Shown: positions 1-64,000 of the stretch, piece by piece
How the letters are laid out: each line of letters starts with the position of its first letter
Numbering within the stretch: the stretch's first letter is position 1
Source of the DNA: TPA_inf: Saccharomyces
Taxonomy: Eukaryota
DNA: 64,000 nt
NCBI GenBank assembly: GCA_000146045.2
Contig: BK006941.2
Coordinates: forward strand, 544,001-608,000
Direction: 5' to 3'
The notes under the pieces: generated by a model
Seen by the model: the letters and a program-made list of their open reading frames with translations, nothing else
Database searches by the model: none
What the model was told of the DNA's origin: nothing
Program-made: the position numbers and the translations under genes

Positions 1-1
1 T

Positions 2-205
2 ATCTTCTCACATATTTATCCTTGCAACTGGTGTGCTAAAGACTTTGAAAAATATATCAGAGAAAATGCACCACAAGTTGAGTCAAGAGAAGAACTTGGG
101 AGGTGGATGTGTGAAGCCCACAATAAAGTCAATAAGAAATTGAGGAAGCCCAAATTTGACTGTAATTTCTGGGAAAAAAGATGGAAGGACGGCTGGGACG
201 AATAA
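2..205 (+). CDS. ERV1: C-terminal part (partial, 5' end outside window) of flavin-linked sulfhydryl oxidase ERV1
   Basis: Open frame from window position 2 to the TAA at 203-205. It translates to ...YPCNWCAKDFEKYIRENAPQVESREELGRWMCEAHNKVNKKLRKPKFDCNFWEKRWKDGWDE, with the CxxC motif of the ERV/ALR family. It sits next to tD(GUC) and POP6, as in yeast chrVII. Confidence 0.8.
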   Translation: MFSHIYPCNWCAKDFEKYIRENAPQVESREELGRWMCEAHNKVNKKLRKPKFDCNFWEKRWKDGWDE

Positions 206-576
206 GTACAATCTCAGAATTCTGAAGGAACACATAAAAGACAATTTATACATATTTACAGATTCTCGTGTATATAACACTCCAATCGTATTGATCAGTC
301 ATATGTTGGCTTTTTTATTTAGGCTTGAGCTCTAACTTTCCAGATGAATGACTTTTCTACTAATATATGTTAGGATTAATAGTTTTATATGTATAAAAAT
401 ATTTAGTCAGTATTTAGCTAAAAAGTTTACTTTCAAAGAATTGTCATGTTTGCAGCTAGTGCCTCTGGTCTTTTGAGTATTCCCAGCCCTTGTTTAGAGG
501 TCATCAAGAATGAACTTGAAATTAGCCGTATCAGTGGTATTAACCTCTTCTAAGAAGAGCAGAAAAAGAAAAAAAT

Positions 577-648
577 CTCCGCGACGGGGAATTGAACCCC
601 GATCTGGCACGCGACAAGCGCCCATTCTGACCATTAAACTATCACGGA
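577..648 (-). tRNA. tD(GUC): tRNA-Asp (anticodon GUC), 72 nt, no intron
   Basis: The reverse complement reads TCCGTGATAGTTTAATGGTCAGAATGGGCGCTTGTCGCGTGCCAGATCGGGGTTCAATTCCCCGTCGCGGAG. This is identical to the yeast tRNA-Asp sequence I remember. It has a cloverleaf with a GTC anticodon and a T-loop GGTTCAATTCC. Confidence 0.9.
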
Positions 649-1369
649 AGAAATATCTGTGAAATGTGACTCTTATAGCATACTATTTTAGTTATGAATT
701 GTGAAAATCCTCCCTGTCCTGCGTTCTACAATTTATTTAGTACTTGTTTGGCAAAAACGTCTCTCAGTGCCATTTACTTTGTAAAAAGTGCAGACTACAT
801 CGCATCAACGGTCATATTAGGAGCCACTTCTATTTTTAACTCAACATGATCATTCAAAAATGTCGATACACTTGCATTTTATTGTACATACTAGTTGGAA
901 GAGGCAGCGTCGATTTTGCTGAAATTTCTAGTAACTTGTAGCAGCAATACATTATATCATAAAAATAACCTGACTTGTAAAAGTTGAAACCCTAACTTTT
1001 ATTATTTCTTTCAATATTTTTCGATTAGACGTGAAAGATGACCAAGCACAACTAACAAAAAATTTGCATCCTCATAAAAAGCAAGACTTTTTGTATGTCG
1101 AAACAAAATTATTAAAAAACACGCATTAACACAGACACGAATTTGGCATACTTTCATTTTACTTTATATCTAGTGAAAAGTAGAAATTGTTTAAGGGAAC
1201 TACTTCACAGTGACCACTGATACTAGAATATGGAAATAAGAAAAGTTGCTAAGTAGGAGCCTAACAATCTTTTTTTATATTTTTCCATATTCCTTTATTG
1301 TCATGGGTCAAGACTGTATATGTTAGTGAAAGTTTTAGGGTTCTTGTGACAAACTTCACCAACATAAAC

Positions 1370-1566
1370 ATGGCCTCTTCGAAGATCCGTAGATTTTGCA
1401 TTTTTGCGGTGGTTTATGGATTCAAAGCGAGGCCTAAATTAACGATCATGTCTTTGCTATTATATCAGAGGGCATATCATTGAATTTCCGATTTCCAAAG
1501 GGAAGAAAATAAATAAAGTTGTGCTATTTCCATGCATCCTTTTTTCTTTCATTCAATGACACATAC
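1370..1566 (+). ncRNA. SNR46: Probable H/ACA box snoRNA (snR46-like), ~197 nt
   Basis: Hairpin 1 pairs GGCCTC (1372-1377) with GAGGCC (1429-1434) and has an extended stem. The hinge AAATTA at 1436-1441 fits the H box ANANNA. Hairpin 2 is closed by TCATTGAA (1477-1484) pairing with TTCAATGA (1552-1559). ACA follows immediately, about 3 nt before the predicted 3' end. The size and position between tD(GUC) and POP6 match my memory of SNR46. The 61-aa ORF at 1298..1483 overlapping it is presumably spurious. Confidence 0.5.
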
Positions 1567-1680
1567 TTCTTGTAGTAGGAACAATTGGTAGTTCTGATAT
1601 CGATTAAGCCTTCTAAAAATGCTTTATATTATAAAGTACAAATGCAAGAAGTAGCTATGGATGCTAAAGAGCTGGTCGAT

Positions 1681-2157
1681 TTATTGTTTGGTGAATGAAT
1701 GTAGGTTTAAATCAATGATCTCTGAATCAGAAACAAGGGTGACCAAAATTGGAACCTTGAGCCTTTCTTCCTGTAGTTCATTTCTGCCTTCTCTTTTTAT
1801 ATCGAACGATGTTAATTTATTCCACTGATAAATTTTCTTATTGTTCTTAATATAACCCTTTTTAAATATTTCCAAAATACTTAACATTTTTTGAATATGT
1901 GGACCGTAAGAGAATATACAAACTACTTGTTGTAGACCCAAACTTCTATCTGCCATGTTGATTTGTTTATCTAACTTATTTACAGACTTCTTAATGTTAT
2001 CGTTCTTCGATATGCCATGATACTGTATTGATGTACTGTTGTTACCATTATTTGCTAAGGACGGTATAACTGTTTCTTTGAGAAACCGAAGACATTGAGT
2101 GGAGGAAGAGATATCCAAATCTCTACTAATTTCATTGTAATATACGCCATTGATCAT
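1681..2157 (-). CDS. POP6: RNase P / RNase MRP protein subunit Pop6 (158 aa)
   Basis: Complete 158-aa ORF, the size of POP6 (YGR030C), in the expected position between ERV1/tD(GUC) and IMO32. Named from memory of the gene order and size. Confidence 0.7.
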   Translation of the reverse strand: MINGVYYNEISRDLDISSSTQCLRFLKETVIPSLANNGNNSTSIQYHGISKNDNIKKSVNKLDKQINMADRSLGLQQVVCIFSYGPHIQKMLSILEIFKKGYIKNNKKIYQWNKLTSFDIKREGRNELQEERLKVPILVTLVSDSEIIDLNLHSFTKQ

Positions 2158-2440
2158 TTTGATTTGCTTTTATCTTTTTTTCTTCTTCTTCTTTTCAATC
2201 TCTTCCAAACAATCTTGGCCTCATCTTCATGGAATTTTTCGAAATACTCATCAGCAAGTGTCCGATGCCTTCTCAATTTTTTCCAAGAGCGTGCGGGGGT
2301 TGGTTATCCAGTACATGTGTTGCTTGAAACTGCCAACAAAAAAGAAAAGAAAATAAGAATATATTAGTACGCCAATAGTAAACGTCACCCCGAGGTTTAA
2401 AAACTAACCGTGATATACGAGGAGAATTGGTAACGGTACA

Positions 2441-3469
2441 ATGATGATACTGGGTAAAGCCGGGATCCTGGCACAGTATGGGACAATATATGTGAGACAA
2501 AATACCATTCGGAATAATTTAAGTTCCTGCATTTTTAAGCAGTCACTATGTGCCTTTCATTCATTAGCAAAGGTGCTGCAACAAAAGCAAGTCCCACTGG
2601 ACCTTTCATATGACATAATCAAGAGAGATGCAGTAAAAACTGGGGATGAAGGGAAGCCAAGACCACCTATTATCATACTTCACGGCTTATTCGGTAACAA
2701 GCTCAACAACCGAAGCATTGGCCGTAACCTTAACAAGAAATTGGGAAGAGACGTGTATCTGCTGGACCTAAGAAATCATGGATCCTCACCACACAGTTCA
2801 GTCCATAACTACGAAGTCATGTCGGAAGACGTGAAACACTTTATCACAAAGCACGAATTAAACACCAATGGAGGCCCTATTATAATAGGACACTCAATGG
2901 GTGGTAAAGTTGCCATGATGCTGGTCCTGAAAAACCCGCAACTTTGTTCGATGTTAGTCTGTATAGAGAACGCTCCGGTGAGTTTGCGCCCTAACGCTGA
3001 GTTTGTCGAATACATCAAAGCGCTGATGGAAATCGTCAACGACAAGGGCAAAACTATCCGCACGCTGAAACAGGCTGATGAACACCTTGCAGAGAGGATC
3101 GGCGGCAATGAGCTAGTAAGGCGGTTTCTCCTAACGGCGCTGAAAAAGGTCAAGATGGACAATTCATCGTCTGTGTCGTCATATACATTCGAAGAACGAA
3201 TTCCCCTCGCAACACTGAAAGATGCCATTGTCAAAGGTGAAATTGCCGCGTGGCCCCTAGATCCTGCTCGTGAACGATGGACGCGGCCTGCGCTATTCAT
3301 CAGGGCTACTCAATCGCATTATGTGGTAGACGAGTATCTTCCGATCATCGGCGCGTTCTTTCCACGCTTTGAAACACGTGACATCGATGCGGGTCACTGG
3401 GTAAATGCGGAGAAGCCTGGGGAATGTGCCGAAAGCATCGTCGATTTTGTGGAGCGGCACGAGGATTAA
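2441..3469 (+). CDS. IMO32: Alpha/beta-hydrolase-fold mitochondrial protein (342 aa)
   Basis: Complete 342-aa ORF. It has the HGLFGN oxyanion-hole motif and the GHSMGG nucleophile elbow (GxSxG) of alpha/beta hydrolases. Size and position match YGR031W. Confidence 0.75.
   Translation: MMILGKAGILAQYGTIYVRQNTIRNNLSSCIFKQSLCAFHSLAKVLQQKQVPLDLSYDIIKRDAVKTGDEGKPRPPIIILHGLFGNKLNNRSIGRNLNKKLGRDVYLLDLRNHGSSPHSSVHNYEVMSEDVKHFITKHELNTNGGPIIIGHSMGGKVAMMLVLKNPQLCSMLVCIENAPVSLRPNAEFVEYIKALMEIVNDKGKTIRTLKQADEHLAERIGGNELVRRFLLTALKKVKMDNSSSVSSYTFEERIPLATLKDAIVKGEIAAWPLDPARERWTRPALFIRATQSHYVVDEYLPIIGAFFPRFETRDIDAGHWVNAEKPGECAESIVDFVERHED
2809..3300 (-). CDS. NAG1: Nested antisense ORF (163 aa) entirely inside IMO32; matches the length of NAG1 (YGR031C-A)
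   Basis: A 163-aa ATG-to-stop ORF on the opposite strand within the GC-rich 3' half of IMO32. NAG1 is reported as a 163-aa nested antisense gene of YGR031W (from memory). The high local GC content also inflates ORF length by chance, so confidence is moderate. Confidence 0.4.
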   Translation of the reverse strand: MNSAGRVHRSRAGSRGHAAISPLTMASFSVARGIRSSNVYDDTDDELSILTFFSAVRRNRLTSSLPPILSARCSSACFSVRIVLPLSLTISISALMYSTNSALGRKLTGAFSIQTNIEQSCGFFRTSIMATLPPIECPIIIGPPLVFNSCFVIKCFTSSDMTS

Positions 3470-3502
3470 AGGCAAGCGCCCCGGAGCAAGGTGCCAGTAG
3501 CA

Positions 3503-3523
3503 CCAGTCGGTGGCTGTGCGCTT
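3503..3523 (+). promoter_or_regulatory. Candidate calcineurin/Crz1-dependent response element (CDRE) in the GSC2 (FKS2) promoter
   Basis: The sequence CAGTCGGTGGCTGTGCGCTTG contains the Crz1 core GNGGC(T/G)(G/C)A-like GTGGCTG. It lies about 750 bp upstream of the GSC2 ATG, where the FKS2 CDRE was mapped (from memory). Confidence 0.4.
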
Positions 3524-4251
3524 GCCGTAGCACATGACATACGGACTATTGTGTGAGTGGTGATGGGGTGTAGGCAGTGCCACACCAGTTTAAAGGCCTA
3601 GTAACGGCAAATCGCCAAAAGAGATGATGCTGATGCATACGATAAGATCGTCAGTTTCACGTTCGCGGTTCGAACATGGAATTGTGGCTAAAGAAATTTG
3701 GGCGGTATGATGCAAATGAGGTGTACGTATGTATATATAGCAAAGAGTAGAATAAAATGAGATAAAGCCTCGTTCGTTCTCTCCATTTCTTCCCTGTTTC
3801 TCCTTTATTTTCTCTACTGCTTATTTCGAGTTCACCAGAGAACAAGAGAGCAGGAACGCAAAGAGTGTGTGACACGAAATTCAAGATACAAAAATAAAAG
3901 CTTACGTTGTGTATTTCAACTGGTGTGCTAAGAATAGAGTTTCATAAAGTACTGCATTTATTCATATATTATTTTTGTTATTTGTATATATACTTCACAC
4001 TTAGAGTTCTACTAAAAGTCTACCCAGCACGCATCCTTCGTTTATTTTTACATCTCTCTTTTGCTTTTCCTTTTTTTTTTTGGTGCTTGCTAGATACTAC
4101 TGAAGATCAAAGGTTACAAAGAACGCCGCATATATTTTCTGCAGGCATATTAAAGAAGTTACAAAAGGATTAATCGAAGCGCTGTTTGGATACACTCCTG
4201 TAAAGAGAAGAAAAGGAAAAAAATAAAAAGTGGACAATAAATAATTATTAA

Positions 4252-9951
<5,700 letters not shown>

Positions 9952-10247
9952 TTTTTTTAGTTTACAATCTATTTTTGTTTCTAAGCAAGTTTATCACGCA
10001 AATACATAAGTATATTTTTACTTTCTATTCTTCCTAGTTTATATTTATTTCATTGTAACTTTCTTAGAAGCTCGGTCCTCTCGCTATATAGTAGGATCTG
10101 CAACATATTTGGATGTGGGTGGGCGTTCTCCTTCTTTTTTAGATGTAAGGTCCAACACGTATAACAGGTGATACACATAGAAAGACACGTGGAAATAACA
10201 GTCATTTACGAATATTTAAAACCTGAGCAACTCCGTCAAATTTGATC

Positions 10248-10967
10248 TTAATCTTTTCTGGGGCCCCATCTAATTCCCAGAAAGCCCTTCGAATTAGAAA
10301 CCGGATGCAATTTTGGCTTGATCAAATAGTAACGCTTCTCTCCGGGAACATCAACGTACATGTTGATAAAGTCAGGTTGATAATTCTGTTTGGATTCTTT
10401 AGCCTCTAAGTGAACCAACGCTATTTTCTTTTTGGATTCAACGTGGAATCTCATATAGTGATGTGTCCTACCTTCTTTATCTAATTTTTTGGTAGATACT
10501 ATAGGCCTGTTTCTTGTCCATTTGTCATTCGTTATAAGCTCACCGTACGCTTTCAATCTTTCTTTTCCCGTAATGCCATCGTCGCACTGTAACAAACTTC
10601 TTATATCTTTGTTTTTCTCTACCATAGAAACTGCTCTGTTGAAAAGCTGTGTATCACCTGAAGGCGAAAATAGTTCTGAAAGAATTAGGTAAATAACAAT
10701 AGCAGATATACCAACAGCTCCTATCACAAGTATGCCAGAAAAGGTGAACGTAGAAGCGGATTTTACTTGAGGCCATAATGGCTTAGGTTTATTCCTAGTC
10801 TTGTCATCCTTCTTTCCTGATGTTGCGCCGGTGCCATTACTATATAATCTTGTTCTAAGCAGTGACGTATGAGTTATTACCGATGAGTTCACGAAAGTAT
10901 TATATCGTGGAAACAAAGGCTTTCTATGTCCTAAACGGAGTAAAGACCTAGGCAAACTTGAGCTCAT
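10248..10967 (-). CDS. TIM21: Mitochondrial inner-membrane presequence translocase subunit Tim21 (239 aa)
   Basis: Complete 239-aa ORF with an N-terminal presequence-like region (MSSSLPRSLLRLGHRKPLFPRY...) and one hydrophobic segment. Size and position match YGR033C. Confidence 0.7.
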   Translation of the reverse strand: MSSSLPRSLLRLGHRKPLFPRYNTFVNSSVITHTSLLRTRLYSNGTGATSGKKDDKTRNKPKPLWPQVKSASTFTFSGILVIGAVGISAIVIYLILSELFSPSGDTQLFNRAVSMVEKNKDIRSLLQCDDGITGKERLKAYGELITNDKWTRNRPIVSTKKLDKEGRTHHYMRFHVESKKKIALVHLEAKESKQNYQPDFINMYVDVPGEKRYYLIKPKLHPVSNSKGFLGIRWGPRKD

Positions 10968-11240
10968 TGTTTAAACTTGGAGTCAGGAAAATAATATACG
11001 AATGATTTTACCAACCTGATATCTAAAATTAAATTTAGAACTATAACCTGCTGTCACTGGCGGAAAAATACGCCCTCAGGTTTGACCTAGTAGAGCTGAA
11101 CATCTTTTCACTGCTTTCTGTATCCTTTATTTATTGGAGCTTCCGAAACTTCCCAAGAAAAGTGAAGAAAAAACCAGGAAAATCAAAAGACATGACGCAT
11201 ATAATGTACACCTTTTTTTTTTCGCGGCCAAAAATTTAAC

Positions 11241-11332
11241 CTACTCATCTAGATCAGTGGTTGGTAGAGCAGTATTCCGTCATTTTTCATGTCCAGGTTC
11301 GAAGCTGACCTGGTATTATCCGGTTTTTTTTC
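11241..11332 (+). ncRNA. ZOD1: Degenerate tRNA-like RNA polymerase III locus (relic tRNA gene; ZOD1-like)
   Basis: The A-box-like motif TAGATCAGTGG (11250-11260) fits the consensus TRGCNNAGTGG. The B-box-like motif GGTTCGAAGCT (11297-11307) fits GGTTCGANTCC. These are followed by a T8 run (11324-11331), a Pol III terminator. The segment does not fold into a complete cloverleaf: the D-loop is over-long and the T-stem is bulged. I recall a ZOD1 Pol III-bound locus in the TIM21-RPL26B intergenic region. Confidence 0.4.
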
Positions 11333-11490
11333 TTGTTGACCAATAGGAAAAAAAAAAATTAAAATAAAGTCACAGAAATTCAATGAATATTATAAATTTT
11401 TCTTGTTTGTTTCCCTAGTTGTTATTTTTATAAAAAAAATTCTTGTAGACAATAAAATAAGAAATGCCCATTTTGTAACTTAGCGAAAGA

Positions 11491-11522
11491 TGCCCAGTAC
11501 ATCCCTTTTACACCCGTGCATT
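11491..11522 (+). promoter_or_regulatory. Pair of Rap1-like binding sites in the RPL26B promoter
   Basis: TACACCCGTGCATT at 11509-11522 resembles the Rap1 consensus ACACCCRYACAYM. An inverted partial copy GGGATGTACTGGGCA lies at 11491-11504 on the minus strand. Both are about 300 bp upstream of the RPL26B ATG, a typical arrangement for ribosomal-protein gene promoters. Confidence 0.35.
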
Positions 11523-11811
11523 AAAGGTGTTTGGGTTTAATAGGAGCTTTATCATATCTCTTTGATTTTTTTTCTGCTGTCCTCGGCTTGAGGGACTCAC
11601 AGAGATCTGGAAATTTTCAGATTGTCAGTGCTTAGGATGGGTTGTCAGTAGACGGTGGCCGCCGTGGATGGGAAATCTCATACGTTTACACACATAGTGT
11701 TTGGAAATTAATAGTAGCAATAGCTATCTGGCTACTGTTTTAAAGTATTAGCCCGTTCTCAGTGCTTCTTTTTTAAGGAATAACAACGGCAAGACCAAAG
11801 ATATATCAAAT

Positions 11812-11980
11812 ATGGCTAAGCAATCTCTAGGTATGTTTGGAGGATACGAATAACGATAGAAAACATGAGTGAATTTCCGTCCACGAAAAAATGTTAACAT
11901 AAAATGCAAGAGAACAATTAATCGAATAATGTTAAATTATTGTAAAACAATGTGTATGATGAGGAGGAATGTACCTAAGC

Positions 11981-12014
<34 letters not shown>

Positions 12015-12672
12015 AACAGCTTTTGCATATTCAATCCAGGCATAGGGCGACTATTTAGCACTCAACGATTTTTAAGCTTGTGTATTGCTGACATAAATTC
12101 CGGCTTTAGAATCCAATATTGAAAAACGTGAGTACGCAGAGGAGATAGAAGAAAAGTAGGAAGTTACCGTTTATATTGATTTGTGAAATGCATACTCCGT
12201 TGGATGTGGGGCAACATAGATTTAAGTGTGGATGAAAATTATGTGCTCATTGTGAAAAAAAAGTTTTGCTTTTACTAACAAATTTTTTTATTATTTGTTT
12301 TCAATAGACGTTTCCTCTGACAGAAGAAAGGCCAGAAAGGCTTATTTCACTGCTCCATCCTCTGAACGTCGTGTTTTGTTATCTGCTCCATTATCCAAGG
12401 AATTGAGAGCTCAATATGGTATCAAGGCTTTGCCAATCAGAAGAGACGATGAAGTCTTGGTTGTTCGTGGTTCCAAGAAGGGTCAAGAAGGTAAGATTTC
12501 ATCTGTTTACAGATTGAAGTTTGCTGTTCAAGTTGACAAGGTCACCAAGGAAAAGGTCAACGGTGCTTCCGTTCCAATTAACTTGCACCCATCCAAGCTT
12601 GTTATCACTAAGTTACACTTGGACAAGGACAGAAAGGCTTTGATCCAAAGAAAGGGTGGTAAATTGGAATAA
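11812..12672 (+). CDS. RPL26B: Ribosomal 60S subunit protein L26B; two exons (11812..11830 and 12308..12672) split by a 477-nt intron
   Basis: Exon 1 is ATGGCTAAGCAATCTCTAG, followed by the canonical 5' splice site GTATGT at 11831. The branchpoint TACTAAC is at 12283-12289 and the 3' splice site (C)AG at 12305-12307. The spliced product is [31 protein letters not shown]... (127 aa), which is the L26 sequence. The intron carries an A run of about 31 nt at 11982-12012. Confidence 0.9.
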
Positions 12673-13071
12673 ACTAGCTCGACTTTAACATAGATCATAC
12701 AAAAAATACAATAAATAAATCCTGTGTTTCTTTTATGTATATTTTTTATCAATTTCAATTTAGTTTAGTTTAGTTTCTTTAAAAATAAAATTGTAATTTC
12801 TCACATTCTGCCTTCGGGTCTCAAGGGCTGGTTGGTAGACGAATGCGCTTGTTTCTAGCTGAGCGGCAGATGCATGAATTCAATGCAAGAAAATGAGAAA
12901 ACTTCCAATATTAAAATGTGATTGTTAATTATTAGTATATTTATGACAATATATATATGTACATAGGGTGATTATGAAGATGAGTAAGATGCGAATGGAT
13001 ATGAGGATATGAATCTTTTTAGAGACAATGAAGATGCAAAGAAGTAGTTAAGCACATTGACCTCAGGGTTG

Positions 13072-13422
13072 CTATATGCTACTTTTAGTCCGTTGGATTT
13101 CTGAAGCAGTATTGGCCACAAAAATTTCTTCATTATTTCTACGATTAGAGTTTCTTCTGGATTTTTCTCGTCCCTGAGACTTACTCCTTTTCAAGTCATT
13201 TTCAGCAGCAGCTTTGATTAAATCATATCTTGTGATTTTACTTGGAGAGCTATTGTGATGGGAACTTTGTCTGCATGTGACTGTATTAGTCAGAGATGTT
13301 ATGGGCTTAACCATAAGGGAAGAAACTATGGCACGCATGAATGAATTACTGCTTTTACTGCTGTCATCTGTTGAGTTTGCTGAGTCTTCCGTTCTTGTAG
13401 TCTTGGCTGGTGTGAGTAACAT
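13072..13422 (-). CDS. Small Ser/Asn-rich protein of unknown function (116 aa), YGR035C-like
   Basis: Complete 116-aa ORF in the position and size of YGR035C. Its upstream region carries PDRE motifs (next feature), consistent with a Pdr1/Pdr3/Yrr1-regulated gene. Confidence 0.55.
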   Translation of the reverse strand: MLLTPAKTTRTEDSANSTDDSSKSSNSFMRAIVSSLMVKPITSLTNTVTCRQSSHHNSSPSKITRYDLIKAAAENDLKRSKSQGREKSRRNSNRRNNEEIFVANTASEIQRTKSSI

Positions 13423-13668
13423 TACGTATTGTTTCTGTAGAGAAGATAACTTATAACTTCCGTCTTGTCACTAGTTGTTTTAATTATATGTTTGTTACAA
13501 GTTTTTATGTATAGATATATGTTACAACTTTTAGAAGTATTGTGGACATAACAGAGAGAAGGGAATGTTGCTATATTTATATATTTTATATATTGCCCTC
13601 AAAACTGTATCTCATCTTTTTTTCTGCAATCCTTGCTTTCGTAATCTAAGTGTGGGTGACATGCTAAA

Positions 13669-13840
13669 TCCGCGGCTTTCCTTAAGCTTTTTCACAAACC
13701 ATCTATTATGTCCAGAAGCTCCGCTGATTATCCGTGGAAAAGGGTCTTATTCTGCCGTAGGAAACTTCTTCTCGAGAAAAAAGTGAGTTCACCCGCGGCG
13801 CTCTCGTAAAACCCGAGGGCCGATTCTTTCCCTCCGTGGA
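13669..13840 (+). promoter_or_regulatory. Cluster of pleiotropic-drug-response elements (PDREs) upstream of the 13072..13422 gene
   Basis: TCCGCGGC at 13669-13676 is a 7/8 match to the PDRE TCCGCGGA. Two exact copies of the functional variant TCCGTGGA lie at 13731-13738 and 13833-13840. There is an additional CCGCGG at about 13794-13799. These sites are 250-420 bp upstream of the minus-strand ATG at 13422. Confidence 0.45.
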
Positions 13841-14148
13841 ACAATCGGCCCCGCGGCGTCAGAGGGTATTATCTCCGCAAGTGATAGAACTCACATTTAT
13901 TCTACGTTCTGCATGGTTTTGATTATCTTCTTTTGCACGATGTCACATACTTTTTCGATTACCGTCGCTTTACACAGTAACTGTTTAAAACGAGCGTTCT
14001 TAATTAATAACTGTAGGAGAGCAGGCTTTCGGCTTTCTTTATGAGAAATAAGGACTACTCCAGCTTGCCAAGTTTTATCCAGTTACACAAACGCTCAAGA
14101 TCGCCTCGCTAAAATAGATGAAAAAATAAGAAAAATGAAATGTTCAAC

Positions 14149-14868
14149 CTAATCCCTTTTGGATTTATCATTGAAAGATCGCTGATTTATTCTTTTCCAA
14201 TACGCCTCGTAATTCTCTTTCAATGTCAAAGGCGCCAGATTGTAAGAATCTGTCATGTAAAATAATCTGACAATACGTAGTTTTAAAAACCAATTGATTA
14301 AACCAAGCTCTCTTATGATGCCAACTATAAAAAAATAAAGTGATCCAGTCAGTGCCCCCACGCTGAATCCCACGATTACTTGATCTAAATTGTGGTAGTG
14401 CAAGTAAACTCTGGAAAAGCAAACGCAAAACGATAATAAAGCCAATGCACCAGAAAAAATGCATTTTTCTAAGAAGTTTAGATTCTTCCAGGAAGTGTAT
14501 ATCTTCAGAGAGTTATAGGTAAAACAAAACCCCATGAATTGGGAGTGTGCACTGGGCATCCCGTAACCGGATCTTATAGTGTCATTTTGGAACGACGCAC
14601 CGAACGATACGGGGCGTGGCTGTTTTATTATATTCTTGATCACGTTATTGAATATTTCGTTCATCAATTGGCCAAAGGCTACAATGCAGGCTTCTAACTC
14701 TCTTGTGATGATAAACCACGACAAATAAAAAGCTAGCACTAGGATGGGCATCAGCGAGAAATATGCACTAAGGAATGATAGAAAGTCATGCGAATCATAG
14801 AGAATGTATGTGTCATCGAATGGTATAACATTTGGATTTGGATTTATTGCAGCGGCGGTACTATTCAT
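14149..14868 (-). CDS. CAX4: Dolichyl pyrophosphate phosphatase (PAP2/lipid phosphatase family, 239 aa)
   Basis: Complete 239-aa polytopic ORF with PAP2 phosphatase motifs (KxxxxxxRP ... PSAHS ... SRxxxxxHxxxD: KQPRP, MPSAHSQF, SRVYLHYHNLDQV). Size and position match YGR036C. Confidence 0.75.
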   Translation of the reverse strand: MNSTAAAINPNPNVIPFDDTYILYDSHDFLSFLSAYFSLMPILVLAFYLSWFIITRELEACIVAFGQLMNEIFNNVIKNIIKQPRPVSFGASFQNDTIRSGYGMPSAHSQFMGFCFTYNSLKIYTSWKNLNFLEKCIFSGALALLSFCVCFSRVYLHYHNLDQVIVGFSVGALTGSLYFFIVGIIRELGLINWFLKLRIVRLFYMTDSYNLAPLTLKENYEAYWKRINQRSFNDKSKRD

Positions 14869-15730
14869 GATATGATCCGATTCAAAACAAATTTTGATGT
14901 AGATAAAATGCCTGGTATAATGAGTGGTAGAGAAGAAAATTAGACGAAAAGAATGAGAACGAAGAAATGATTTAAAGTGATCACAGTGGCAATCACTTTC
15001 CCCTTTTTAACGCGTGTTGAGCAATCGATTGATGTCTCTACCATATGTAGCATTTTCTCAGAAGGCAAACTTTTCTTTTTCTTTCTACTTTTCCAACAAG
15101 AAATTTTAAGTTTTCCCAGAAACCCGAATTCTCCTATTTCATCCACCACGTAAGAACGGTTTTCTTCCTGGCGTAATTAAAAGCATAAAGAAAAACTGAA
15201 CAAGCTCTAGATGTAGATCAGGGTATACATGGTGCGCTTCAGTAAGTGTACTGTACCACTAGTTTGGCGTCTGTCACTTGAATTGCGGATTTGTGTAGAG
15301 CAATGAAAGCGCTGCTTCTGCCGCCATCAAAAAAAACTGAGTAGTTATTAAAGCCTATGTATGACAATATAAAAATGTATACAGATCAGTCTGTATATAA
15401 ATCATGAAAATATCTTTAAAAATTTCAAGAGCGTGTTTCCGCTAAACCTTGTCATATTCAACACAAATCAGTATCATTCTCGGCGTAAATTACATGCGAA
15501 TCTCCCTAATTGTGATTCAATATTCCAGCGAACCCCGAGAATTTAAATAGAACAGAGTATATGCATTTATTAACAGTTATTACGCCTTGTCCCCAGGGAG
15601 AGTAGTAAGGGATATGGGCATTTATAAATGTACATAAGTCACGTTTTTGCAGCCAATAAAATATAATAATAGAATAGTAACAAGGAAAGCTAGGCCAAAA
15701 CTCCTTACATGGAGCTAGTATACCCCTTTT

Positions 15731-15994
15731 CTAAGAGGAGTACTTGGCAATCAGTTGATCAACAAGGGCAATGTATTCCTTTTCGGCATCTTCCTGGGAT
15801 TTACCTTTTAAGTTTTCCCAGGCTTCCCACTTGTAGCGGTCCTTCATGTTGAAAATACCAGGCTTTTCCTTGTCGTTGTCACCTACAGTGGCTTGCTTGT
15901 ACAGAGCATACAATTCTAATAATTCATCAGTGGAGGGCTTCGTTGGTAGCTCGTTGACGGCTTTAGCTTTTTCTTCGAATAATTGGGAAACCAT
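15731..15994 (-). CDS. ACB1: Acyl-CoA-binding protein (87 aa)
   Basis: MVSQLFEEKAKAVNELPTKPSTDELLELYALYKQATVGDNDKEKPGIFNMKDRYKWEAWENLKGKSQEDAEKEYIALVDQLIAKYSS is the canonical ACBP fold sequence of yeast Acb1. Confidence 0.9.
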   Translation of the reverse strand: MVSQLFEEKAKAVNELPTKPSTDELLELYALYKQATVGDNDKEKPGIFNMKDRYKWEAWENLKGKSQEDAEKEYIALVDQLIAKYSS

Positions 15995-16681
15995 TTTGCT
16001 GAAAACACTAGTTTAACTAATTTTAGAGTTTTAGTCTTCCTTCTTTTGCTTCACACAGTGAAATGATGTACATAACGTACTTGCTTCCGAGACAGACCAA
16101 TTGATCCAAGCTAGCTATATATATGGCGGTCATTGGGGAGTTGGCCTGGAGCTGTTGAGTTTGCGGACGTGTCAGAGAGCGCGTAGGGCCGCCAGCGCCA
16201 CCTGTCTTCAGGCACCAAGGCCGTAATCTCTTCCGACGGTCATTTTTTAATGGAATGTTTCAATACGAGAGTTTGTGGCATGTAGTTTAGGAACGGATTA
16301 TAGAGAATAGTCGAAATATGTTTAGTCCCTACACAAATTGCTAGACTACCTGTTTCGAGTTTCCTCTATTCCTTTGCTAACGGAGCTGCGGTATATAAAC
16401 CATCGTAGACTCAAAGCCGTTACCCGACAACTATCGGGTATAGTGAAATGCCTATGTTTTCACTTTAAGACCTTAGAAAACTATCATGAGATCTCGCCTT
16501 CAGATGCAGATATTTCAGTGGATTCACGAAACAAGAAAAATTCACTGATCGATAACATCTTCCTTTGCTTGATATTCCCTTTTTGAATTTCCCTAACTAC
16601 CTTTTGTTGTTTACCACATATTCTCTAAAAAGCAGAGTTATTCTTATTTTGTATTTCATTGCATTTTTATCCATTTAGTTA

Positions 16682-17350
16682 ATGACCGAATTAGATTATC
16701 AAGGAACTGCTGAGGCGGCTTCTACCTCGTATAGTCGAAATCAAACGGACCTTAAGCCGTTTCCTTCTGCAGGCAGTGCATCTTCATCAATTAAAACGAC
16801 GGAACCTGTGAAAGATCATAGAAGAAGGCGTTCTTCCAGCATAATTTCACATGTGGAACCGGAGACTTTTGAAGATGAAAATGACCAGCAACTTCTACCA
16901 AATATGAATGCTACTTGGGTAGACCAACGCGGCGCTTGGATTATTCATGTGGTCATTATCATACTGCTGAAACTATTTTATAATTTATTTCCTGGTGTTA
17001 CCACAGAATGGTCGTGGACTCTGACTAATATGACATATGTTATTGGGTCCTATGTCATGTTCCATCTGATTAAGGGTACCCCTTTCGATTTCAATGGTGG
17101 TGCTTATGACAACTTGACGATGTGGGAACAAATTGACGACGAGACTTTATATACTCCTTCAAGAAAATTTTTGATTAGTGTCCCGATCGCCCTATTCTTA
17201 GTTAGTACTCATTATGCTCACTATGATTTGAAATTGTTTTCATGGAATTGTTTTTTGACAACCTTTGGTGCTGTTGTCCCAAAGTTACCTGTTACTCATA
17301 GATTAAGGATTTCTATCCCAGGTATCACAGGTCGCGCCCAAATTAGTTGA
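16682..17350 (+). CDS. ORM1: ORMDL-family ER membrane protein, regulator of serine palmitoyltransferase (222 aa)
   Basis: Complete 222-aa ORF with a Ser-rich N-terminus (phospho-regulatory region) and the ORMDL core (NATWVDQRGAWIIHVV...HLIKGTPFDFNGGAYDNLTMWEQID). Size and position match YGR038W. Confidence 0.8.
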   Translation: MTELDYQGTAEAASTSYSRNQTDLKPFPSAGSASSSIKTTEPVKDHRRRRSSSIISHVEPETFEDENDQQLLPNMNATWVDQRGAWIIHVVIIILLKLFYNLFPGVTTEWSWTLTNMTYVIGSYVMFHLIKGTPFDFNGGAYDNLTMWEQIDDETLYTPSRKFLISVPIALFLVSTHYAHYDLKLFSWNCFLTTFGAVVPKLPVTHRLRISIPGITGRAQIS

Positions 17351-17661
17351 ACATAGTTTATTTCAATCTTGTATCTAGATGTTTTTGCTATATTTATATT
17401 TTCTGGGCCAAATCACTAACGCTTTGAAATTTCAAAAGCCAACAACGGATTTCGGACTTCATTTATGTAAATGAAAAAGAATGTGAACAAAAATTGAAAA
17501 AATTCCATATTAATGCACCTTCTAAACCTATTTGTTGAAATTGTATTTAATTCATATAATCATATTCTATTCAAAAAGAATAACAGATAGTATTAGCACT
17601 ATTTCACGTACTGCTTCTAATACTATTATCACAAAATAGACATCGGAAAACTCAAAAATAA

Positions 17662-17743
17662 CGACAACTGCAGGACTCGAACCTGCGCGGGCAAAGCCCA
17701 AAAGATTTCTAATCTTTCGCCTTAACCACTCGGCCAAGTTGCC
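17662..17743 (-). tRNA. tS(AGA): tRNA-Ser (anticodon AGA), 82 nt, class II with long variable arm, no intron
   Basis: The reverse complement reads GGCAACTTGGCCGAGTGGTTAAGGCGAAAGATTAGAAATCTTTTGGGCTTTGCCCGCGCAGGTTCGAGTCCTGCAGTTGTCG, the yeast tRNA-Ser(IGA) sequence as I remember it. The anticodon stem AAAGA/TCTTT leaves the 7-nt loop TTAGAAA with anticodon AGA. The 5' flank of this gene, at higher coordinates, holds the Ty1 and Ty2 insertions. Confidence 0.85.
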
Positions 17744-17842
17744 AATGTATACATTGCTGTTTCCTGGTTTGAAGAAGCTAATCGTGCACGTAAACAACAA
17801 TCTATACTACAAGTAAAAAAATGGGGAAAAAGATGCTGAAGG

Positions 17843-18176
17843 TGAGATATATGTGGGTAATTAGATAATTGTTGGGATTCCATTGTTGATAAAGGCTATA
17901 ATATTAGGTATACAGAATATACTAGAAGTTCTCCTCGAGGATTTAGGAATCCATAAAAGGGAATCTGCAATTCTACACAATTCTATAAATATTATTATCA
18001 TCGTTTTATATGTTAATATTCATTGATCCTATTACATTATCAATCCTTGCGTTTCAGCTTCCACTAATTTAGATGACTATTTCTCATCATTTGCGTCATC
18101 TTCTAACACCGTATATGATAATATACTAGTAATGTAAATACTAGTTAGTAGATGATAGTTGATTTCTATTCCAACA
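17843..18176 (-). repeat. Ty1 3' LTR (delta), 334 bp
   Basis: Element-orientation start TGTTGGAATAGAAATC and end ...TATCTCA. Identical to the 5' LTR except for a cluster of differences in the last ~25 nt at the U5 end. Confidence 0.85.
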
Positions 18177-18198
18177 TACCACCCATAATGTAATAGAT

Positions 18199-21100
18199 CT
18201 AATGAATCCATTTGTTAGTTAATAGTTTAAATGTTTTTATCGGAAGAGGTTTTGTCATCACATCAGCAATGTTCTTCTTGGTCTCGATGTAGTATACGTA
18301 TAGATTATTACCTGATACTTCATCTCTAAGTCTCATTGCCTTTGTGCCAAAAAATCTGTTTCTAAATTTCTCTTCATTTGTAGACTTAATTATACTGATC
18401 GTTGATCTACTATCAGTAAGTAAGCCTTTAATAATTGGTTTCTTGTTAAGTTCTTGCACAAGGTGACTGAGGTTATTCAATAGCGGAATAGCTTCACTGA
18501 CTGCGTGTATTTCTGCTTCTGTAGTTGAAGTGCATGTTAACGAAGCCTTTGTCGACTTTCCTCCAATCACTTTTCCGTTGAGTAGGAAAATGTTACCAAT
18601 TTGTGACTTGTAATATGGTTGGTTACCATATGAAGCATCGCTTATTGCGACTAGTTTATTATCTGGCTCGGTAGGTTTGTTTTTGTGCCATATCAGTTGT
18701 TTATCTCTAGTGTCCCACATGAATTGTATTAACTCATATGTCATGTCTAAAACTTGCCTAGAGGGGAATAGTATATGTTGAGCAAGTGTGTTGATGTAGT
18801 ATAGTAAGTCAAATCTAAATTTATATCCAACATATGAAGCTAGACCAATCAACTTTTGCATTTCATGTACCTTCTCTTTGTATTCATCTTCATCTATTTC
18901 TAGTTCATCCTGGTCTATATAAAGACCTGGTTGACCTGGAGCGCTAAGTTTTCTTCCTTTTGGATTCAAAGGTACGTTTAATTTGGGTATTTTCTCAGTT
19001 AATGAGTTTTCCATACCTAATTTCATGTATTTACCTCTTTGATATTTGATTTCTAAGCCAAGTATGTCGTACTGAATTTCGTTATCACTTTCACCCAGAT
19101 TTATTATCTTTGTATCGTATTGTTTCTTGAGTGTTGTTATGATTTTCTTATTTGCATTTAAGTCTTTGCTGAACAATATCATATCATCAACGAATAAGCA
19201 AATTGTTACTTGACTATTCTTAAATACGCATGACCATCCACGAACTTCTTCCATACCACACTGTTTTATCAGGTATGATTTGATAGTTTCGTACCAGTTC
19301 GCTCCACTTTGTTTCAATCCATAAAGTGATTTCTTCAAACGTATCAACTTATCATTCATTCCTAAATGTGGTGGAGGTCTTATGTATAATTCTTCTTTGA
19401 TGTCTGCATACAAATATGCCGAAGATATGTCTAATTGTGTAATATAGTAGTTATTGTCTAATGCAAGTGACAGGGATGTCATTAATGCATAGTGATGTAC
19501 GGTATTGGATTGCATGCCTGAGTCGTAAGTGTCAGGATGCTGAATATCACCTCTTGCAACAAATCTAGCTTTATGAGTACCGTCACGTTTCCTGTTGAAG
19601 ATAAACATTGAATTTATTACTCTTTTAGGGTCTATTTCTTTTCTGTCATAATATTTGTCAGTGTCCCAAGTATTCATTTTCAATAGTTGGTTGACTTCTT
19701 TGTGGTATGCTTCGATATATTTTTCCTTTTCTTTAATATCTTTATTATAGGTGATTGCCTCATCGTATCTTAAGGTTGTCCGTATTGGTTTGATTGATTT
19801 TACTGCTTTTACAGCTGCAATCAGGTGAATTCGTTTCTTCGATCTCGGAGGTTCTAAACTACGCATATTCTTAGTATTCCATGTGTCTCGTGATACCTTA
19901 ATTTCAGTTTCATTATCTTCTAATGATCTTTTCTTACTGTTGATAGTAGTATAGGCATTAGAGTCACCAATACCACCCAAACTGGAATTAGTTTGATGAG
20001 AATTTATCGGTGGGAGTTCTTTAAATGGGTCAGGGAATTCGGTAGGAGATTCTGGAGGTAGATCAGGGAGTGGGAGATCAGCGATGATAGATTCCTCGGT
20101 ATTCTGTTCAGAAACAGTAGTTGGCGTTTTGATAGGAACAATATTGTGCGATGAATTATTTTCCGGTGGAGAAGCATCGATTGAAGGTGAACGGTGTATA
20201 ATCCTTTTCTCAGTCTCTTGGTCACTTATCTGCGGAACAGTTTTGTTGTTGGTACCACCCGTACTGGATATTGGTACGTTTGTATGATTAGTCTCATTTT
20301 CACTGTACGAGTCTGAGTGTCTGAAATCTTTAGATTTACTGGCGTGCGACGACTCATGTGTGTTAGATTGGGACATGGGAGCAAGTAAAGGAACATTTAA
20401 TTTATGCATACCACCCGAACCGGTACTCTCGATATTGGAAATTTGGGGGGTGCTAGATCTCTTCTTTGATGGAAGAATATTAGATTCAGATATGTTGGGG
20501 TCAACTTCTCTGGGTGCGCGAATATTGGTTTTAGAAACACGTTTCGAATCTTCAGTATGAGTTGACGGAGGTGTGGAATCGGTTGGACTCACAGCTTTTG
20601 AAAGGACATTTCTCGGTTGCTCAGGATGTAGTTCAATGTCGGATTGGAAGTCATGGTCAGATTCTATGTTAAGATCATTGGATTCTTGGATCTCATTTGA
20701 CGCAATGAACGAATGATATGAAGCAGTTAAACGGTTTAAGTCTTCATCGAAAGTGAGTGCGTCGTAATTGAATTGATCTAATCTGGATTCCTTGCCCTGA
20801 AGAATAACATAGTTAGTTGTATCTACTGTCTTCTTTAAGGATGGAAGATAGATGATATATCCATAAGAGTTTCGAGACGGATGTAGAGCGTAGCCTGGGA
20901 TGCCACGAGGATGTATTTTGGAGTTAGGGTTGTGATCATTGACGATAACAGGTTGACCGAAAGGTAACAAAGTACTGATATCAAGTCCTGCCAAGCCAGC
21001 ATGTTGTCTTGCAGATTTTTTGCTTTTAGGTGAAGCTAGTGAATTTCTCACAATAGTAGAAAATTCGATTGCAGAGAACCATAAATGGTTCGGTAAACCA

Positions 21101-22165
21101 CTACATTGCAGTTGAGTACGGCAGTCATCTAATAAGGTACGGTTTAGCCGTTCAGCGACTCCATGTGCTCGGGAATCCGCTGTGGTTGTATAGCATGGAG
21201 TTATACCATTTTTTTCAAGGAATTTATGGAGAGTTCTGTTAGTATACTCAGAACCACGGTCCATTTGTATAACCAAGACACTGGCCTGAAACTGGTTTTT
21301 AATAAAAGCTAGTATCGTAGTAAAAACATCGAGGATAGAGTCCTCGCGACGGTCGTGTAATGGATAAACCCAACGGAATTTTGTTGTCTCATCAGTAAAT
21401 GAGATGAAATAGGATGGTGCACTATTTGGTAGGTTGTGAACTGGACCAAATATGTCAGTATGTAGGTATTGAAAGGGTTCGTATGAATTTTGGTATTTTA
21501 GTCGTGAACCTTTGATATGTCTGTGTTTGGTGCTTTTGCCGATTAAACAATCAGGACATTGATAGTCAATAGCACTAGACCAGTCGACATCTGATTCGTT
21601 AAAATACGTGATGGTGTTATTTTTAAGTGAGTATCGAATTGTCTGTGCATTGGCATGCGCAAGCATTCGATGAATGAAAGGATAAGGATATTTGCGTGTA
21701 CTTTCACTTGTATGGACATTATTGATGGTGGGTACGGAGATATTTGATGGAAGCAAGTACTTTTTAGATACCCAGTAAAAGTCTCCATATTTTACGATAG
21801 GTGCAAGTACAGTGCCGTCAGATCGTTCTAAGACGTTTTTGGTAAAGCATGCTGTGATATCTACTGCAGCCAATTCATTCAAACTGAGTAAGTCATAGGC
21901 TATGTTAGGAGTGTGCAATACCTTTATTGATGTTTTGGTGTTGTCCTGGAAGTGAAATTGTAGGTCACCAATAGCGTTAATTGGTATATTTCTTTTTTGA
22001 GCATCAACTACGTTTATGCCAGGATTAGATGATGCTGAGTGTATGTGGTGAGCAGATCTTATAAGGGTTCGTGATGCTCCTGAATCGAGAAGGAGGTGTC
22101 CAGGGAGTTCATCATCAGAATGATTAGTGTGATTTACCGTAGATTCAGTAAGTTCCTGGCCTAAG
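18199..22165 (-). CDS. TYB: Ty1 TYB (Pol: protease-integrase-reverse transcriptase/RNase H), expressed by +1 ribosomal frameshift from TYA
   Basis: The frameshift heptamer CTTAGGC lies at 22159-22165 (minus strand) in the TYA/TYB overlap. Downstream is a continuous pol frame to 18199. It carries the integrase zinc-binding (HHCC-like) and D,D-35-E motifs, and the RT motif YVDDM is present as FVDDM. Confidence 0.85.
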
Positions 22166-23467
22166 ATGAAGGTCGTGCTTATTGTTCAATTGAATCGGTT
22201 CAGTAGTTGATTTACTGATGGAATCGTTGTCCGTGCTGGGAGAGTTATTAGATGTGGATACATTGTGAGCCCTGGCTGTTTTCGATTTCGAATTATTTGT
22301 TTTTTGAGGATTCCGAGCTATAACTTTGGGTTTGGTTGTATTCGTATAGCTGCGAGAATCATTCTTCTCATCACTCGGATTTCTCCTGTAATTAGGTTTG
22401 CTGTTTCTCGATCCCTGTTGTTCTTCATAAATAGCATGGATATCTAAGAACAGTTCAGCGACTGTCATATTTAGATGTCGATGACGTGTGTAGCGTAAAA
22501 ATTTATATTCGCCAGATAGACCTCTCATAATTAATTGGCATGCGACCTTGTTATTGATATGAATGCCATTATTGTTCAGTCTGTCGATAATGTTTGTGAC
22601 TTTTGTTTCAAATGCATCTGCAGGTGTACTGCCATTATATTGCAAATTTGCCAGGGTCACAATGTCGTTTGCCTCTTGGGTATCAGATTGCATTTTTTCA
22701 ATACTTTTGGAAAGAATTTTCATGATATCCGTATAATCAACGGATAGGATGTCTTTGACCCAGGTAGGTAGGAATTGAGAGGGAGCAAATATTTGAAAAG
22801 TGTTATACAAGAAGGTGAGTTCATCATCAGTGATCTGACGTACGGGTTTTCCGTTTACTGTCGGAATAATACCACCGAGATTCGAGTTTTGTAAAAATTT
22901 GATGTATGTTTTAACCCAATTTGGAAAGTCATTAGGTGAGGTTAACATTGGTGGTGGTCTGACATATTTTTTAGTGGATGTCATATCAGAGTCCGCTGAG
23001 GATGAATCAGTAAATGTATTACCTGACTCAGGTGATGGAGTGCTCAGAGGCGTTCCAACTGATGATGGATACTGCGGAAACTGTGATTGTGGCCCAGGTG
23101 GAAAGTACATAGGCGACATTTGATAAGGTGTATACGGAATCATAGATGGGTGTCCGTAAAATGACCAACCAGATGGATTGGCTTGGTTTTGGGTCATCAT
23201 GCACTGCTGTGGGTACGGCCCATTCTGTGGAGGTGGTACTGAAGCAGGTTGAGGAGAGGCATGATGGGGGTTCTCTGGAACAGCTGATGAAGCAGGTGTT
23301 GTTGTCTGTTGAGAGTTAGCCTTAGTGGAAGCCTTATCATATTCTTGAATTTTGGAAGCTGAAACGTCTAACGGATCTTGATTTGTGTGGACTTCCTTAG
23401 AAGTAACCGAAGCACAGGCGCTACCATGAGATATATGTGAATGTTGAGATAATTGTTGGGATTCCAT
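22145..23467 (-). CDS. TYA: Ty1 TYA (Gag, 440 aa)
   Basis: [39 protein letters not shown]... is the Ty1 Gag sequence. The ORF length is 440 aa. Confidence 0.9.
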
Positions 23468-23760
23468 TGTTGATAAAGGCTATAATATTAGGTATACAGA
23501 ATATACTAGAAGTTCTCCTCGAGGATTTAGGAATCCATAAAAGGGAATCTGCAATTCTACACAATTCTATAAATATTATTATCATCGTTTTATATGTTAA
23601 TATTCATTGATCCTATTACATTATCAATCCTTGCGTTTCAGCTTCCACTAATTTAGATGACTATTTCTCATCATTTGCGTCATCTTCTAACACCGTATAT
23701 GATAATATACTAGTAATGTAAATACTAGTTAGTAGATGATAGTTGATTTCTATTCCAACA
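23427..23760 (-). repeat. Ty1 5' LTR (delta), 334 bp; contains the TYA start codon
   Basis: Bounded by the PBS complement on one side and the GAAGG duplication on the other. The TYA ATG (minus strand, 23467) lies within U5. Confidence 0.85.
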
Positions 23761-24740
23761 GAAGGAGATAAAAATTTCAAAATGTTTCTATGATAAATTT
23801 ATAATGAATTTATAATAATGTTTTGGGCTGTTTCCCTTTAGATTATTTAGCTTATCGTACATAATCGCACATAATCAGACTCTTTATTATATATAATTAA
23901 ATATTTCGAGATTTACATACTAGTGGTTACTTAAAAGTGTAATCGCAAATTATATCAGAAATGAACAAAGATACGCAGTCCAAATTATTGACAACAACCA
24001 GCATATGTACTTAGTAATATTTTATGAAGTTACTAAATCAAGATTAGAAACGTAAAAATAGAATAACATGATCAAGTTCAAGTCTGAATTTCCTTTAATA
24101 TTTGGATAAGTAAATTCACTACGTGACATGATTGGTTGGTGCCAACATAACACAATTTTAACATTATGTAATCTACAGGATAAGTAGCATTCTGTGTAAC
24201 AAATTGTAGTAAGTCTGGCAAATCTCTACTCTCTTAAAGGTATAAGGATTGTCCAGATACCCGATATTACTAGAGGCCGTCATGTATAAAATGTGGTAAC
24301 GTAAAATATACACTTAACAGAAAGTTAAAAAAGGTTAAGTTATACGTGGCTTTCTCCTTTTTTCTTTTCAAGTACCTACCTGCTGTTAATTAATAGTTAA
24401 TATTGATCACGAGAATAACAGATCTTCATATACAGTATAAGAGAGATCTATAAAACTAAAAATGGATAGATTTTGATGAAATTCGTGGGCCGATATACTC
24501 TTCAGTTTGTCATTCATGATTTATTATAATATAGACTTCATAAGTGAACTTTGTAGTTTCTGGTGATTACTATAGCGATACTTTTCGAATAGTCACAACA
24601 AGAGCTTCTGCTTCACGTTTTTTGGAAACAAAAGACTGAGGAGGGGCTAAATATAAATACTGATTCATATTACGAAAGGAAATAAAAAAATAACTATATG
24701 TAGATTTATATTAATATTGTATAATTGCAGTCCTTGTATT

Positions 24741-25072
24741 TGAAGAGAATGTGGATTTTGATGTAATTGTTGGGATTCCATTGTGATTAAGGCTATAATA
24801 TTAGGTATGTAGATATACTAGAAGTTCTCCTCGAGGATTTAGGAATCCATAAAAGGGAATCTGCAATTCTACACAATTCTATAAATATTATTATCATCAT
24901 TTTATATGTTAATATTCATTGATCCTATTACATTATCAATCCTTGCGTTTCAGCTTCCACTAATTTAGATGACTATTTCTCATCATTTGCGTCATCTTCT
25001 AACACCGTATATGATAATATACTAGTAACGTAAATACTAGTTAGTAGATGATAGTTGATTTTTATTCCAACA
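24741..25072 (-). repeat. Ty2 3' LTR, 332 bp
   Basis: Delimited by the TSD and the TG...CA termini. It differs from the 5' LTR at 5 or more positions. Confidence 0.8.
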
Positions 25073-25094
25073 TACCACCCATAATGTAATAGAT

Positions 25095-28000
25095 CTAATG
25101 AATCCATTTGTTAGTTAATAGTTTAAATGTTTTTATCGGAAGAGGTTTTGTCATCACATCAGCAATGTTCTTCTTGGTCTCGATGTAGTATACGTATAAA
25201 TTATTACCTGATACTTCATCTCTAAGTCTCATTGCCTTTGTGCCAAAAAATCTGTTTCTAAATTTCTCTTCATTTGTAGACTTAATTATACTGATCGTTG
25301 ATCTACTATCAGTAAGTAAGCCTTTAATAATTGGTTTCTTGTTAAGTTCTTGCACAAGGTGACTGAGGTTATTCAATAGCGGAATAGCTTCACTGACTGC
25401 GTGTATTTCTGCTTCTGTAGTTGAAGTGCATGTTAACGAAGCCTTTGTCGACTTTCCTCCAATCACTTTTCCGTTGAGTAGGAAAATGTTACCAATTTGT
25501 GACTTGTAATATGGTTGGTTACCATATGAAGCATCGCTTATTGCGACTAGTTTATTATCTGGCTTGGTAGGTTTGTTTTTGTGCCATATTAATTGTTTAT
25601 CTCTAGTGTCCCACATGAATTGTATTAACTCATATGTCATGTCTAAAACTTGCCTAGAGGGGAATAGTATATGTTGAGCAAGTGTGTTGATGTAGTATAG
25701 TAAGTCAAATCTAAATTTATATCCAACATATGAAGCTAGACCAATCAACTTTTGCATTTCATGTACTTTCTCTTTGTATTCATCTTCATCTATTTCTAGT
25801 TCATCCTGGTCTATATAATGACCTGGTTGACCTGGAGCTCTAAGTTTCTTTCCTTTTGGGTTCAAAGGTACGTTTAGTTTGGGTAATTTTTCTGTCAAGG
25901 ATTTTTCCATACCTAATTTCATGTACTTGCTTCTTTGATATTTGATCTCTAATCCAAGTATGTCGTACTGAATTTCGTTATCACTTTCACCCAGATTTAT
26001 TATCTTTGTATCGTATTGTTTCTTGAGTGTTGTTATGATTTTCTTATTTGCATTTAAGTCTTTGCTGAATAATATCATATCATCAACGAATAAGCAAATT
26101 GTTACTTGACTATTCTTAAATACGCATGACCATCCGCGAACTTCTTGCATGTCGCAACAATTTATTAAATATGATTTAATGGTTTCATACCAGTTTGCAC
26201 CACTTTGTTTCAAACCATAGAGTGATTTTCTCAAACGTAGTAATTTATCATTCAAACCTAAATGTGGTGGAGGTCTTATGTATAATTCTTCTTTGATATC
26301 AGCATATAAGTAAGCAGAGGATATGTCCAGCTGTGTGATATAATAGTCGTTGTCTAATGCGATTGACAGTGACGTCATCAGTGCATAGTGATGTACGGTA
26401 TTGGATTGCATATCAGAATCATATGTATCGGGGTGTTGAATGTCGCCTCTTGCAACAAATCTAGCTTTGTGTGTACCATCACGTTTCTTGTTAAATATAA
26501 ACATTGAGTTTATTACTTTTTTAGGATCTATGTCATTTCTATCATAATATTTGTTTGTATCCCAAGTGTTCATTTTCAATAGTTGGCTAATTTCTTTATG
26601 ATAAGCTTCAACATATCTGTCTTTTTCTTTGTTGTCTTTATTATATGTAATTGCTTCATCATATCTTAAGGTCGTTCGAACTGGTTTGATCGATTTCACT
26701 CCTTTTATTGCTGCAATTAAATTTATGCGTTTCTTCGATCTTGGTGGTTCCAGACTTCTCATATTCTTATTATTCCATGTGTCTCGGGATACCTCAATTT
26801 CAGTTTCATTATCTTCTAATGATCTTTTCTTACTTTTGGTAGTAGTCAGAACATTAGAATCATCCATACCACCCAAACTGGAATTAGTCTGACGAGAGTG
26901 TATGTGTGGAATATCTTTTGAAACATCAGAAGTGTCCGTAGGAGATTTATGGGTTAAGTCAGGAAGTGGGAGGTCGTCAAGAATAGAATCAGCCGTAACA
27001 TTTTTTGAGGATTTGTCAGGCATTATATTAGGAGTCGCATGGTCAGAAGATCGATATTCTGGCGGATCCGTATCAATGGAGGGTGTATTATCACATACAG
27101 CCTTTGTTTCTATGGAGATGATGGGAGTAGTGGATTCACTGTTGGACGAACGGTCATCTATTGAGGGCGTACTATTTGTAGTCCTGTATTTGATATTTGT
27201 ATCACTATTTCGTTGAATATATGGTTCCTCCGTACCACCCAAACGTGTAGTTTTGATGTTTTCAAGTCCATAATTAACTCTATCCTGTGAGGTCAAATCA
27301 ATCATCTCATTGGTACTACCAGGTCGGTTTTGGTTTCGTGCAGTGAAGGTAGACGAGTGTCTAGGTGAAGTAGTATCTGATTCAACGGTACCACCCATTT
27401 CGGTACTCTCTTTATTAATGATATGGGGTGTACGAGATCGTATAGTAGATGGAAGAATATTGTATTCAGATATGTCGGCATCAACTTCTTTTGGTGCACG
27501 TACTTTTTGGACTGGTTCCTTGTCTAATTGTAAAGGGTTTATTGATTGGGACGAGAAGTCGTTCACTAGAGGATCAGAGTTTATTTCAATCTCCGATTGA
27601 TAGTCATGATCAGATTCTGTATTTTGATCATATGACTGCTCTGTTTCATTTTGTTCAATAAAAGATTGGTTATGGGCTGTTAAACGATTGAGATCATCAT
27701 CAAAAGTGAGTGTATCGTAGTCGAACTGGTCCAATTTCGTTTGCTTGTTTTGTAATATAACGTAATTGGTAGTATCTACTGTCTTTTTTAATGATGGAAG
27801 ATAGATAATATAGCCATAAGAGTTTCGTGACGGATGTAAGGCGTAACCTGGAATGCCACGAGGATGTATTTTCGAGTCGGGATTATGGTTGTTAACTATA
27901 ACCGGTTGACCGAAAGGTAGTATAGTAGTAATGTCCAGTCCAGCTAAACCTGCATGTTGTCTTGCAGATTTATCGTTTTTTTGGTGAGACTAATGAATTT

Positions 28001-29119
28001 CTGATTATAGTAGAAAATTCGACTGCTGAGAACCATAGATGATTTGGTAGACCACTGCAATGAAGCAGTGTGCGACAATCGTTTAATAAAGTACGATTTA
28101 ATCGTTCAGCGACACCGTGTGCTCTAGAATCTGCCGTGGTTGTATAGCATGCAGTAATACCTCTGTTCGTAAAGAACTTATGAAGAGTTTTGTTAGTGTA
28201 CTCGGAGCCACGATCCATCTGGATAACTAGAACGCGAGCATTGAATTGGTTCTTAATAAATGCTAATATCGATGTAAAAACATTGAGGATAGATTCTTCA
28301 CGACGGTCGTGTAATGGGTACACCCATTGGAATCTGGTTTTCTCATCTGTAAACGATATAAAGTAAGAAGGTGCACTTTTCGGTAAGTGATGTACAGGAC
28401 CAAATATATCGGTGTGCAAGTACTGAAAAGGCTCATATGATTCTTGGTACTTTAGTCGTGATCCTTTGACATGTCTATGTTTCGTGCTTTTGCCGATTAG
28501 ACAGTCAGGACATTGATATGTGCTAGCGTTAGACCATTCAATATCCGATTCCTTCAAATATGTAACTGCATTCTTCTTAAGAGACTTCTGAATACTTCGG
28601 AAGTTAGCATGTCCAAGCATTCGATGTATTAACGGATATGGATATTTATTTACGCTTTTGCTTTTGTTGACGTTGTTTATTGTTAGCTTTGAAATGTGCG
28701 AAGGAATTAGGTATTTTTTAGATAACCAGTAAAAGTCTCCATGTTTGACTATGGGAGCTAGTACTGTACCATCCGATCTTTCTAAAGTGTTTCTGGTAAA
28801 GCAGGCAGTAATATTTTGATTAGCCAGCTCACTCAAACTTAATAGATCATAGGCTATGTTTGGTGTGTGTAGTGCTTTTATTGATGTTTTGGTGCCGTTC
28901 TGAAAGTTGAAGTGAAGATTACCAATGGCATTTATAGGAATGTCTTGTTTTTGAGCATCGACTATGTTTATTTCAGAATTGGGTGTTGCATGGTGTAAAT
29001 AATGGGCTGATCTGACAAGCGTTTGCGAAGCTCCTGAATCAATAAGAAGGTGATCAGGTAGTTCGTCATTCGAGTCTATTGTGTGTGTTGGCTTAGATTC
29101 TTTCTGTTGCTGGCCTAAG
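25095..29119 (-). pseudogene. Ty2 TYB (Pol) disrupted by a +1 frameshift in an A7 run in the integrase region
   Basis: The frameshift heptamer CTTAGGC is present at 29113-29119. The pol frame runs to ...NSLVSPKKR and a stop at 27970-27972. The downstream continuation ([50 protein letters not shown]...) is in the -1 frame, starting within the A7 run at 27976-27982. Removing one A restores a single long pol ORF. Confidence 0.75.
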
Positions 29120-30409
29120 ACTAAGTTCGTCGTCATCGCTTAAGTATTGTGATGAAACGGTTGATTCATTAATGTGATCATTGTTCACCCTTGAGAATTT
29201 ACTAGATGTAGCAATATTGTGAGCTTTTGCTGCTCTTGGTTTTGAACTATTTGTTCTATGATAATTACGAGTTGTAACCTTTGTGTTAGTCGTGTTTGGA
29301 GATGTGCGAGAAACATTTTTGTATTCGCTGTGTTGTTTGTATTGGGACGGTTTATTTAGATTCATGATTTTATTTTCGTCATATATTAATTGAATTTCAG
29401 CGAATAATTGGGAAAGTTTCATGTTCGTTTTGGTACGATATTGATTACGTAGGTATTTGAAGTCACCGGATAGACCTTTAAGTATTAGTTGACAGGCCAA
29501 TCTGTCGCTAACATTGATATTGTTTTCTTTTAGCCTCTGAATGATCGTACTGACTGTAATTTCAAATGTATCAGCAGATGTACTTCCGTCGTACTCAAGG
29601 TTGGCAAGAGCTATCCAATCCTTTAATTCTTGATTGTTAGTTTGCATTTTGGACACACTTTTACAAAGGACTGTAAGGATGTCAGCATAATTAATTTCTA
29701 AAATTTGTTTTACCCATGTTGGCAATAAATGAAATGGGGCAAATGCTTGGAAGGTATTGTATATATACGCATGTTCTTCATAAGTCATTTGTCTTTTGAT
29801 TTCACCCTGGTCATTTGGAATGATGTCACCGAGATTAGAGTTCTTCAAAAATCTGATGTAAAATTTAACCCATGTAGAAAAGTTTTCTTCTGATGTTAAA
29901 GTGTGTGGTGGTAAGACGTTATTTCCCACCTTTGTCTTAGCTTGAGGTATTTCAGAGTGTTGATTTTTTAAATCGATTGGATCAGGTGAGGAAGTACTCA
30001 GTGGTGGGATATACTGTGGCAACGGATAGTGTGGGTCCGGTTGATAATACGCAGGTGACGTTTGATAATGTGAACACGTCATCATAGATGGTTGTTGGTA
30101 ATGTGCCCAGTTAGAGGCCATAGCTTTGTTTGGGGTCATCATGCCGTGCTGTTGGTACTGTCCATTCTGTGGAGGTGGTACTGAAGCAGGTTGAGGAGAG
30201 ACATGATGATGGTTCTCTGGAACAGCTGATGTCCCAGGTGTTGTCTCTTGTTGAGAATTAACCTTAGTGGAATCTCTATCAAATTCCGGTAAATTGGAAG
30301 CTGAAACGGCTAACGGATCTTGATTTTATGGGACTTCCTTAGAAGTAACCGAAGCATAGGCGCTACCATGAAGAGAATGTGGATTTTGATGTAATTGTTG
30401 GGATTCCAT
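29093..30409 (-). pseudogene. Ty2 TYA (Gag, 438 codons) inactivated by a single nonsense codon at codon 28
   Basis: The frame from the ATG at 30409 reads [27 protein letters not shown], then TAA (plus-strand tta at 30326-30328). I recall TCA at this position in intact Ty2. The same frame continues open to the normal Gag stop, so the Ty2-Gag-like 349-aa ORF at 29093..30142 in the track lies on this frame. Total 439 codons including the stop. Confidence 0.8.
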
Positions 30410-30700
30410 TTTTTATAAGGCGATAATATTAGGTATGTAGATATACTAGAAGTTCTCCTCGAGGATTTAGGAATCCATAAAAGGGAATCTGCAATTCTAC
30501 ACAATTCTATAAATATTATTATCATCATTTTATATGTTAATATTCATTGATCCTATTACATTATCAATCCTTGCGTTTCAGCTTCCACTAATTTAGATGA
30601 CTATTTTTCATCATTTGCGTCATCTTCTAACACCGTATATGATAATATACTAGTAACGTAAATACTAGTTAGTAGATGATAGTTGATTTTTATTCCAACA
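30369..30700 (-). repeat. Ty2 5' LTR, 332 bp
   Basis: Delimited by the PBS complement and the TSD. It contains the TYA ATG (minus strand 30409). Confidence 0.8.
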
Positions 30701-31397
30701 GTATTTATGTTTTGTCATTCTTTTCTACATAATCTTGAAACTAGGTAGATCTACAATTGAAAAGTAAATACTAACATTATTTACTAAATTTAAGTTAGAA
30801 ATCGGCACGAAAAAAATTTGACAGATTACGAGAGTCCAGCCAAAATATGAGTATATTACTATTTCCCCTTGGTGAAAGAAATGAAAGATGTTATTTTTTA
30901 CCGGCTTAGTAATACTGAGCTACTTACTTGGGGGAAAGAAAGATTGGCTACTTATTATGTATGAAGCCTCAGATTACCTTGAATTCCTCAACCGTTTGAG
31001 CAGTATGCTCTTCAAATTCGAACTTTTTGAACATCTTTCCTCCACATTCCTGATTTTTTCACATTCAAAACGCGCTGTGAAGCTGTTAGAAATTTACAGA
31101 TCGAGGCATATTTCTATATATAATGTATTTTTATTAAGACACCCAAAGTACTTCCAATCTGTAGATATTGCACTTTATCTGACCAGAAGCCAGACTTGAA
31201 CAGTTACATATTGTGCTTTGCAGTCGTTAAATTTCCCGAACTGTTTTCGTATTTTTTTTTCTTTTCCTCTTTTCCACTGGATCAGATCAAAAGCCGACTA
31301 AAAATTTGGCAATTTAAAGAAAGCATCTTTTAAAGATAGAAAAGGTTATTTCAACAAAAAAGTATCTTTTCTTCACTTTTCTTTCAACAATTCAAAG

Positions 31398-32504
31398 ATG
31401 GCTAGAACCATAACTTTTGATATCCCTTCCCAATATAAACTCGTAGATTTAATAGGTGAGGGAGCGTACGGAACAGTATGTTCAGCAATTCATAAGCCTT
31501 CCGGCATAAAGGTAGCTATCAAGAAAATACAACCGTTTAGCAAAAAATTGTTTGTTACAAGAACTATACGTGAGATCAAGCTTTTACGGTATTTCCATGA
31601 ACACGAAAACATAATAAGTATATTGGATAAAGTAAGGCCAGTATCCATAGACAAACTAAACGCTGTTTATTTAGTCGAAGAGTTGATGGAAACCGATTTA
31701 CAAAAAGTAATTAATAATCAGAATAGCGGGTTTTCCACTTTAAGTGATGACCATGTTCAATACTTTACATACCAAATCCTCAGAGCCTTAAAGTCTATTC
31801 ACAGTGCACAAGTTATCCATAGAGACATAAAGCCATCAAACCTGTTACTAAATTCCAATTGTGATCTCAAAGTCTGCGATTTTGGACTAGCGAGGTGTTT
31901 AGCTAGCAGTAGCGATTCAAGAGAAACATTGGTAGGATTCATGACGGAGTACGTCGCAACGCGATGGTACAGGGCACCCGAGATAATGCTAACTTTTCAA
32001 GAGTACACAACTGCGATGGATATATGGTCATGCGGATGCATTTTGGCTGAAATGGTCTCCGGGAAGCCTTTGTTCCCAGGCAGAGACTATCATCATCAAT
32101 TATGGCTAATTCTAGAAGTCTTGGGAACTCCATCTTTCGAAGACTTTAATCAGATCAAATCCAAGAGGGCTAAAGAGTATATAGCAAACTTACCTATGAG
32201 GCCACCCTTGCCATGGGAGACCGTCTGGTCAAAGACCGATCTGAATCCAGATATGATAGATTTACTAGACAAAATGCTTCAATTCAATCCTGACAAAAGA
32301 ATAAGCGCAGCAGAAGCTTTAAGACACCCTTACCTGGCAATGTACCATGACCCAAGTGATGAGCCGGAATATCCTCCACTTAATTTGGATGATGAATTTT
32401 GGAAACTGGATAACAAGATAATGCGTCCGGAAGAGGAGGAAGAAGTGCCCATAGAAATGCTCAAAGACATGCTTTACGATGAACTAATGAAGACCATGGA
32501 ATAG
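31398..32504 (+). CDS. KSS1: Mitogen-activated protein kinase of the filamentous-growth/pheromone pathway (368 aa)
   Basis: MARTITFDIPSQYKLVDLIGEGAYGTVCSAIHKPSGIKVAIKKI... with HRDIKPSNLL, DFGLAR and the TEY activation loop (FMTEYVATRWYRAPE). Its length of 368 aa matches Kss1. Confidence 0.9.
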   Translation: MARTITFDIPSQYKLVDLIGEGAYGTVCSAIHKPSGIKVAIKKIQPFSKKLFVTRTIREIKLLRYFHEHENIISILDKVRPVSIDKLNAVYLVEELMETDLQKVINNQNSGFSTLSDDHVQYFTYQILRALKSIHSAQVIHRDIKPSNLLLNSNCDLKVCDFGLARCLASSSDSRETLVGFMTEYVATRWYRAPEIMLTFQEYTTAMDIWSCGCILAEMVSGKPLFPGRDYHHQLWLILEVLGTPSFEDFNQIKSKRAKEYIANLPMRPPLPWETVWSKTDLNPDMIDLLDKMLQFNPDKRISAAEALRHPYLAMYHDPSDEPEYPPLNLDDEFWKLDNKIMRPEEEEEVPIEMLKDMLYDELMKTME

Positions 32505-33486
32505 TATTCACAAGAACATTTCTGCCATACTTCTAAAATTTCCCTATATTCAGCTTAGCAGTGACACGTTGTGGTCTGTAGGTCAATATGTAAGTAAGAA
32601 ACTTCAACTCACATATGCACGATGCATGCCAATGGAAAAATGCAAGGAACGAAATGGCGCCACGGCAACAAGTTTTTTTTTTTCGCCAGCAGAAGTACAC
32701 GAAATGCGGCTTCATGAGCCTCTTCACTGCTTTGCCTAAACGGGAAATGCAGAGAAAAACCAGCCATCGCGTGTGCTTGGAGAGCTGACGCGACTGTAAT
32801 CAAAGAGGCGATATCAACACCTTTTATCCAGCACTATTCAACAGTGAATGGGCTCCCAAGTAAGTCTTGGCATTGTGCTTTCTATTCTTAAGTATTAAGT
32901 AGAAGTTTTGTTTACTGGGTTTGTTTATTCCTGGCTAGATGTTCGCATTCGTTTTCTAGTTGACCATATTTACCAAATATTCACAACTAATACCCAGCCA
33001 AGGTAGTCTAAAAGCTAATTTCTCTAAAAGGGAGAAAGTTGGTGATTTTTTATCTCGCATTATTATATATGCAAGAATAGTTAAGGTATAGTTATAAAGT
33101 TTTATCTTAATTGCCACATACGTACATTGACACGTAGAAGGACTCCATTATTTTTTTCATTCTAGCATACTATTATTCCTTGTAACGTCCCAGAGTATTC
33201 CATTTAATTGTCCTCCATTTCTTAACGGTGACGAAGGATCACCATACAACAACTACTAAAGATTATAGTACACTCTCACCTTGCAACTATTTATCTGACA
33301 TTTGCCTTACTTTTATCTCCAGCTTCCCCTCGATTTTATTTTTCAATTTGATTTCTAAAGCTTTTTGCTTAGGCATACCAAACCATCCACTCATTTAACA
33401 CCTTATTTTTTTTTTCGAAGACAGCATCCAACTTTATACGTTCACTACCTTTTTTTTTACAACAATTTCATTCTTCATCCTATGAA

Positions 33487-35130
33487 ATGACGAAAATAAC
33501 CAGAGATGTTTCGATAACGACAGAAAATTCAAAATCCACATCTGGATCGGCAACGGCTTCATCCGCATCTTTACCTGAGAACGACCACCCAATATTCCAT
33601 CAACCGCGAGCAAGAATAAGATCTGGTTCGCTGTTCATCGAAGGATCTGATTCATTTCCATCATCAGAAGTGAAGTCATACAATGTTTATATTGATGATA
33701 GCAAGTATAGTGAAATCCTCAAAGGAGATACAAATTCAAGTAGTACTGATGGTAAACAAGTCTTTGAAGATGCTAGAGATGACAATTTCCATCAGGAATC
33801 ACATAGAGATCTAGAGGATTCAATTTTAGATTTAGTACGACGAGATCCAGAAGTAGCAGCATTCCCTTTACCTCCGCCAAATTCAAATGAGAGGAACAGA
33901 AATTCCTCAAACGGGTCTTCCGCTGAAACTAACCTAAATGGACACAGCAGCAGCGGTACCATCTCTACTTCGGTGCTGTTGAATATGGGTTCGGCAGAAA
34001 AGCACGCTGGGACGACCAGAGGAGATCATATGGAATCATCTTCAATGAAATCCTTCGAGAAACTGGGAACCAGACCTTCTTCTTTATTCTATCCACCACC
34101 CGAAGGAACTGCGCCGTACCAGGGACCAAGGGCTACCGTCTCCGGAAATAAGTCTACAAGGCAAACACAAGGTACATACTCATTTCCTTCTATGCGGTAT
34201 GGTGTAGATCTTGTTTCTCCTGTGGAAGGGGCTGTTGATGTAGCAAAAAGCAGAGTTCCTAACAGCACGCTAAATGGTACTTTTCCCGATAAAGCGTTTA
34301 TCCCACATGAATTTCAAATTCCTAAAAAGGCCTGGAACAGAATACCAGCGAATAAGTCCACTAGCCTCAAAACCCCAAGAAACCATTCCCTATTAATTGA
34401 CATATTAAAGCCTTTTGAAGCAGCTGACCTTGCTAATGACCAGCGAAGTTCTTCCGCTGTTTTAAAAAATACAGTGCATTCTAATGGGCAGTATAATCCA
34501 ACTAATGAAACCTCTGGAACTCGAATGCAAGATCAAAGGCAGAAGAATACCAACGAAATTGATTTAGAGAAAATTCCTAATCCTCAAGTCCCTCTTGGTA
34601 TCGCAATGGACACCATGCGTAGTCCAAACCAACTACACGAAAAGGAATACGAAAGTAATATAGAAGCTGGTTTAGCTTCTGGGGTCGGAAAAGGTGACAA
34701 TAGTATTAAGCAACATCAATATAAAAAAATTCCTCAAGAAATTGATCGAGATCAGCAATTAAGTTTTCAAATGGAAACAATGCCCATTCAAAGAATAGAT
34801 TCCTCCTCCATACGTTCATTTGATTCCCGAATATATGGCTTCTCCGAGATTTATAGTATTCCAAGGGTTATAACTACACTGTGCATCTGCCTTTTTGTTC
34901 CGCCCTTATTCTTTTTCTTTTCAATCAATGGAAATAATGGCGTTTCAAATTATAGATTAATGAGAATGATAATGAATTATGAACATAGAATCGGCCTCCT
35001 CAAAGGGTTTGAATGGGACATTGACGTACAATGGTTCAGGACATTGTGCTTTGTATTAGGATGTATAGAGATGTTAGCTATCTTTGCTAGCATAGGAATA
35101 GGATTTGGTGTGGGAATAATAAGAGAGTAA
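33487..35130 (+). CDS. BUD9: Bipolar bud-site selection protein, Bud8/Bud9 family (547 aa)
   Basis: Complete 547-aa ORF with a long Ser/Thr/Asn-rich (heavily glycosylated-type) extracellular region and two C-terminal transmembrane segments. Size and position match YGR041W. Confidence 0.65.
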
Positions 35131-35475
35131 CTCCATGCTGGACTTACTCGTCGAAGATTTCCTGCTACTCTCTATATAATTAGACACCCATGTTATAGAT
35201 TTCAGAAAACAATGTAATAATATATGGTAGCCTCCTGAAACTACCAAGGGAAAAATCTCAACACCAAGAGCTCATATTCGTTGGAATAGCGATAATATCT
35301 CTTTACCTCAATCTTATATGCATGTTATTTGCTCTTATAATTGGTCTCTATTTAGGGAAAAAAGTCGGTTTGAGAGCTTCTCGCGATGTGAAATCTCAAT
35401 TTGAACTGCACGCCAAAGCTAGCCCATTTCACGAACACCAGAAAGAAGAAATCCCCAAGGATCGCATGACAGAGT

Positions 35476-36291
35476 ATGCTCTCTCATATCGTTGAGTATG
35501 AATGCCAATACACTGATCAGCTTTACAAGAAACGTAAAATCTGGCACGATGGTAGACTGAAATACTTTCAGTTAAACAACAGATTCATGCTTTATACGGA
35601 AAAGGATAACGTTTTGTTAGCTAGTGAATTTAAAATAAATTCAAAAGAGCTGAAAGCAATTCTAAATCCAGAAGGTTTTGATATTGAAGAACATAGGATT
35701 TTTAGTCAGTTTTTGGTGATTATTTCAAATATTATTGAGGAGTACGATAGAGATATTCAAGTGGCAGCAACGCATGTTAGGGCATATCCTTCAAATTTGT
35801 CGGTGCAAAAACAACGCCCTCTTATCTCAGACAATGCACCAAGTTTGAATCATATCTCAACTGCGAGAGAAGTTCATTCGAACATAAAAGTCACAACTCC
35901 CAATCGCAAGCAGACAGAGGACAATGCCACCAAGGGAGGATTCAACATCAGCAAACTTACTCTGAAGGTCAATAAGCCTTTCAAGAAGCCCAAGAGGATA
36001 TTAAGTACTAATGTGGTAAATGAATCAAATAGACCGAGCATAAGGAGCCAAAAGATTCAGGAAGTGACACCACAACTACACGAAACAAACACAAGCACTA
36101 AAGTGCAGACAGCCGGAAAAGTTGCGTTGAATAATGATAATATTGCGCAAGGTAATTACGCCACGATTACCGAAGAAGCTAAAGTCAGAGACGGTTCCGA
36201 CAGAAAGAAAGATATGGCGAACCTATCCAAAAGTGGTAAAAGGAGAGTGGGCGGGATACGAAGAATTGTTCACGAACCCCTCGGAATTTGA
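35476..36291 (+). CDS. MTE1: 271-aa nuclear protein, YGR042W-like (Mph1-associated telomere maintenance protein)
   Basis: Complete 271-aa ORF in the position of YGR042W. The symbol is given from memory of the locus only. The sequence has no diagnostic catalytic motif. Confidence 0.5.
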   Translation: MLSHIVEYECQYTDQLYKKRKIWHDGRLKYFQLNNRFMLYTEKDNVLLASEFKINSKELKAILNPEGFDIEEHRIFSQFLVIISNIIEEYDRDIQVAATHVRAYPSNLSVQKQRPLISDNAPSLNHISTAREVHSNIKVTTPNRKQTEDNATKGGFNISKLTLKVNKPFKKPKRILSTNVVNESNRPSIRSQKIQEVTPQLHETNTSTKVQTAGKVALNNDNIAQGNYATITEEAKVRDGSDRKKDMANLSKSGKRRVGGIRRIVHEPLGI

Positions 36292-36434
36292 TTATACGTC
36301 AGAATTTTAATGAATATATAAGTCTGTACACTATGCTATGCACATATACTCAAACAAATTCAATACTAAGTACCGAAAAGGAAAGTGGTATATATATATT
36401 TATATATATAAGTAGGTACCTCTACTCTTAATGA

Positions 36435-37436
36435 TCACATTTTTTCTTCAACCAGTTTGTACAGTGCTTCAATGTCTGCGGAGAATTTTCTGATACCATC
36501 TGATAGTTTTTCTGTAGCCATTTGATCTTCGTTTAAAACATATCTGAAATGAGGCTCGTCGTTGATAAAAGAGACTTTTTCGACGCCTTCTTCCTTAGCA
36601 CTCTCAGAATTCAATTTGTTTTCAATAGGATCTGTTGATTCATATAACTGTTCTAGAAGGTTCAGTGGGAGAGTCATATTATCAATACCGGCTAACGCCT
36701 TCAATTCATCTAAATTCCTGAAAGAAGCCGCCATTACCTCAGTTGCATAACCATGCCTCTTATAGTAACTGTATATCTTCTTAACAGAAAGAACACCGGG
36801 ATCAGTTTCTGCAGTATAGTCTTTGCCTGAAAGGGCCTTGTAAAAGTCCATAATCCTTCCAACAAATGGGGAGATCAATGTGACATTTGCCTCCGCACAG
36901 GCTACTGCTTGCGTAAAGGAAAACAGTAATGTCATATTACAATGAATACCATGCTTTACTTCCAATTCTCTAGCAGCTTGGATACCCTCCCACGTAGAAG
37001 CTATCTTGATCAAGACTCTTTCTTTAGGTACTCCCGCATCTTTATATAGTTTGATGATGTGGAGAGCCTTCTTCACCGTCGCCTTCTTATCAAAAGATAA
37101 CCTTGCGTCTACTTCAGTGGAAACCCTTCCTGGGACTACCTTCAAAATCTGGGTGCCGAATTCCACCAAAATCTTATCCATGGCGTTCTCGATTTTCTCA
37201 TGATCAGTTTTGCCATGCTTTCTACCATATTCAACGGCAGCGTCGATAAACCTCGCATATTTCTCCAACTTTGAAGCAGCCAATATCAGAGAAGGGTTAG
37301 TTGTTGAATCCTGTGGTTCATACTTCGAAATAGCCTCAAAATCACCCGAATCAGCAACCACATGGGTCCCGGCCTTTTTTAATTGTTCTAAAGATGAGGT
37401 AGCAACTTTTTGTTTTTTCTCTGAAGGTTCTGACAT
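36435..37436 (-). CDS. NQM1: Transaldolase paralog (333 aa)
   Basis: Transaldolase family signatures: the N-terminal DSGDFEAI(SK), the active-site Lys region IKIASTWEGIQAA, and VTLISPFVGRI. Its 333-aa length and position match YGR043C rather than TAL1. Confidence 0.8.
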   Translation of the reverse strand: MSEPSEKKQKVATSSLEQLKKAGTHVVADSGDFEAISKYEPQDSTTNPSLILAASKLEKYARFIDAAVEYGRKHGKTDHEKIENAMDKILVEFGTQILKVVPGRVSTEVDARLSFDKKATVKKALHIIKLYKDAGVPKERVLIKIASTWEGIQAARELEVKHGIHCNMTLLFSFTQAVACAEANVTLISPFVGRIMDFYKALSGKDYTAETDPGVLSVKKIYSYYKRHGYATEVMAASFRNLDELKALAGIDNMTLPLNLLEQLYESTDPIENKLNSESAKEEGVEKVSFINDEPHFRYVLNEDQMATEKLSDGIRKFSADIEALYKLVEEKM

Positions 37437-38989
37437 ATTTAATTTCTTGTATATATGTGATTATTTCCTATTTTTTATGACTTACGCTAGCAAGAAATAA
37501 TGATATACTTAGCATAAATATGACTGCGCTGCAAGATTGCTCTTCTTTTATATGTTGTCCACCCCATTCTAGATGGTTAGAAGGATCCACTATGCTCCCC
37601 TCATTCGCCCCTACTATGGAAGAAGAAGAGAAGGACAAAAGACGTATTTCGTTACAAGTCAAGAAGTCCGAGGAGTACAAGAGCCAAAATCAGAGCCAGA
37701 GCCAGAGCCAGATCAAGGAAAGTAACCTATAATTCCCCGCGTTAACAGTCCAGTCCCTCTTATTGAAAGCTTCGTCATCCTGAAAATCCTTCAACCCAGA
37801 CCGACTGTTGAAAAGCCCTTTTGTGTCACAAATCCGTAACCATATTACCCTACTAACATCCGGAAATAATTGCCGCTCACTTTAGGGAAGGTCTCTAAAG
37901 GGTAATAATCGAGTTGATGAAAAAGCCGCTACCCCTATTTGAAAAATAATGAATAATGGCTTTCTGGCATGAATAGATTTAATACAATGCTGACCTTGAA
38001 AATGTGAAAAAAGAAAAAAATTAATATAAAAAAGAAAAAAAGTAGAAAAAGAAAGCTATCTTTTTTGGTCTATTCAACCAGATAGTGTGCATTTATTATA
38101 TTGTCCCCCCATATTATTCATCAAGAAAATTACAAAAGAGTAATGCCATTTTTCTTCTTTTTTTTCTTCTTCTTGGCTGTACAGATCTTTTTCCATAAAA
38201 TGATTGATCTAGCGATTATTGTTTCTTAATATTTTTCCTGTCCTGCAATTGTTCTCGAGGATTGCTATATTTCTCAAAGATATTTTCAGGAAATGTGCGT
38301 GCGATGTGAGTTTTTCATTGAGGGTATTTAGAAAAATAACCGCCAACGGTGAGAACATAAAAATCTTAGCTGGAAAAGAACTGCCAAAGATACTATTACC
38401 TAGAGGGTTCGTAAATACGGTTTGTGGAACCAGGGCGATGCAACTAAAAAACATATAAATTGGAAATTACGAGACTTTCGGCACAAGAAGCGCTAATATC
38501 CTACTTAAGTGGTTGAATTCTTGTATGATTAAAAAAAAAAAAAAAAACACCTGTCTTATTTTCAATTTTATGGTACTGACTTTGAGGGTACGTGAATCAT
38601 CGAAGGAAACATAATTGCACTGATATGTAAACTTCCTAGTTTCAAATGTTTTCTCGGAATACCAAATAACCTCTAGCCATAAGTTTATTTTCAAACTTTT
38701 TCCTCTTAGGTGATAAGGGAGATTAGAAAAAAAGAAATATTTATTATTGAAATAACTGTCCAAAGAAGCAAAGTGAATATAGAAGAAAAAATGCGAGTAC
38801 TTACGATTTTTTATTTAGCTAAGTAACCAACGTGGTGCCATATTCACGACATAGCAAGTGTCCATAGTTGCATGCGTTTTCTTTAATATCATTGTGTTTT
38901 ATTTTTATTACTTTAAGAAAAAATACAGTAGCTTTCATGCCTGCACAAATTTAACAAGAGTTTCATGGGGTACATTTTTAATGCCTCAA

Positions 38990-39892
38990 CTATTTGGTAT
39001 TGTTCAAAATTTTCTTCAAACGCTTGTTAAATCTTGAATCAGCGTTGTTATGCACCATGGCCACATGTCTCTTATAGGCGTCTTTGCGCCTAAACGTTTT
39101 CTGACAGATAGGAAATGGGCAATTCAGTCCTGGATATTTTTCTACTTTTAGATTTAATGATTTCTCCATCTCTATATCAAGCTCTCCTATATGTTGGGAA
39201 GCACAATGTCTTCTCAGACCAGTTGCTTGTTGGAAACCCAATATTTTCCAGGGACATTGCTCTATGGGACACTTACACGGTCTTTCAAGGTTGAATTCGT
39301 CTAAGTGCGCGGCAAACTCAACTAACGTTGCGAACTTTTCAGAACAATGAGAACAGTGGTAACTTCCTCTTTTTGTTTGCCCTTCGGAAATTGTGCTGAG
39401 TACTTTGGGGTCGTGATATAGCTGTGCCACGTGCGATTTTTGGGGATAGCCTAGAATACACTGTGAATGGGATTGTTCTGTTGTATTGCTCTCAATAAAT
39501 ACAGGATTTGCTCCTTTTTGACGTCCATAATTAATAAGATCTCTGAACTCCGGATCAACTAATGACGTGATACAGTGTGTACTGTCCGCTATTTCATCCG
39601 GCCGTAATTGAGGTGCTGTACCTTCCTCAGTAGACGACGTAGAGTCATAAGCCTGTCTCTGATTTCCGGCTATAACTGTGATTGTGTTTTCTAATGATAG
39701 TAGTAAACAGTCCTCAGTGCTGGAAGGCAGGCTGGAAGGCAGGCTGGAATCCCCCTCTAAGGGTGATGCCGAATATTCTTTCATGTTTTGCCCGAAATCG
39801 TGCCAATGATAAATCGGTTGCACCTCTTGTAAAACCTCTCTGTTCCAAGACCCCTTGGCGATGGCACTGTTTTGTCCATAACACGGTGACAT
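38990..39892 (-). CDS. RME1: C2H2 zinc-finger transcription factor, regulator of meiosis (300 aa from second ATG; the ORF extends 6 codons further to an ATG at 39910)
   Basis: C-terminal C2H2 fingers (CSHCSEKFATLVEFAAHL..., CKCPIEQCPWKILGFQQATGLRRHCASQH, CPFPICQKTFRRKDAYKRHVAMVH). The 300-aa Rme1 size corresponds to initiation at the MSPCYGQ methionine. Confidence 0.7.
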   Translation of the reverse strand: MSPCYGQNSAIAKGSWNREVLQEVQPIYHWHDFGQNMKEYSASPLEGDSSLPSSLPSSTEDCLLLSLENTITVIAGNQRQAYDSTSSTEEGTAPQLRPDEIADSTHCITSLVDPEFRDLINYGRQKGANPVFIESNTTEQSHSQCILGYPQKSHVAQLYHDPKVLSTISEGQTKRGSYHCSHCSEKFATLVEFAAHLDEFNLERPCKCPIEQCPWKILGFQQATGLRRHCASQHIGELDIEMEKSLNLKVEKYPGLNCPFPICQKTFRRKDAYKRHVAMVHNNADSRFNKRLKKILNNTK

Positions 39893-40278
39893 AAGTGCTG
39901 AAAATCCCAACTTCTAGTAAAGAATTAACAAATTCAACTGTATGACTTATAGGATAAGAACAATGTCAGTTCCAATGCGTTGACACAGTAGAAAATATAT
40001 TTACTAAGAAGCAGCTTCGTCGTTGGTATAGTTTCGGTTGATCTAGATATAAATATAACTACAAATAAATGGCAGGAAAAATTGAAGCAAATGACACAGG
40101 ACATATCTATCACATTGCTCCCTTTAATTTCCTCGAAGGCACTCTGGCCTTTGTTCTCTGCATAAGAAAAAGCCAGCAGAAAATACGGTGATATATTTAA
40201 TACATGCCCGGCCACTTTTCTGCTGGTAAAGCCCACCGGAAAAGTTCGGATTTTCTTATCCAGTATACGCCGACCTTT

Positions 40279-40298
40279 TGATGTAATCTGTGACATCT
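40279..40298 (-). promoter_or_regulatory. Candidate a1-alpha2 (haploid-specific gene) operator upstream of RME1
   Basis: The minus strand reads AGATGTCACAGATTACATCA. Its right half-site TACATCA is perfect and its left half carries ATGT, against the consensus TCRTGTNNWNANNTACATCA. It lies about 390 bp upstream of the RME1 ATG and inside the dubious ORF 39934..40296. Confidence 0.35.
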
Positions 40299-40894
40299 CA
40301 CTCCGGCGGCCATTTTACGTGACGAAGCATCCCTTACAACAGAAAGAAGAAAAAAGATATGCCGCTTTGCGGTTTCTTTCTGGCAATGTATGCACTCATA
40401 ATGCTACTCGTTTACCCACTATCCCTGTCCAAACTAAAGAGGGAGGAAAGCACTTTTTGCATTTACACATCGTAGATTATAAAATGATCGTTAACAGGCG
40501 CTTGTGATTTTGAATTTAAGAAATGTGGACTAGAGAAGTCTTAAATCGCCAATGCTGTACCAGACTCTCTATAGCATCTAAACACGAAATTCAACTGTTA
40601 TCTTAGTTTTTCACTTACCAGTAGCGCGCTTGTTATTCCCACGTTATTATTTGCCCCCACATCATAGGTCAAGTGACCTTCTCTTACCCGACATGAATAA
40701 AGAAAAGAAAAGAAATCATACCCTTCAGCCTGTTTAGCCATAAATAGTAAAGAGTAGATGTTTCGACGGACTAAATAATGTGAAAAAGGTTCTAAAACCT
40801 TCAAAACAATTAAACTTGAGAAACGTTGCTATAGGATTGAGCTAATAATTTGAATTAATAGGAGCTGCTTTTTACTTTGATATATCCTGAAGTT

Positions 40895-42052
40895 ATGTTA
40901 CGAGTTTCTGAAAATGGTCTACGGTTTCTGCTGAAATGCCATTCAACGAACGTAAGCATGTTTAATAGGCTTCTGAGTACTCAAATAAAGGAGGGGAGAA
41001 GTTCCATAGATGATGCTGGCATTATCCCCGATGGAACTATTAACGAAAGGCCGAATCACTACATCGAGGGAATTACTAAAGGCAGTGATCTGGACCTCTT
41101 GGAAAAAGGTATAAGAAAAACTGACGAAATGACTTCCAATTTTACAAATTATATGTACAAGTTTCACAGATTGCCCCCCAACTATGGAAGTAACCAGCTC
41201 ATTACTATCGATAAGGAACTTCAAAAGGAACTGGATGGGGTAATGTCATCCTTCAAAGCTCCGTGCCGGTTTGTATTTGGTTACGGCTCAGGAGTTTTCG
41301 AACAAGCGGGATATTCCAAAAGTCATAGCAAACCTCAAATCGATATAATCTTGGGCGTCACATATCCATCACATTTTCACTCTATTAATATGAGGCAGAA
41401 TCCGCAACATTATTCAAGTTTGAAATACTTCGGTTCCGAGTTCGTGTCTAAATTTCAACAGATCGGCGCAGGCGTATATTTTAATCCATTTGCAAATATA
41501 AATGGACACGACGTAAAATATGGGGTGGTTTCTATGGAAACACTTTTAAAGGACATAGCTACTTGGAATACATTCTATTTAGCAGGACGACTACAAAAGC
41601 CTGTAAAAATATTGAAGAATGATTTGAGAGTGCAATATTGGAACCAATTAAACTTAAAAGCTGCAGCTACTTTGGCCAAACATTACACCTTAGAGAAAAA
41701 TAACAATAAGTTTGACGAATTCCAATTTTACAAGGAGATCACTGCCTTAAGTTATGCAGGTGATATTAGATACAAACTGGGTGGAGAAAATCCCGACAAA
41801 GTTAACAACATTGTTACCAAAAACTTTGAAAGATTTCAAGAGTATTACAAGCCGATTTACAAAGAAGTGGTCCTAAATGATTCATTTTATCTTCCAAAAG
41901 GGTTCACATTAAAGAATACTCAGAGACTTTTGCTCAGCCGTATTAGTAAATCAAGTGCATTACAAACTATTAAAGGTGTTTTCACAGCTGGAATCACAAA
42001 GTCAATTAAGTATGCTTGGGCCAAAAAACTAAAATCGATGAGGAGAAGCTAG
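40895..42052 (+). CDS. TAM41: Mitochondrial CDP-diacylglycerol synthase (385 aa from second ATG; the ORF opens 6 codons earlier at 40877)
   Basis: Complete ORF of the Tam41/MMP37 family with an N-terminal mitochondrial presequence (MLRVSENGLRFLLKCHSTNVSMFNRLLS...). Size and position match YGR046W. Confidence 0.7.
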   Translation: MLRVSENGLRFLLKCHSTNVSMFNRLLSTQIKEGRSSIDDAGIIPDGTINERPNHYIEGITKGSDLDLLEKGIRKTDEMTSNFTNYMYKFHRLPPNYGSNQLITIDKELQKELDGVMSSFKAPCRFVFGYGSGVFEQAGYSKSHSKPQIDIILGVTYPSHFHSINMRQNPQHYSSLKYFGSEFVSKFQQIGAGVYFNPFANINGHDVKYGVVSMETLLKDIATWNTFYLAGRLQKPVKILKNDLRVQYWNQLNLKAAATLAKHYTLEKNNNKFDEFQFYKEITALSYAGDIRYKLGGENPDKVNNIVTKNFERFQEYYKPIYKEVVLNDSFYLPKGFTLKNTQRLLLSRISKSSALQTIKGVFTAGITKSIKYAWAKKLKSMRRS

Positions 42053-42391
42053 TGTATCCAATGTTATCTACACATTATCTTTTATCAAAAATGTTTTATC
42101 GTCCTTTCATCTCTTTCGAAGAATCGCTCTATTCACATTCCAAATCTCTGGCGTCGGTCAATATTTATTCATCTTTATTTTTACCTTCTTCTAGATAATA
42201 TACATTATCCCATATTGGCATTCAAACTGACTTACTTGCATTATGGAAGGGGGATCATACGTTCCAGTATATGCAATGGATGTCGTACTTACGAACACAT
42301 TGTAGCATTTGAAGGGGTATTTCTATATATTTCTATTATTAAGGGTTATATTACAATTATACTTTATAGTTTAAAATATTTAAACAAGTTC

Positions 42392-45300
42392 TCAAATACT
42401 TAAATACTTCTCCATGAGGTGGTCGGCCAACTCAACATTTCCGCTTTGCTGATATATTATAATACTGTTATAGGCAGCATGTTTTTTCAACTTTCCATCA
42501 TCGTAGTTTTCTAGAACTCTATTATAGTACTCAATTGCAATCGATACCAGACCGATTAAATGGAAAGCACGCCCTAAGTTGTAGTCTGCCTCTTGCTTTT
42601 CCAAATCCGTATATAGGCTTTTCCTTATTTTATGATAACGATATAGATAACGTAATCCATGAAAAATTTGAAAATGCCTTTGTGCTGTTAGTCTCTGCAT
42701 AGCACGATGAATATGTGACAGACCCATTAAAAGATTGACCATCGGGTCATCTGGGATATCCTCTTCCAACCTAGTTAAATACTGTAGGGCTGAAAGAAAG
42801 CCCCTACTGGAATAGAGAAGAACAGCATAGATATAGTACAAATATGGCGACGACTTTTTATTAGGGTTGTACACCTCTTTGTTCGTAATTGAAGCTTGCC
42901 CATTTACCTCGGTATTATATCTACAACTGTCAAAAGCTTTCAGTTGTCTTAAGAAAAATTTTTGTTGAATGGTAGAGCTCAAAATATTCAGAGAAGAGGG
43001 TCCTCGACATAGGGAATACATAAATACCTGCAAAACTTTTCTATTAAATTGAAATTGATTTAGTAAACCTCTTAAATTTTCGGCCAATTCCTCTTCATCA
43101 TCCATTTGAAGAACAATAGCTAGTTTCACAAATTTCATCATCTTAACCCTCTCTGGATCCTGGAAGAACACGTTTACTTCCTGGGCTGTTTCCACAACAC
43201 TCAGGCCGTCTTCAACACTTTGATATTTTGCGATTACTAAAGAAAGTTCCATAAATAACTCAAACCACTGCTCATACGACAATCCTCTCAATTCTGTGGC
43301 AGAAGTTAAGGTTACTCTTTCCTCCATTAGCGGCCCTTCAAACACACTATCTCCTTCAGCTAACTTAGATAACCTTTCAATTTGGAAATCAAGCTCGGTG
43401 TTAAACTTTTTAGTTCTCCTTAGTATTCCAACGAATTTCCTGGATCGACTTTTCATAAAAAAGTTCTTAACGCTCGAAAATATATCAACTAATTCAGAAA
43501 CTGTATTGATCCATATAGATGCCTGTTTGGCTTCATTGAGACCTGAATTTAGTTCAAATTTTTTCATCTTTTCGTATTTATCAACGACTTTTGCCGTTAT
43601 TCTTCTTTCCCTTTCTATTCTCTCTCTTTCTGCATCATAAGGTGTACGTTTCTTTTTCCTGAAAGTTCTAAATTTACTATCCTCCAGCAGCGGTTTACTA
43701 GAAATATCCGAAGTATCGTTAGAACTTTTCTCGTTAGAAATCCTGTGCAGTGTTTCATCAACCTGGTGTTTCCTCATTTCTACAACGTCAACTAACATAT
43801 GTTTAAAAGTCTCTGGATCATTTAAGCGATAGTAAACTTCTGCCAAAGATACACGAATATCTAAATCATCTGGTTCAGATTTTATAGCTAGTTCATAAAA
43901 CTCTTTAGCCGTTTCATAACTTTCGATTTCCTTGTAGCATCTTGCTAGTGGTTTGAAGACGTCAGTGGTACGCCATTCCTCAAGGGATAACAACGGCGTA
44001 AAGAAATCGATAGCCTCTTTATACTTTTCAGCCCTTGTTAAAGCAGTTGCAGCCTCAAAATATAAATCCGCAACGTCACTGAAAGTCTCATCATACAGGC
44101 ATTGAAAATGATTCAGAGCTTCAACAAGGTTATCTGTGTTCAATCTTAACAATCCCAATCTAACTCTAATATCGATTGGAATGTTATACGATTTTTCCTT
44201 TTCTGCGGCAAGTAGTGAATCAAAGGTACTGTTTTTAAACCTTCTATTGTCAAATTCTGAATCATCTGGAACATGATCCCAAAATGTCTGGCTTTCGCGG
44301 CGTTGAATCCACCGTGCACATTTTTTAATTGTCTTTATACCATCGACCTCACTAACTGCGAGTTTTAAGAAAAGTTCCGCGAGAATGTTCAAAGAAGACC
44401 AGTCAAATGGTATGCATTTATATTTTGCATCAATTTTTTTCCAGTTGATGTCAGGAAACATCTGCCTATCTTCATCTTGTTCAAGGGGTTCCTTTTCGTC
44501 TGCATCCTCCCCTTCTGCGGCGCTTTCTTCGTCTGAAGAATCTAAGGCATTTTCTAAAGCAGCTAATATCGCTTCCCTTCTCTCAACATTAGCATTAAAC
44601 ACTTTCATATAGAGCTCAATTGAATCTTCAATCCGATCATAATCAACATAAAGAATGGCCAACTCCCTCAATATGTTTGCATCATAAGGATTGTACATGT
44701 AAAGCCTTTGAAATCCATCTAAAGCTCTTGCTAACTGTCCTGTCTTCTTGTACAACATAGACCGGCGATAAATTGATTCCCATTCCATAGGATTCAAACT
44801 TATTACCCTGGAAAAGCAGTAGATGGCCTGCCTAACATGATCTAAATCGGCGGACAGTATAGCGACTATCTTCCAGAATTCCCAATCGGAAGCATTTAGG
44901 TGAGCTGCCAGGAACCAAGAGTTACAACAATCATTAAGCCTTCCTTGCAATTGATATATATCTCCTAGGGTCTCGTAAGCAGCAAAATTACGTGCATCTT
45001 TTTTAATTACCTCATTAAATAATCTTTCGGCCACTTGTAAATCATTCCTGACAAAAGCTTCATTGGCTTGAGAAAGTAATTGCGCTACCTCTGGATCAAG
45101 CACTCTTTCTTTTCTTTGGCGGCCGTAAGATTTACCTTTGTCATTTTTCTTCTTCTTTTTTACCTTAAAGTTACTTGCTTCCCTAATCGCGTTCATGAAA
45201 TCTTCCTCATCGTCTTCAGATATTTCACCGTAGTCCGAGAATTCTGCCAACAAAGAACTGTCTCGTTCGGAATTATATTCATCTTCGCTTAATTGTAGAT

Positions 45301-45469
45301 CATGAGGTACATCCTCGTCATCATATTCCTCATCTTGAATCAAATGCTTATAGTCATCAATATTTCCGTATAGATGCTCTTCATCCTCATCGTTAACTTT
45401 ACCCGTATCAGCGCTTTCTCGTTCAGCTGATTGATTTTGCTGTTCCTTTTTCAATTTTCCTGCTGCCAT
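42392..45469 (-). CDS. TFC4: RNA polymerase III transcription factor TFIIIC subunit tau131 (TPR-repeat protein, 1025 aa)
   Basis: Begins MAAGKLKKEQQNQSAERESADTG... with an acidic N-terminus followed by multiple TPR-like repeats over about 1000 aa. Size and position match YGR047C. Confidence 0.8.
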   Translation of the reverse strand: MAAGKLKKEQQNQSAERESADTGKVNDEDEEHLYGNIDDYKHLIQDEEYDDEDVPHDLQLSEDEYNSERDSSLLAEFSDYGEISEDDEEDFMNAIREASNFKVKKKKKNDKGKSYGRQRKERVLDPEVAQLLSQANEAFVRNDLQVAERLFNEVIKKDARNFAAYETLGDIYQLQGRLNDCCNSWFLAAHLNASDWEFWKIVAILSADLDHVRQAIYCFSRVISLNPMEWESIYRRSMLYKKTGQLARALDGFQRLYMYNPYDANILRELAILYVDYDRIEDSIELYMKVFNANVERREAILAALENALDSSDEESAAEGEDADEKEPLEQDEDRQMFPDINWKKIDAKYKCIPFDWSSLNILAELFLKLAVSEVDGIKTIKKCARWIQRRESQTFWDHVPDDSEFDNRRFKNSTFDSLLAAEKEKSYNIPIDIRVRLGLLRLNTDNLVEALNHFQCLYDETFSDVADLYFEAATALTRAEKYKEAIDFFTPLLSLEEWRTTDVFKPLARCYKEIESYETAKEFYELAIKSEPDDLDIRVSLAEVYYRLNDPETFKHMLVDVVEMRKHQVDETLHRISNEKSSNDTSDISSKPLLEDSKFRTFRKKKRTPYDAERERIERERRITAKVVDKYEKMKKFELNSGLNEAKQASIWINTVSELVDIFSSVKNFFMKSRSRKFVGILRRTKKFNTELDFQIERLSKLAEGDSVFEGPLMEERVTLTSATELRGLSYEQWFELFMELSLVIAKYQSVEDGLSVVETAQEVNVFFQDPERVKMMKFVKLAIVLQMDDEEELAENLRGLLNQFQFNRKVLQVFMYSLCRGPSSLNILSSTIQQKFFLRQLKAFDSCRYNTEVNGQASITNKEVYNPNKKSSPYLYYIYAVLLYSSRGFLSALQYLTRLEEDIPDDPMVNLLMGLSHIHRAMQRLTAQRHFQIFHGLRYLYRYHKIRKSLYTDLEKQEADYNLGRAFHLIGLVSIAIEYYNRVLENYDDGKLKKHAAYNSIIIYQQSGNVELADHLMEKYLSI

Positions 45470-45825
45470 CACAGATACACTTGAGGGTTTCTTTCTCTAG
45501 CTTCAGATTCATTGTTGACTGGTGTTATTATACACAGTGCGCTGCCATTATTATCGTTCTTCTATTTCTAGCCGAAGCGCCTTAAAAAAAAAAAGTGTCC
45601 ACTTTGGGAAACTCGCCTTTACGACGAAAAAGTCAAACTTGCGTTCTACGAAAGAGAAGAATTCCTTTTTTGGGTTAGGTGGCGAAAAATAAAGGTAGTT
45701 AAAAGTAATCCTGGCTGGTCTATGTGAATAGGGAAGAGATAATGATGTAGTTTTCAATAGATAGTAACACATACCATAGCAAGGGAGGAAAAAATATCAA
45801 AGTGATACTGTAAAATATAATAAAA

Positions 45826-46911
45826 ATGTTTTCTGGCTTTAGTTCTTTTGGCGGCGGAAATGGTTTTGTAAATATGCCTCAAACGTTTGAGGAGTTCTTT
45901 AGATGCTACCCTATAGCTATGATGAATGATAGAATACGGAAGGATGACGCAAACTTCGGCGGGAAAATATTCCTGCCACCAAGTGCTCTAAGCAAACTAT
46001 CCATGTTGAACATAAGATACCCCATGCTTTTTAAACTAACTGCCAATGAAACTGGACGTGTGACACATGGAGGTGTTTTAGAATTTATTGCTGAAGAGGG
46101 CAGAGTTTACTTACCACAATGGATGATGGAAACTTTGGGTATACAGCCAGGATCTCTACTGCAAATTTCATCTACTGATGTACCTCTGGGCCAGTTTGTG
46201 AAGTTAGAACCTCAGTCTGTAGATTTCTTGGATATTTCCGACCCCAAAGCAGTTTTGGAAAACGTACTGAGGAATTTCTCGACTTTGACCGTGGACGATG
46301 TTATTGAGATTAGTTACAATGGTAAAACTTTCAAAATTAAGATCTTAGAAGTCAAACCAGAATCATCATCGAAGAGTATATGTGTCATTGAAACAGATTT
46401 AGTAACAGATTTTGCTCCACCTGTAGGATATGTGGAACCGGATTACAAAGCGCTGAAAGCTCAGCAAGATAAAGAAAAAAAGAATTCTTTTGGTAAGGGC
46501 CAAGTTTTGGATCCCTCGGTGCTTGGCCAGGGATCGATGTCCACAAGAATCGACTATGCGGGTATCGCTAACAGTAGCAGAAACAAACTATCTAAATTTG
46601 TAGGTCAGGGACAAAACATATCTGGTAAAGCTCCGAAAGCGGAGCCCAAGCAAGATATAAAAGATATGAAGATAACGTTTGATGGCGAGCCCGCCAAGCT
46701 AGATCTGCCTGAAGGCCAATTATTCTTTGGTTTCCCAATGGTCCTACCGAAAGAAGACGAAGAAAGTGCCGCTGGTAGCAAATCCAGTGAACAAAATTTC
46801 CAAGGCCAAGGGATCTCACTAAGGAAGAGCAATAAGAGAAAAACGAAAAGTGACCATGATTCGTCCAAGTCCAAGGCTCCCAAAAGCCCGGAAGTAATCG
46901 AAATTGACTAA
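45826..46911 (+). CDS. UFD1: Ubiquitin fusion degradation protein 1, Cdc48 cofactor (361 aa)
   Basis: The N-terminal UFD1 domain MFSGFSSFGGGNGFVNMPQTFEEFFRCYPIAMMNDRIRKDDANFGGKIFLPPSALSKLSMLNIRYPMLFKLT... is highly conserved. Length 361 aa. Confidence 0.85.
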   Translation: MFSGFSSFGGGNGFVNMPQTFEEFFRCYPIAMMNDRIRKDDANFGGKIFLPPSALSKLSMLNIRYPMLFKLTANETGRVTHGGVLEFIAEEGRVYLPQWMMETLGIQPGSLLQISSTDVPLGQFVKLEPQSVDFLDISDPKAVLENVLRNFSTLTVDDVIEISYNGKTFKIKILEVKPESSSKSICVIETDLVTDFAPPVGYVEPDYKALKAQQDKEKKNSFGKGQVLDPSVLGQGSMSTRIDYAGIANSSRNKLSKFVGQGQNISGKAPKAEPKQDIKDMKITFDGEPAKLDLPEGQLFFGFPMVLPKEDEESAAGSKSSEQNFQGQGISLRKSNKRKTKSDHDSSKSKAPKSPEVIEID

Positions 46912-47313
46912 AAGATATATACTAGTATACAACAATATAGTGTCTTTGACAGATATATAGAGCATTTTCAAGTTAACAGATCTTAGAATCCAAGTATCTT
47001 ATGCATCGCATTAGCTCTGCTGCATTTGCTGTTCGTTTAGTAAAAATAATTACGTGCGCGGTTGCGCGATATTTCCCTTGCTTAATGCCGAAGTAATTCT
47101 CTTCGTTTACCCATACTCGAATCTATTGTGTTGTTGAAAAATAAAAAAAAAAAGAACCAGGTTATATAATTGTGAGTTGATCAGTATATAAATGAGAGAA
47201 AAGAAGTTTCTATTGTTCCAAATTATATCCAAGCTGATTTTTTAACCCTTACCTCACGAAAAGCAAGTTTAAGACAAACACTCATAAGAATCCTTACATA
47301 TACTAAAAAACAA

Positions 47314-47877
47314 ATGCAAGTCTCCCCAGCTATTGTAAAAGGTATCGCAGTCTCATCATTAGGTTTATACGCCGGTATTTTAACTTCATCTACCGTGATT
47401 TCTATTACCACCCCAATAAATGTTCTAACTCAACATTTGAAGAATGTTTTGTGCACATTAGGATGCTGGAGCACCGTTTTAGGTGGTTTAGCTACTGGTG
47501 CCTTTGGACTCAGCTACTATCTAGCTGCACCAGGAGAAAGACCAAACTACCTTTTGTGCGGACTTGGTGTCGCCCCATTATCTGCAGCCTACCTATACTT
47601 AGTATCACTGTTCAATCACAAGCTAGCCCCAAAATGCACACGTGACCAAAATGATTTAGAAAAGCAAAAGGATGAAAAATTACCCCAACATCACCCGGAA
47701 GTCAAAGATGGGGAAGCTGCATGCCCATTCTCAAAGATGAACAACGCCAAAACATTAAAACCTGAATCCGAAAGAAGCGTAAAATGTCACTCATACATGT
47801 CATTGCACATGAGCATTGTAACCGGTATAACAATTTTTACCTTTGGTAAGTGTATCCTAGATGGATTCAAAGCATGA
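47314..47877 (+). CDS. SCM4: Small mitochondrial outer-membrane-type protein with multiple hydrophobic segments (187 aa)
   Basis: Complete 187-aa ORF with three predicted transmembrane stretches. Size and position match YGR049W. Confidence 0.6.
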   Translation: MQVSPAIVKGIAVSSLGLYAGILTSSTVISITTPINVLTQHLKNVLCTLGCWSTVLGGLATGAFGLSYYLAAPGERPNYLLCGLGVAPLSAAYLYLVSLFNHKLAPKCTRDQNDLEKQKDEKLPQHHPEVKDGEAACPFSKMNNAKTLKPESERSVKCHSYMSLHMSIVTGITIFTFGKCILDGFKA

Positions 47878-49595
47878 ACGACGAAGCACGTGACACGTTC
47901 CCTTCAAACATCACAATTATTTAAGCGAGACTAATATATATGTTTAGCGAAAAAAAAGGCCAAAAAAACTAGTAAATATACAAAGCAGAGTATTTTTGGC
48001 TCTTGTCCACATTGGATAAGAGAATATTTATTTTTCACACAGAAAAAAAAGTTATATACGTATCTCTAAGAAAGTCAAAGACAAATTACGTAGAATGTGA
48101 TTCATTCCCATTTCGCCCGTACACTCTCTGTCTCTGTCTCTGTCCCAAACTTCCCTTCCTATACGTATTCATAATCTGCTTAAACGTCAACAGTAGTTTC
48201 GGAACATCTTCATACGTAGGGAATACGACTTTTTTCTTTTCACCTGCAGCTTGAGCCAAACTAAAACTGGGATCCGGATAAACTATTAATAAAGGATCGC
48301 AAAGTCCATACGCCAGTTTAATGGGAATGAAATGATATTGCGAAGTGACGTCAAGAATCGACTTTAAGCTATATCCGAAGTCAAGAAAGCCGAACCTTAC
48401 ATGCGGTCGGAAAGCAAACGAGGAGATTAGATTGGTTTTCATATCCGCTAAATTTTCTTTTGATTTTACTTTGGCTTAATCTAATGCATGTATATCGGAA
48501 GAAGCAACCGATCTGGCCCAGTTGAGTCGTGCTACCTTAGTCATGCCCAGGAAAACCGGATTCCTTCTTTTCATTATGACATCCGTTTAGGTCAATAGGC
48601 TTTTTTTTCTCTCGCCCGTGCCTCTCCGTGTTCGATGAATGTGCAGCTTGCCTCCGAGCGGGCGAGCCACCTCGAGCGGGTGACGAAATAGTGGAAAAGA
48701 AACGGGGAAGCAAAACTGTGCTGTTCTGGCCCGCAGCGGACGAACGTCATTAAAGGCGCTCCATTTCTGTCGTGAGGGTCTTTCGGTGCGGTGGTGAGGC
48801 TGCGTAAACAAGCTTGCTCTTCATACCCCTCCCGTGGAGCTAGTTCGGAAGGACTATTGGCGCATCTTCTGTTGAGAGGTTCCGTAATTCTCCGTAACGT
48901 CCCGTTCACCACTTTGCATGTGCTCTCACGTACGGCCGTCTCTTTTCGGCCTTCGGCCCGTTCCGATTTTTGTACCCCTTACGTGCTTTGAATTCTAGAA
49001 GGCATCTCCTCTCCGATGGCTTGGTACAGGGAGCACTAGGGAAATTGCACATGGAAGTATCTGGAATACAAAGTTTTTGAAAAGAAAAGCCGAGCGTAAT
49101 ATTGGGACAATACCCAGTTCTCAGCCTTTTCAGCGCGGGTATGAGACAGCTTGCAACAGGTAAAAGGAAGTTAGAAGGGTTAGGTGAAGGGAACGATGAT
49201 GCTGCCTGAGAACAAAAATGCAGCTTCATGTTACATACAATAAAGGAAGGATAATTAAGGGGACCATGCAATAAGGGACAACTTAATTTTGGAAAAATCG
49301 GAGCTTAGTTGCATCTACCTACTAATACTTTCCCCAAAGAATAATAATACGAGTACAATACATATATATATATATATATAATATACACATGTAAGTGATG
49401 ACTATTCTTAATACAAAAAAATTTCCCTTTTATAATAACTATTCTTAGCATTAAATAACCCGTTACTGACAAAAAGCATATAACATAGGACTCAAGATCG
49501 ACTCTCATACCCTCCGAATCAAATTCTCACTCGTATACGCAATCATTTAAATAAGCACATCATTATCAGCATATACCGAATAATAAAAAGCAAAA

Positions 49596-50705
49596 ATGTA
49601 TACAAAACTAAGATCTATACAATCAGGAACATTTAGCACAGTTTATAAAGCATGGAGTACTACACATAACCGCTACGTCGCTTTAAAGATTACTCCTAAA
49701 TACAAAACTTCAGAAGCCAACATGAAGAACGAGTATGATGTAATGAAGATTTTGAGTTCTTGTAATCCTCACCCCAACATCTGTTCGATGCTCGACTTTT
49801 ACACGGATGACTCGTACTACATCATGGTGCTAGAATACTGCGAATGTGGTGATCTTTATGACTTTCTAGATATTGCTAAGAGTCAAGGTAGCCCGTCGTC
49901 TCCATCTTTGATTCAAATTGATATGCAAAAGATAATCAAACAACTGTGCTCAGCAATCAGCTTTGCTCACAGCTTGGGTATTGCTCATCGTGATATCAAA
50001 CCAGAAAATATTTTGCTAACGATAAATGGTGACATCAAGTTGGCAGACTGGGGTCACGCTATCCAATCCCCTAAATCTAACGACTTCCAGATTGGTACCG
50101 ATAATTACAGGGCGCCAGAAACTTTCTCTGGCCGCGTTAGTAACTCTTGTTTTAAGAAGAATTTCGATCGGTCATCGGCTCCATTGTATAACACATACCA
50201 AGCTGACTATTGGTCATTGGGTGCCACCATATTTTATCTGATGTTCGGCGATTGCCTTTTTAGAGTCTCCAAATCAAAGAAGGTTCAGCATCTAAAAAAT
50301 TTCGATGAGTTTGAAAAAGATCCATTTGCATTCATTTACAGGAAATACGTAGTACCAAGGCTCTCCTGTGGTTACAATGATGAAGAAGACCTACACGTTA
50401 GCCTGCAGCATACGAGGCAGTACATATGGCAAGATCTACCCGACATTTATGATGTCTTCCATTTGTGCAAGATTATGGTTGATACCTTATTAAAGGTATC
50501 GAACGCTAAAGAGAGGTCGATGGAGAATTTCATCAATGAAGTTGATTCTGCATGGAACAAAGATAGCTCGATGGACAGCTGCTTCTCGTACCAAAATAAG
50601 ATTGATCTGTTTTGGGAACAGTGGTCTGTGAACACGGAAACAGTACCAGCAAAGTTCCAATTGAAAAATTTTGAGAAACCTTGCCTAATTCAAGATGGAA
50701 AATAA
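49596..50705 (+). CDS. FMP48: Serine/threonine protein kinase (369 aa)
   Basis: Kinase subdomains are present: the VALKI lysine, HRDIKPENILL, DWG in place of DFG, and the APE motif. Size and position match YGR052W. Confidence 0.7.
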   Translation: MYTKLRSIQSGTFSTVYKAWSTTHNRYVALKITPKYKTSEANMKNEYDVMKILSSCNPHPNICSMLDFYTDDSYYIMVLEYCECGDLYDFLDIAKSQGSPSSPSLIQIDMQKIIKQLCSAISFAHSLGIAHRDIKPENILLTINGDIKLADWGHAIQSPKSNDFQIGTDNYRAPETFSGRVSNSCFKKNFDRSSAPLYNTYQADYWSLGATIFYLMFGDCLFRVSKSKKVQHLKNFDEFEKDPFAFIYRKYVVPRLSCGYNDEEDLHVSLQHTRQYIWQDLPDIYDVFHLCKIMVDTLLKVSNAKERSMENFINEVDSAWNKDSSMDSCFSYQNKIDLFWEQWSVNTETVPAKFQLKNFEKPCLIQDGK

Positions 50706-50985
50706 GAAGTAAAAAAGACCTTTTGAAAGTTTCGCCTCATTTTCCTTGATCTGACTTTTTATCCCCTGCTTATCCAATTTTAGTTAGGAACTTTGGCATA
50801 ATTTCAGTATTACATACTACCTAATCGACATAAAATAATATTACATATTCATTTTTTTAAAAAATAATCATAATCAATTTATCCTTTTTATTCCTTTTTT
50901 CTCCTGTGCAAGGTTGATGGTGATGTTTATGATGGTGTGTTTATTATTTACAAATAAAGATGCTATCTAATTCTTGTATATCGTA

Positions 50986-51837
50986 TTAACATGCAAATGC
51001 ACCGCGAGTGGCAATTTTCTTCTCGTAATGGATCAGTTCAACATCTTCAATGGTATGAACCAGAATTTTCGAATTTTCTTCGTTAAATTCGAATATGAAT
51101 GTTCCCTTAATCAGCCGGGATAATCTCTTTTTTTTACTTCTTTTACCGTCGCCATCATTTTTCTTCTTCTCATCTTCTTTGGAATTTTGAGTTTCGTTGA
51201 CCTTATTTTCCATTGACCTTTCAGCTGCATTTTCAAGGTACTCAGAGATAACACTTTGGTTCAAATTATTGGCTGTAGGATGTAAAATGTAGTCTATGAC
51301 TGGTACCGACCTCATTGAAAATGAACCGCCTGCACCATTGCCTCGTTTCTCCTCTTTCAATCTGTCATTAATTTCTAATTTGGTAATCTTGCAATGGTCT
51401 TCCGGTATGCAGCTTTGCCATTTGATCACCAATTTGTCATTACATGTTATGGTATTATAACTCTGAAGAGCAGATTTAACTTCTTCATCATGCGATGTCG
51501 ATGTTAGAGTCTTTACTGAACTTATATGCAAGCGACATTCATCGCCCAAGATAAACTTTCGTACTATCATTCGCATTGCATTCAAAGAAGCCATGTATTT
51601 TGATTTTCCATGTAACACTGGAATATATGGATGCGATGTTGGAAATAGTCTAAAAACAACGTTATCCGCCAACACTGACTCCTTGAACATTTTTTGTAAC
51701 AAATTGGGAACACCTTTAACCACTAAATAATCTGTTATTTGCCCCAAATTGGCCACTTTTTGAGAATTGGAGTACCATCGAGGAAAGATTCCTTTGATAG
51801 ATATTATGCCGGCTCTGCAAACACACTTTAGTAACAT
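50986..51837 (-). CDS. 283-aa protein of unknown function, YGR053C-like
   Basis: Complete 283-aa ORF in the position of YGR053C. No recognisable catalytic motif. Confidence 0.5.
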   Translation of the reverse strand: MLLKCVCRAGIISIKGIFPRWYSNSQKVANLGQITDYLVVKGVPNLLQKMFKESVLADNVVFRLFPTSHPYIPVLHGKSKYMASLNAMRMIVRKFILGDECRLHISSVKTLTSTSHDEEVKSALQSYNTITCNDKLVIKWQSCIPEDHCKITKLEINDRLKEEKRGNGAGGSFSMRSVPVIDYILHPTANNLNQSVISEYLENAAERSMENKVNETQNSKEDEKKKNDGDGKRSKKKRLSRLIKGTFIFEFNEENSKILVHTIEDVELIHYEKKIATRGAFAC

Positions 51838-52692
51838 AAGTCTTTCCCCCTATTATCTATGAATATAAACTGTCTATCTTTCCTTGGTTGTGATGTATCG
51901 TTTTCCGTAGAGGCTTGCAGCTTTATGGCTCATACCTGTCATCCCTCTTTATGGGCCTTTTAAGGGCGCTCTCTACATTGTATTCTATTCATTTTTTTCG
52001 TAACCGTAACTACGCGCCTTCTTAACGCAAGGCGCTCGACTCATCATGAGATGCGTATGAATGTCTTTCAGTGTATAGAAATACATCTCACCAAATCTAT
52101 TTATTTAACTAATATTTCTTTTAATATTTTCCTCAAGAAACTCAGGCAGTTAATGTTGTGTCCTATTTTTTTTAGTTCTTTCCCATTTTTATAGCACTCG
52201 TACAAAAGAAATCGAAATATTTCAATATGTTTAGACTCGGTTCTATGTGTTAAAACTGCAAGATGAAAAAGTAACATCTATCTTAGATTAAGGTCCTTTC
52301 TTTATATTCTTTACTTTATTAGTGAGCAGAAATATTATTAAAAATTGCCGCTGTCATACTGTACGATATTATTACCCGACCGCAGAATGTTCCTCAATAC
52401 TTTCTTTTTCTTCCTTTTTTTCACTTCGCTTTCTTCATGTCCATCAATGAAATTTCAGCTTCATAGCGATTTATTTTCAGTGTACGTTATTCAATGAAGA
52501 TTCCTTTTCCTCGATCTATCCAGACGACTAGACATAGCGAGAATTCTTTACGGTAGAAGCAACCTATAGATTACCGAATCATAACTTTCTTTAGTGTTGA
52601 TTGAGACGTGTTGTGTTTAAACTATCCATTGCATCTCGATAAAAAAACATAGTACTACAACAAACAGTCAGGTTCAATAACACCTAAACATT

Positions 52693-54621
52693 ATGTCATC
52701 TCAGTTTTTCCTGAAAACCTCTCAGGATATAGAGCTCTTCCAAAGCTACCCAACTTTTGAGCAATCCAACACAAACTCCAAGGATTTCCCTGTCATTTCC
52801 TCGGTTTTATCGCCATGTGGCAGATTTTTGGCTTTATCTACGAAGGAGAACGTCAAAGTTTTTACAGGTCCATGTTTGGATAACGTTCTATTAACAATGA
52901 AGTTGTCCGACGTCTATGACCTACACTTCTCTCCAGCAGGTAACTACTTAAGCACTTGGGAGAGAGCGTCTATACAAGACCCAAATCACAAGAACGTTAA
53001 AGTTTGGTATTTGAATAAACCATTTAAGAAAGATTGCGTTTCGGAGGATATAGTCCCTGCTTACGAATATCAAGCCAAATCCCAAAGCGGTTGGTTTTTA
53101 CAATTCTCCAAATTAGACAATTATGGGCTAAGACTTTTTAAACACGACTTGAAGATTGTTAAATTAAGCTCCGCTAATGCCGACAATTTCGACTTCCAAT
53201 CTCCGTTTGCTGTCTTGTCTGATGATGAAACGTCCCAACATTTCACCACCTACCTAATCTCTCCAGCTGAACATCCAACAATTTGTACTTTCACACCAGA
53301 AAAGGGTGGTAAACCGGCTCAATTAATCATATGGGCCCTCTCTGAAGGTAAAATCACCAAGAAAATTGCCTCCAAAACTTTCTTTAAAGCTGATTCCTGC
53401 CAATTGAAATGGAATCCATTAGGTAATGCTATTTTATGTTTAGCTATTACTGATTTTGATTCCTCAAACAAATCATATTATGGTGAAAACACACTATACT
53501 TACTGTCTTTCCAAGGTGTCAACGGGACTTTGGGTGGTAACTCTGTACGTGTTTCTTTAACCACTGGACCTGTCCACGATTTCACTTGGTCGCCAACTTC
53601 AAGGCAATTCGGTGTCATCGCTGGTTACATGCCAGCAACCATTTCCTTTTTTGACTTAAGAGGTAATGTTGTCCATTCATTACCTCAACAAGCCAAAAAT
53701 ACCATGCTTTTCTCTCCCTCTGGTCATTACATTCTTATCGCCGGGTTTGGTAATTTACAGGGCTCCGTGGAAATCCTAGATCGTCTCGACAAATTCAAGT
53801 GTGTGAGTAAATTTGACGCTACCAACACTTCTGTCTGCAAATGGTCACCGGGTGGAGAATTTATCATGACAGCTACCACTTCACCAAGATTGAGAGTGGA
53901 TAACGGCGTTAAAATATGGCATGTATCAGGCTCTTTAGTATTTGTTAAAGAGTTCAAGGAGCTTTTGAAGGTAGACTGGAGGTCACCATGTAATTACAAA
54001 ACTTTGGAAAACAAAGACGAAGCATTTTTCGAGAACCATATCATTAATAACTGGGAACCGCTACCTGATTCGACCACATCTTCACTTGATCCTAAAATAT
54101 CCAATAAATCAGAATTGCAAATACATTCTAGCGTTCAAGAGTACATAAGTCAACACCCAAGCAGAGAAGCAAGCTCCAATGGAAACGGATCTAAGGCCAA
54201 AGCTGGAGGCGCTTATAAACCACCTCACGCAAGAAGAACAGGCGGTGGACGTATTGTCCCCGGAGTTCCTCCTGGTGCAGCAAAGAAGACCATCCCAGGG
54301 CTAGTTCCGGGCATGAGTGCCAACAAGGACGCCAACACCAAGAACAGGAGAAGAAGAGCCAATAAAAAGTCAAGTGAAACGTCACCTGATTCTACTCCGG
54401 CCCCATCTGCTCCTGCCTCCACAAATGCCCCCACAAACAATAAAGAAACTTCTCCAGAGGAGAAGAAAATAAGATCTTTACTAAAGAAATTAAGGGCTAT
54501 TGAAACCTTGAAGGAAAGACAGGCCGTCGGTGACAAACTAGAAGATACGCAAGTTCTAAAAATTCAAACTGAAGAAAAAGTGTTGAAAGATTTGGAAAAG
54601 TTGGGTTGGAAGGATGAATAA
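52693..54621 (+). CDS. Translation initiation factor eIF2A (WD40/beta-propeller, 642 aa)
   Basis: Complete 642-aa ORF with an N-terminal beta-propeller region and a C-terminal Lys/Arg/Ser-rich tail (...RRRRANKKSSETSPDSTPAPSAP...). Size and position match YGR054W. Confidence 0.7.
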   Translation: MSSQFFLKTSQDIELFQSYPTFEQSNTNSKDFPVISSVLSPCGRFLALSTKENVKVFTGPCLDNVLLTMKLSDVYDLHFSPAGNYLSTWERASIQDPNHKNVKVWYLNKPFKKDCVSEDIVPAYEYQAKSQSGWFLQFSKLDNYGLRLFKHDLKIVKLSSANADNFDFQSPFAVLSDDETSQHFTTYLISPAEHPTICTFTPEKGGKPAQLIIWALSEGKITKKIASKTFFKADSCQLKWNPLGNAILCLAITDFDSSNKSYYGENTLYLLSFQGVNGTLGGNSVRVSLTTGPVHDFTWSPTSRQFGVIAGYMPATISFFDLRGNVVHSLPQQAKNTMLFSPSGHYILIAGFGNLQGSVEILDRLDKFKCVSKFDATNTSVCKWSPGGEFIMTATTSPRLRVDNGVKIWHVSGSLVFVKEFKELLKVDWRSPCNYKTLENKDEAFFENHIINNWEPLPDSTTSSLDPKISNKSELQIHSSVQEYISQHPSREASSNGNGSKAKAGGAYKPPHARRTGGGRIVPGVPPGAAKKTIPGLVPGMSANKDANTKNRRRRANKKSSETSPDSTPAPSAPASTNAPTNNKETSPEEKKIRSLLKKLRAIETLKERQAVGDKLEDTQVLKIQTEEKVLKDLEKLGWKDE

Positions 54622-54953
54622 ACTAGAAGAAACTGATGTATCCATACAACTGTGTAAATATTAACAACGTCAAATAATACTACTTTGAATTGTTTTTTAC
54701 TGTTTCCCAGGAGAATTACGCCAACCTCCCCCCTTTCTTTTTTTCCCTTGTTTTATTGTACTTTTCCACATATTTTTTTAACATCAAATAGTAATTGATA
54801 CATACATAATTAGTGAGCATTTTCCTTATTTTTACGTCTCTTCTTGGCGGATTGCCACCAGCCGCATCTTACAATGTATGCCACGATACCGCCAGGCAAT
54901 AAATGAATATGGAGTGTCACTTCGGCTCCGTAAGCCGGCGCTGCATCCGCCAC

Positions 54954-55145
54954 CACAGTTTTTTTTAGCGTCGCTGTCGCCGCTTTGCCACAGAAAAAGA
55001 AAAAAAAAAAAGAAACGGCGCCGTGTAGGGTTTTGTATAACAGATCGGCCTAGCAGCCAGGAGATGGCACGGCGCCAACTGAAAAGTTAGACTGTGGAAT
55101 TGCCGTTCACCACACTCGAGTGGCATCTAATAAACTGCCACAGTT
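54954..55145 (+). promoter_or_regulatory. Met31/Met32 binding sites (AAACTGTGG) in the MUP1 promoter
   Basis: The minus strand carries a perfect AAACTGTGG at 54954-54962 and CAACTGTGG at 55138-55146, plus a weaker ACTGTGG at 55091-55097. They lie 270-460 bp upstream of the MUP1 ATG, consistent with a MET-regulon gene. Confidence 0.5.
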
Positions 55146-55416
55146 GACTCAAGCGGTGCTACCTTCGCAGTTATTGCACACCATGGTAACACATAACACA
55201 GTCTTGCATTACAAATGTGGTTCCTCCTACTTGGCGGTGAATTTCTTGAGTCAGCCCGTTATTTTCATATGGTGATGTAAGATTACATACAGTATATATA
55301 TATAAGGATGATTCTCACACAAACTTTTCCGCTGTTCATCATATTTTGTTTTTGGATTAGTTTCACATTCTGTAGAAATCTTTAAAGACAAGAGAAGAGA
55401 AAACAAAGGCGGAGCA

Positions 55417-57141
55417 ATGTCGGAAGGAAGAACGTTTCTGTCACAGTTGAATGTCTTCAACAAGGAGAACTATCAATTTTCTTCTTCTACTACAAAAAAG
55501 GAAGTAAGTAACTCGACAGTGGATGCTGACAACGGTGCCTCCGATTTTGAGGCAGGCCAGCAATTTGCTACAGAATTGGACCAAGGTGAAAAGCAGTTAG
55601 GTATTTTGTCGTGTATTGGGCTTATCTGTAATAGAATGCTTGGTACCGGTGTTTTCGCCGTTTCCTCGACCATTTACACACTATGTGGGTCTGTGGGGCT
55701 TGCATTAATTATGTGGGCAGTTGGCGCCATTATTGCCATTTCTGGGTTATATGTATACATGGAATTCGGTACGGCTATACCGAAAAATGGTGGTGAAAAA
55801 AACTACCTGGAGGCTATTTTCAGGAAACCAAAATTCTTCATTACCTGTATGTATGCTGCGTATATTTTCTTCCTAGGTTGGGCTGCTGGTAATTCCATCA
55901 ATACAGCTATTATGTTTTTAACTGCTGCTGATACTGAAGTGACCAAATGGAATCAAAGAGGTATTGGTGTGGCCGTCGTTTTTTTTGCATTCCTAATTAA
56001 TTCTCTGAATGTCAAGATTGGTCTATATTTGCAAAACATTTTAGGTATTTTCAAGATTGGTATTGTCCTCTTCATTTCTATTACCGGTTGGGTTGCCCTT
56101 GGCGGTGGTCTCAAAGATGGTTATCAATCTCACAACTTTCGTAATGCTTTTGAAGGTACTGAAACCGCCACTGCTTATGGTATTGTTAACGCCTTATATA
56201 GTGTTATTTGGTCGTTTGTCGGTTACTCCAATGTTAACTATGCACTTGGTGAAGTTAAGAACCCTGTGAGAACTTTGAAGATTGCTGGTCCTACATCGAT
56301 GGTCTTCTTGGCTATAATCTACATTTTTGTGAACATTGCTTACTTCGCTGTGGTTCCAAAAGATAAGTTAATTTCTTCAAAATTGATTTTAGCTGCTGAC
56401 TTCTTCGATATTGTGTTTGGCGGCCAAGCCAAGAGAGCAGCAGCCGCACTGGTCGGGTTGAGTGCCTTAGGAAATGTTCTTTCTGTCATTTTTTCTCAGG
56501 GTAGAATTATTCAACAACTAGGACGTGAAGGTGTGTTGCCCTTTTCTAATTTCTTTGCCTCTTCTAAGCCATTCAACTCCCCAATGGTTGGTTTGTTTCA
56601 ACATTTTATTGTTTGTACAGTAACCATTTTAGCCCCACCTCCAGGTGATGCATATTTGCTAGTCCAAAATTTAATTTCCTACCCAATGAATATTATTAAT
56701 TTTGCCATTAGCGCGGGTTTGCTTTGGATATACTGGCAACGTAGACAAGGTAAAATTGAATGGAACCCACCAATTAAGGCCGGTGTTTTTGTTACGGGAT
56801 TTTTCACATTATCCAATTTATACCTGATTATTGCTCCTTACGTTCCACCTTCAAATGGCGAGTCGGTGTATTCAAGCATGCCATACTGGATCCACTGTGT
56901 AATTGCTTGGGGTATTTTCTTCTTTGGTGGTGTTTACTACGTTGTTTGGGCCCAATTATTGCCAAGATGGGGCCACTACAAATTGGTTTCCAAGGATGTG
57001 CTTGGTGAAGATGGGTTCTGGAGAGTCAAAATTGCCAAAGTTTATGATGACACTATTGGCGATGTCGATACACAAGAAGACGGCGTTATTGAAACGAATA
57101 TAATCGAACATTACAAAAGTGAACAAGAAAAATCGCTGTAA
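55417..57141 (+). CDS. MUP1: High-affinity methionine permease, APC/LAT-type amino-acid transporter (574 aa)
   Basis: Complete 574-aa ORF with about 12 transmembrane segments in the APC superfamily. Size and position match YGR055W. Confidence 0.8.
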   Translation: MSEGRTFLSQLNVFNKENYQFSSSTTKKEVSNSTVDADNGASDFEAGQQFATELDQGEKQLGILSCIGLICNRMLGTGVFAVSSTIYTLCGSVGLALIMWAVGAIIAISGLYVYMEFGTAIPKNGGEKNYLEAIFRKPKFFITCMYAAYIFFLGWAAGNSINTAIMFLTAADTEVTKWNQRGIGVAVVFFAFLINSLNVKIGLYLQNILGIFKIGIVLFISITGWVALGGGLKDGYQSHNFRNAFEGTETATAYGIVNALYSVIWSFVGYSNVNYALGEVKNPVRTLKIAGPTSMVFLAIIYIFVNIAYFAVVPKDKLISSKLILAADFFDIVFGGQAKRAAAALVGLSALGNVLSVIFSQGRIIQQLGREGVLPFSNFFASSKPFNSPMVGLFQHFIVCTVTILAPPPGDAYLLVQNLISYPMNIINFAISAGLLWIYWQRRQGKIEWNPPIKAGVFVTGFFTLSNLYLIIAPYVPPSNGESVYSSMPYWIHCVIAWGIFFFGGVYYVVWAQLLPRWGHYKLVSKDVLGEDGFWRVKIAKVYDDTIGDVDTQEDGVIETNIIEHYKSEQEKSL

Positions 57142-57660
57142 CCAAAAAGGTACTTACCATCTCATCTCGATTCTTATAATCACGTATGAACATTCTTATA
57201 ATTGCATTTTCTTTATACAAAATATATAGGTACCAAACCTCATTATAATTTCTGCCATTTAATAGTTTAAGATGCTATTCCGTTTCGTATTTTTTCAATT
57301 TTTATACCTACTATTGCGCGAAATCAAAATAGCATACTAAGAAAAAGCAATATCATGAATTGCTGATGAGATAGATTCAAATTGGAATTAACTAAATCTA
57401 TCAGCAACGCTATAAACACAGATAAGCGCTCTATAAAATCGTTTGTCTAACGTTTTATATAGTTCTTTATTGCTCCCTTACCCTCTTTCCGTCAATAGTG
57501 ATTGTTGTCTCGGGAAAGCTTTTTTTTTTATTAATCAAAGGCCCAATTGAGTTACAACTGAAATTAAGCTGAGTTGGCGGAACAGTGTGGTATTAGCGAA
57601 GGGAAAATCTGTGAAGTGCCCTAGCTACAAAACAGAGATAAAAAAAATTATATTTCAAGC

Positions 57661-60447
57661 ATGGTGGAGCAAGATAATGGGTTTTTACAGAAGCTACTCA
57701 AAACACAATACGATGCTGTCTTCCATTTAAAGGATGAAAATGGTATAGAAATATATCCAATATTCAATGTACTGCCACCTAAAAAAGAATATCCAGACTA
57801 TTACATTATAATAAGGAATCCGATATCTTTAAACACTTTAAAGAAACGATTGCCCCATTATACATCGCCACAAGATTTTGTTAACGATTTTGCGCAAATT
57901 CCTTGGAATGCAATGACATACAATGCAAAAGATTCAGTAATTTACAAATATGCCATTCTTCTTGAGTCTTTTATTAAAGGAAAGATCGTGCACAATATAA
58001 GAAAACATTATCCCGAGGTGACATATCCATCTCTAGGTCGAATTCCGGAAATATTCGCAGAGAGTATGCAACCCTCCGATTTATCCTCGAACCCCATTAA
58101 TACACAGGAAAATGATGAAAAGGCTGGCTTAAATCCAGAGATGAAAATGGCTTTCGCAAAACTAGATAGTTCGATCACTGAAAGGAAACCAACCAACCAA
58201 GATTACAGGATGCAACAAAAAAACTCACCAGCGTTTCCAACCCATTCTGCTTCTATAACACCGCAGCCGCTGGCTTCACCTACTCCAGTTGTTAACTATG
58301 CAAATATTACCTCGGCGCATCCCAAAACCCATGTTAGACGCGGTAGACCACCAGTAATTGATCTACCCTATGTACTGAGGATTAAGAATATCTTGAAGAT
58401 GATGAGAAGAGAGGTCGACCAAAATAATAAGACGCTTACCCTCTGTTTTGAAAAACTACCAGATAGAAACGAGGAGCCAACCTATTACTCTGTCATAACA
58501 GATCCCATTTGTCTAATGGATATTAGGAAAAAGGTTAAGTCCAGAAAATATAGAAATTTCCATACTTTTGAGGAAGACTTTCAATTAATGCTAACAAATT
58601 TTAAGCTTTATTATTCTCAAGATCAGAGCAATATAATACGAGCTCAACTATTGGAGAAAAACTTCAATAGATTAGTGCGAATTGAATTATCCAAACCTGA
58701 TGAAGACTATTTACCTGAAGGTGAATTAAGATATCCTCTAGATGATGTAGAAATCAATGATGAGAAATACCAGATAGGTGATTGGGTTCTTTTACATAAT
58801 CCAAACGACATCAATAAACCCATTGTTGGCCAGATTTTTAGATTATGGTCTACTACAGATGGAAACAAATGGTTGAATGCTTGCTGGTATTTTAGGCCAG
58901 AACAAACCGTTCATCGGGTGGATAGGTTATTCTACAAGAATGAGGTCATGAAAACTGGTCAATATAGAGATCATCCTATTCAGGATATTAAGGGAAAGTG
59001 CTACGTTATTCATTTTACCAGATTCCAGCGTGGGGATCCTAGCACGAAAGTCAATGGTCCTCAATTTGTTTGCGAATTCCGTTATAATGAAAGTGATAAG
59101 GTTTTCAACAAAATCAGGACTTGGAAAGCTTGCCTGCCGGAAGAACTCCGTGACCAAGATGAGCCTACGATACCTGTTAATGGAAGAAAATTTTTTAAAT
59201 ACCCTTCTCCAATAGCAGATTTGTTACCAGCAAACGCAACTCTAAATGACAAAGTTCCAGAACCCACGGAGGGAGCCCCAACTGCCCCACCTTTGGTAGG
59301 CGCTGTATATTTAGGCCCCAAATTAGAGAGGGATGATCTGGGAGAGTATTCAACTTCTGATGACTGCCCTCGATACATAATCAGACCAAATGATCCACCA
59401 GAAGAAGGTAAAATAGATTACGAAACAGGAACAATAATTACAGATACCTTAACCACAAGCAGTATGCCCAGAGTGAACAGTTCCTCCACAATACGTTTAC
59501 CCACTTTAAAGCAGACTAAATCAATTCCCAGCTCCAATTTCAGGTCCTCATCAAATACTCCACTATTGCATCAGAACTTCAATCAGACTTCCAATTTTTT
59601 GAAATTAGAAAACATGAATAATAGTTCTCATAATTTACTATCACATCCTTCCGTTCCTAAGTTTCAATCGCCCTCTTTATTAGAACAGAGTAGTCGCTCT
59701 AAATACCATAGTGCAAAAAAACAGACACAGCTATCATCAACAGCTCCCAAAAAGCCTGCATCTAAAAGTTTTACATTATCCTCAATGATTAATACCTTAA
59801 CTGCTCATACCTCGAAGTACAACTTCAACCATATTGTTATTGAAGCCCCGGGTGCATTTGTGGTTCCTGTACCAATGGAAAAAAATATAAGAACCATCCA
59901 ATCGACAGAACGTTTCAGTAGATCAAATCTAAAAAACGCTCAAAATCTCGGTAATACTGCTATTAATGACATAAATACTGCAAATGAGCAAATAATATGG
60001 TTCAAAGGGCCCGGTGTAAAAATCACAGAGAGAGTTATTGATTCCGGAAATGATTTAGTACGGGTACCTTTGAATAGATGGTTCTGTAAAAACAAAAGGA
60101 GAAAACTGGATTACGAAGACATTGAAGAAGATGTTATGGAACCACCAAATGACTTCAGCGAAGATATGATTGCTAATATTTTTAATCCTCCGCCGAGCTT
60201 GAATTTAGATATGGATTTAAATCTAAGCCCATCCTCGAATAACTCTTCTAATTTCATGGATTTAAGCACAATTGCAAGCGGTGATAACGATGGGAAAGAA
60301 TGCGATACGGCGGAGGAGAGTGAAGACGAAAACGAAGATACAGAAGACGAGCACGAAATTGAAGATATCCCGACCACGTCTGCTTTTGGCTTAAATTCTT
60401 CCGCTGAATACCTTGCATTCAGATTACGAGAATTTAATAAATTATGA
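57661..60447 (+). CDS. RSC1: RSC chromatin-remodelling complex subunit with two bromodomains and a BAH domain (928 aa)
   Basis: Complete 928-aa ORF with two bromodomain-like blocks (...YPDYYIIIRNPISLNTLKKRL... and ...PTYYSVITDPICLMDIRKKVKSRKY...) followed by a BAH-like region (YQIGDWVLLHNPNDINKPIVGQIFRLW...). Size and position match YGR056W. Confidence 0.8.
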   Translation: MVEQDNGFLQKLLKTQYDAVFHLKDENGIEIYPIFNVLPPKKEYPDYYIIIRNPISLNTLKKRLPHYTSPQDFVNDFAQIPWNAMTYNAKDSVIYKYAILLESFIKGKIVHNIRKHYPEVTYPSLGRIPEIFAESMQPSDLSSNPINTQENDEKAGLNPEMKMAFAKLDSSITERKPTNQDYRMQQKNSPAFPTHSASITPQPLASPTPVVNYANITSAHPKTHVRRGRPPVIDLPYVLRIKNILKMMRREVDQNNKTLTLCFEKLPDRNEEPTYYSVITDPICLMDIRKKVKSRKYRNFHTFEEDFQLMLTNFKLYYSQDQSNIIRAQLLEKNFNRLVRIELSKPDEDYLPEGELRYPLDDVEINDEKYQIGDWVLLHNPNDINKPIVGQIFRLWSTTDGNKWLNACWYFRPEQTVHRVDRLFYKNEVMKTGQYRDHPIQDIKGKCYVIHFTRFQRGDPSTKVNGPQFVCEFRYNESDKVFNKIRTWKACLPEELRDQDEPTIPVNGRKFFKYPSPIADLLPANATLNDKVPEPTEGAPTAPPLVGAVYLGPKLERDDLGEYSTSDDCPRYIIRPNDPPEEGKIDYETGTIITDTLTTSSMPRVNSSSTIRLPTLKQTKSIPSSNFRSSSNTPLLHQNFNQTSNFLKLENMNNSSHNLLSHPSVPKFQSPSLLEQSSRSKYHSAKKQTQLSSTAPKKPASKSFTLSSMINTLTAHTSKYNFNHIVIEAPGAFVVPVPMEKNIRTIQSTERFSRSNLKNAQNLGNTAINDINTANEQIIWFKGPGVKITERVIDSGNDLVRVPLNRWFCKNKRRKLDYEDIEEDVMEPPNDFSEDMIANIFNPPPSLNLDMDLNLSPSSNNSSNFMDLSTIASGDNDGKECDTAEESEDENEDTEDEHEIEDIPTTSAFGLNSSAEYLAFRLREFNKL

Positions 60448-60772
60448 CCATGATAAATTCACCACATGTATCTATATATGTTCATGCATATACCATATAT
60501 ATTTTGTTATTCATACGATAGACCTCAATCGTTTTGTTGCCTTTCAAAACGCACAATTGTAAACCTAGCTTACTATTTATCTATCGCGGTCCAGAATGGC
60601 TTTCCTTTTTAAATTCATCCCAGAAGCCACGTCGGAGTAAAGTATTCGGCCTTGATGACTATTTCGAATCGAAATGAAAGAATAAAAGGAACTAGGAGGT
60701 TGTTCCAACAATTTTCCATGCCGTAATTTCATCGGTTATTAGGTTACCAGCATTTATCTCAGTTTATTTGAG

Positions 60773-61501
60773 TCAAGGTAATTTATTTTCATTCATTACT
60801 GTATGGAGTAAAAATGAATTCCATTTATGTATTCGCACGAAGAGAAATTTATCATCCGTCAGAGACACCAAATTACGGCCGAATTTAGATTTGTTTGCAC
60901 GTAAATATGAGCCAATGAAAGCGTTATTATTCAATGTTTCCAAATTGTTTTCCACCGTTTTATTTTTCCCCAAGAATTCGCTTTTATGAATGTTTTTAAT
61001 ATATGCAATCATTTTATCAAATCCACCGATGATAAAGTTCCAGTGTTCACTCAACATTTTCATAGAATCGTCATGGCTTCTGGAATCGACTGTTAAAATA
61101 AAACAATATCTTCTTTCATTGCCTCTAGCATTTTCATCATACAGTTTAAAGCCTATAACTAAGTTCAATCCTCTAAGATCATCAAAAAATATAAAAGGCA
61201 TATTATCATAAATCATTGTTTCTTCAGAAAAGGCTCTTTTAATAATAGAATTTAGCAATTGGTATCTTATAGAAGAATATTGGGTAGTTATAAACGGAAC
61301 ATCTTCGATGAAGCACCGCATCGATCTAGTTGACTCTTCAGGAAACTGTAAAAGACATGATTCGCAATATGATTCAGTTGGATAATCAGGCACTAGTAAT
61401 TCTTCACCTAGCGTTCCCTTTTCTGCGGATTGTGTAACTGATATGATCCTTGGGCCATGCTTGTCGCAGAAATGAGCCAATGAAATCACTGTCGAGGACA
61501 T
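60773..61501 (-). CDS. LST7: Folliculin-like GAP component for Gtr2, Lst4-Lst7 complex (242 aa from MSSTV...; the ORF opens 3 codons earlier at 61510)
   Basis: Complete small ORF in the position and size of YGR057C. The N-terminal longin-like region is ISLAHFCDKHGPRIISVTQ. Confidence 0.6.
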   Translation of the reverse strand: MSSTVISLAHFCDKHGPRIISVTQSAEKGTLGEELLVPDYPTESYCESCLLQFPEESTRSMRCFIEDVPFITTQYSSIRYQLLNSIIKRAFSEETMIYDNMPFIFFDDLRGLNLVIGFKLYDENARGNERRYCFILTVDSRSHDDSMKMLSEHWNFIIGGFDKMIAYIKNIHKSEFLGKNKTVENNLETLNNNAFIGSYLRANKSKFGRNLVSLTDDKFLFVRIHKWNSFLLHTVMNENKLP

Positions 61502-62135
61502 TCTATGCATCTATTTCATCAACCATTTAAACGCTAACTTATTTTATGGAGGTGCTAGTTAGTTGGACTTTATTGCTTCATTTATCGTTTGATGGTCATC
61601 GAATAGAAGATTCCTAAGCCCTTTTCTTTTTACTCAAGATTTTCTTTTTCAAGCGTGTTTTTTCTGGCAAGTACGAAAACGGCATCTTCGAACTTGGCGA
61701 ATGAACAATCGGTTTGGTTCAACATTTCCAAGAACAACTACAACATACTATCAGTGTTACTTTCAAAAGTCTTTTAATACATTTGAAATGATATTCAGTG
61801 GAAGTGGAATGAAATAGGCCACAGTGAATAGGCCACGATACACACAGCATGTGTCATGCTCAATACCTTGCACCTGAATCTATATAATCTTGTAGTTCAC
61901 CATTATATACATAACTCAGAAGAAGAAAACAATACGCATATTGGATAGTGCTCCATCGCTTTTAACAACTGATAATTTCAGTCATCTGGCTCAGGGTCTT
62001 GTCGATTTTTTTTATTTAGAAACTATCCGAATAAAAAAACCGCAGGAATACAAAGCGATGGGAATTGCTATTTCACTGAACATGTATGTATACCGTATAC
62101 CGCATAAAATAACTATAAACCTACACCATTAAACG

Positions 62136-63143
62136 ATGTGTGCAAAGAAGCTCAAATACGCTGCTGGCGATGACTTTGTACGCTATGCTACACCTAAAGA
62201 GGCCATGGAGGAAACTAGACGTGAATTCGAGAAAGAGAAACAACGACAGCAACAAATAAAGGTTACTCAAGCACAAACTCCCAACACTAGAGTCCACTCA
62301 GCTCCAATTCCCTTACAAACTCAATATAACAAAAACAGAGCAGAAAACGGTCACCACTCCTATGGTTCTCCCCAAAGTTATTCTCCAAGACATACGAAAA
62401 CACCTGTGGATCCTAGATATAATGTTATCGCACAGAAACCAGCAGGCAGGCCTATACCTCCAGCGCCAACCCATTATAACAACTTGAACACTTCCGCTCA
62501 ACGGATAGCTTCCTCTCCTCCTCCCCTAATTCACAATCAAGCAGTGCCTGCACAACTCTTGAAGAAAGTTGCACCTGCTTCGTTCGATAGCAGAGAAGAT
62601 GTACGAGACATGCAAGTGGCCACACAGCTATTTCATAACCATGATGTAAAGGGCAAAAACCGACTGACAGCTGAGGAACTACAGAACTTACTACAAAACG
62701 ACGACAACTCCCATTTTTGTATATCATCAGTAGATGCGCTGATAAATTTATTTGGTGCTTCCAGGTTTGGCACTGTCAACCAGGCAGAATTCATCGCCCT
62801 ATACAAAAGAGTGAAAAGTTGGAGAAAAGTTTATGTGGACAATGATATCAACGGATCGCTCACCATTTCTGTAAGCGAATTTCATAACTCACTTCAAGAA
62901 CTAGGATATCTAATACCTTTTGAAGTTAGCGAGAAAACATTTGACCAATATGCTGAGTTTATAAACAGAAATGGAACAGGAAAAGAACTAAAGTTTGATA
63001 AATTCGTTGAGGCGTTAGTTTGGCTAATGAGATTAACAAAATTATTCAGGAAATTCGATACTAATCAAGAAGGCATTGCAACCATACAGTACAAAGATTT
63101 TATCGATGCTACATTATATTTAGGTCGTTTCCTACCTCATTGA
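62136..63143 (+). CDS. PEF1: Penta-EF-hand calcium-binding protein (335 aa)
   Basis: The N-terminal half is Pro/Gln-rich and low-complexity. The C-terminal half contains EF-hand loops (e.g. DVKGKNRLTAEELQNL, DNDINGSLTISVSEFHNS). Its 335-aa length and position match YGR058W. Confidence 0.75.
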   Translation: MCAKKLKYAAGDDFVRYATPKEAMEETRREFEKEKQRQQQIKVTQAQTPNTRVHSAPIPLQTQYNKNRAENGHHSYGSPQSYSPRHTKTPVDPRYNVIAQKPAGRPIPPAPTHYNNLNTSAQRIASSPPPLIHNQAVPAQLLKKVAPASFDSREDVRDMQVATQLFHNHDVKGKNRLTAEELQNLLQNDDNSHFCISSVDALINLFGASRFGTVNQAEFIALYKRVKSWRKVYVDNDINGSLTISVSEFHNSLQELGYLIPFEVSEKTFDQYAEFINRNGTGKELKFDKFVEALVWLMRLTKLFRKFDTNQEGIATIQYKDFIDATLYLGRFLPH

Positions 63144-63272
63144 TGAAAACCATTCGTTCTTTCTGGTCGTAATACAAATAGAAGAGGTAAACCAATCAAT
63201 GGCCCGTTAGTTTGCCATTTGCTGCATCCTTCCCATGCAAAGTGTCTTCGTATTTAGTGATGTTTTGTTAGC

Positions 63273-63281
63273 GACACAAAA
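63273..63281 (+). promoter_or_regulatory. Middle sporulation element (MSE, Ndt80 site) upstream of SPR3
   Basis: GACACAAAA fits the MSE core CRCAAAW. It lies about 290 bp upstream of the SPR3 ATG. SPR3 is a sporulation-specific septin. Confidence 0.45.
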
Positions 63282-63562
63282 GAGACCTCGATGACAGACA
63301 TTTTTTTTTCTTTACTTAATGTATTATAAGTGTGTCTGACCTCGACTATCATTATAATATTAATTTGAAGTTCTATTTTACATTTATATGAGTTATTCCA
63401 TTACATAATAAGGATATCAAGAGCAGATTAGTGTCTTTTAGATTATACATCTTTTTCCCCCCTTTTTTGTTGTTGGTAGTGGAAAGAAAAGGATCAATTA
63501 ACAGAAATAAATAAATAAATAATAAAAACCTAAAATTCCTTTTGCGTCATTGAATTTTTATT

Positions 63563-64000
63563 ATGAAGTCAAAAGGGAGTCGGTTGTCAACAGACTGTCC
63601 TGTCGAATTTCCCAAGATAGTCTCTGGATTCGCTGAGGAAGTGAAAATACGTAGACAAAGTTCCCAAGGACAGTACGCCGTCGATTCACATCCTCCGAAA
63701 AGCCCTGAACTGAAACACAGAAGACAGAGGTCATCCTCTTTTGTTAACGGTAAATGCAGGAACAGGGACCTTCCATTGTTAGATAACAAGAAAGCACAAG
63801 AAATAAACACCAATTCACACGGCCAAGACATCGGTATCAAAAACTTACCACGTCAACGTGAGTTGTTGAATGCCAAAAATGGAATTGATTTTACGCTGAT
63901 GGTGGCGGGTCAAAGTGGATTGGGTAAAACCACGTTTATCAATTCCTTATTTTCTACTTCTTTAATTGATGATGACATCAAAGAAAACAAACCTATTATT
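63563..64000 (+). CDS. SPR3: Sporulation-specific septin, N-terminal 146 codons (3' end outside window)
   Basis: The frame from the ATG at 63563 is open to the window edge. It reads MKSKGSRLSTDCPVEFPKIVSGFAEEVKIRRQSSQGQYAVDSHPPKSPELKHRRQRSSSFVNGKCRNRDLPLLDNKKAQEINTNSHGQDIGIKNLPRQRELLNAKNGIDFTLMVAGQSGLGKTTFINSLFSTSLIDDDIKENKPII. It contains the septin G1 P-loop GQSGLGKTT. Confidence 0.8.
   Translation, partial: MKSKGSRLSTDCPVEFPKIVSGFAEEVKIRRQSSQGQYAVDSHPPKSPELKHRRQRSSSFVNGKCRNRDLPLLDNKKAQEINTNSHGQDIGIKNLPRQRELLNAKNGIDFTLMVAGQSGLGKTTFINSLFSTSLIDDDIKENKPII

Follow-up and report, generated by a model that had tools for sequence, protein, structure and literature searches.

The 163-codon frame antisense to IMO32 is the annotated yeast gene NAG1, and its length is probably a by-product of a GC-rich island and of the antisense frame

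Introduction

When a long open reading frame (ORF) lies on the strand opposite a conserved gene, is it a second protein gene, or does it follow from base composition and from the frame in which the two strands face each other? We addressed this question for the 3′ half of IMO32, in a 64,000-nucleotide stretch of Saccharomyces DNA (contig BK006941.2, positions 544,001 to 608,000) that we call the window. All coordinates below are those of the window.

Results

Identity of the antisense ORF and of its neighbours

Three annotated genes define the locus:

2441..3469, + strand: IMO32 (YGR031W), 342 aa, the host gene (ORF list, homology and Pfam)
2809..3300, − strand: NAG1 (YGR031C-A), a 163-aa ATG ORF nested antisense in IMO32 (ORF list and exact protein match)
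4264..9951, + strand: GSC2/FKS2, a 1895-aa beta-1,3-glucan synthase subunit, downstream neighbour of IMO32 (ORF list)

The host gene, whose stop codon is at 3467-3469, encodes a mitochondrial alpha/beta hydrolase (Pfam Abhydrolase_1, E = 1.8e-39; named Imo32p homologues) with the nucleophile-elbow motif G150-H-S152-M-G154, and a homology search found full-length homologues across the Ascomycota. An earlier note on this DNA had named GSC2 as the next gene, which is correct. The order Alba-domain gene, IMO32, FKS2 is kept in S. paradoxus, S. mikatae, S. kudriavzevii, S. uvarum and S. eubayanus, and the orthologous downstream neighbours at these relatives' loci match FKS1_dom1 and Glucan_synthase in Pfam.

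The complete 163-aa ORF noted earlier on the opposite strand starts with ATG and lies wholly inside IMO32. It had been likened to NAG1 by its length, and the agreement goes further than that: the translation is identical to Nag1p of S. cerevisiae S288C (UniProt NAG1_YEAST), a sequence that an exact-sequence look-up found on 211 contigs. The ORF therefore shares both sequence and nested antisense position with NAG1/YGR031C-A (Ma et al. 2008), with no sequence difference; it is an already annotated and published S. cerevisiae gene, and hence not new. The literature describes NAG1 as nested antisense in YGR031W/IMO32 and tied to cell-wall stress, as the note had stated; by secondary citation, its expression depends on Slt2/Rlm1 of the cell-wall integrity pathway and the gene has a cell-wall phenotype.

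A Pfam scan placed Nag1p in no family, and AlphaFold2 run on the single sequence gave no confident fold (mean pLDDT 33), which is weak evidence. Residues 77-95 are hydrophobic (19-residue Kyte-Doolittle mean 1.8). All 15 S. cerevisiae variants that were listed, from a cluster of 28, have the full length of 163 aa, a listing that is biased towards ORFs which annotators transferred intact. The case for a function of Nag1p of its own in S. cerevisiae goes back to a single experimental paper, by Ma, Dobry, Krysan and Kumar in 2008 (Eukaryot Cell 7:1289).

A GC-rich island shared across the genus

NAG1 lies within a compositional feature of the window:

2700..3600, no strand: GC-rich island of about 0.45-0.55 GC, covering the IMO32 3′ half and about 130 nt beyond its stop

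A sharp change in composition had been described from about 2900 to 3550, and the numbers confirm it: GC is 0.518 over 2900-3550, whereas the window as a whole averages 0.376, which ranks this segment in the top 0.2% among windows of 650 nt. The GC-rich run quoted in support is present at 3245-3293, although with one mismatch (GCCGCG, not GGCGCG). This is the most GC-rich part of the window and one of only two regions above 0.46 GC; the other, at 48.2-49.4 kb, carries ORFs of 106-121 aa outside any large gene. The island occupies the same position in six Saccharomyces species (S. cerevisiae and the five relatives above), where GC peaks at the orthologous loci reach 0.55-0.64.

The note had also suggested that the composition might reflect an unusual evolutionary origin. 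A foreign or otherwise unusual origin of the GC-rich IMO32 3′ half, for example by horizontal transfer or introgression, with the antisense ORF carried along, is in our view extremely unlikely. The local contrast (0.52 versus 0.38, the window maximum) is all that speaks for it, whereas the same GC gradient recurs in the six species with gene order kept, the alignment of the IMO32 protein with its fungal homologues covers the full length and shows no break where composition changes, and the island continues past the IMO32 stop into the FKS2 regulatory region. Furthermore, the GC-rich part shows raised and not reduced synonymous divergence (dS), in keeping with a local bias in mutation or recombination. 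A horizontally acquired segment was therefore rejected.

Frame geometry and chance expectation

The third codon positions of NAG1 lie opposite those of IMO32. In this arrangement, the NAG1 frame can acquire a stop only at an IMO32 Tyr codon preceded by a codon that ends in T or C, or at a His or Gln codon preceded by one that ends in T. With the IMO32 protein held fixed, just three dicodons can make or unmake such a stop silently: Gly150-His151, Pro166-Gln167 and Ser247-Tyr248. Two NAG1 codons matter most for what follows:

3298..3300, − strand: NAG1 start codon, antisense of a sense CAT that joins the final base of Phe286 (TTC) to bases 1 and 2 of Ile287
2890..2892, − strand: NAG1 codon 137 (TGT, Cys), opposite Gly150 (GGA)-His151 of the IMO32 GHSMG motif

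A silent TTC to TTT change at Phe286 abolishes the NAG1 ATG, and is seen in one S. uvarum strain (ATA).

The earlier note had proposed setting the antisense frame against random expectation. When IMO32 was permuted synonymously, 8-12% of permutations held an ATG-started antisense ORF that reached 163 aa or more, so the length of NAG1 is not beyond chance, conditional on the IMO32 protein and codon usage. An analytic estimate from window codon usage gave 0.12 for the open frame and 0.05 with the ATG included. Among the 21 large genes of the window, NAG1 is the longest nested antisense ORF (the next has 104 aa), and IMO32 is the gene with the highest chance probability. Over these 21 genes, 0.23 nested antisense ORFs of at least 163 aa were expected and one was observed; for at least 100 aa, the window-wide figures were 2.26 and two.

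The NAG1 frame in relatives

Across the Saccharomyces genomes examined, which came from S. cerevisiae and the five relatives above, all 163 codons stay open only in S. cerevisiae and one S. uvarum strain; of the seven other genomes, five have a broken frame. The S. paradoxus frame is 136 aa long; NAG1-frame stops fall at codons 73 and 137 in S. mikatae, 97 and 137 in S. kudriavzevii, and 37 and 137 in S. eubayanus. A second S. uvarum strain has lost the ATG (INSAG versus MNSAG elsewhere) and has a stop at codon 37, so that the ORF is polymorphic within S. uvarum. Stops thus interrupt the antisense frame in close relatives while IMO32 is conserved, which is one half of the outcome that the note had named as refuting its proposal. 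In outgroups, the segment has a GC content of 0.35 and two stops in the NAG1 frame in N. dairenensis, 0.45 and four stops in T. delbrueckii, and 0.56 and no stops in L. nothofagi, which has an ATG at the homologous place.

Codon 137 records how the full-length ORF arose. It is a TGA stop in S. paradoxus, S. mikatae, S. kudriavzevii and S. eubayanus, and became TGT in S. cerevisiae only, by a silent GGT to GGA change in the IMO32 Gly150 codon; this third-position change is the enabling mutation that added the last 27 NAG1 codons. The TGG of S. uvarum is independent of it. NAG1 is thus a taxonomically restricted ORF with identifiable enabling mutations, as expected of a proto-gene. Since four species share the codon-137 stop, the ancestor of the genus may already have had a 136-aa form that began at the same ATG.

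These data contradict the high conservation reported for NAG1 (Ma et al. 2008). They agree with a 2025 core-gene-set preprint, in which NAG1 is weakly conserved, and add to it the polymorphism within S. uvarum.

Tests for selection on the overlap

We found no reduction of IMO32 dS in the overlap, either between S. cerevisiae and S. paradoxus (0.60 inside versus 0.47 outside) or as the mean over all pairs (1.15 versus 0.79), with dS near saturation in distant pairs. Nucleotide identity is the same inside and outside (0.861 and 0.859), and amino-acid identity in the NAG1 frame is always lower than that of IMO32 over the same bases. Changes that are silent in IMO32 and alter NAG1 were not depleted between S. 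cerevisiae and S. paradoxus (7 observed versus 4.5 expected), nor between S. cerevisiae and the S. uvarum strain with the intact frame (10 versus 12); the tests drew on 35-64 informative sites and have low power throughout. A naive dN/dS of about 0.15 in the NAG1 frame was rejected as evidence of selection, because the third positions of both frames coincide and IMO32 constraint by itself yields such a value.

Taken across relatives, the comparison suggests that the frame is open mostly through GC richness and not through conservation of a second protein. The apparent conservation of Nag1 protein is best explained as a reflection of conserved IMO32 motifs.

Other minus-strand ORFs across the IMO32 stop

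Two further ORFs had been noted on the minus strand:

3293..3583, − strand: 96-aa ORF with a GTG start, spanning the IMO32 stop; 80 aa when started from the ATG at 3535 (3293..3535)
3345..3533, − strand: 62-aa ORF with a GTG start and no ATG, spanning the IMO32 stop

Their coordinates hold and both cross the stop as described, but they are GTG-started and not conserved. GTG starts are permitted by the bacterial start rule only, and the 62-aa ORF is no candidate under yeast initiation rules. The intergenic alignment over the 96-aa ORF contains indels that are not multiples of three, and each species has its own non-homologous minus-strand ORFs of 101-155 aa across the IMO32 stop; judged by this alignment, the 96-aa ORF is a chance ORF.

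The FKS2 upstream region and antisense transcription

The region upstream of the NAG1 start codon overlaps published FKS2 regulatory elements:

3336..4263, + strand: FKS2 promoter, from published −928..+1 reporter constructs (PMC3233502), converted via the FKS2 ATG at 4264
3504..3524, + strand: Crz1-binding element CAGTCGGTGGCTGTGCGCTTG of the FKS2 calcineurin-dependent response element, an exact match to the published sequence (PMC3233502)
about 3417 and about 3479: putative Mig1 sites within the FKS2 promoter

The Crz1 element, which corresponds to FKS2 −760..−740 (PMC3233502), is the site that the earlier note had flagged at 3503-3523 as resembling a calcineurin-dependent response element. 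Read on the NAG1 strand, it precedes the NAG1 ATG by about 205 nt, and its core GGTGGCTGTGC is largely conserved in the Saccharomyces alignment. The NAG1 ATG is separated by 36 nt from the distal end of the FKS2 promoter, which falls within IMO32 coding sequence. The NAG1 5′ flank is the distal GSC2/FKS2 regulatory region, an arrangement that suggests divergent transcription.

No strict Rlm1 site (CTAWWWWTAG) occurs within 12 kb of the locus, and the sole match to a relaxed pattern (TAWWWWTAG) is a TATA-like run at 3732-3740; a shared promoter thus gains no support from a canonical Rlm1 motif. An Rfam scan found no RNA family in 2400-4300, and a scan for bacterial-type promoters and terminators was disregarded as irrelevant to a yeast nuclear locus. 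In a study of yeast expressing plant DCL4, small RNAs from both strands are reported at IMO32/NAG1, pointing to sense/antisense co-transcription.

Discussion

We consider it likely that the long ORF of the annotated gene NAG1 is a by-product of the GC island and of its antisense frame, and that it is evolutionarily unstable. Stop codons are AT-rich and would be rare where GC is high, so that a genus-wide island over the IMO32 3′ half and the distal FKS2 regulatory region would disfavour them, and an antisense frame with facing third positions would limit where they can arise. The NAG1 ORF would then open, close and alter its length via changes in IMO32. Transcription of NAG1 probably begins in the FKS2 upstream regulatory region (3336-3600, with the Crz1 and Mig1 sites), which would work in both directions and so make NAG1 co-regulated with the cell-wall stress gene FKS2. 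Counting against a by-product are the uniform 163-aa length of the listed S. cerevisiae variants, the possibly ancestral 136-aa form, the low power of the selection tests and the fact that a young, species-restricted gene can function without deep conservation.

That objection leads to the view of NAG1 as a genuine, selected protein gene, young and born de novo by overprinting on IMO32, whose product, a basic and Ser-rich protein of 17.5 kDa that may cross the membrane once, would act at the S. cerevisiae cell periphery in the cell-wall integrity response. It deserves to be taken seriously but is on balance doubtful. The work of Ma et al. 2008 as cited by later papers, the uniform length of the listed S. 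cerevisiae variants, the hydrophobic segment, the identifiable enabling mutations and a GC-rich site beside a divergently oriented promoter, a typical birthplace of de novo genes (10.1101/119768), all argue for such a gene. However, the frame is broken in five of the seven other Saccharomyces genomes and the intact S. uvarum copy is polymorphic within its species; moreover, dS is not reduced, NAG1-altering silent changes are not depleted, the length is within chance expectation, and Nag1p has neither a Pfam family nor, on the weak evidence of the single-sequence model, a confident fold.

Between a by-product and a settled gene lies a proto-gene that opens and closes repeatedly, is stress-expressed when open and has a species-specific role in S. 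cerevisiae, which we rate as rather unlikely. An antisense frame of about 136 codons may date from the Saccharomyces ancestor. Two independent extensions to 163 codons would have followed, one in S. cerevisiae by a silent GGT to GGA change at the Gly of the catalytic motif GHSMG in IMO32, the other by GGT to GGC in an S. uvarum lineage, and the remaining lineages would have closed the frame. Open versions would be expressed under cell-wall stress because the stress-responsive FKS2 upstream region adjoins them. Less probable again is a functional non-coding antisense transcript from the FKS2 upstream region that modulates IMO32 or FKS2, with the ORF incidental and the reported nag1 phenotypes cis effects. 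The overlap of the NAG1 5′ flank with the distal FKS2 regulatory region (−928 boundary), the small RNAs from both strands in the DCL4 study and the absence of coding-level constraint are consistent with it; on the other side, the point mutations with a phenotype in the work of Ma et al. reportedly map upstream of the FKS2 ATG by more than 960 nt.

The reading of NAG1 as a by-product has parallels elsewhere in yeast. YKL104W-A opposite GFA1 and YER014C-A/BUD25 opposite HEM14 have been proposed as dubious antisense or overlapping ORFs (PMC12157680); like NAG1, each lies opposite a conserved gene, with conservation that mirrors the host and substitutions dictated by the host frame. In YKL104W-A, however, host wobble falls on codon position 1, whereas in NAG1 the third positions coincide, so that substitutions look coding-like even without selection and NAG1 is harder to unmask. 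Antisense de novo genes do occur in yeast, as with MDF1, antisense to ADF1. According to Vakirlis et al. (bioRxiv 10.1101/119768), yeast de novo genes and proto-genes emerge where DNA is GC-rich and transcribed divergently; NAG1 resembles them in being taxonomically restricted, GC-rich and beside a divergent promoter, with enabling point mutations. Those genes are intergenic, whereas NAG1 lies inside a conserved coding sequence.

As a discovery this adds little, since NAG1 is annotated and published and its weak conservation was already raised in the 2025 preprint. The locus carries a caution: a chance antisense ORF whose wobble positions coincide with those of its host can resemble a real gene, because its host lends it both protein-level "conservation" and an apparent dN/dS that is low. 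It also illustrates the repeated appearance of long species-specific ORFs in a GC-rich island that is conserved and adjoins a stress-regulated promoter. If the proto-gene reading were true, the birth of a gene by overprinting could be traced here within the gene of an enzyme. NAG1/IMO32 might also become a small and tractable model of gene birth by overprinting, provided that IMO32-silent mutations confirmed the function of the protein.

The antisense ORF within IMO32 is NAG1

The window belongs to chromosome VII of S. cerevisiae. We annotated the locus around IMO32 and recovered all three minus-strand ORFs that an earlier note on this DNA had proposed, at identical coordinates. GTG starts among these calls are permitted only by the bacterial start rule of the ORF tool.

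Features of the IMO32 locus (window positions)
576-649, minus strand: tRNA-Asp(GTC), upstream of the Alba-domain gene
1370-1566, plus strand: snR46, H/ACA snoRNA (228 bits), upstream of the Alba-domain gene
1681..2157, minus strand: Alba-domain gene, 158 aa (domain match)
2441..3469, plus strand: IMO32, alpha/beta hydrolase, 342 aa (ORF, homologues, domain)
2809..3300, minus strand: NAG1 ORF, 163 aa, ATG start (ORF call)
3293..3583, minus strand: 96-aa GTG-started ORF; 80 aa from ATG, 3293..3535 (ORF call)
3345..3533, minus strand: 62-aa GTG-started ORF without ATG start (ORF call)
4264..9951, plus strand: GSC2/FKS2 (ORF)

An exact-sequence look-up matched the translation of 2812..3300 (minus strand) to Nag1p of Saccharomyces cerevisiae S288C (UniProt NAG1_YEAST) at every residue. 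The ORF at 2809..3300 is therefore the already known, annotated gene NAG1/YGR031C-A, and the link to NAG1 drawn in the earlier note was correct. The literature describes NAG1 as nested antisense in IMO32, with a role in cell-wall biogenesis. The Nag1p cluster comprises 28 S. cerevisiae variants, with a length of 163 aa in all 15 variants listed. Nag1p is a basic protein of 17.5 kDa (pI 9.6) with 17% serine and a single moderately hydrophobic stretch at residues 77-95; it matched no Pfam family, and single-sequence AlphaFold2 gave no confident fold (pLDDT 33).

Elsewhere in the window, a tandem pair of Ty-type LTR retrotransposons occupies 17900-30520 on the minus strand, with tRNA-Ser(AGA) immediately upstream (17661-17744). 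The pair was recognized by a TYA capsid ORF (22145..23467) and integrase/RT ORFs (18199..21666 and 25095..27398), and its LTRs are marked by a recurring motif pair (17899/17983, 23483/23567, 24796/24879, 30424/30507). The pol region of the second element is broken into ORFs of 767, 388 and 349 aa.

Frame geometry and chance expectation

Codon position 3 of NAG1 faces codon position 3 of IMO32. An antisense stop in the NAG1 frame requires T/C+TA or T+CA spanning a sense codon boundary, that is, Tyr whose preceding codon has T or C as its last base, or His/Gln whose preceding codon ends in T. When all such dicodons in the ORF were listed, the IMO32 protein sequence itself proved to shield most of them: their first residue is Lys or Glu, and every codon for these has A or G as its third base. 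Silent variation is open to Gly150-His151, Pro166-Gln167 and Ser247-Tyr248 alone, and on the sense strand the NAG1 ATG reads C+AT, spanning Phe286(TTC)-Ile287. With codons used as in the window's genes, the probability that all three free sites are open is 0.12, or 0.05 if TTC at Phe286 is required too.

We also estimated chance expectation by synonymous codon permutation. In IMO32, 8-12% of trials yielded an ATG-started antisense ORF with a length of 163 aa or more. Across the 21 large genes, 0.23 genes with such an ORF were expected and 1 was observed; for antisense ORFs of at least 100 aa, the figures were 2.26 and 2. IMO32 had the highest individual chance probability of the 21. The NAG1 ORF thus stands out locally yet falls inside chance expectation; by rough extrapolation, dozens of such ORFs would be expected in a genome of ~6,000 genes.

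The NAG1 frame in other yeasts

Gene order (Alba gene, IMO32, FKS2) was the same in all nine loci retrieved from five other Saccharomyces species. The overlap between NAG1 and IMO32 contains no indels across these orthologous loci, so the NAG1 frame can be read directly in them.

State of the NAG1 frame in other yeasts
S. paradoxus: TGA at codon 137; 136-aa ORF
S. mikatae: stops at codons 73 and 137
S. kudriavzevii: stops at codons 97 and 137
S. eubayanus: stops at codons 37 and 137
S. uvarum, locus L005 (GCA_947243795.1, L005 2501-3523): ATA instead of ATG; TGA at codon 37
S. uvarum, locus L009 (GCA_947243805.1, L009 2332-3354): intact, 163 aa, annotated SUVC_07G2700
Naumovozyma dairenensis, equivalent frame: 2 stops; segment GC 0.35
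Torulaspora delbrueckii, equivalent frame: 4 stops; segment GC 0.45
Lachancea nothofagi, equivalent frame: 0 stops, ATG at homologous position; segment GC 0.56

The conservation in relatives that the earlier note had proposed to check was not borne out: the frame is interrupted in most Saccharomyces and intact in S. uvarum L009, making the NAG1-equivalent ORF polymorphic between the two S. uvarum assemblies compared. The two IMO32 alleles of these assemblies differ at ~4.4% of nucleotides. NAG1 codon 137 faces Gly-His of the GHSMG nucleophile motif in IMO32. Four species have TGA here; S. cerevisiae reads TGT, with GGA in IMO32, and S. uvarum reads TGG, with GGC in IMO32. The final 27 NAG1 codons were therefore gained independently through silent IMO32 changes. 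The remaining stops arise from silent as well as amino-acid changes in IMO32.

Among the three outgroups, the two of lower GC carry stops and the one of highest GC carries none. The completely open frame in the distant yeast Lachancea nothofagi is a NAG1-like ORF of independent origin, and "Nag1-like" motifs mirror conserved IMO32 motifs. The longest antisense ORF of the L. nothofagi IMO32 homologue (L013 1501-2604, GC 0.57) is 165 aa. A 159-aa NAG1-like ORF was also found in an S. uvarum-like Logan contig (SRR31481547, L010 14-493), of which ~118 residues match S. uvarum before the sequence diverges as if frameshifted; no IMO32 gene was called on this contig, and either misassembly or disruption of an IMO32 allele could explain the ORF.

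A GC island shared across Saccharomyces

A sharp change in composition had been claimed for about 2900-3550, and GC is indeed 0.518 there vs 0.376 in the window, placing it in the top 0.2% of 650-nt windows. A GC-rich run cited in support is present at 3245-3293, but with one mismatch. IMO32 has a GC of 0.466 and a GC3 of 0.50, the highest of the 21 large ORFs. The rise covers the 3' half of IMO32 and roughly 130 nt beyond its stop, a location shared by each of the six Saccharomyces species; peaks are 0.55-0.64, and GC in those ~130 nt past the stop is 0.58-0.71. The island is therefore ancestral and no sign of foreign origin, and we reject the unusual evolutionary origin suggested earlier. 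The enrichment affects amino-acid-determining and third positions alike, and dS is raised; both could fit a mutational effect acting locally or GC-biased gene conversion, as at a recombination hotspot.

Each species carries its own non-homologous minus-strand ATG ORFs over the IMO32 stop (101-155 aa), none of them a homologue of the S. cerevisiae 80/96-aa ORF, and the intergenic alignment contains indels whose lengths are not divisible by three. The other long ORFs of the earlier note do exist, but they are GTG-started and without homologues in other species; we read the 96-aa and 62-aa ORFs as chance products of GC-rich sequence, and the island generates ORFs in general. ORFs over the stop measured 146 and 155 aa in S. 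uvarum (L005), 136 aa in S. kudriavzevii (L008), 101 aa in S. mikatae (L006) and 88 aa in S. eubayanus (L007).

The only other GC peak of the window (~48190-49370, up to 0.515) lies between a 187-aa ORF and the gene at 49596, which is kinase-like and 369 aa long. The ORFs in this peak, outside any large gene, are all short or lack an ATG start: 118 aa (ATG; 48086..48442, minus strand), 106 aa (GTG) and 121 aa (TTG). They resemble ORFs that arise by chance where GC is high.

Selection on the second frame

We found no reduction of IMO32 synonymous divergence in the overlap: dS was 0.60 vs 0.47 outside between S. cerevisiae and S. paradoxus, and averaged 1.15 vs 0.79 over 21 pairs. Nucleotide identity was equal (0.861 in the overlap, 0.859 outside), and amino-acid identity in the NAG1 frame was below that of IMO32 over the same bases in every case (e.g., 0.817 vs 0.885). 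IMO32-silent third-position differences that alter a NAG1 residue were not depleted between S. cerevisiae and S. paradoxus (7 observed, 4.5 expected) and matched expectation against S. uvarum L009 (10 observed, 12 expected). A naive NAG1-frame dN/dS of ~0.15 was not taken to indicate selection, since the NAG1 and IMO32 frames share their wobble positions. At the limited power of these comparisons, nothing points to constraint on the NAG1 frame.

NAG1 and the FKS2 regulatory region

The Crz1 element of the FKS2 calcineurin-dependent response element has been placed at -760..-740 (PMC3233502). We found it at 3504-3524, confirming the CDRE-like site that had been noted before GSC2. Classical FKS2 reporter constructs span -928..+1 (PMC3233502), and -928 corresponds to 3336, a position inside the coding sequence of IMO32 that is just 36 nt away from the ATG of NAG1. 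The distal regulatory region of FKS2 thus forms the 5' flank of NAG1. Putative Mig1 sites lie at ~3417 and ~3479, the former also within IMO32; given this site and the -928 boundary, the last ~130 nt of IMO32 (3336-3469) therefore double as FKS2 regulatory DNA. No canonical Rlm1 site was found in a search near the NAG1 locus. Sense/antisense co-transcription at IMO32/NAG1 is supported by small RNAs from both strands, described for DCL4-expressing yeast.

The best-supported reading treats NAG1 as an ORF that is unstable in evolution and stays open in S. cerevisiae through composition and frame geometry. A species-specific function of the Nag1p protein seems rather unlikely. Transcription of this unstable ORF probably starts from the FKS2 upstream region, and in the simplest mechanistic reading the NAG1 transcript would be a divergent product of the distal FKS2 region. 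With such an origin, the transcript would be regulated by stress as FKS2 is, regardless of any importance of the protein.

Follow-up and report, generated by a model that had tools for sequence, protein, structure and literature searches.

ETC9 / iYGR033c, between TIM21 and RPL26B, as a probable tRNA-Arg(CCG) gene relic with retained type-2 Pol III promoter boxes

The element located between TIM21 and RPL26B on S. cerevisiae chromosome VII is, with a probability that we put at roughly 0.85, the relic of a tRNA-Arg(CCG) gene which has kept its type-2 promoter boxes and would form a TFIIIC/TFIIIB boundary between its two neighbours. The locus itself, ETC9 / iYGR033c, is already known, having been named, mapped by ChIP and mutated between 2003 and 2014, and the checks suggested with the original prediction have in effect been made. 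The additions made here are confirmatory, namely the CCG ancestry as established by synteny, the paralogy with the RPL26A-adjacent gene and a footprint restricted to the boxes in six species, and these may already be contained in Guffanti et al. 2006. As a case, the locus illustrates how the promoter boxes of a tRNA gene can outlive the tRNA itself. Positions below refer to the window, i.e. the whole 64 kb stretch of DNA that was analysed.

Results

Identity of the locus

Pfam matches to both flanking genes confirm the placement between TIM21 and RPL26B that had been proposed in the original prediction. The ATG, GTATGT, TACTAAC and AG signals of the RPL26B gene model could be read directly from the sequence, and the gene has the same orientation as the relic (Table 1). 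The B-box is separated from the TIM21 ATG by 329 nt, and the published distance between ETC9 and TIM21 is “approximately 330 bp” (PMC4228148). PMC3139579 gives two qChIP primers for ETC9, each of which has a single exact match in the window, at 11175-11201 (+) and 11301-11327 (-). Since these matches bracket the element, the locus is ETC9 / iYGR033c, also termed “pseudo tRNA-Arg (Chr VII)”, and not ZOD1. Primers, neighbours, distance to TIM21 and tRNA-Arg ancestry all agree with the published locus, and we found no difference from it. The presence of snR46 and of the FKS-type glucan synthase is also in keeping with S. cerevisiae chromosome VII.

Table 1. Positions, strands and conservation of the features of the locus and its surroundings
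Feature	Position	Strand	Conservation in six Saccharomyces	Basis or remark
Relic body, former tRNA-Arg(CCG) gene (ETC9 / iYGR033c)	11243..11316	+		alignment to intact syntenic tRNA-Arg(CCG) genes
A-box TAGATCAGTGG	11250..11260	+	7/11 columns invariant; mean pairwise identity 0.79	1 mismatch to TRGCNNAGTGG
B-box GGTTCGAAGCT, TFIIIC (tauB) binding site	11296..11306	+		1 mismatch to GGTTCGANNCC
B-box window	11293-11303		9/11 columns invariant; mean pairwise identity 0.90	
Inter-box spacer (former 3' D-arm part, anticodon arm, variable region)	11261..11292	+		now unconstrained
Between boxes			0/36 alignment columns invariant; mean pairwise identity 0.39	
Unconstrained flanks			mean pairwise identity 0.35-0.43	
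T8 run at ancestral Pol III terminator position	11324..11331	+		+28 from B-box start
TATAAT	11200..11205	+		~38-43 nt 5' of former tRNA position 1; read from sequence
T10 run followed by CGCGGCCAAAAATT	11213..11236	+	partly conserved	about -30 to -8 of relic
TIM21 (YGR033C) CDS	10248..10967	-		Pfam TIM21, E = 9.7e-60; divergent from relic
RPL26B	11812..12672 (exon 1 11812-11830, intron, exon 2 12308-12672)	+		Pfam Ribosomal_L26
Conserved motifs ACACCCGTGCA, TGTTTGGGT of RPL26B promoter	11507..11540	.	conserved blocks in alignment A1	
FKS-type glucan synthase (FKS2)	4264-9951			in the window
snR46, H/ACA snoRNA	1370-1566			Rfam, 228 bits
tRNA-Asp(GUC)	576-649			Rfam/ARAGORN
tRNA-Ser(AGA)	17661-17744			Rfam/ARAGORN

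Promoter boxes and upstream elements

In type-2 Pol III promoters, TFIIIC binds strongly to the B-box and weakly to the A-box and positions TFIIIB upstream. Both boxes are found on the plus strand of the relic in the tRNA order, with a start-to-start spacing of 46 nt in S. cerevisiae, nearly the ~47 nt originally claimed. Their order, their single mismatches and their spacing (about 30-60 nt would be expected) are those of such a promoter. A composite motif was defined as an A-box and, 30-70 nt further downstream, a B-box, with no more than one mismatch each to TRGCNNAGTGG and GGTTCGANNCC, respectively. When both strands of the 64 kb were searched, this composite was matched at just two sites, the relic and the genuine tRNA-Ser(AGA) gene, and the chance expectation was 0.005 per window (mean of 200 dinucleotide-preserving shuffles). 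Neither the A-box alone nor the B-box alone was significantly enriched in the window. The tRNA-Asp of the window is rejected at the ≤1-mismatch threshold, and as this is a genuine gene, the filter is evidently stricter than real promoters need.

The T8 run that had been pointed out as a terminator is present as well, the predicted end of the segment at 11332 being the C after the run. Upstream of the relic, TATAAT is a possible, weak candidate for a TFIIIB/TBP contact; TATA-like AT-rich strings are seen near its place in most, but not all, of the species. A local realignment (A3) of positions 11213-11236 revealed TTTCGC in 5/6 Saccharomyces along with invariant T, C, G and A columns. This upstream element, TTTCGC..AAAAT, is common to five of the six Saccharomyces and is missing 5' of the intact outgroup tRNA genes. 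It may well mark the transcription-start/TFIIIB region, or it could be an unrelated Pol II factor site.

Absence of a functional tRNA

The claim that no proper cloverleaf can be formed held up, as ARAGORN found no tRNA at the relic either at its default setting or at thresholds of 95-80%, and the Rfam tRNA model (RF00005, gathering threshold 29 bits) did not match it even at E<=10 on 271 nt. There was likewise no Rfam tRNA match for the S. eubayanus orthologue of the relic. The relic thus lacks both the cloverleaf of four stems and 21 bp and the Rfam score of a functional tRNA gene. The predicted CCAGGT/ACCTGG hairpin with its 9-nt loop does appear in the computed fold, at 11293-11313. Three other calls at the site were discarded: a “tRNA-Thr(cgt)” that ARAGORN reports at a 70% threshold is an artefact whose structure is broken and out of register; lax-threshold Rfam matches on the relic and its S. 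eubayanus orthologue (mir-1422, fstAT and snR75 fragments) are noise; and a 70-aa TTG ORF at 11134-11346, which spans the element, has no Pfam match and is disrupted by indels in other species.

Descent from tRNA-Arg(CCG)

The TIM21 neighbourhoods of other yeasts were retrieved via TIM21 homologues, yielding six Saccharomyces loci (S. cerevisiae, S. mikatae, S. kudriavzevii, S. arboricola, S. eubayanus and a locus designated L001) and four outgroups (Naumovozyma dairenensis, Nakaseomyces glabratus, Zygosaccharomyces rouxii and Kluyveromyces lactis). L001, whose TIM21 is 88% identical to that of S. cerevisiae, is treated as the nearest relative of this species in the set and is probably S. paradoxus. 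In 4/4 outgroups, ARAGORN identified a tRNA-Arg(CCG) gene that is intact and has the placement of the relic, upstream of TIM21 and on the strand opposite to it; these genes scored 41.8-50.5 bits with Rfam. Neither ARAGORN nor Rfam found a tRNA at the TIM21 locus in any of the six Saccharomyces. The suggestion that the element is a decayed tRNA gene is thereby borne out by the intact genes at the orthologous position.

The relic occupies the orthologous position in the same orientation and its sequence is alignable with the intact genes, and this alignment (A2), in which former tRNA position 1 corresponds to 11243, displays graded decay. Between 6 and 13 of the 21 cloverleaf pairs are kept in the relics versus 20-21/21 in the intact genes. 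The S. cerevisiae relic lies at the low end of this range with 6/21 pairs, and has retained 35/72 positions relative to the intact orthologues. Across the 5' part comprising the acceptor and D-arm, 23/25 positions still match the intact genes in S. eubayanus compared to 15/25 in S. cerevisiae. The 3' limit of the relic body is approximate, owing to a 4-nt insertion and a decayed acceptor stem. Because the relic state is common to all six Saccharomyces, the tRNA gene presumably died before the genus diverged and has been decaying since, and from this shared state we infer a single ancestral inactivation.

Conservation of the boxes

Alignment A1 covered the whole TIM21-RPL26B intergenic region of the six Saccharomyces species. 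Against a background in which a fraction of 0.16 of the columns is invariant, the conservation of the B-box has a binomial probability of 3e-6 and that of the A-box one of 5e-4 (Table 1). Among all 11-mers of the intergenic region, the B-box window ranks second in conservation. Its CCnGGTTCGA (11293-11302) is invariant not only in the six Saccharomyces but also in the four outgroups. Box spacing remains within 44-50 nt in all six Saccharomyces despite indels, compared to 43 nt in the intact genes. The combination of conserved boxes with 36 inter-box columns at background indicates that selection acts upon factor binding and not upon an RNA product. The terminal T-run is more variable, being T8 in S. 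cerevisiae, T9 in L001 and T6 in S. kudriavzevii, weakened to T4 in S. mikatae and gone in both S. arboricola and S. eubayanus. Since it survives in four of the six species, some transcription-related constraint is possible.

The most conserved block of the intergenic region is a separate one, CTGTATCCTTTATTTATTGGAGCTTCCGAAA at 11111-11150 (core 11119-11129), in which TGTATCCTTTA has 11/11 invariant columns in the six Saccharomyces, and TTATTGG and TCCGAA are likewise invariant. The distance from this block to the TIM21 ATG downstream of it is ~150-180 nt, and the block presumably belongs to the promoter of TIM21.

The whole-genome-duplication paralogue

The gene order before the duplication, as represented by Z. 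rouxii and K. lactis, is FKS - GH72 (GAS) - TIM21 - tR(CCG) - RPL26 - 6PF2K, and the order in the window is FKS2 - TIM21 - relic - RPL26B. Using the FKS2 ORF as the query, we located an FKS1-type paralogue on S. kudriavzevii chromosome 12, where the order is FKS1 - GH72 - (Ty fragment) - intact tRNA-Arg(CCG) - RPL26. Comparison of these block orders shows that the relic and the retained tR(CCG) gene are sisters dating from the whole-genome duplication. The paralogous FKS1-GAS2-RPL26A block was examined in S. kudriavzevii. In S. cerevisiae, the retained gene is TRR4 = tR(CCG)L on chromosome XII, an essential tDNA whose anticodon is unique (PMC5063623).

Two further observations concern these blocks. 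On S. kudriavzevii chromosome 12, an RVT_2 (Ty1/copia-type) reverse-transcriptase ORF (16269-17564 of the retrieved sequence L011) immediately precedes the intact tR(CCG) on its 5' side, as expected from Ty targeting of active Pol III genes, and no Ty remnant was seen beside the relic in the window. In N. glabratus (2061-4675 of L008), tR(CCG) sits between a gene of the PAP2 family (CAX4-like) and TIM21 in a block without an RPL26 copy, which indicates that the linkage of the tRNA to TIM21 outlived its linkage to RPL26 in that species.

Discussion

Published occupancy and function

Recruitment of TFIIIC and TFIIIB, which had been proposed from the boxes, agrees with the literature. ETC9 recruits mainly these two factors according to one report (PMC4228148), while a review places TFIIIC, TFIIIB and Pol III all at YGR033C (PMC5356446). 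These secondary sources on occupancy therefore conflict over the presence of Pol III at ETC9. The locus is described as transcriptionally inactive (PMC4228148, PMC3139579) and as having weak heterochromatin-barrier activity and no Nup2 binding (PMC3139579). [quoted passage not shown] The postulated effect upon TIM21 also has a published counterpart, as 5'-extended TIM21 mRNAs are enriched 4.8-fold in tfc6 mutants (Tfc6 depletion) and were confirmed in three independent etc9 B-box mutants, i.e. the change in TIM21 transcripts is B-box-dependent (PMC4228148). In the model of those authors, a bound Pol III complex keeps a strong neighbouring promoter from acting bidirectionally (PMC4228148).

The sequence of events that best accounts for these data is as follows. 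The ancestral yeast had a tRNA-Arg(CCG) gene situated between TIM21 and RPL26. Of the two copies present once the genome had been duplicated, that of the FKS1-GAS2-RPL26A block remained a working gene (TRR4 in S. cerevisiae), and that of the FKS2-TIM21-RPL26B block lost its cloverleaf before the divergence of Saccharomyces but kept its A-box and B-box, which are spaced by 44-50 nt. These boxes are reported to bind TFIIIC and, through it, to recruit TFIIIB. The bound complex may then act as a roadblock and a nucleosome-phasing boundary, and this boundary would keep the strong Rap1-type promoter of RPL26B from driving divergent transcription across the intergenic region and into TIM21. The conserved motifs ACACCCGTGCA and TGTTTGGGT, located ~270-300 nt upstream of the RPL26B ATG, resemble the pairs of Rap1 sites that are characteristic of ribosomal-protein promoters, and the divergent transcription blocked by the relic presumably originates from them. 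With the relic positioned between the TIM21 promoter and these Rap1-like motifs, the anatomy of the region fits the bidirectionality-blocking model. If transcription of the minus strand began beyond the relic, the TIM21 AUG would be preceded in the transcript by at least 6 (six or seven) other AUGs, opening uORFs of 5-21 codons, and given these upstream AUGs Tim21 should be poorly translated from extended transcripts.

Alternative explanations

If the locus were a neutral pseudogene that is still decaying, its boxes would have survived by chance or for want of time, and factor binding would be without consequence. A gene body at background and the description of the locus as transcriptionally inactive (PMC3139579) both accord with this scenario, but the same evolutionary time has left 9/11 columns invariant in the B-box, 7/11 in the A-box and 0/36 in the spacer, box spacing has been maintained in spite of indels, and mutation of the B-box changes TIM21 transcripts (PMC4228148). 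We consider neutral decay improbable on these grounds. Conversely, the element could be under selection for its product, as a new Pol III-made small RNA of ~90 nt (roughly from 11233 to the T8 run) that is no longer a tRNA. In its favour, S. cerevisiae has a promoter, a possible upstream TATA and a T8 terminator at the site; the T-run persists in three or four of the six species, including those closest to S. cerevisiae; the review cited above lists all three Pol III components (PMC5356446); and Fpt1 binds the relic as it does tDNAs and not as it does ETC sites. Against this, the transcribed body is unconserved outside of the boxes, its predicted fold is no more stable than shuffled sequences (z = +0.53), the terminator has been lost in S. 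arboricola and S. eubayanus, no Rfam family is matched and the literature describes the locus as inactive (PMC4228148, PMC3139579). A selected small RNA is accordingly an unlikely explanation.

The two remaining alternatives concern what the element is. Box-like motifs might co-occur by chance in AT-rich intergenic DNA, and the finding that single boxes are not significantly enriched in the window is at least in line with this; the rarity of the composite and, decisively, the orthology of the site to intact tRNA-Arg(CCG) genes refute it by synteny and alignment, leaving a negligible likelihood. Identity with ZOD1, as asserted in the original prediction, is refuted as well. [quoted passage not shown] The neighbours here are TIM21 and RPL26B, the ancestor is tRNA-Arg(CCG), and the Fpt1 study lists the two loci separately. 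The label therefore has to be corrected: ZOD1 belongs to a different locus, and the TIM21-RPL26B site is ETC9 / iYGR033c.

Relation to other Pol III-derived elements

Like ETC9, ZOD1 on chromosome XIII is a tDNA relic with an A-box and a B-box that is bound by Pol III factors and Fpt1, and it similarly blocks the 5' extension of a neighbouring mRNA, that of RPM2 (PMC4228148). The two differ in chromosome, neighbours and tRNA of origin (PMC5356446), and ZOD1 is reported to be weakly transcribed and de-repressed when nucleosomes are depleted, in contrast to the inactivity reported for ETC9 (PMC4228148, PMC5356446, PMC3139579). The extra-TFIIIC sites ETC1-8 share with ETC9 a conserved B-box, TFIIIC-dependent boundary or insulator function and a location between divergent Pol II genes. 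ETC1-8 bind TFIIIC only, while ETC9 is reported to bind TFIIIB (PMC4228148) and Fpt1 in addition, and unlike ETC1-8 it keeps an A-box and a visible tRNA ancestry. With TFIIIB reported at the site, and Pol III too in one review, ETC9 would be an atypical, tDNA-like member despite its ETC name. Active tDNA boundaries, such as the tRNA-Thr barrier of HMR or the tDNA upstream of ATG31/FAR3, resemble ETC9 in promoter architecture and in having an extra-transcriptional effect on neighbouring Pol II transcription (PMC4228148). They also make a functional tRNA and bind Nup2, and ETC9 does neither (PMC3139579).

A division of roles after the duplication

It is conceivable that, following the duplication, the two tRNA-Arg(CCG) copies split their roles, the RPL26A copy remaining coding (TRR4) and the RPL26B/TIM21 copy being retained, over a period no shorter than the existence of Saccharomyces as a genus, solely for a role at the DNA level, as a TFIIIC/TFIIIB boundary that would shield TIM21 from the ribosomal-protein promoter; we regard the odds of this as about even. 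Paralogy and box-only conservation are observed directly, and the boundary role is presumably what selection maintains. Fixed boxes amid otherwise randomised sequence do point to a DNA-level boundary between the weakly expressed TIM21 and a strong ribosomal-protein promoter. If the proposed split were true, it would be a clean case of subfunctionalisation, in which the “extra-transcriptional” function of a tRNA gene has been parted from its RNA product. The locus also has a bearing on the design of synthetic genomes in which tDNAs and “non-essential” intergenic elements are removed or placed elsewhere.

Other observations in the window

Rfam and ARAGORN calls in the 64 kb comprise only snR46, tRNA-Asp(GUC) and tRNA-Ser(AGA). 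Downstream of RPL26B, at 13072-13422 (-), there is a serine-rich ORF of 116 aa that has no Pfam family; an ORF of matching length (116-120 aa) occupies the syntenic position in other Saccharomyces loci.

Follow-up and report, generated by a model that had tools for sequence, protein, structure and literature searches.

The locus contains a full-length Ty2 element

The window (i.e., the whole 64,000-nucleotide stretch of DNA that was analyzed) had the gene order FKS2...ORM1, a Ty1 element, a Ty2 element, KSS1, BUD9..., which was consistent with chromosome VII. The Ty1 and Ty2 elements lay upstream of a tRNA-Ser(AGA) gene: the Ty1 was 98 bp upstream, and the Ty2 site was about 1.08 kb upstream when the Ty1 was removed. 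The tRNA gene is likely to be the targeting landmark for the insertions. The features of the locus, in window coordinates, were as follows.

17661..17744, minus strand: tRNA-Ser(AGA) gene, the context of the Ty1/Ty2 pair
17843..23760, minus strand: adjacent Ty1 (YGRCTy1-2), intact, in the same orientation as the Ty2 and 980 bp from it; duplication CCTTC; Gag-Pol open over 1755 aa
24736..24740, minus strand: target-site duplication next to the 3' LTR, read as AATAC along the element and as GTATT along the plus strand; other strains have a single copy at their empty site
24741-30700, minus strand: full Ty2, 5960 bp, TG...CA ends
24741..25072, minus strand: 3' LTR, 332 bp, with G at LTR position 94 and the canonical Ty2 patch TATAGCCTTAATCACAATGG
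25073..25080, minus strand: polypurine tract (PPT) GGGTGGTA, directly before the 3' LTR
25095..27975, minus strand: distal TYB, which encodes the integrase C-terminal region, reverse transcriptase, and RNase H and whose frame is open only once one A is removed; the normal TYB stop is at 25095-25097
29093..30409, minus strand: TYA (Gag) frame, ATG at 30409, 438 codons plus stop (codon 439), broken at codon 28
29113..29119, minus strand: heptamer CTTAGGC, in frame with TYA, for +1 ribosomal frameshifting; TYB goes on in +1
30359..30368, minus strand: primer-binding site (PBS) TGGTAGCGCC, directly after the 5' LTR
30369..30700, minus strand: 5' LTR, 332 bp, with a private A at LTR position 94 (30607) and the patch TATCGCCTTATAAAAAATGG at 30411-30422
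30701..30705, minus strand: target-site duplication next to the 5' LTR, again AATAC along the element and GTATT along the plus strand

All of the coordinates and sequence strings in the preliminary description, which had reported a complete Ty2 whose termini, PBS, heptamer, and target-site duplication are intact, were verified. Specifically, the element carried two 332-bp direct LTRs (TGTTGG...TCTTCA), a 5-bp target-site duplication, a PBS and a PPT, and overlapping TYA and TYB frames joined by CTTAGGC. The PBS was TGGTAGCGCC, which we take to be complementary to the 3' end of the initiator tRNA-Met, as in Ty1 and Ty2 elements generally. The LTR alignment contained AGTATA-TCTACA versus the Ty1 sequence AGTATATTCTGTA, and this 1-bp deletion separates Ty2 from Ty1 LTRs (Carr et al. 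2012, PMC3511429). When the coding frames were repaired in silico (see below), Pfam domains were found at residues 17-396 (TYA, E=5.8e-204), 455-532 (Pol_BBD), 659-759 (rve), and 1296-1470 (RVT_2), and this order of TYA, protease-barrel, integrase, and RVT_2 was the copia order. The repaired Gag-Pol differed from the S288C Ty2-C Gag-Pol at 17 of 1770 aa. In the gag and mid-pol regions, the window Ty2 mismatched the neighboring Ty1 at 55-109 nt per 150 bp. These features identify a Ty2, a Ty1/copia-type LTR retrotransposon (Pseudoviridae).

The element is YGRCTy2-1, an already catalogued Ty2 of S288C chromosome VII, and not a new one. Its window coordinates mapped exactly to chrVII:568745-574704 on the minus strand when compared to Files S2 and S3 of Carr et al. 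2012, and its two LTRs were the sequences chrVII_u13-_TY2_5 and chrVII_u13-_TY2_3 of that study. The corresponding entry of Carr, Bensasson & Bergman 2012 (PMC3511429) reads chrVII_u13-_TY2, 568745 574704, -, YGRCTy2-1, 'Full'; coordinates, strand, length, LTRs, the neighbor YGRCTy1-2, and the flanking genes were the same, and there were no differences. The entry was also placed in an 'Active' lineage and called 'Polymorphic', and these classes, like 'Full', were assigned on LTR phylogeny alone (Carr et al. 2012, PMC3511429). In other published work, YGRCTy1-2 and YGRCTy2-1 were named together at ~573 kb, and non-allelic recombination breakpoints were mapped to the region around the pair.

Two changes interrupt the coding frames of YGRCTy2-1

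The TYA frame and the TYA-TYB frame were both interrupted. The changes that set the coding region apart were as follows.

30326..30328, minus strand: nonsense codon TAA at TYA codon 28, with A at 30327 in place of the C (TCA, Ser) of other Ty2 copies
27976..27982, minus strand: A7 run, a +1A frameshift that follows Gag-Pol residue 810 and lies in the integrase, downstream of the catalytic core
27970..27972, minus strand: premature TAA in the TYB frame, reached via the extra A (...VSPKKR*)
27705..27749, minus strand: 8 clustered substitutions in 45 bp, as compared with five other Ty2 copies, yielding D887N, S890T, and N896D

Codon 28 was TAA, as previously proposed, and it was TCA in nine other Ty2 copies; deletion of one A from the A7 run restored the reading of an otherwise normal Ty2 Gag-Pol. 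When this deletion was combined with the repair of codon 28, an uninterrupted Gag-Pol of 1770 aa was obtained. The preliminary description had counted exactly two lesions. That count was correct for changes that break an open reading frame, since the TAA and the A7 run were the only ones; it did not extend to the protein sequence as a whole, which carried four further private substitutions (N427D, D887N, S890T, and N896D) that occurred in no other Ty2 compared. We considered the adjacent Ty1 as the donor of the 45-bp cluster or of the LTR patch described below and rejected it, because at most of these positions its sequence was not that of the window variant. An exact look-up of the 879-aa open reading frame downstream of the frameshift returned no match.

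Judging from these frames, YGRCTy2-1 is unable to make its own proteins and hence is a non-autonomous copy, because the TAA at TYA codon 28 is combined with a TYB frameshift. A C-to-A change converts codon 28 from TCA to TAA, and the gain of one A by an A6 run shifts TYB after residue 810, such that the integrase C-terminal region, reverse transcriptase, and RNase H would be left untranslated. Any activity of the element would presumably rely on other Ty2 or Ty1 copies to provide Gag and Pol in trans, or would be that of a DNA substrate for recombination. The element had earlier been called silenced, and the term does not fit: there was no sign of transcriptional silencing, and the defect was one of coding. 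The preliminary description further proposed that the element may still be transcribed and may pass sequence to the adjacent Ty1 by recombination.

Downstream of the codon 28 stop, the next in-frame AUGs (codons 90/91) opened an N-terminally truncated Gag frame of 349 codons. It is conceivable, and in our judgment very improbable, that these AUGs could give a 349-aa Ty2 Gag that interferes with Ty2/Ty1 particle assembly in a p22-like manner. The resemblance of this predicted frame to Ty1 p22 and other truncated-Gag restriction factors (PMC4599808), including the domesticated Ty1' Gag (PMC10951436), was formal only: Ty1 p22 comes from an internal transcript and corresponds to the C-terminal half of Ty1 Gag, whereas the Ty2 frame is a predicted one. 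If the 349-aa Gag were expressed and inhibitory, the pseudo-element would be a host-beneficial inhibitor instead of inert debris.

The lesions are rare among the Ty2 copies examined

Look-ups of the S288C Ty2 proteins P0008 and P0012 returned no record of S288C Ty2 DNA; the comparison set instead consisted of Ty2 copies from other assemblies and from metagenomes, and S288C copies were taken from the sequence files of Carr et al. 2012. Lesion calls were based on assemblies and contigs. The five copies from other strains (L008, L011, L012, L013, and L014) all had C at 30327 (TCA) and an A6 run. Metagenome Ty2 contigs had TCA in 4/4 cases, and A6 in both of the contigs that covered the run, which brought the directly read copies to nine with TCA and seven with A6. 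In the alignments published for six further S288C Ty2 loci, the TAA and the A7 run were absent; A6 was found in all six, and the exact TCA string was found in four. A scan of JGI metagenomes for the A7 allele found none, and a second metagenome scan, which allowed either base at codon 28, yielded TCA copies only.

Intact Ty2 copies such as Ty2-C (YCL019W Gag-Pol, P25384 = P0008), L012, and L013 were ~99% identical to the window element in nucleotide sequence over 5.96 kb and shared its LTR length, PBS, heptamer, and, once the window element was repaired, its 1770-aa Gag-Pol. In contrast to the window element, they had TCA at codon 28 and A6 at the run; the window element additionally had the four private missense changes and the 45-bp substitution cluster. 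A Ty2 of a different strain (L008) was also full-length, had identical LTRs, and carried single-base insertions that broke its open reading frames, but its lesions were different, its insertion site was ~310 bp away, and its orientation was opposite. As this copy shows, Ty2 pseudo-elements with point lesions are commonplace. With regard to YGRCTy2-1, the searched text of Carr et al. 2012 (PMC3511429) contained no mention of stop codons or frameshifts, and the two coding lesions are therefore not described there.

The one exception to A6 among the directly read copies covering the run was L015, an independent Illumina contig that had A7 and encoded a 388-aa truncated product identical to that of the window element; the A6 call in strain CEN.PK113-7D was unreliable, as described below. 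L015 also had four linked nearby variants in common with the window element (element positions 2979-2996), and the second half of this variant cluster was present in the S288C chrIV_i3 Ty2. At 21 other positions L015 and the window differed, and several of the L015 bases were private to it.

CEN.PK113-7D carries the same insertion

The assembly of the related laboratory strain CEN.PK113-7D (GCA_002571405.2), which is independent of the reference, also contained this Ty2. Its site and its target-site duplication were those found in the window, and the element was tandemly duplicated. Both Ty2 copies had TAA at codon 28. All three LTRs of the tandem had the 5'-type patch, and the outer 3' LTR differed from the 5' LTR at position 94 only. 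These patches could in principle have been homogenized by short-read polishing across the three LTR copies.

At the frameshift site the CEN.PK113-7D assembly had A6, and three other A6 runs inside the Ty2 were shortened to A5. Thus, four of the eight runs of at least 6 bases inside the Ty2 were one base short, whereas all of the runs of at least 6 bases in flanking unique DNA kept their length (30 of 31 were exact, and one had a base substitution). Because other Ty2 runs were shortened while flanking runs kept their length, the A6 call is unreliable and not contradictory, and we did not count it against the frameshift.

Two events account for the LTR differences

The preliminary description had reported LTRs that differed at five or more positions. 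The quoted strings matched, and there were exactly six differences in 332 bp (1.8%), the most of any full-length S288C Ty2. One was at LTR position 94, which was A in the 5' LTR (30607) and G in the 3' LTR (24979). The other five fell in a short patch.

24783..24794, minus strand: 12-bp patch of the 3' LTR (LTR positions 279-290) with 5/6 LTR differences; the 5' LTR counterpart is 30422-30411

Each patch haplotype was identical to, or one base away from, a haplotype present in other S288C Ty2 LTRs, and among the 13 full-length S288C Ty2 elements only this one had discordant patch haplotypes in its own two LTRs. The 3' LTR patch was flanked on both sides by 5'-LTR-like sequence, including the terminal TCTTCA; most a-type LTRs have TCTACA. 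On this sequence evidence, the six differences are the product of two events and not of age: one point change and one 12-bp patch. The first event was a single-base change in the 5' LTR, at position 94, that CEN.PK113-7D also has. The second would have taken place in the S288C lineage and affected the 3' LTR: a short tract of gene conversion, with LTR positions 278 and 330 as its bounds, in which the element's own patch TATCGCCTTATAAAAAATGG was replaced with the commonest Ty2 patch TATAGCCTTAATCACAATGG, probably from an a-type Ty2 LTR.

Alternative explanations

The divergence between the LTRs had initially been attributed to an old insertion or to LTR conversion. Conversion agreed with the circulation of the patch haplotypes among Ty2 LTRs, and great age did not agree with the distribution of the insertion. 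YGRCTy2-1 was listed at a frequency of 0.12, or 3/25 strains, and as 'Polymorphic' in File S2 of Carr et al. 2012 (PMC3511429), and when we compared presence and absence across strains, a clean empty site with a single GTATT was found in 10/10 other assemblies. According to Carr et al. 2012 (PMC3511429), Ty2 as a family arrived only recently. Thus, although LTRs that diverged by accumulated point mutations would account for a level of difference above that of every other full-length S288C Ty2, an old insertion is hardly credible given the low frequency, the clean empty sites, the youth of the family, the confinement of five differences to 12 bp, and the single LTR difference of the CEN.PK copy. 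A somewhat better, yet still improbable, explanation is that the patch difference was made during reverse transcription, for example, by intermolecular plus-strand transfer between co-packaged Ty2 cDNAs. Both patch haplotypes circulate among Ty2 elements of the same genome, and mixed particles are plausible. However, the borders of the a-type patch, which are identical to the 5' LTR out to TCTTCA, point to a short internal tract instead of a whole-LTR swap, and the 3' LTR of the same insertion in CEN.PK113-7D has the 5'-type patch. We therefore favor later conversion over a reverse transcription product.

With regard to the coding lesions, one or both could be sequencing or assembly errors in the reference, in which case the element would be intact. 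A homopolymer is a classic site of error, and the CEN.PK113-7D assembly has A6 there. We consider an error quite unlikely, since the TAA is a substitution that was reproduced in both CEN.PK copies, the CEN.PK A6 call was not dependable, and L015 independently contained A7. In addition, the S288C reference was resequenced. A less remote, although still doubtful, proposal is that the lesions, or at least the A7 run, were already present in the parental RNA and that proteins provided in trans carried out the insertion of this copy; a defective Ty2 lineage would then be propagating, or spreading by conversion, with no decay in place. The A7 run and linked variants of L015, which came from an unrelated sample, and the partial cluster in chrIV_i3 are consistent with this proposal. 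On the other hand, slippage from A6 to A7 is recurrent by nature, and the L015 contig, which is 2 kb long and 10x, may have been assembled as a chimera from paralogues. Neither the JGI scan nor the six other S288C loci yielded A7, and across the metagenome scan and those six loci TAA was found nowhere outside the YGRCTy2-1 locus. Compared with a p22-like inhibitor, it is a more modest possibility that the A7 allele is a marker of a non-autonomous Ty2 lineage that spread in trans, as the L015 sequence hints.

Taken as a whole, the results make it very probable that YGRCTy2-1 is a young, lineage-restricted insertion with intact cis parts, defective coding frames, and LTR differences that stem from two events.

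Implications for Ty2 biology

YGRCTy2-1 is already annotated in the yeast genome that has been studied best, and defective Ty copies are to be expected; the import of the finding is mostly one of bookkeeping. Counts of 'full-length, active-lineage' Ty2 elements overstate the number of coding-competent copies, because YGRCTy2-1 is disabled by two separate lesions. An age estimated from LTR divergence would be badly wrong for this insertion, since a single probable conversion event accounts for five of the six differences. Finally, since the Ty1/Ty2 pair is a documented breakpoint region in rearrangements of chromosome VII and is the site of the tandem in CEN.PK113-7D, YGRCTy2-1 is structurally consequential even though it is coding-defective.

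Structure and coding lesions of the Ty2 element

The preliminary description had placed two coding lesions in a full-length Ty2 element, and all of its coordinates and sequence strings were correct when the window sequence was read again. The element has the following features.

Features of the Ty2 element (window coordinates)
30700-24741, minus strand: Ty2 element, 5960 bp, starting TGTTGG and finishing TCTTCA
Both sides of the element: 5-bp target-site duplication, AATAC
30700-30369 and 25072-24741, minus strand: LTRs, 332 bp each
Immediately after the 5' LTR: PBS, TGGTAGCGCC
Immediately before the 3' LTR: PPT, GGGTGGTA
30409, minus strand: TYA start, within the 5' LTR
30328-30326, minus strand: TYA codon 28, TAA
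29119-29113, minus strand: heptamer CTTAGGC, in frame
27982-27976, minus strand: A7 run, after which the TYB frame ends ...VSPKKR and a stop

Translation of Gag halted after 27 codons, and the usual TYA stop was codon 439. If Gag were read through, the last Pol residue would be 812, past the catalytic core of integrase, and the products would lack RT, RNase H, and the C-terminal region of integrase. When one A was deleted and codon 28 was taken as sense, we obtained a single open 1770-aa Gag-Pol with the Pfam families TYA, protease barrel, integrase core, SH3-like, and RVT_2 in copia order. The TAA and the A7 frameshift in TYB bore out the proposal that this is a pseudo-element.

Comparison with other Ty2 copies

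Five Ty2 copies were used for comparison: L008 (another strain, same locus region), L012 (an S. cerevisiae/boulardii assembly), and the metagenome-derived L011, L013, and L014. All were 98-99% identical to the window element, and all five had C at 30327 (TCA, Ser) and an A6 run. The neighbouring Ty1 likewise had neither the stop nor the extra A. A metagenome scan yielded four further Ty2 contigs, with TCA in all four and A6 in both of those spanning the run. Published alignments were also read for six further S288C Ty2 loci, all full-length. TAA and A7 were absent from these; A6 was present in every one, and four had the exact TCA string. Compared with the S288C Ty2-C Gag-Pol, the repaired protein had 17 differences in 1770 residues. 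Private to the window Ty2 were N427D, D887N, S890T, and N896D, which were located in the C-terminal tail of Gag and the C-terminal region of integrase, away from catalytic motifs. Judged by sequence, the claim that two lesions break the ORFs of an otherwise normal Ty2 holds, with the four missense changes as a caveat.

Relative to the five other copies, eight substitutions fell within 45 bp (window 27705-27749) and resulted in D887N, S890T, and N896D. The first half of this cluster matched no other copy examined, and the second half was common to contig L015 and the S288C chrIV_i3 Ty2. The adjacent Ty1 was rejected as its source. At L011 40-372 we observed a Ty1-type 5' LTR and Ty1-like first ~70 Gag codons, fused to a Ty2 body and Ty2 3' LTR; this metagenome-derived contig represents a Ty1/Ty2 recombinant or else a chimera produced in assembly. 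L012 (GCA_001413975.1) carried an intact Ty2 at 2210-8168, between thiamine pyrophosphokinase and succinyl-CoA ligase genes. The corresponding S288C site is presumably near the Ty1 YORWTy1-2.

Identity and locus

Gene names around the element were deduced from lengths and Pfam families, and the order (FKS2, TIM21, RPL26B, CAX4, ACB1, ORM1, Ty1, Ty2, KSS1, BUD9, ZGRF1-like, transaldolase, RME1, TAM41, TFC4) agreed with chromosome VII. Carr, Bensasson & Bergman 2012 (PMC3511429) place YGRCTy2-1 at chrVII 568745-574704, and subtraction of an offset of 544004 gave exactly 24741-30700. Both LTRs of that element were the same as those of the window Ty2, down to the private A at position 94 and the two variants of the patch. 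The neighbour is listed there as YGRCTy1-2, and in a 2025 preprint YGRCTy1-2 and YGRCTy2-1 are named jointly at ~573 kb. Because coordinates and LTR sequences coincide and the preprint names the pair, the window Ty2 is an ordinary, already known, annotated S288C feature. A fixed Ty3p solo-LTR fragment is annotated at chrVII 568168-568287 (window 24164-24283), in the 980-bp Ty1-Ty2 spacer (Carr et al., PMC3511429).

Other strains carried an independent Ty2 (L008 3027-8995) or a solo LTR (L007 8672-9009), both at approximately window 24431-24440, in the opposite orientation and ~310 bp from the window Ty2 site. The LTRs of the L008 Ty2 were identical to each other, and its own single-base insertions broke its ORFs. 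With the Ty1 included, three separate sites lie in ~1.1 kb upstream of tRNA-Ser(AGA), and this stretch is an insertion hotspot.

LTR differences, insertion age, and the CEN.PK113-7D copy

The two LTRs of the window Ty2 differed at six positions. At position 94, the 5' LTR had A; G was present in the 3' LTR and in all other Ty2 LTRs seen. The remaining five differences were inside 12 bp (positions 279-290) that lie shortly before the TYA ATG. This region was polymorphic in the S288C Ty2 family, and several haplotypes were distinguished among its LTRs.

Patch haplotypes among S288C Ty2 LTRs
TATAGCCTTAATCACAATGG, commonest (a-type): window Ty2 3' LTR and numerous other LTRs (the 3' 18 bases of the haplotype had 15 exact matches in the LTRs of the Carr et al. 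sequence file)
TATTGCCTTATAAAAAATGG: three other LTRs
TATCGCCTTATAAAAAATGG, with a private C: window Ty2 5' LTR only (5'-type)
...TTATTAAAAATGG and ...TTATCAAAAATGG: other LTRs

The window Ty2 was the only one of 13 full-length S288C Ty2 elements with discordant patch haplotypes in its own two LTRs; in three others, the LTRs differed by a single base in the patch.

The LTR divergence had been attributed to either an old insertion or conversion by other elements. Great age was contradicted by the insertion frequency of YGRCTy2-1, which is 0.12 (Carr et al., PMC3511429), and by empty sites in ten other assemblies with an identical KSS1 protein. In all ten, the Ty2 insertion was absent and the flanks were directly joined, and five read exactly ...CAGTCCTT GTATT TATGTTTTG..., with a single GTATT. 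Conversion was borne out by the 3' LTR, in which the a-type patch sat within sequence otherwise the same as that of the 5' LTR, including the terminal TCTTCA, whereas most a-type LTRs end TCTACA. Because the patch is enclosed in this way, the conversion tract was probably short, with LTR positions 278 and 330 as its limits.

Among the assemblies compared, the insertion was common only to the laboratory strain CEN.PK113-7D (GCA_002571405.2), in which the flank differed from the window by 2 SNPs in ~9 kb. The insertion had the same flanks and duplication and was present as a tandem.

The CEN.PK113-7D tandem
L021 9443-21022, chrVII: LTR-Ty2-LTR-Ty2-LTR, matching window 24741-30700
LTR1: A94 and 5'-type patch
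LTR2 and LTR3: G94 and 5'-type patch

A middle LTR with G94 and the 5'-type patch is the pattern expected from unequal LTR-LTR exchange; polishing with short reads might have made the three LTRs alike in the assembly. In the most economical history, insertion would have produced two like LTRs (G94, 5'-type patch), and G94A would have arisen in the 5' LTR before the S288C and CEN.PK lineages separated. The 3' LTR patch would then have been replaced in S288C by a short conversion from another Ty2 LTR, and unequal LTR-LTR exchange would have generated the CEN.PK tandem.

The LTRs of the adjacent Ty1 (window 17843-18176 and 23427-23760) differed solely in a tight patch, with 5 differences in 7 bp (positions 315-321, CAACATT vs AATTACC), and the Ty1 itself was intact. 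Because the YGRCTy1-2 LTRs also differ by a tight patch, short-tract LTR conversion seems to be recurrent at this locus.

Reality and origin of the lesions

Because both CEN.PK tandem copies carry TAA, the nonsense codon is inherited and is not a reference error; it is older than the S288C/CEN.PK split. It was not found elsewhere in the metagenome Ty2 scan or at the six other S288C loci.

The frameshift site read A6 in the CEN.PK assembly. Four of the eight homopolymers of at least 6 bases in the CEN.PK Ty2 were short by one base (A7 to A6 at 27982; A6 to A5 at 27789, 27006, and 26522), and the last three were A6 in all other Ty2 copies. All 31 such runs in the flanking unique DNA kept their length (30 exactly, one with a base substitution). 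This shortening is the mark of unpolished long-read consensus in repeats, and we rejected the CEN.PK A6 as untrustworthy evidence against the frameshift. The A7 run and a truncated 388-aa product exactly as in the window Ty2 were found in L015, a 2002-bp Illumina/SPAdes contig (ENA sample ERZ21852950; 1-2002 matches window 27232-29230). With this independent support, A7 appears to be real, with small residual doubt.

L015 comes from an unrelated sample and is a separate Ty2 copy. It differed from the window Ty2 at 21 sites, several of which were private to L015, and had in common with it A7 and four linked variants (element positions 2979-2996). Of the 45-bp cluster, L015 had only this second half, which was also present in the S288C chrIV_i3 Ty2. 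Because a different copy has A7 and the four linked variants, A7 may go back to a defective parent, may have passed between copies by conversion, or may be the product of slippage on two occasions; we consider inheritance or spread unlikely.

Consequences

The results confirmed what had been observed in the preliminary description and indicated that its interpretation was partly right: a pseudo-element with LTR conversion, yes; an old, silenced insertion, no. "Silenced" was the wrong word for an element in which it is the coding that is broken. Because its LTRs, PBS, PPT, and frameshift site remain intact, established Ty biology suggests that proteins of other copies could use its RNA in trans. 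Over its last 1.3 kb, the Ty2 was near-identical to the adjacent Ty1, which has the same orientation (0-16 mismatches per 150 bp). The region of the pair is a documented non-allelic recombination site, and in one strain background the region around YGRCTy1-2/YGRCTy2-1 contained 14 of the 22 endpoints of chromosome VII deletions (2025 preprint). On the same general grounds of Ty biology, the DNA of this element would be able to take part in recombination between LTRs and between Ty elements.
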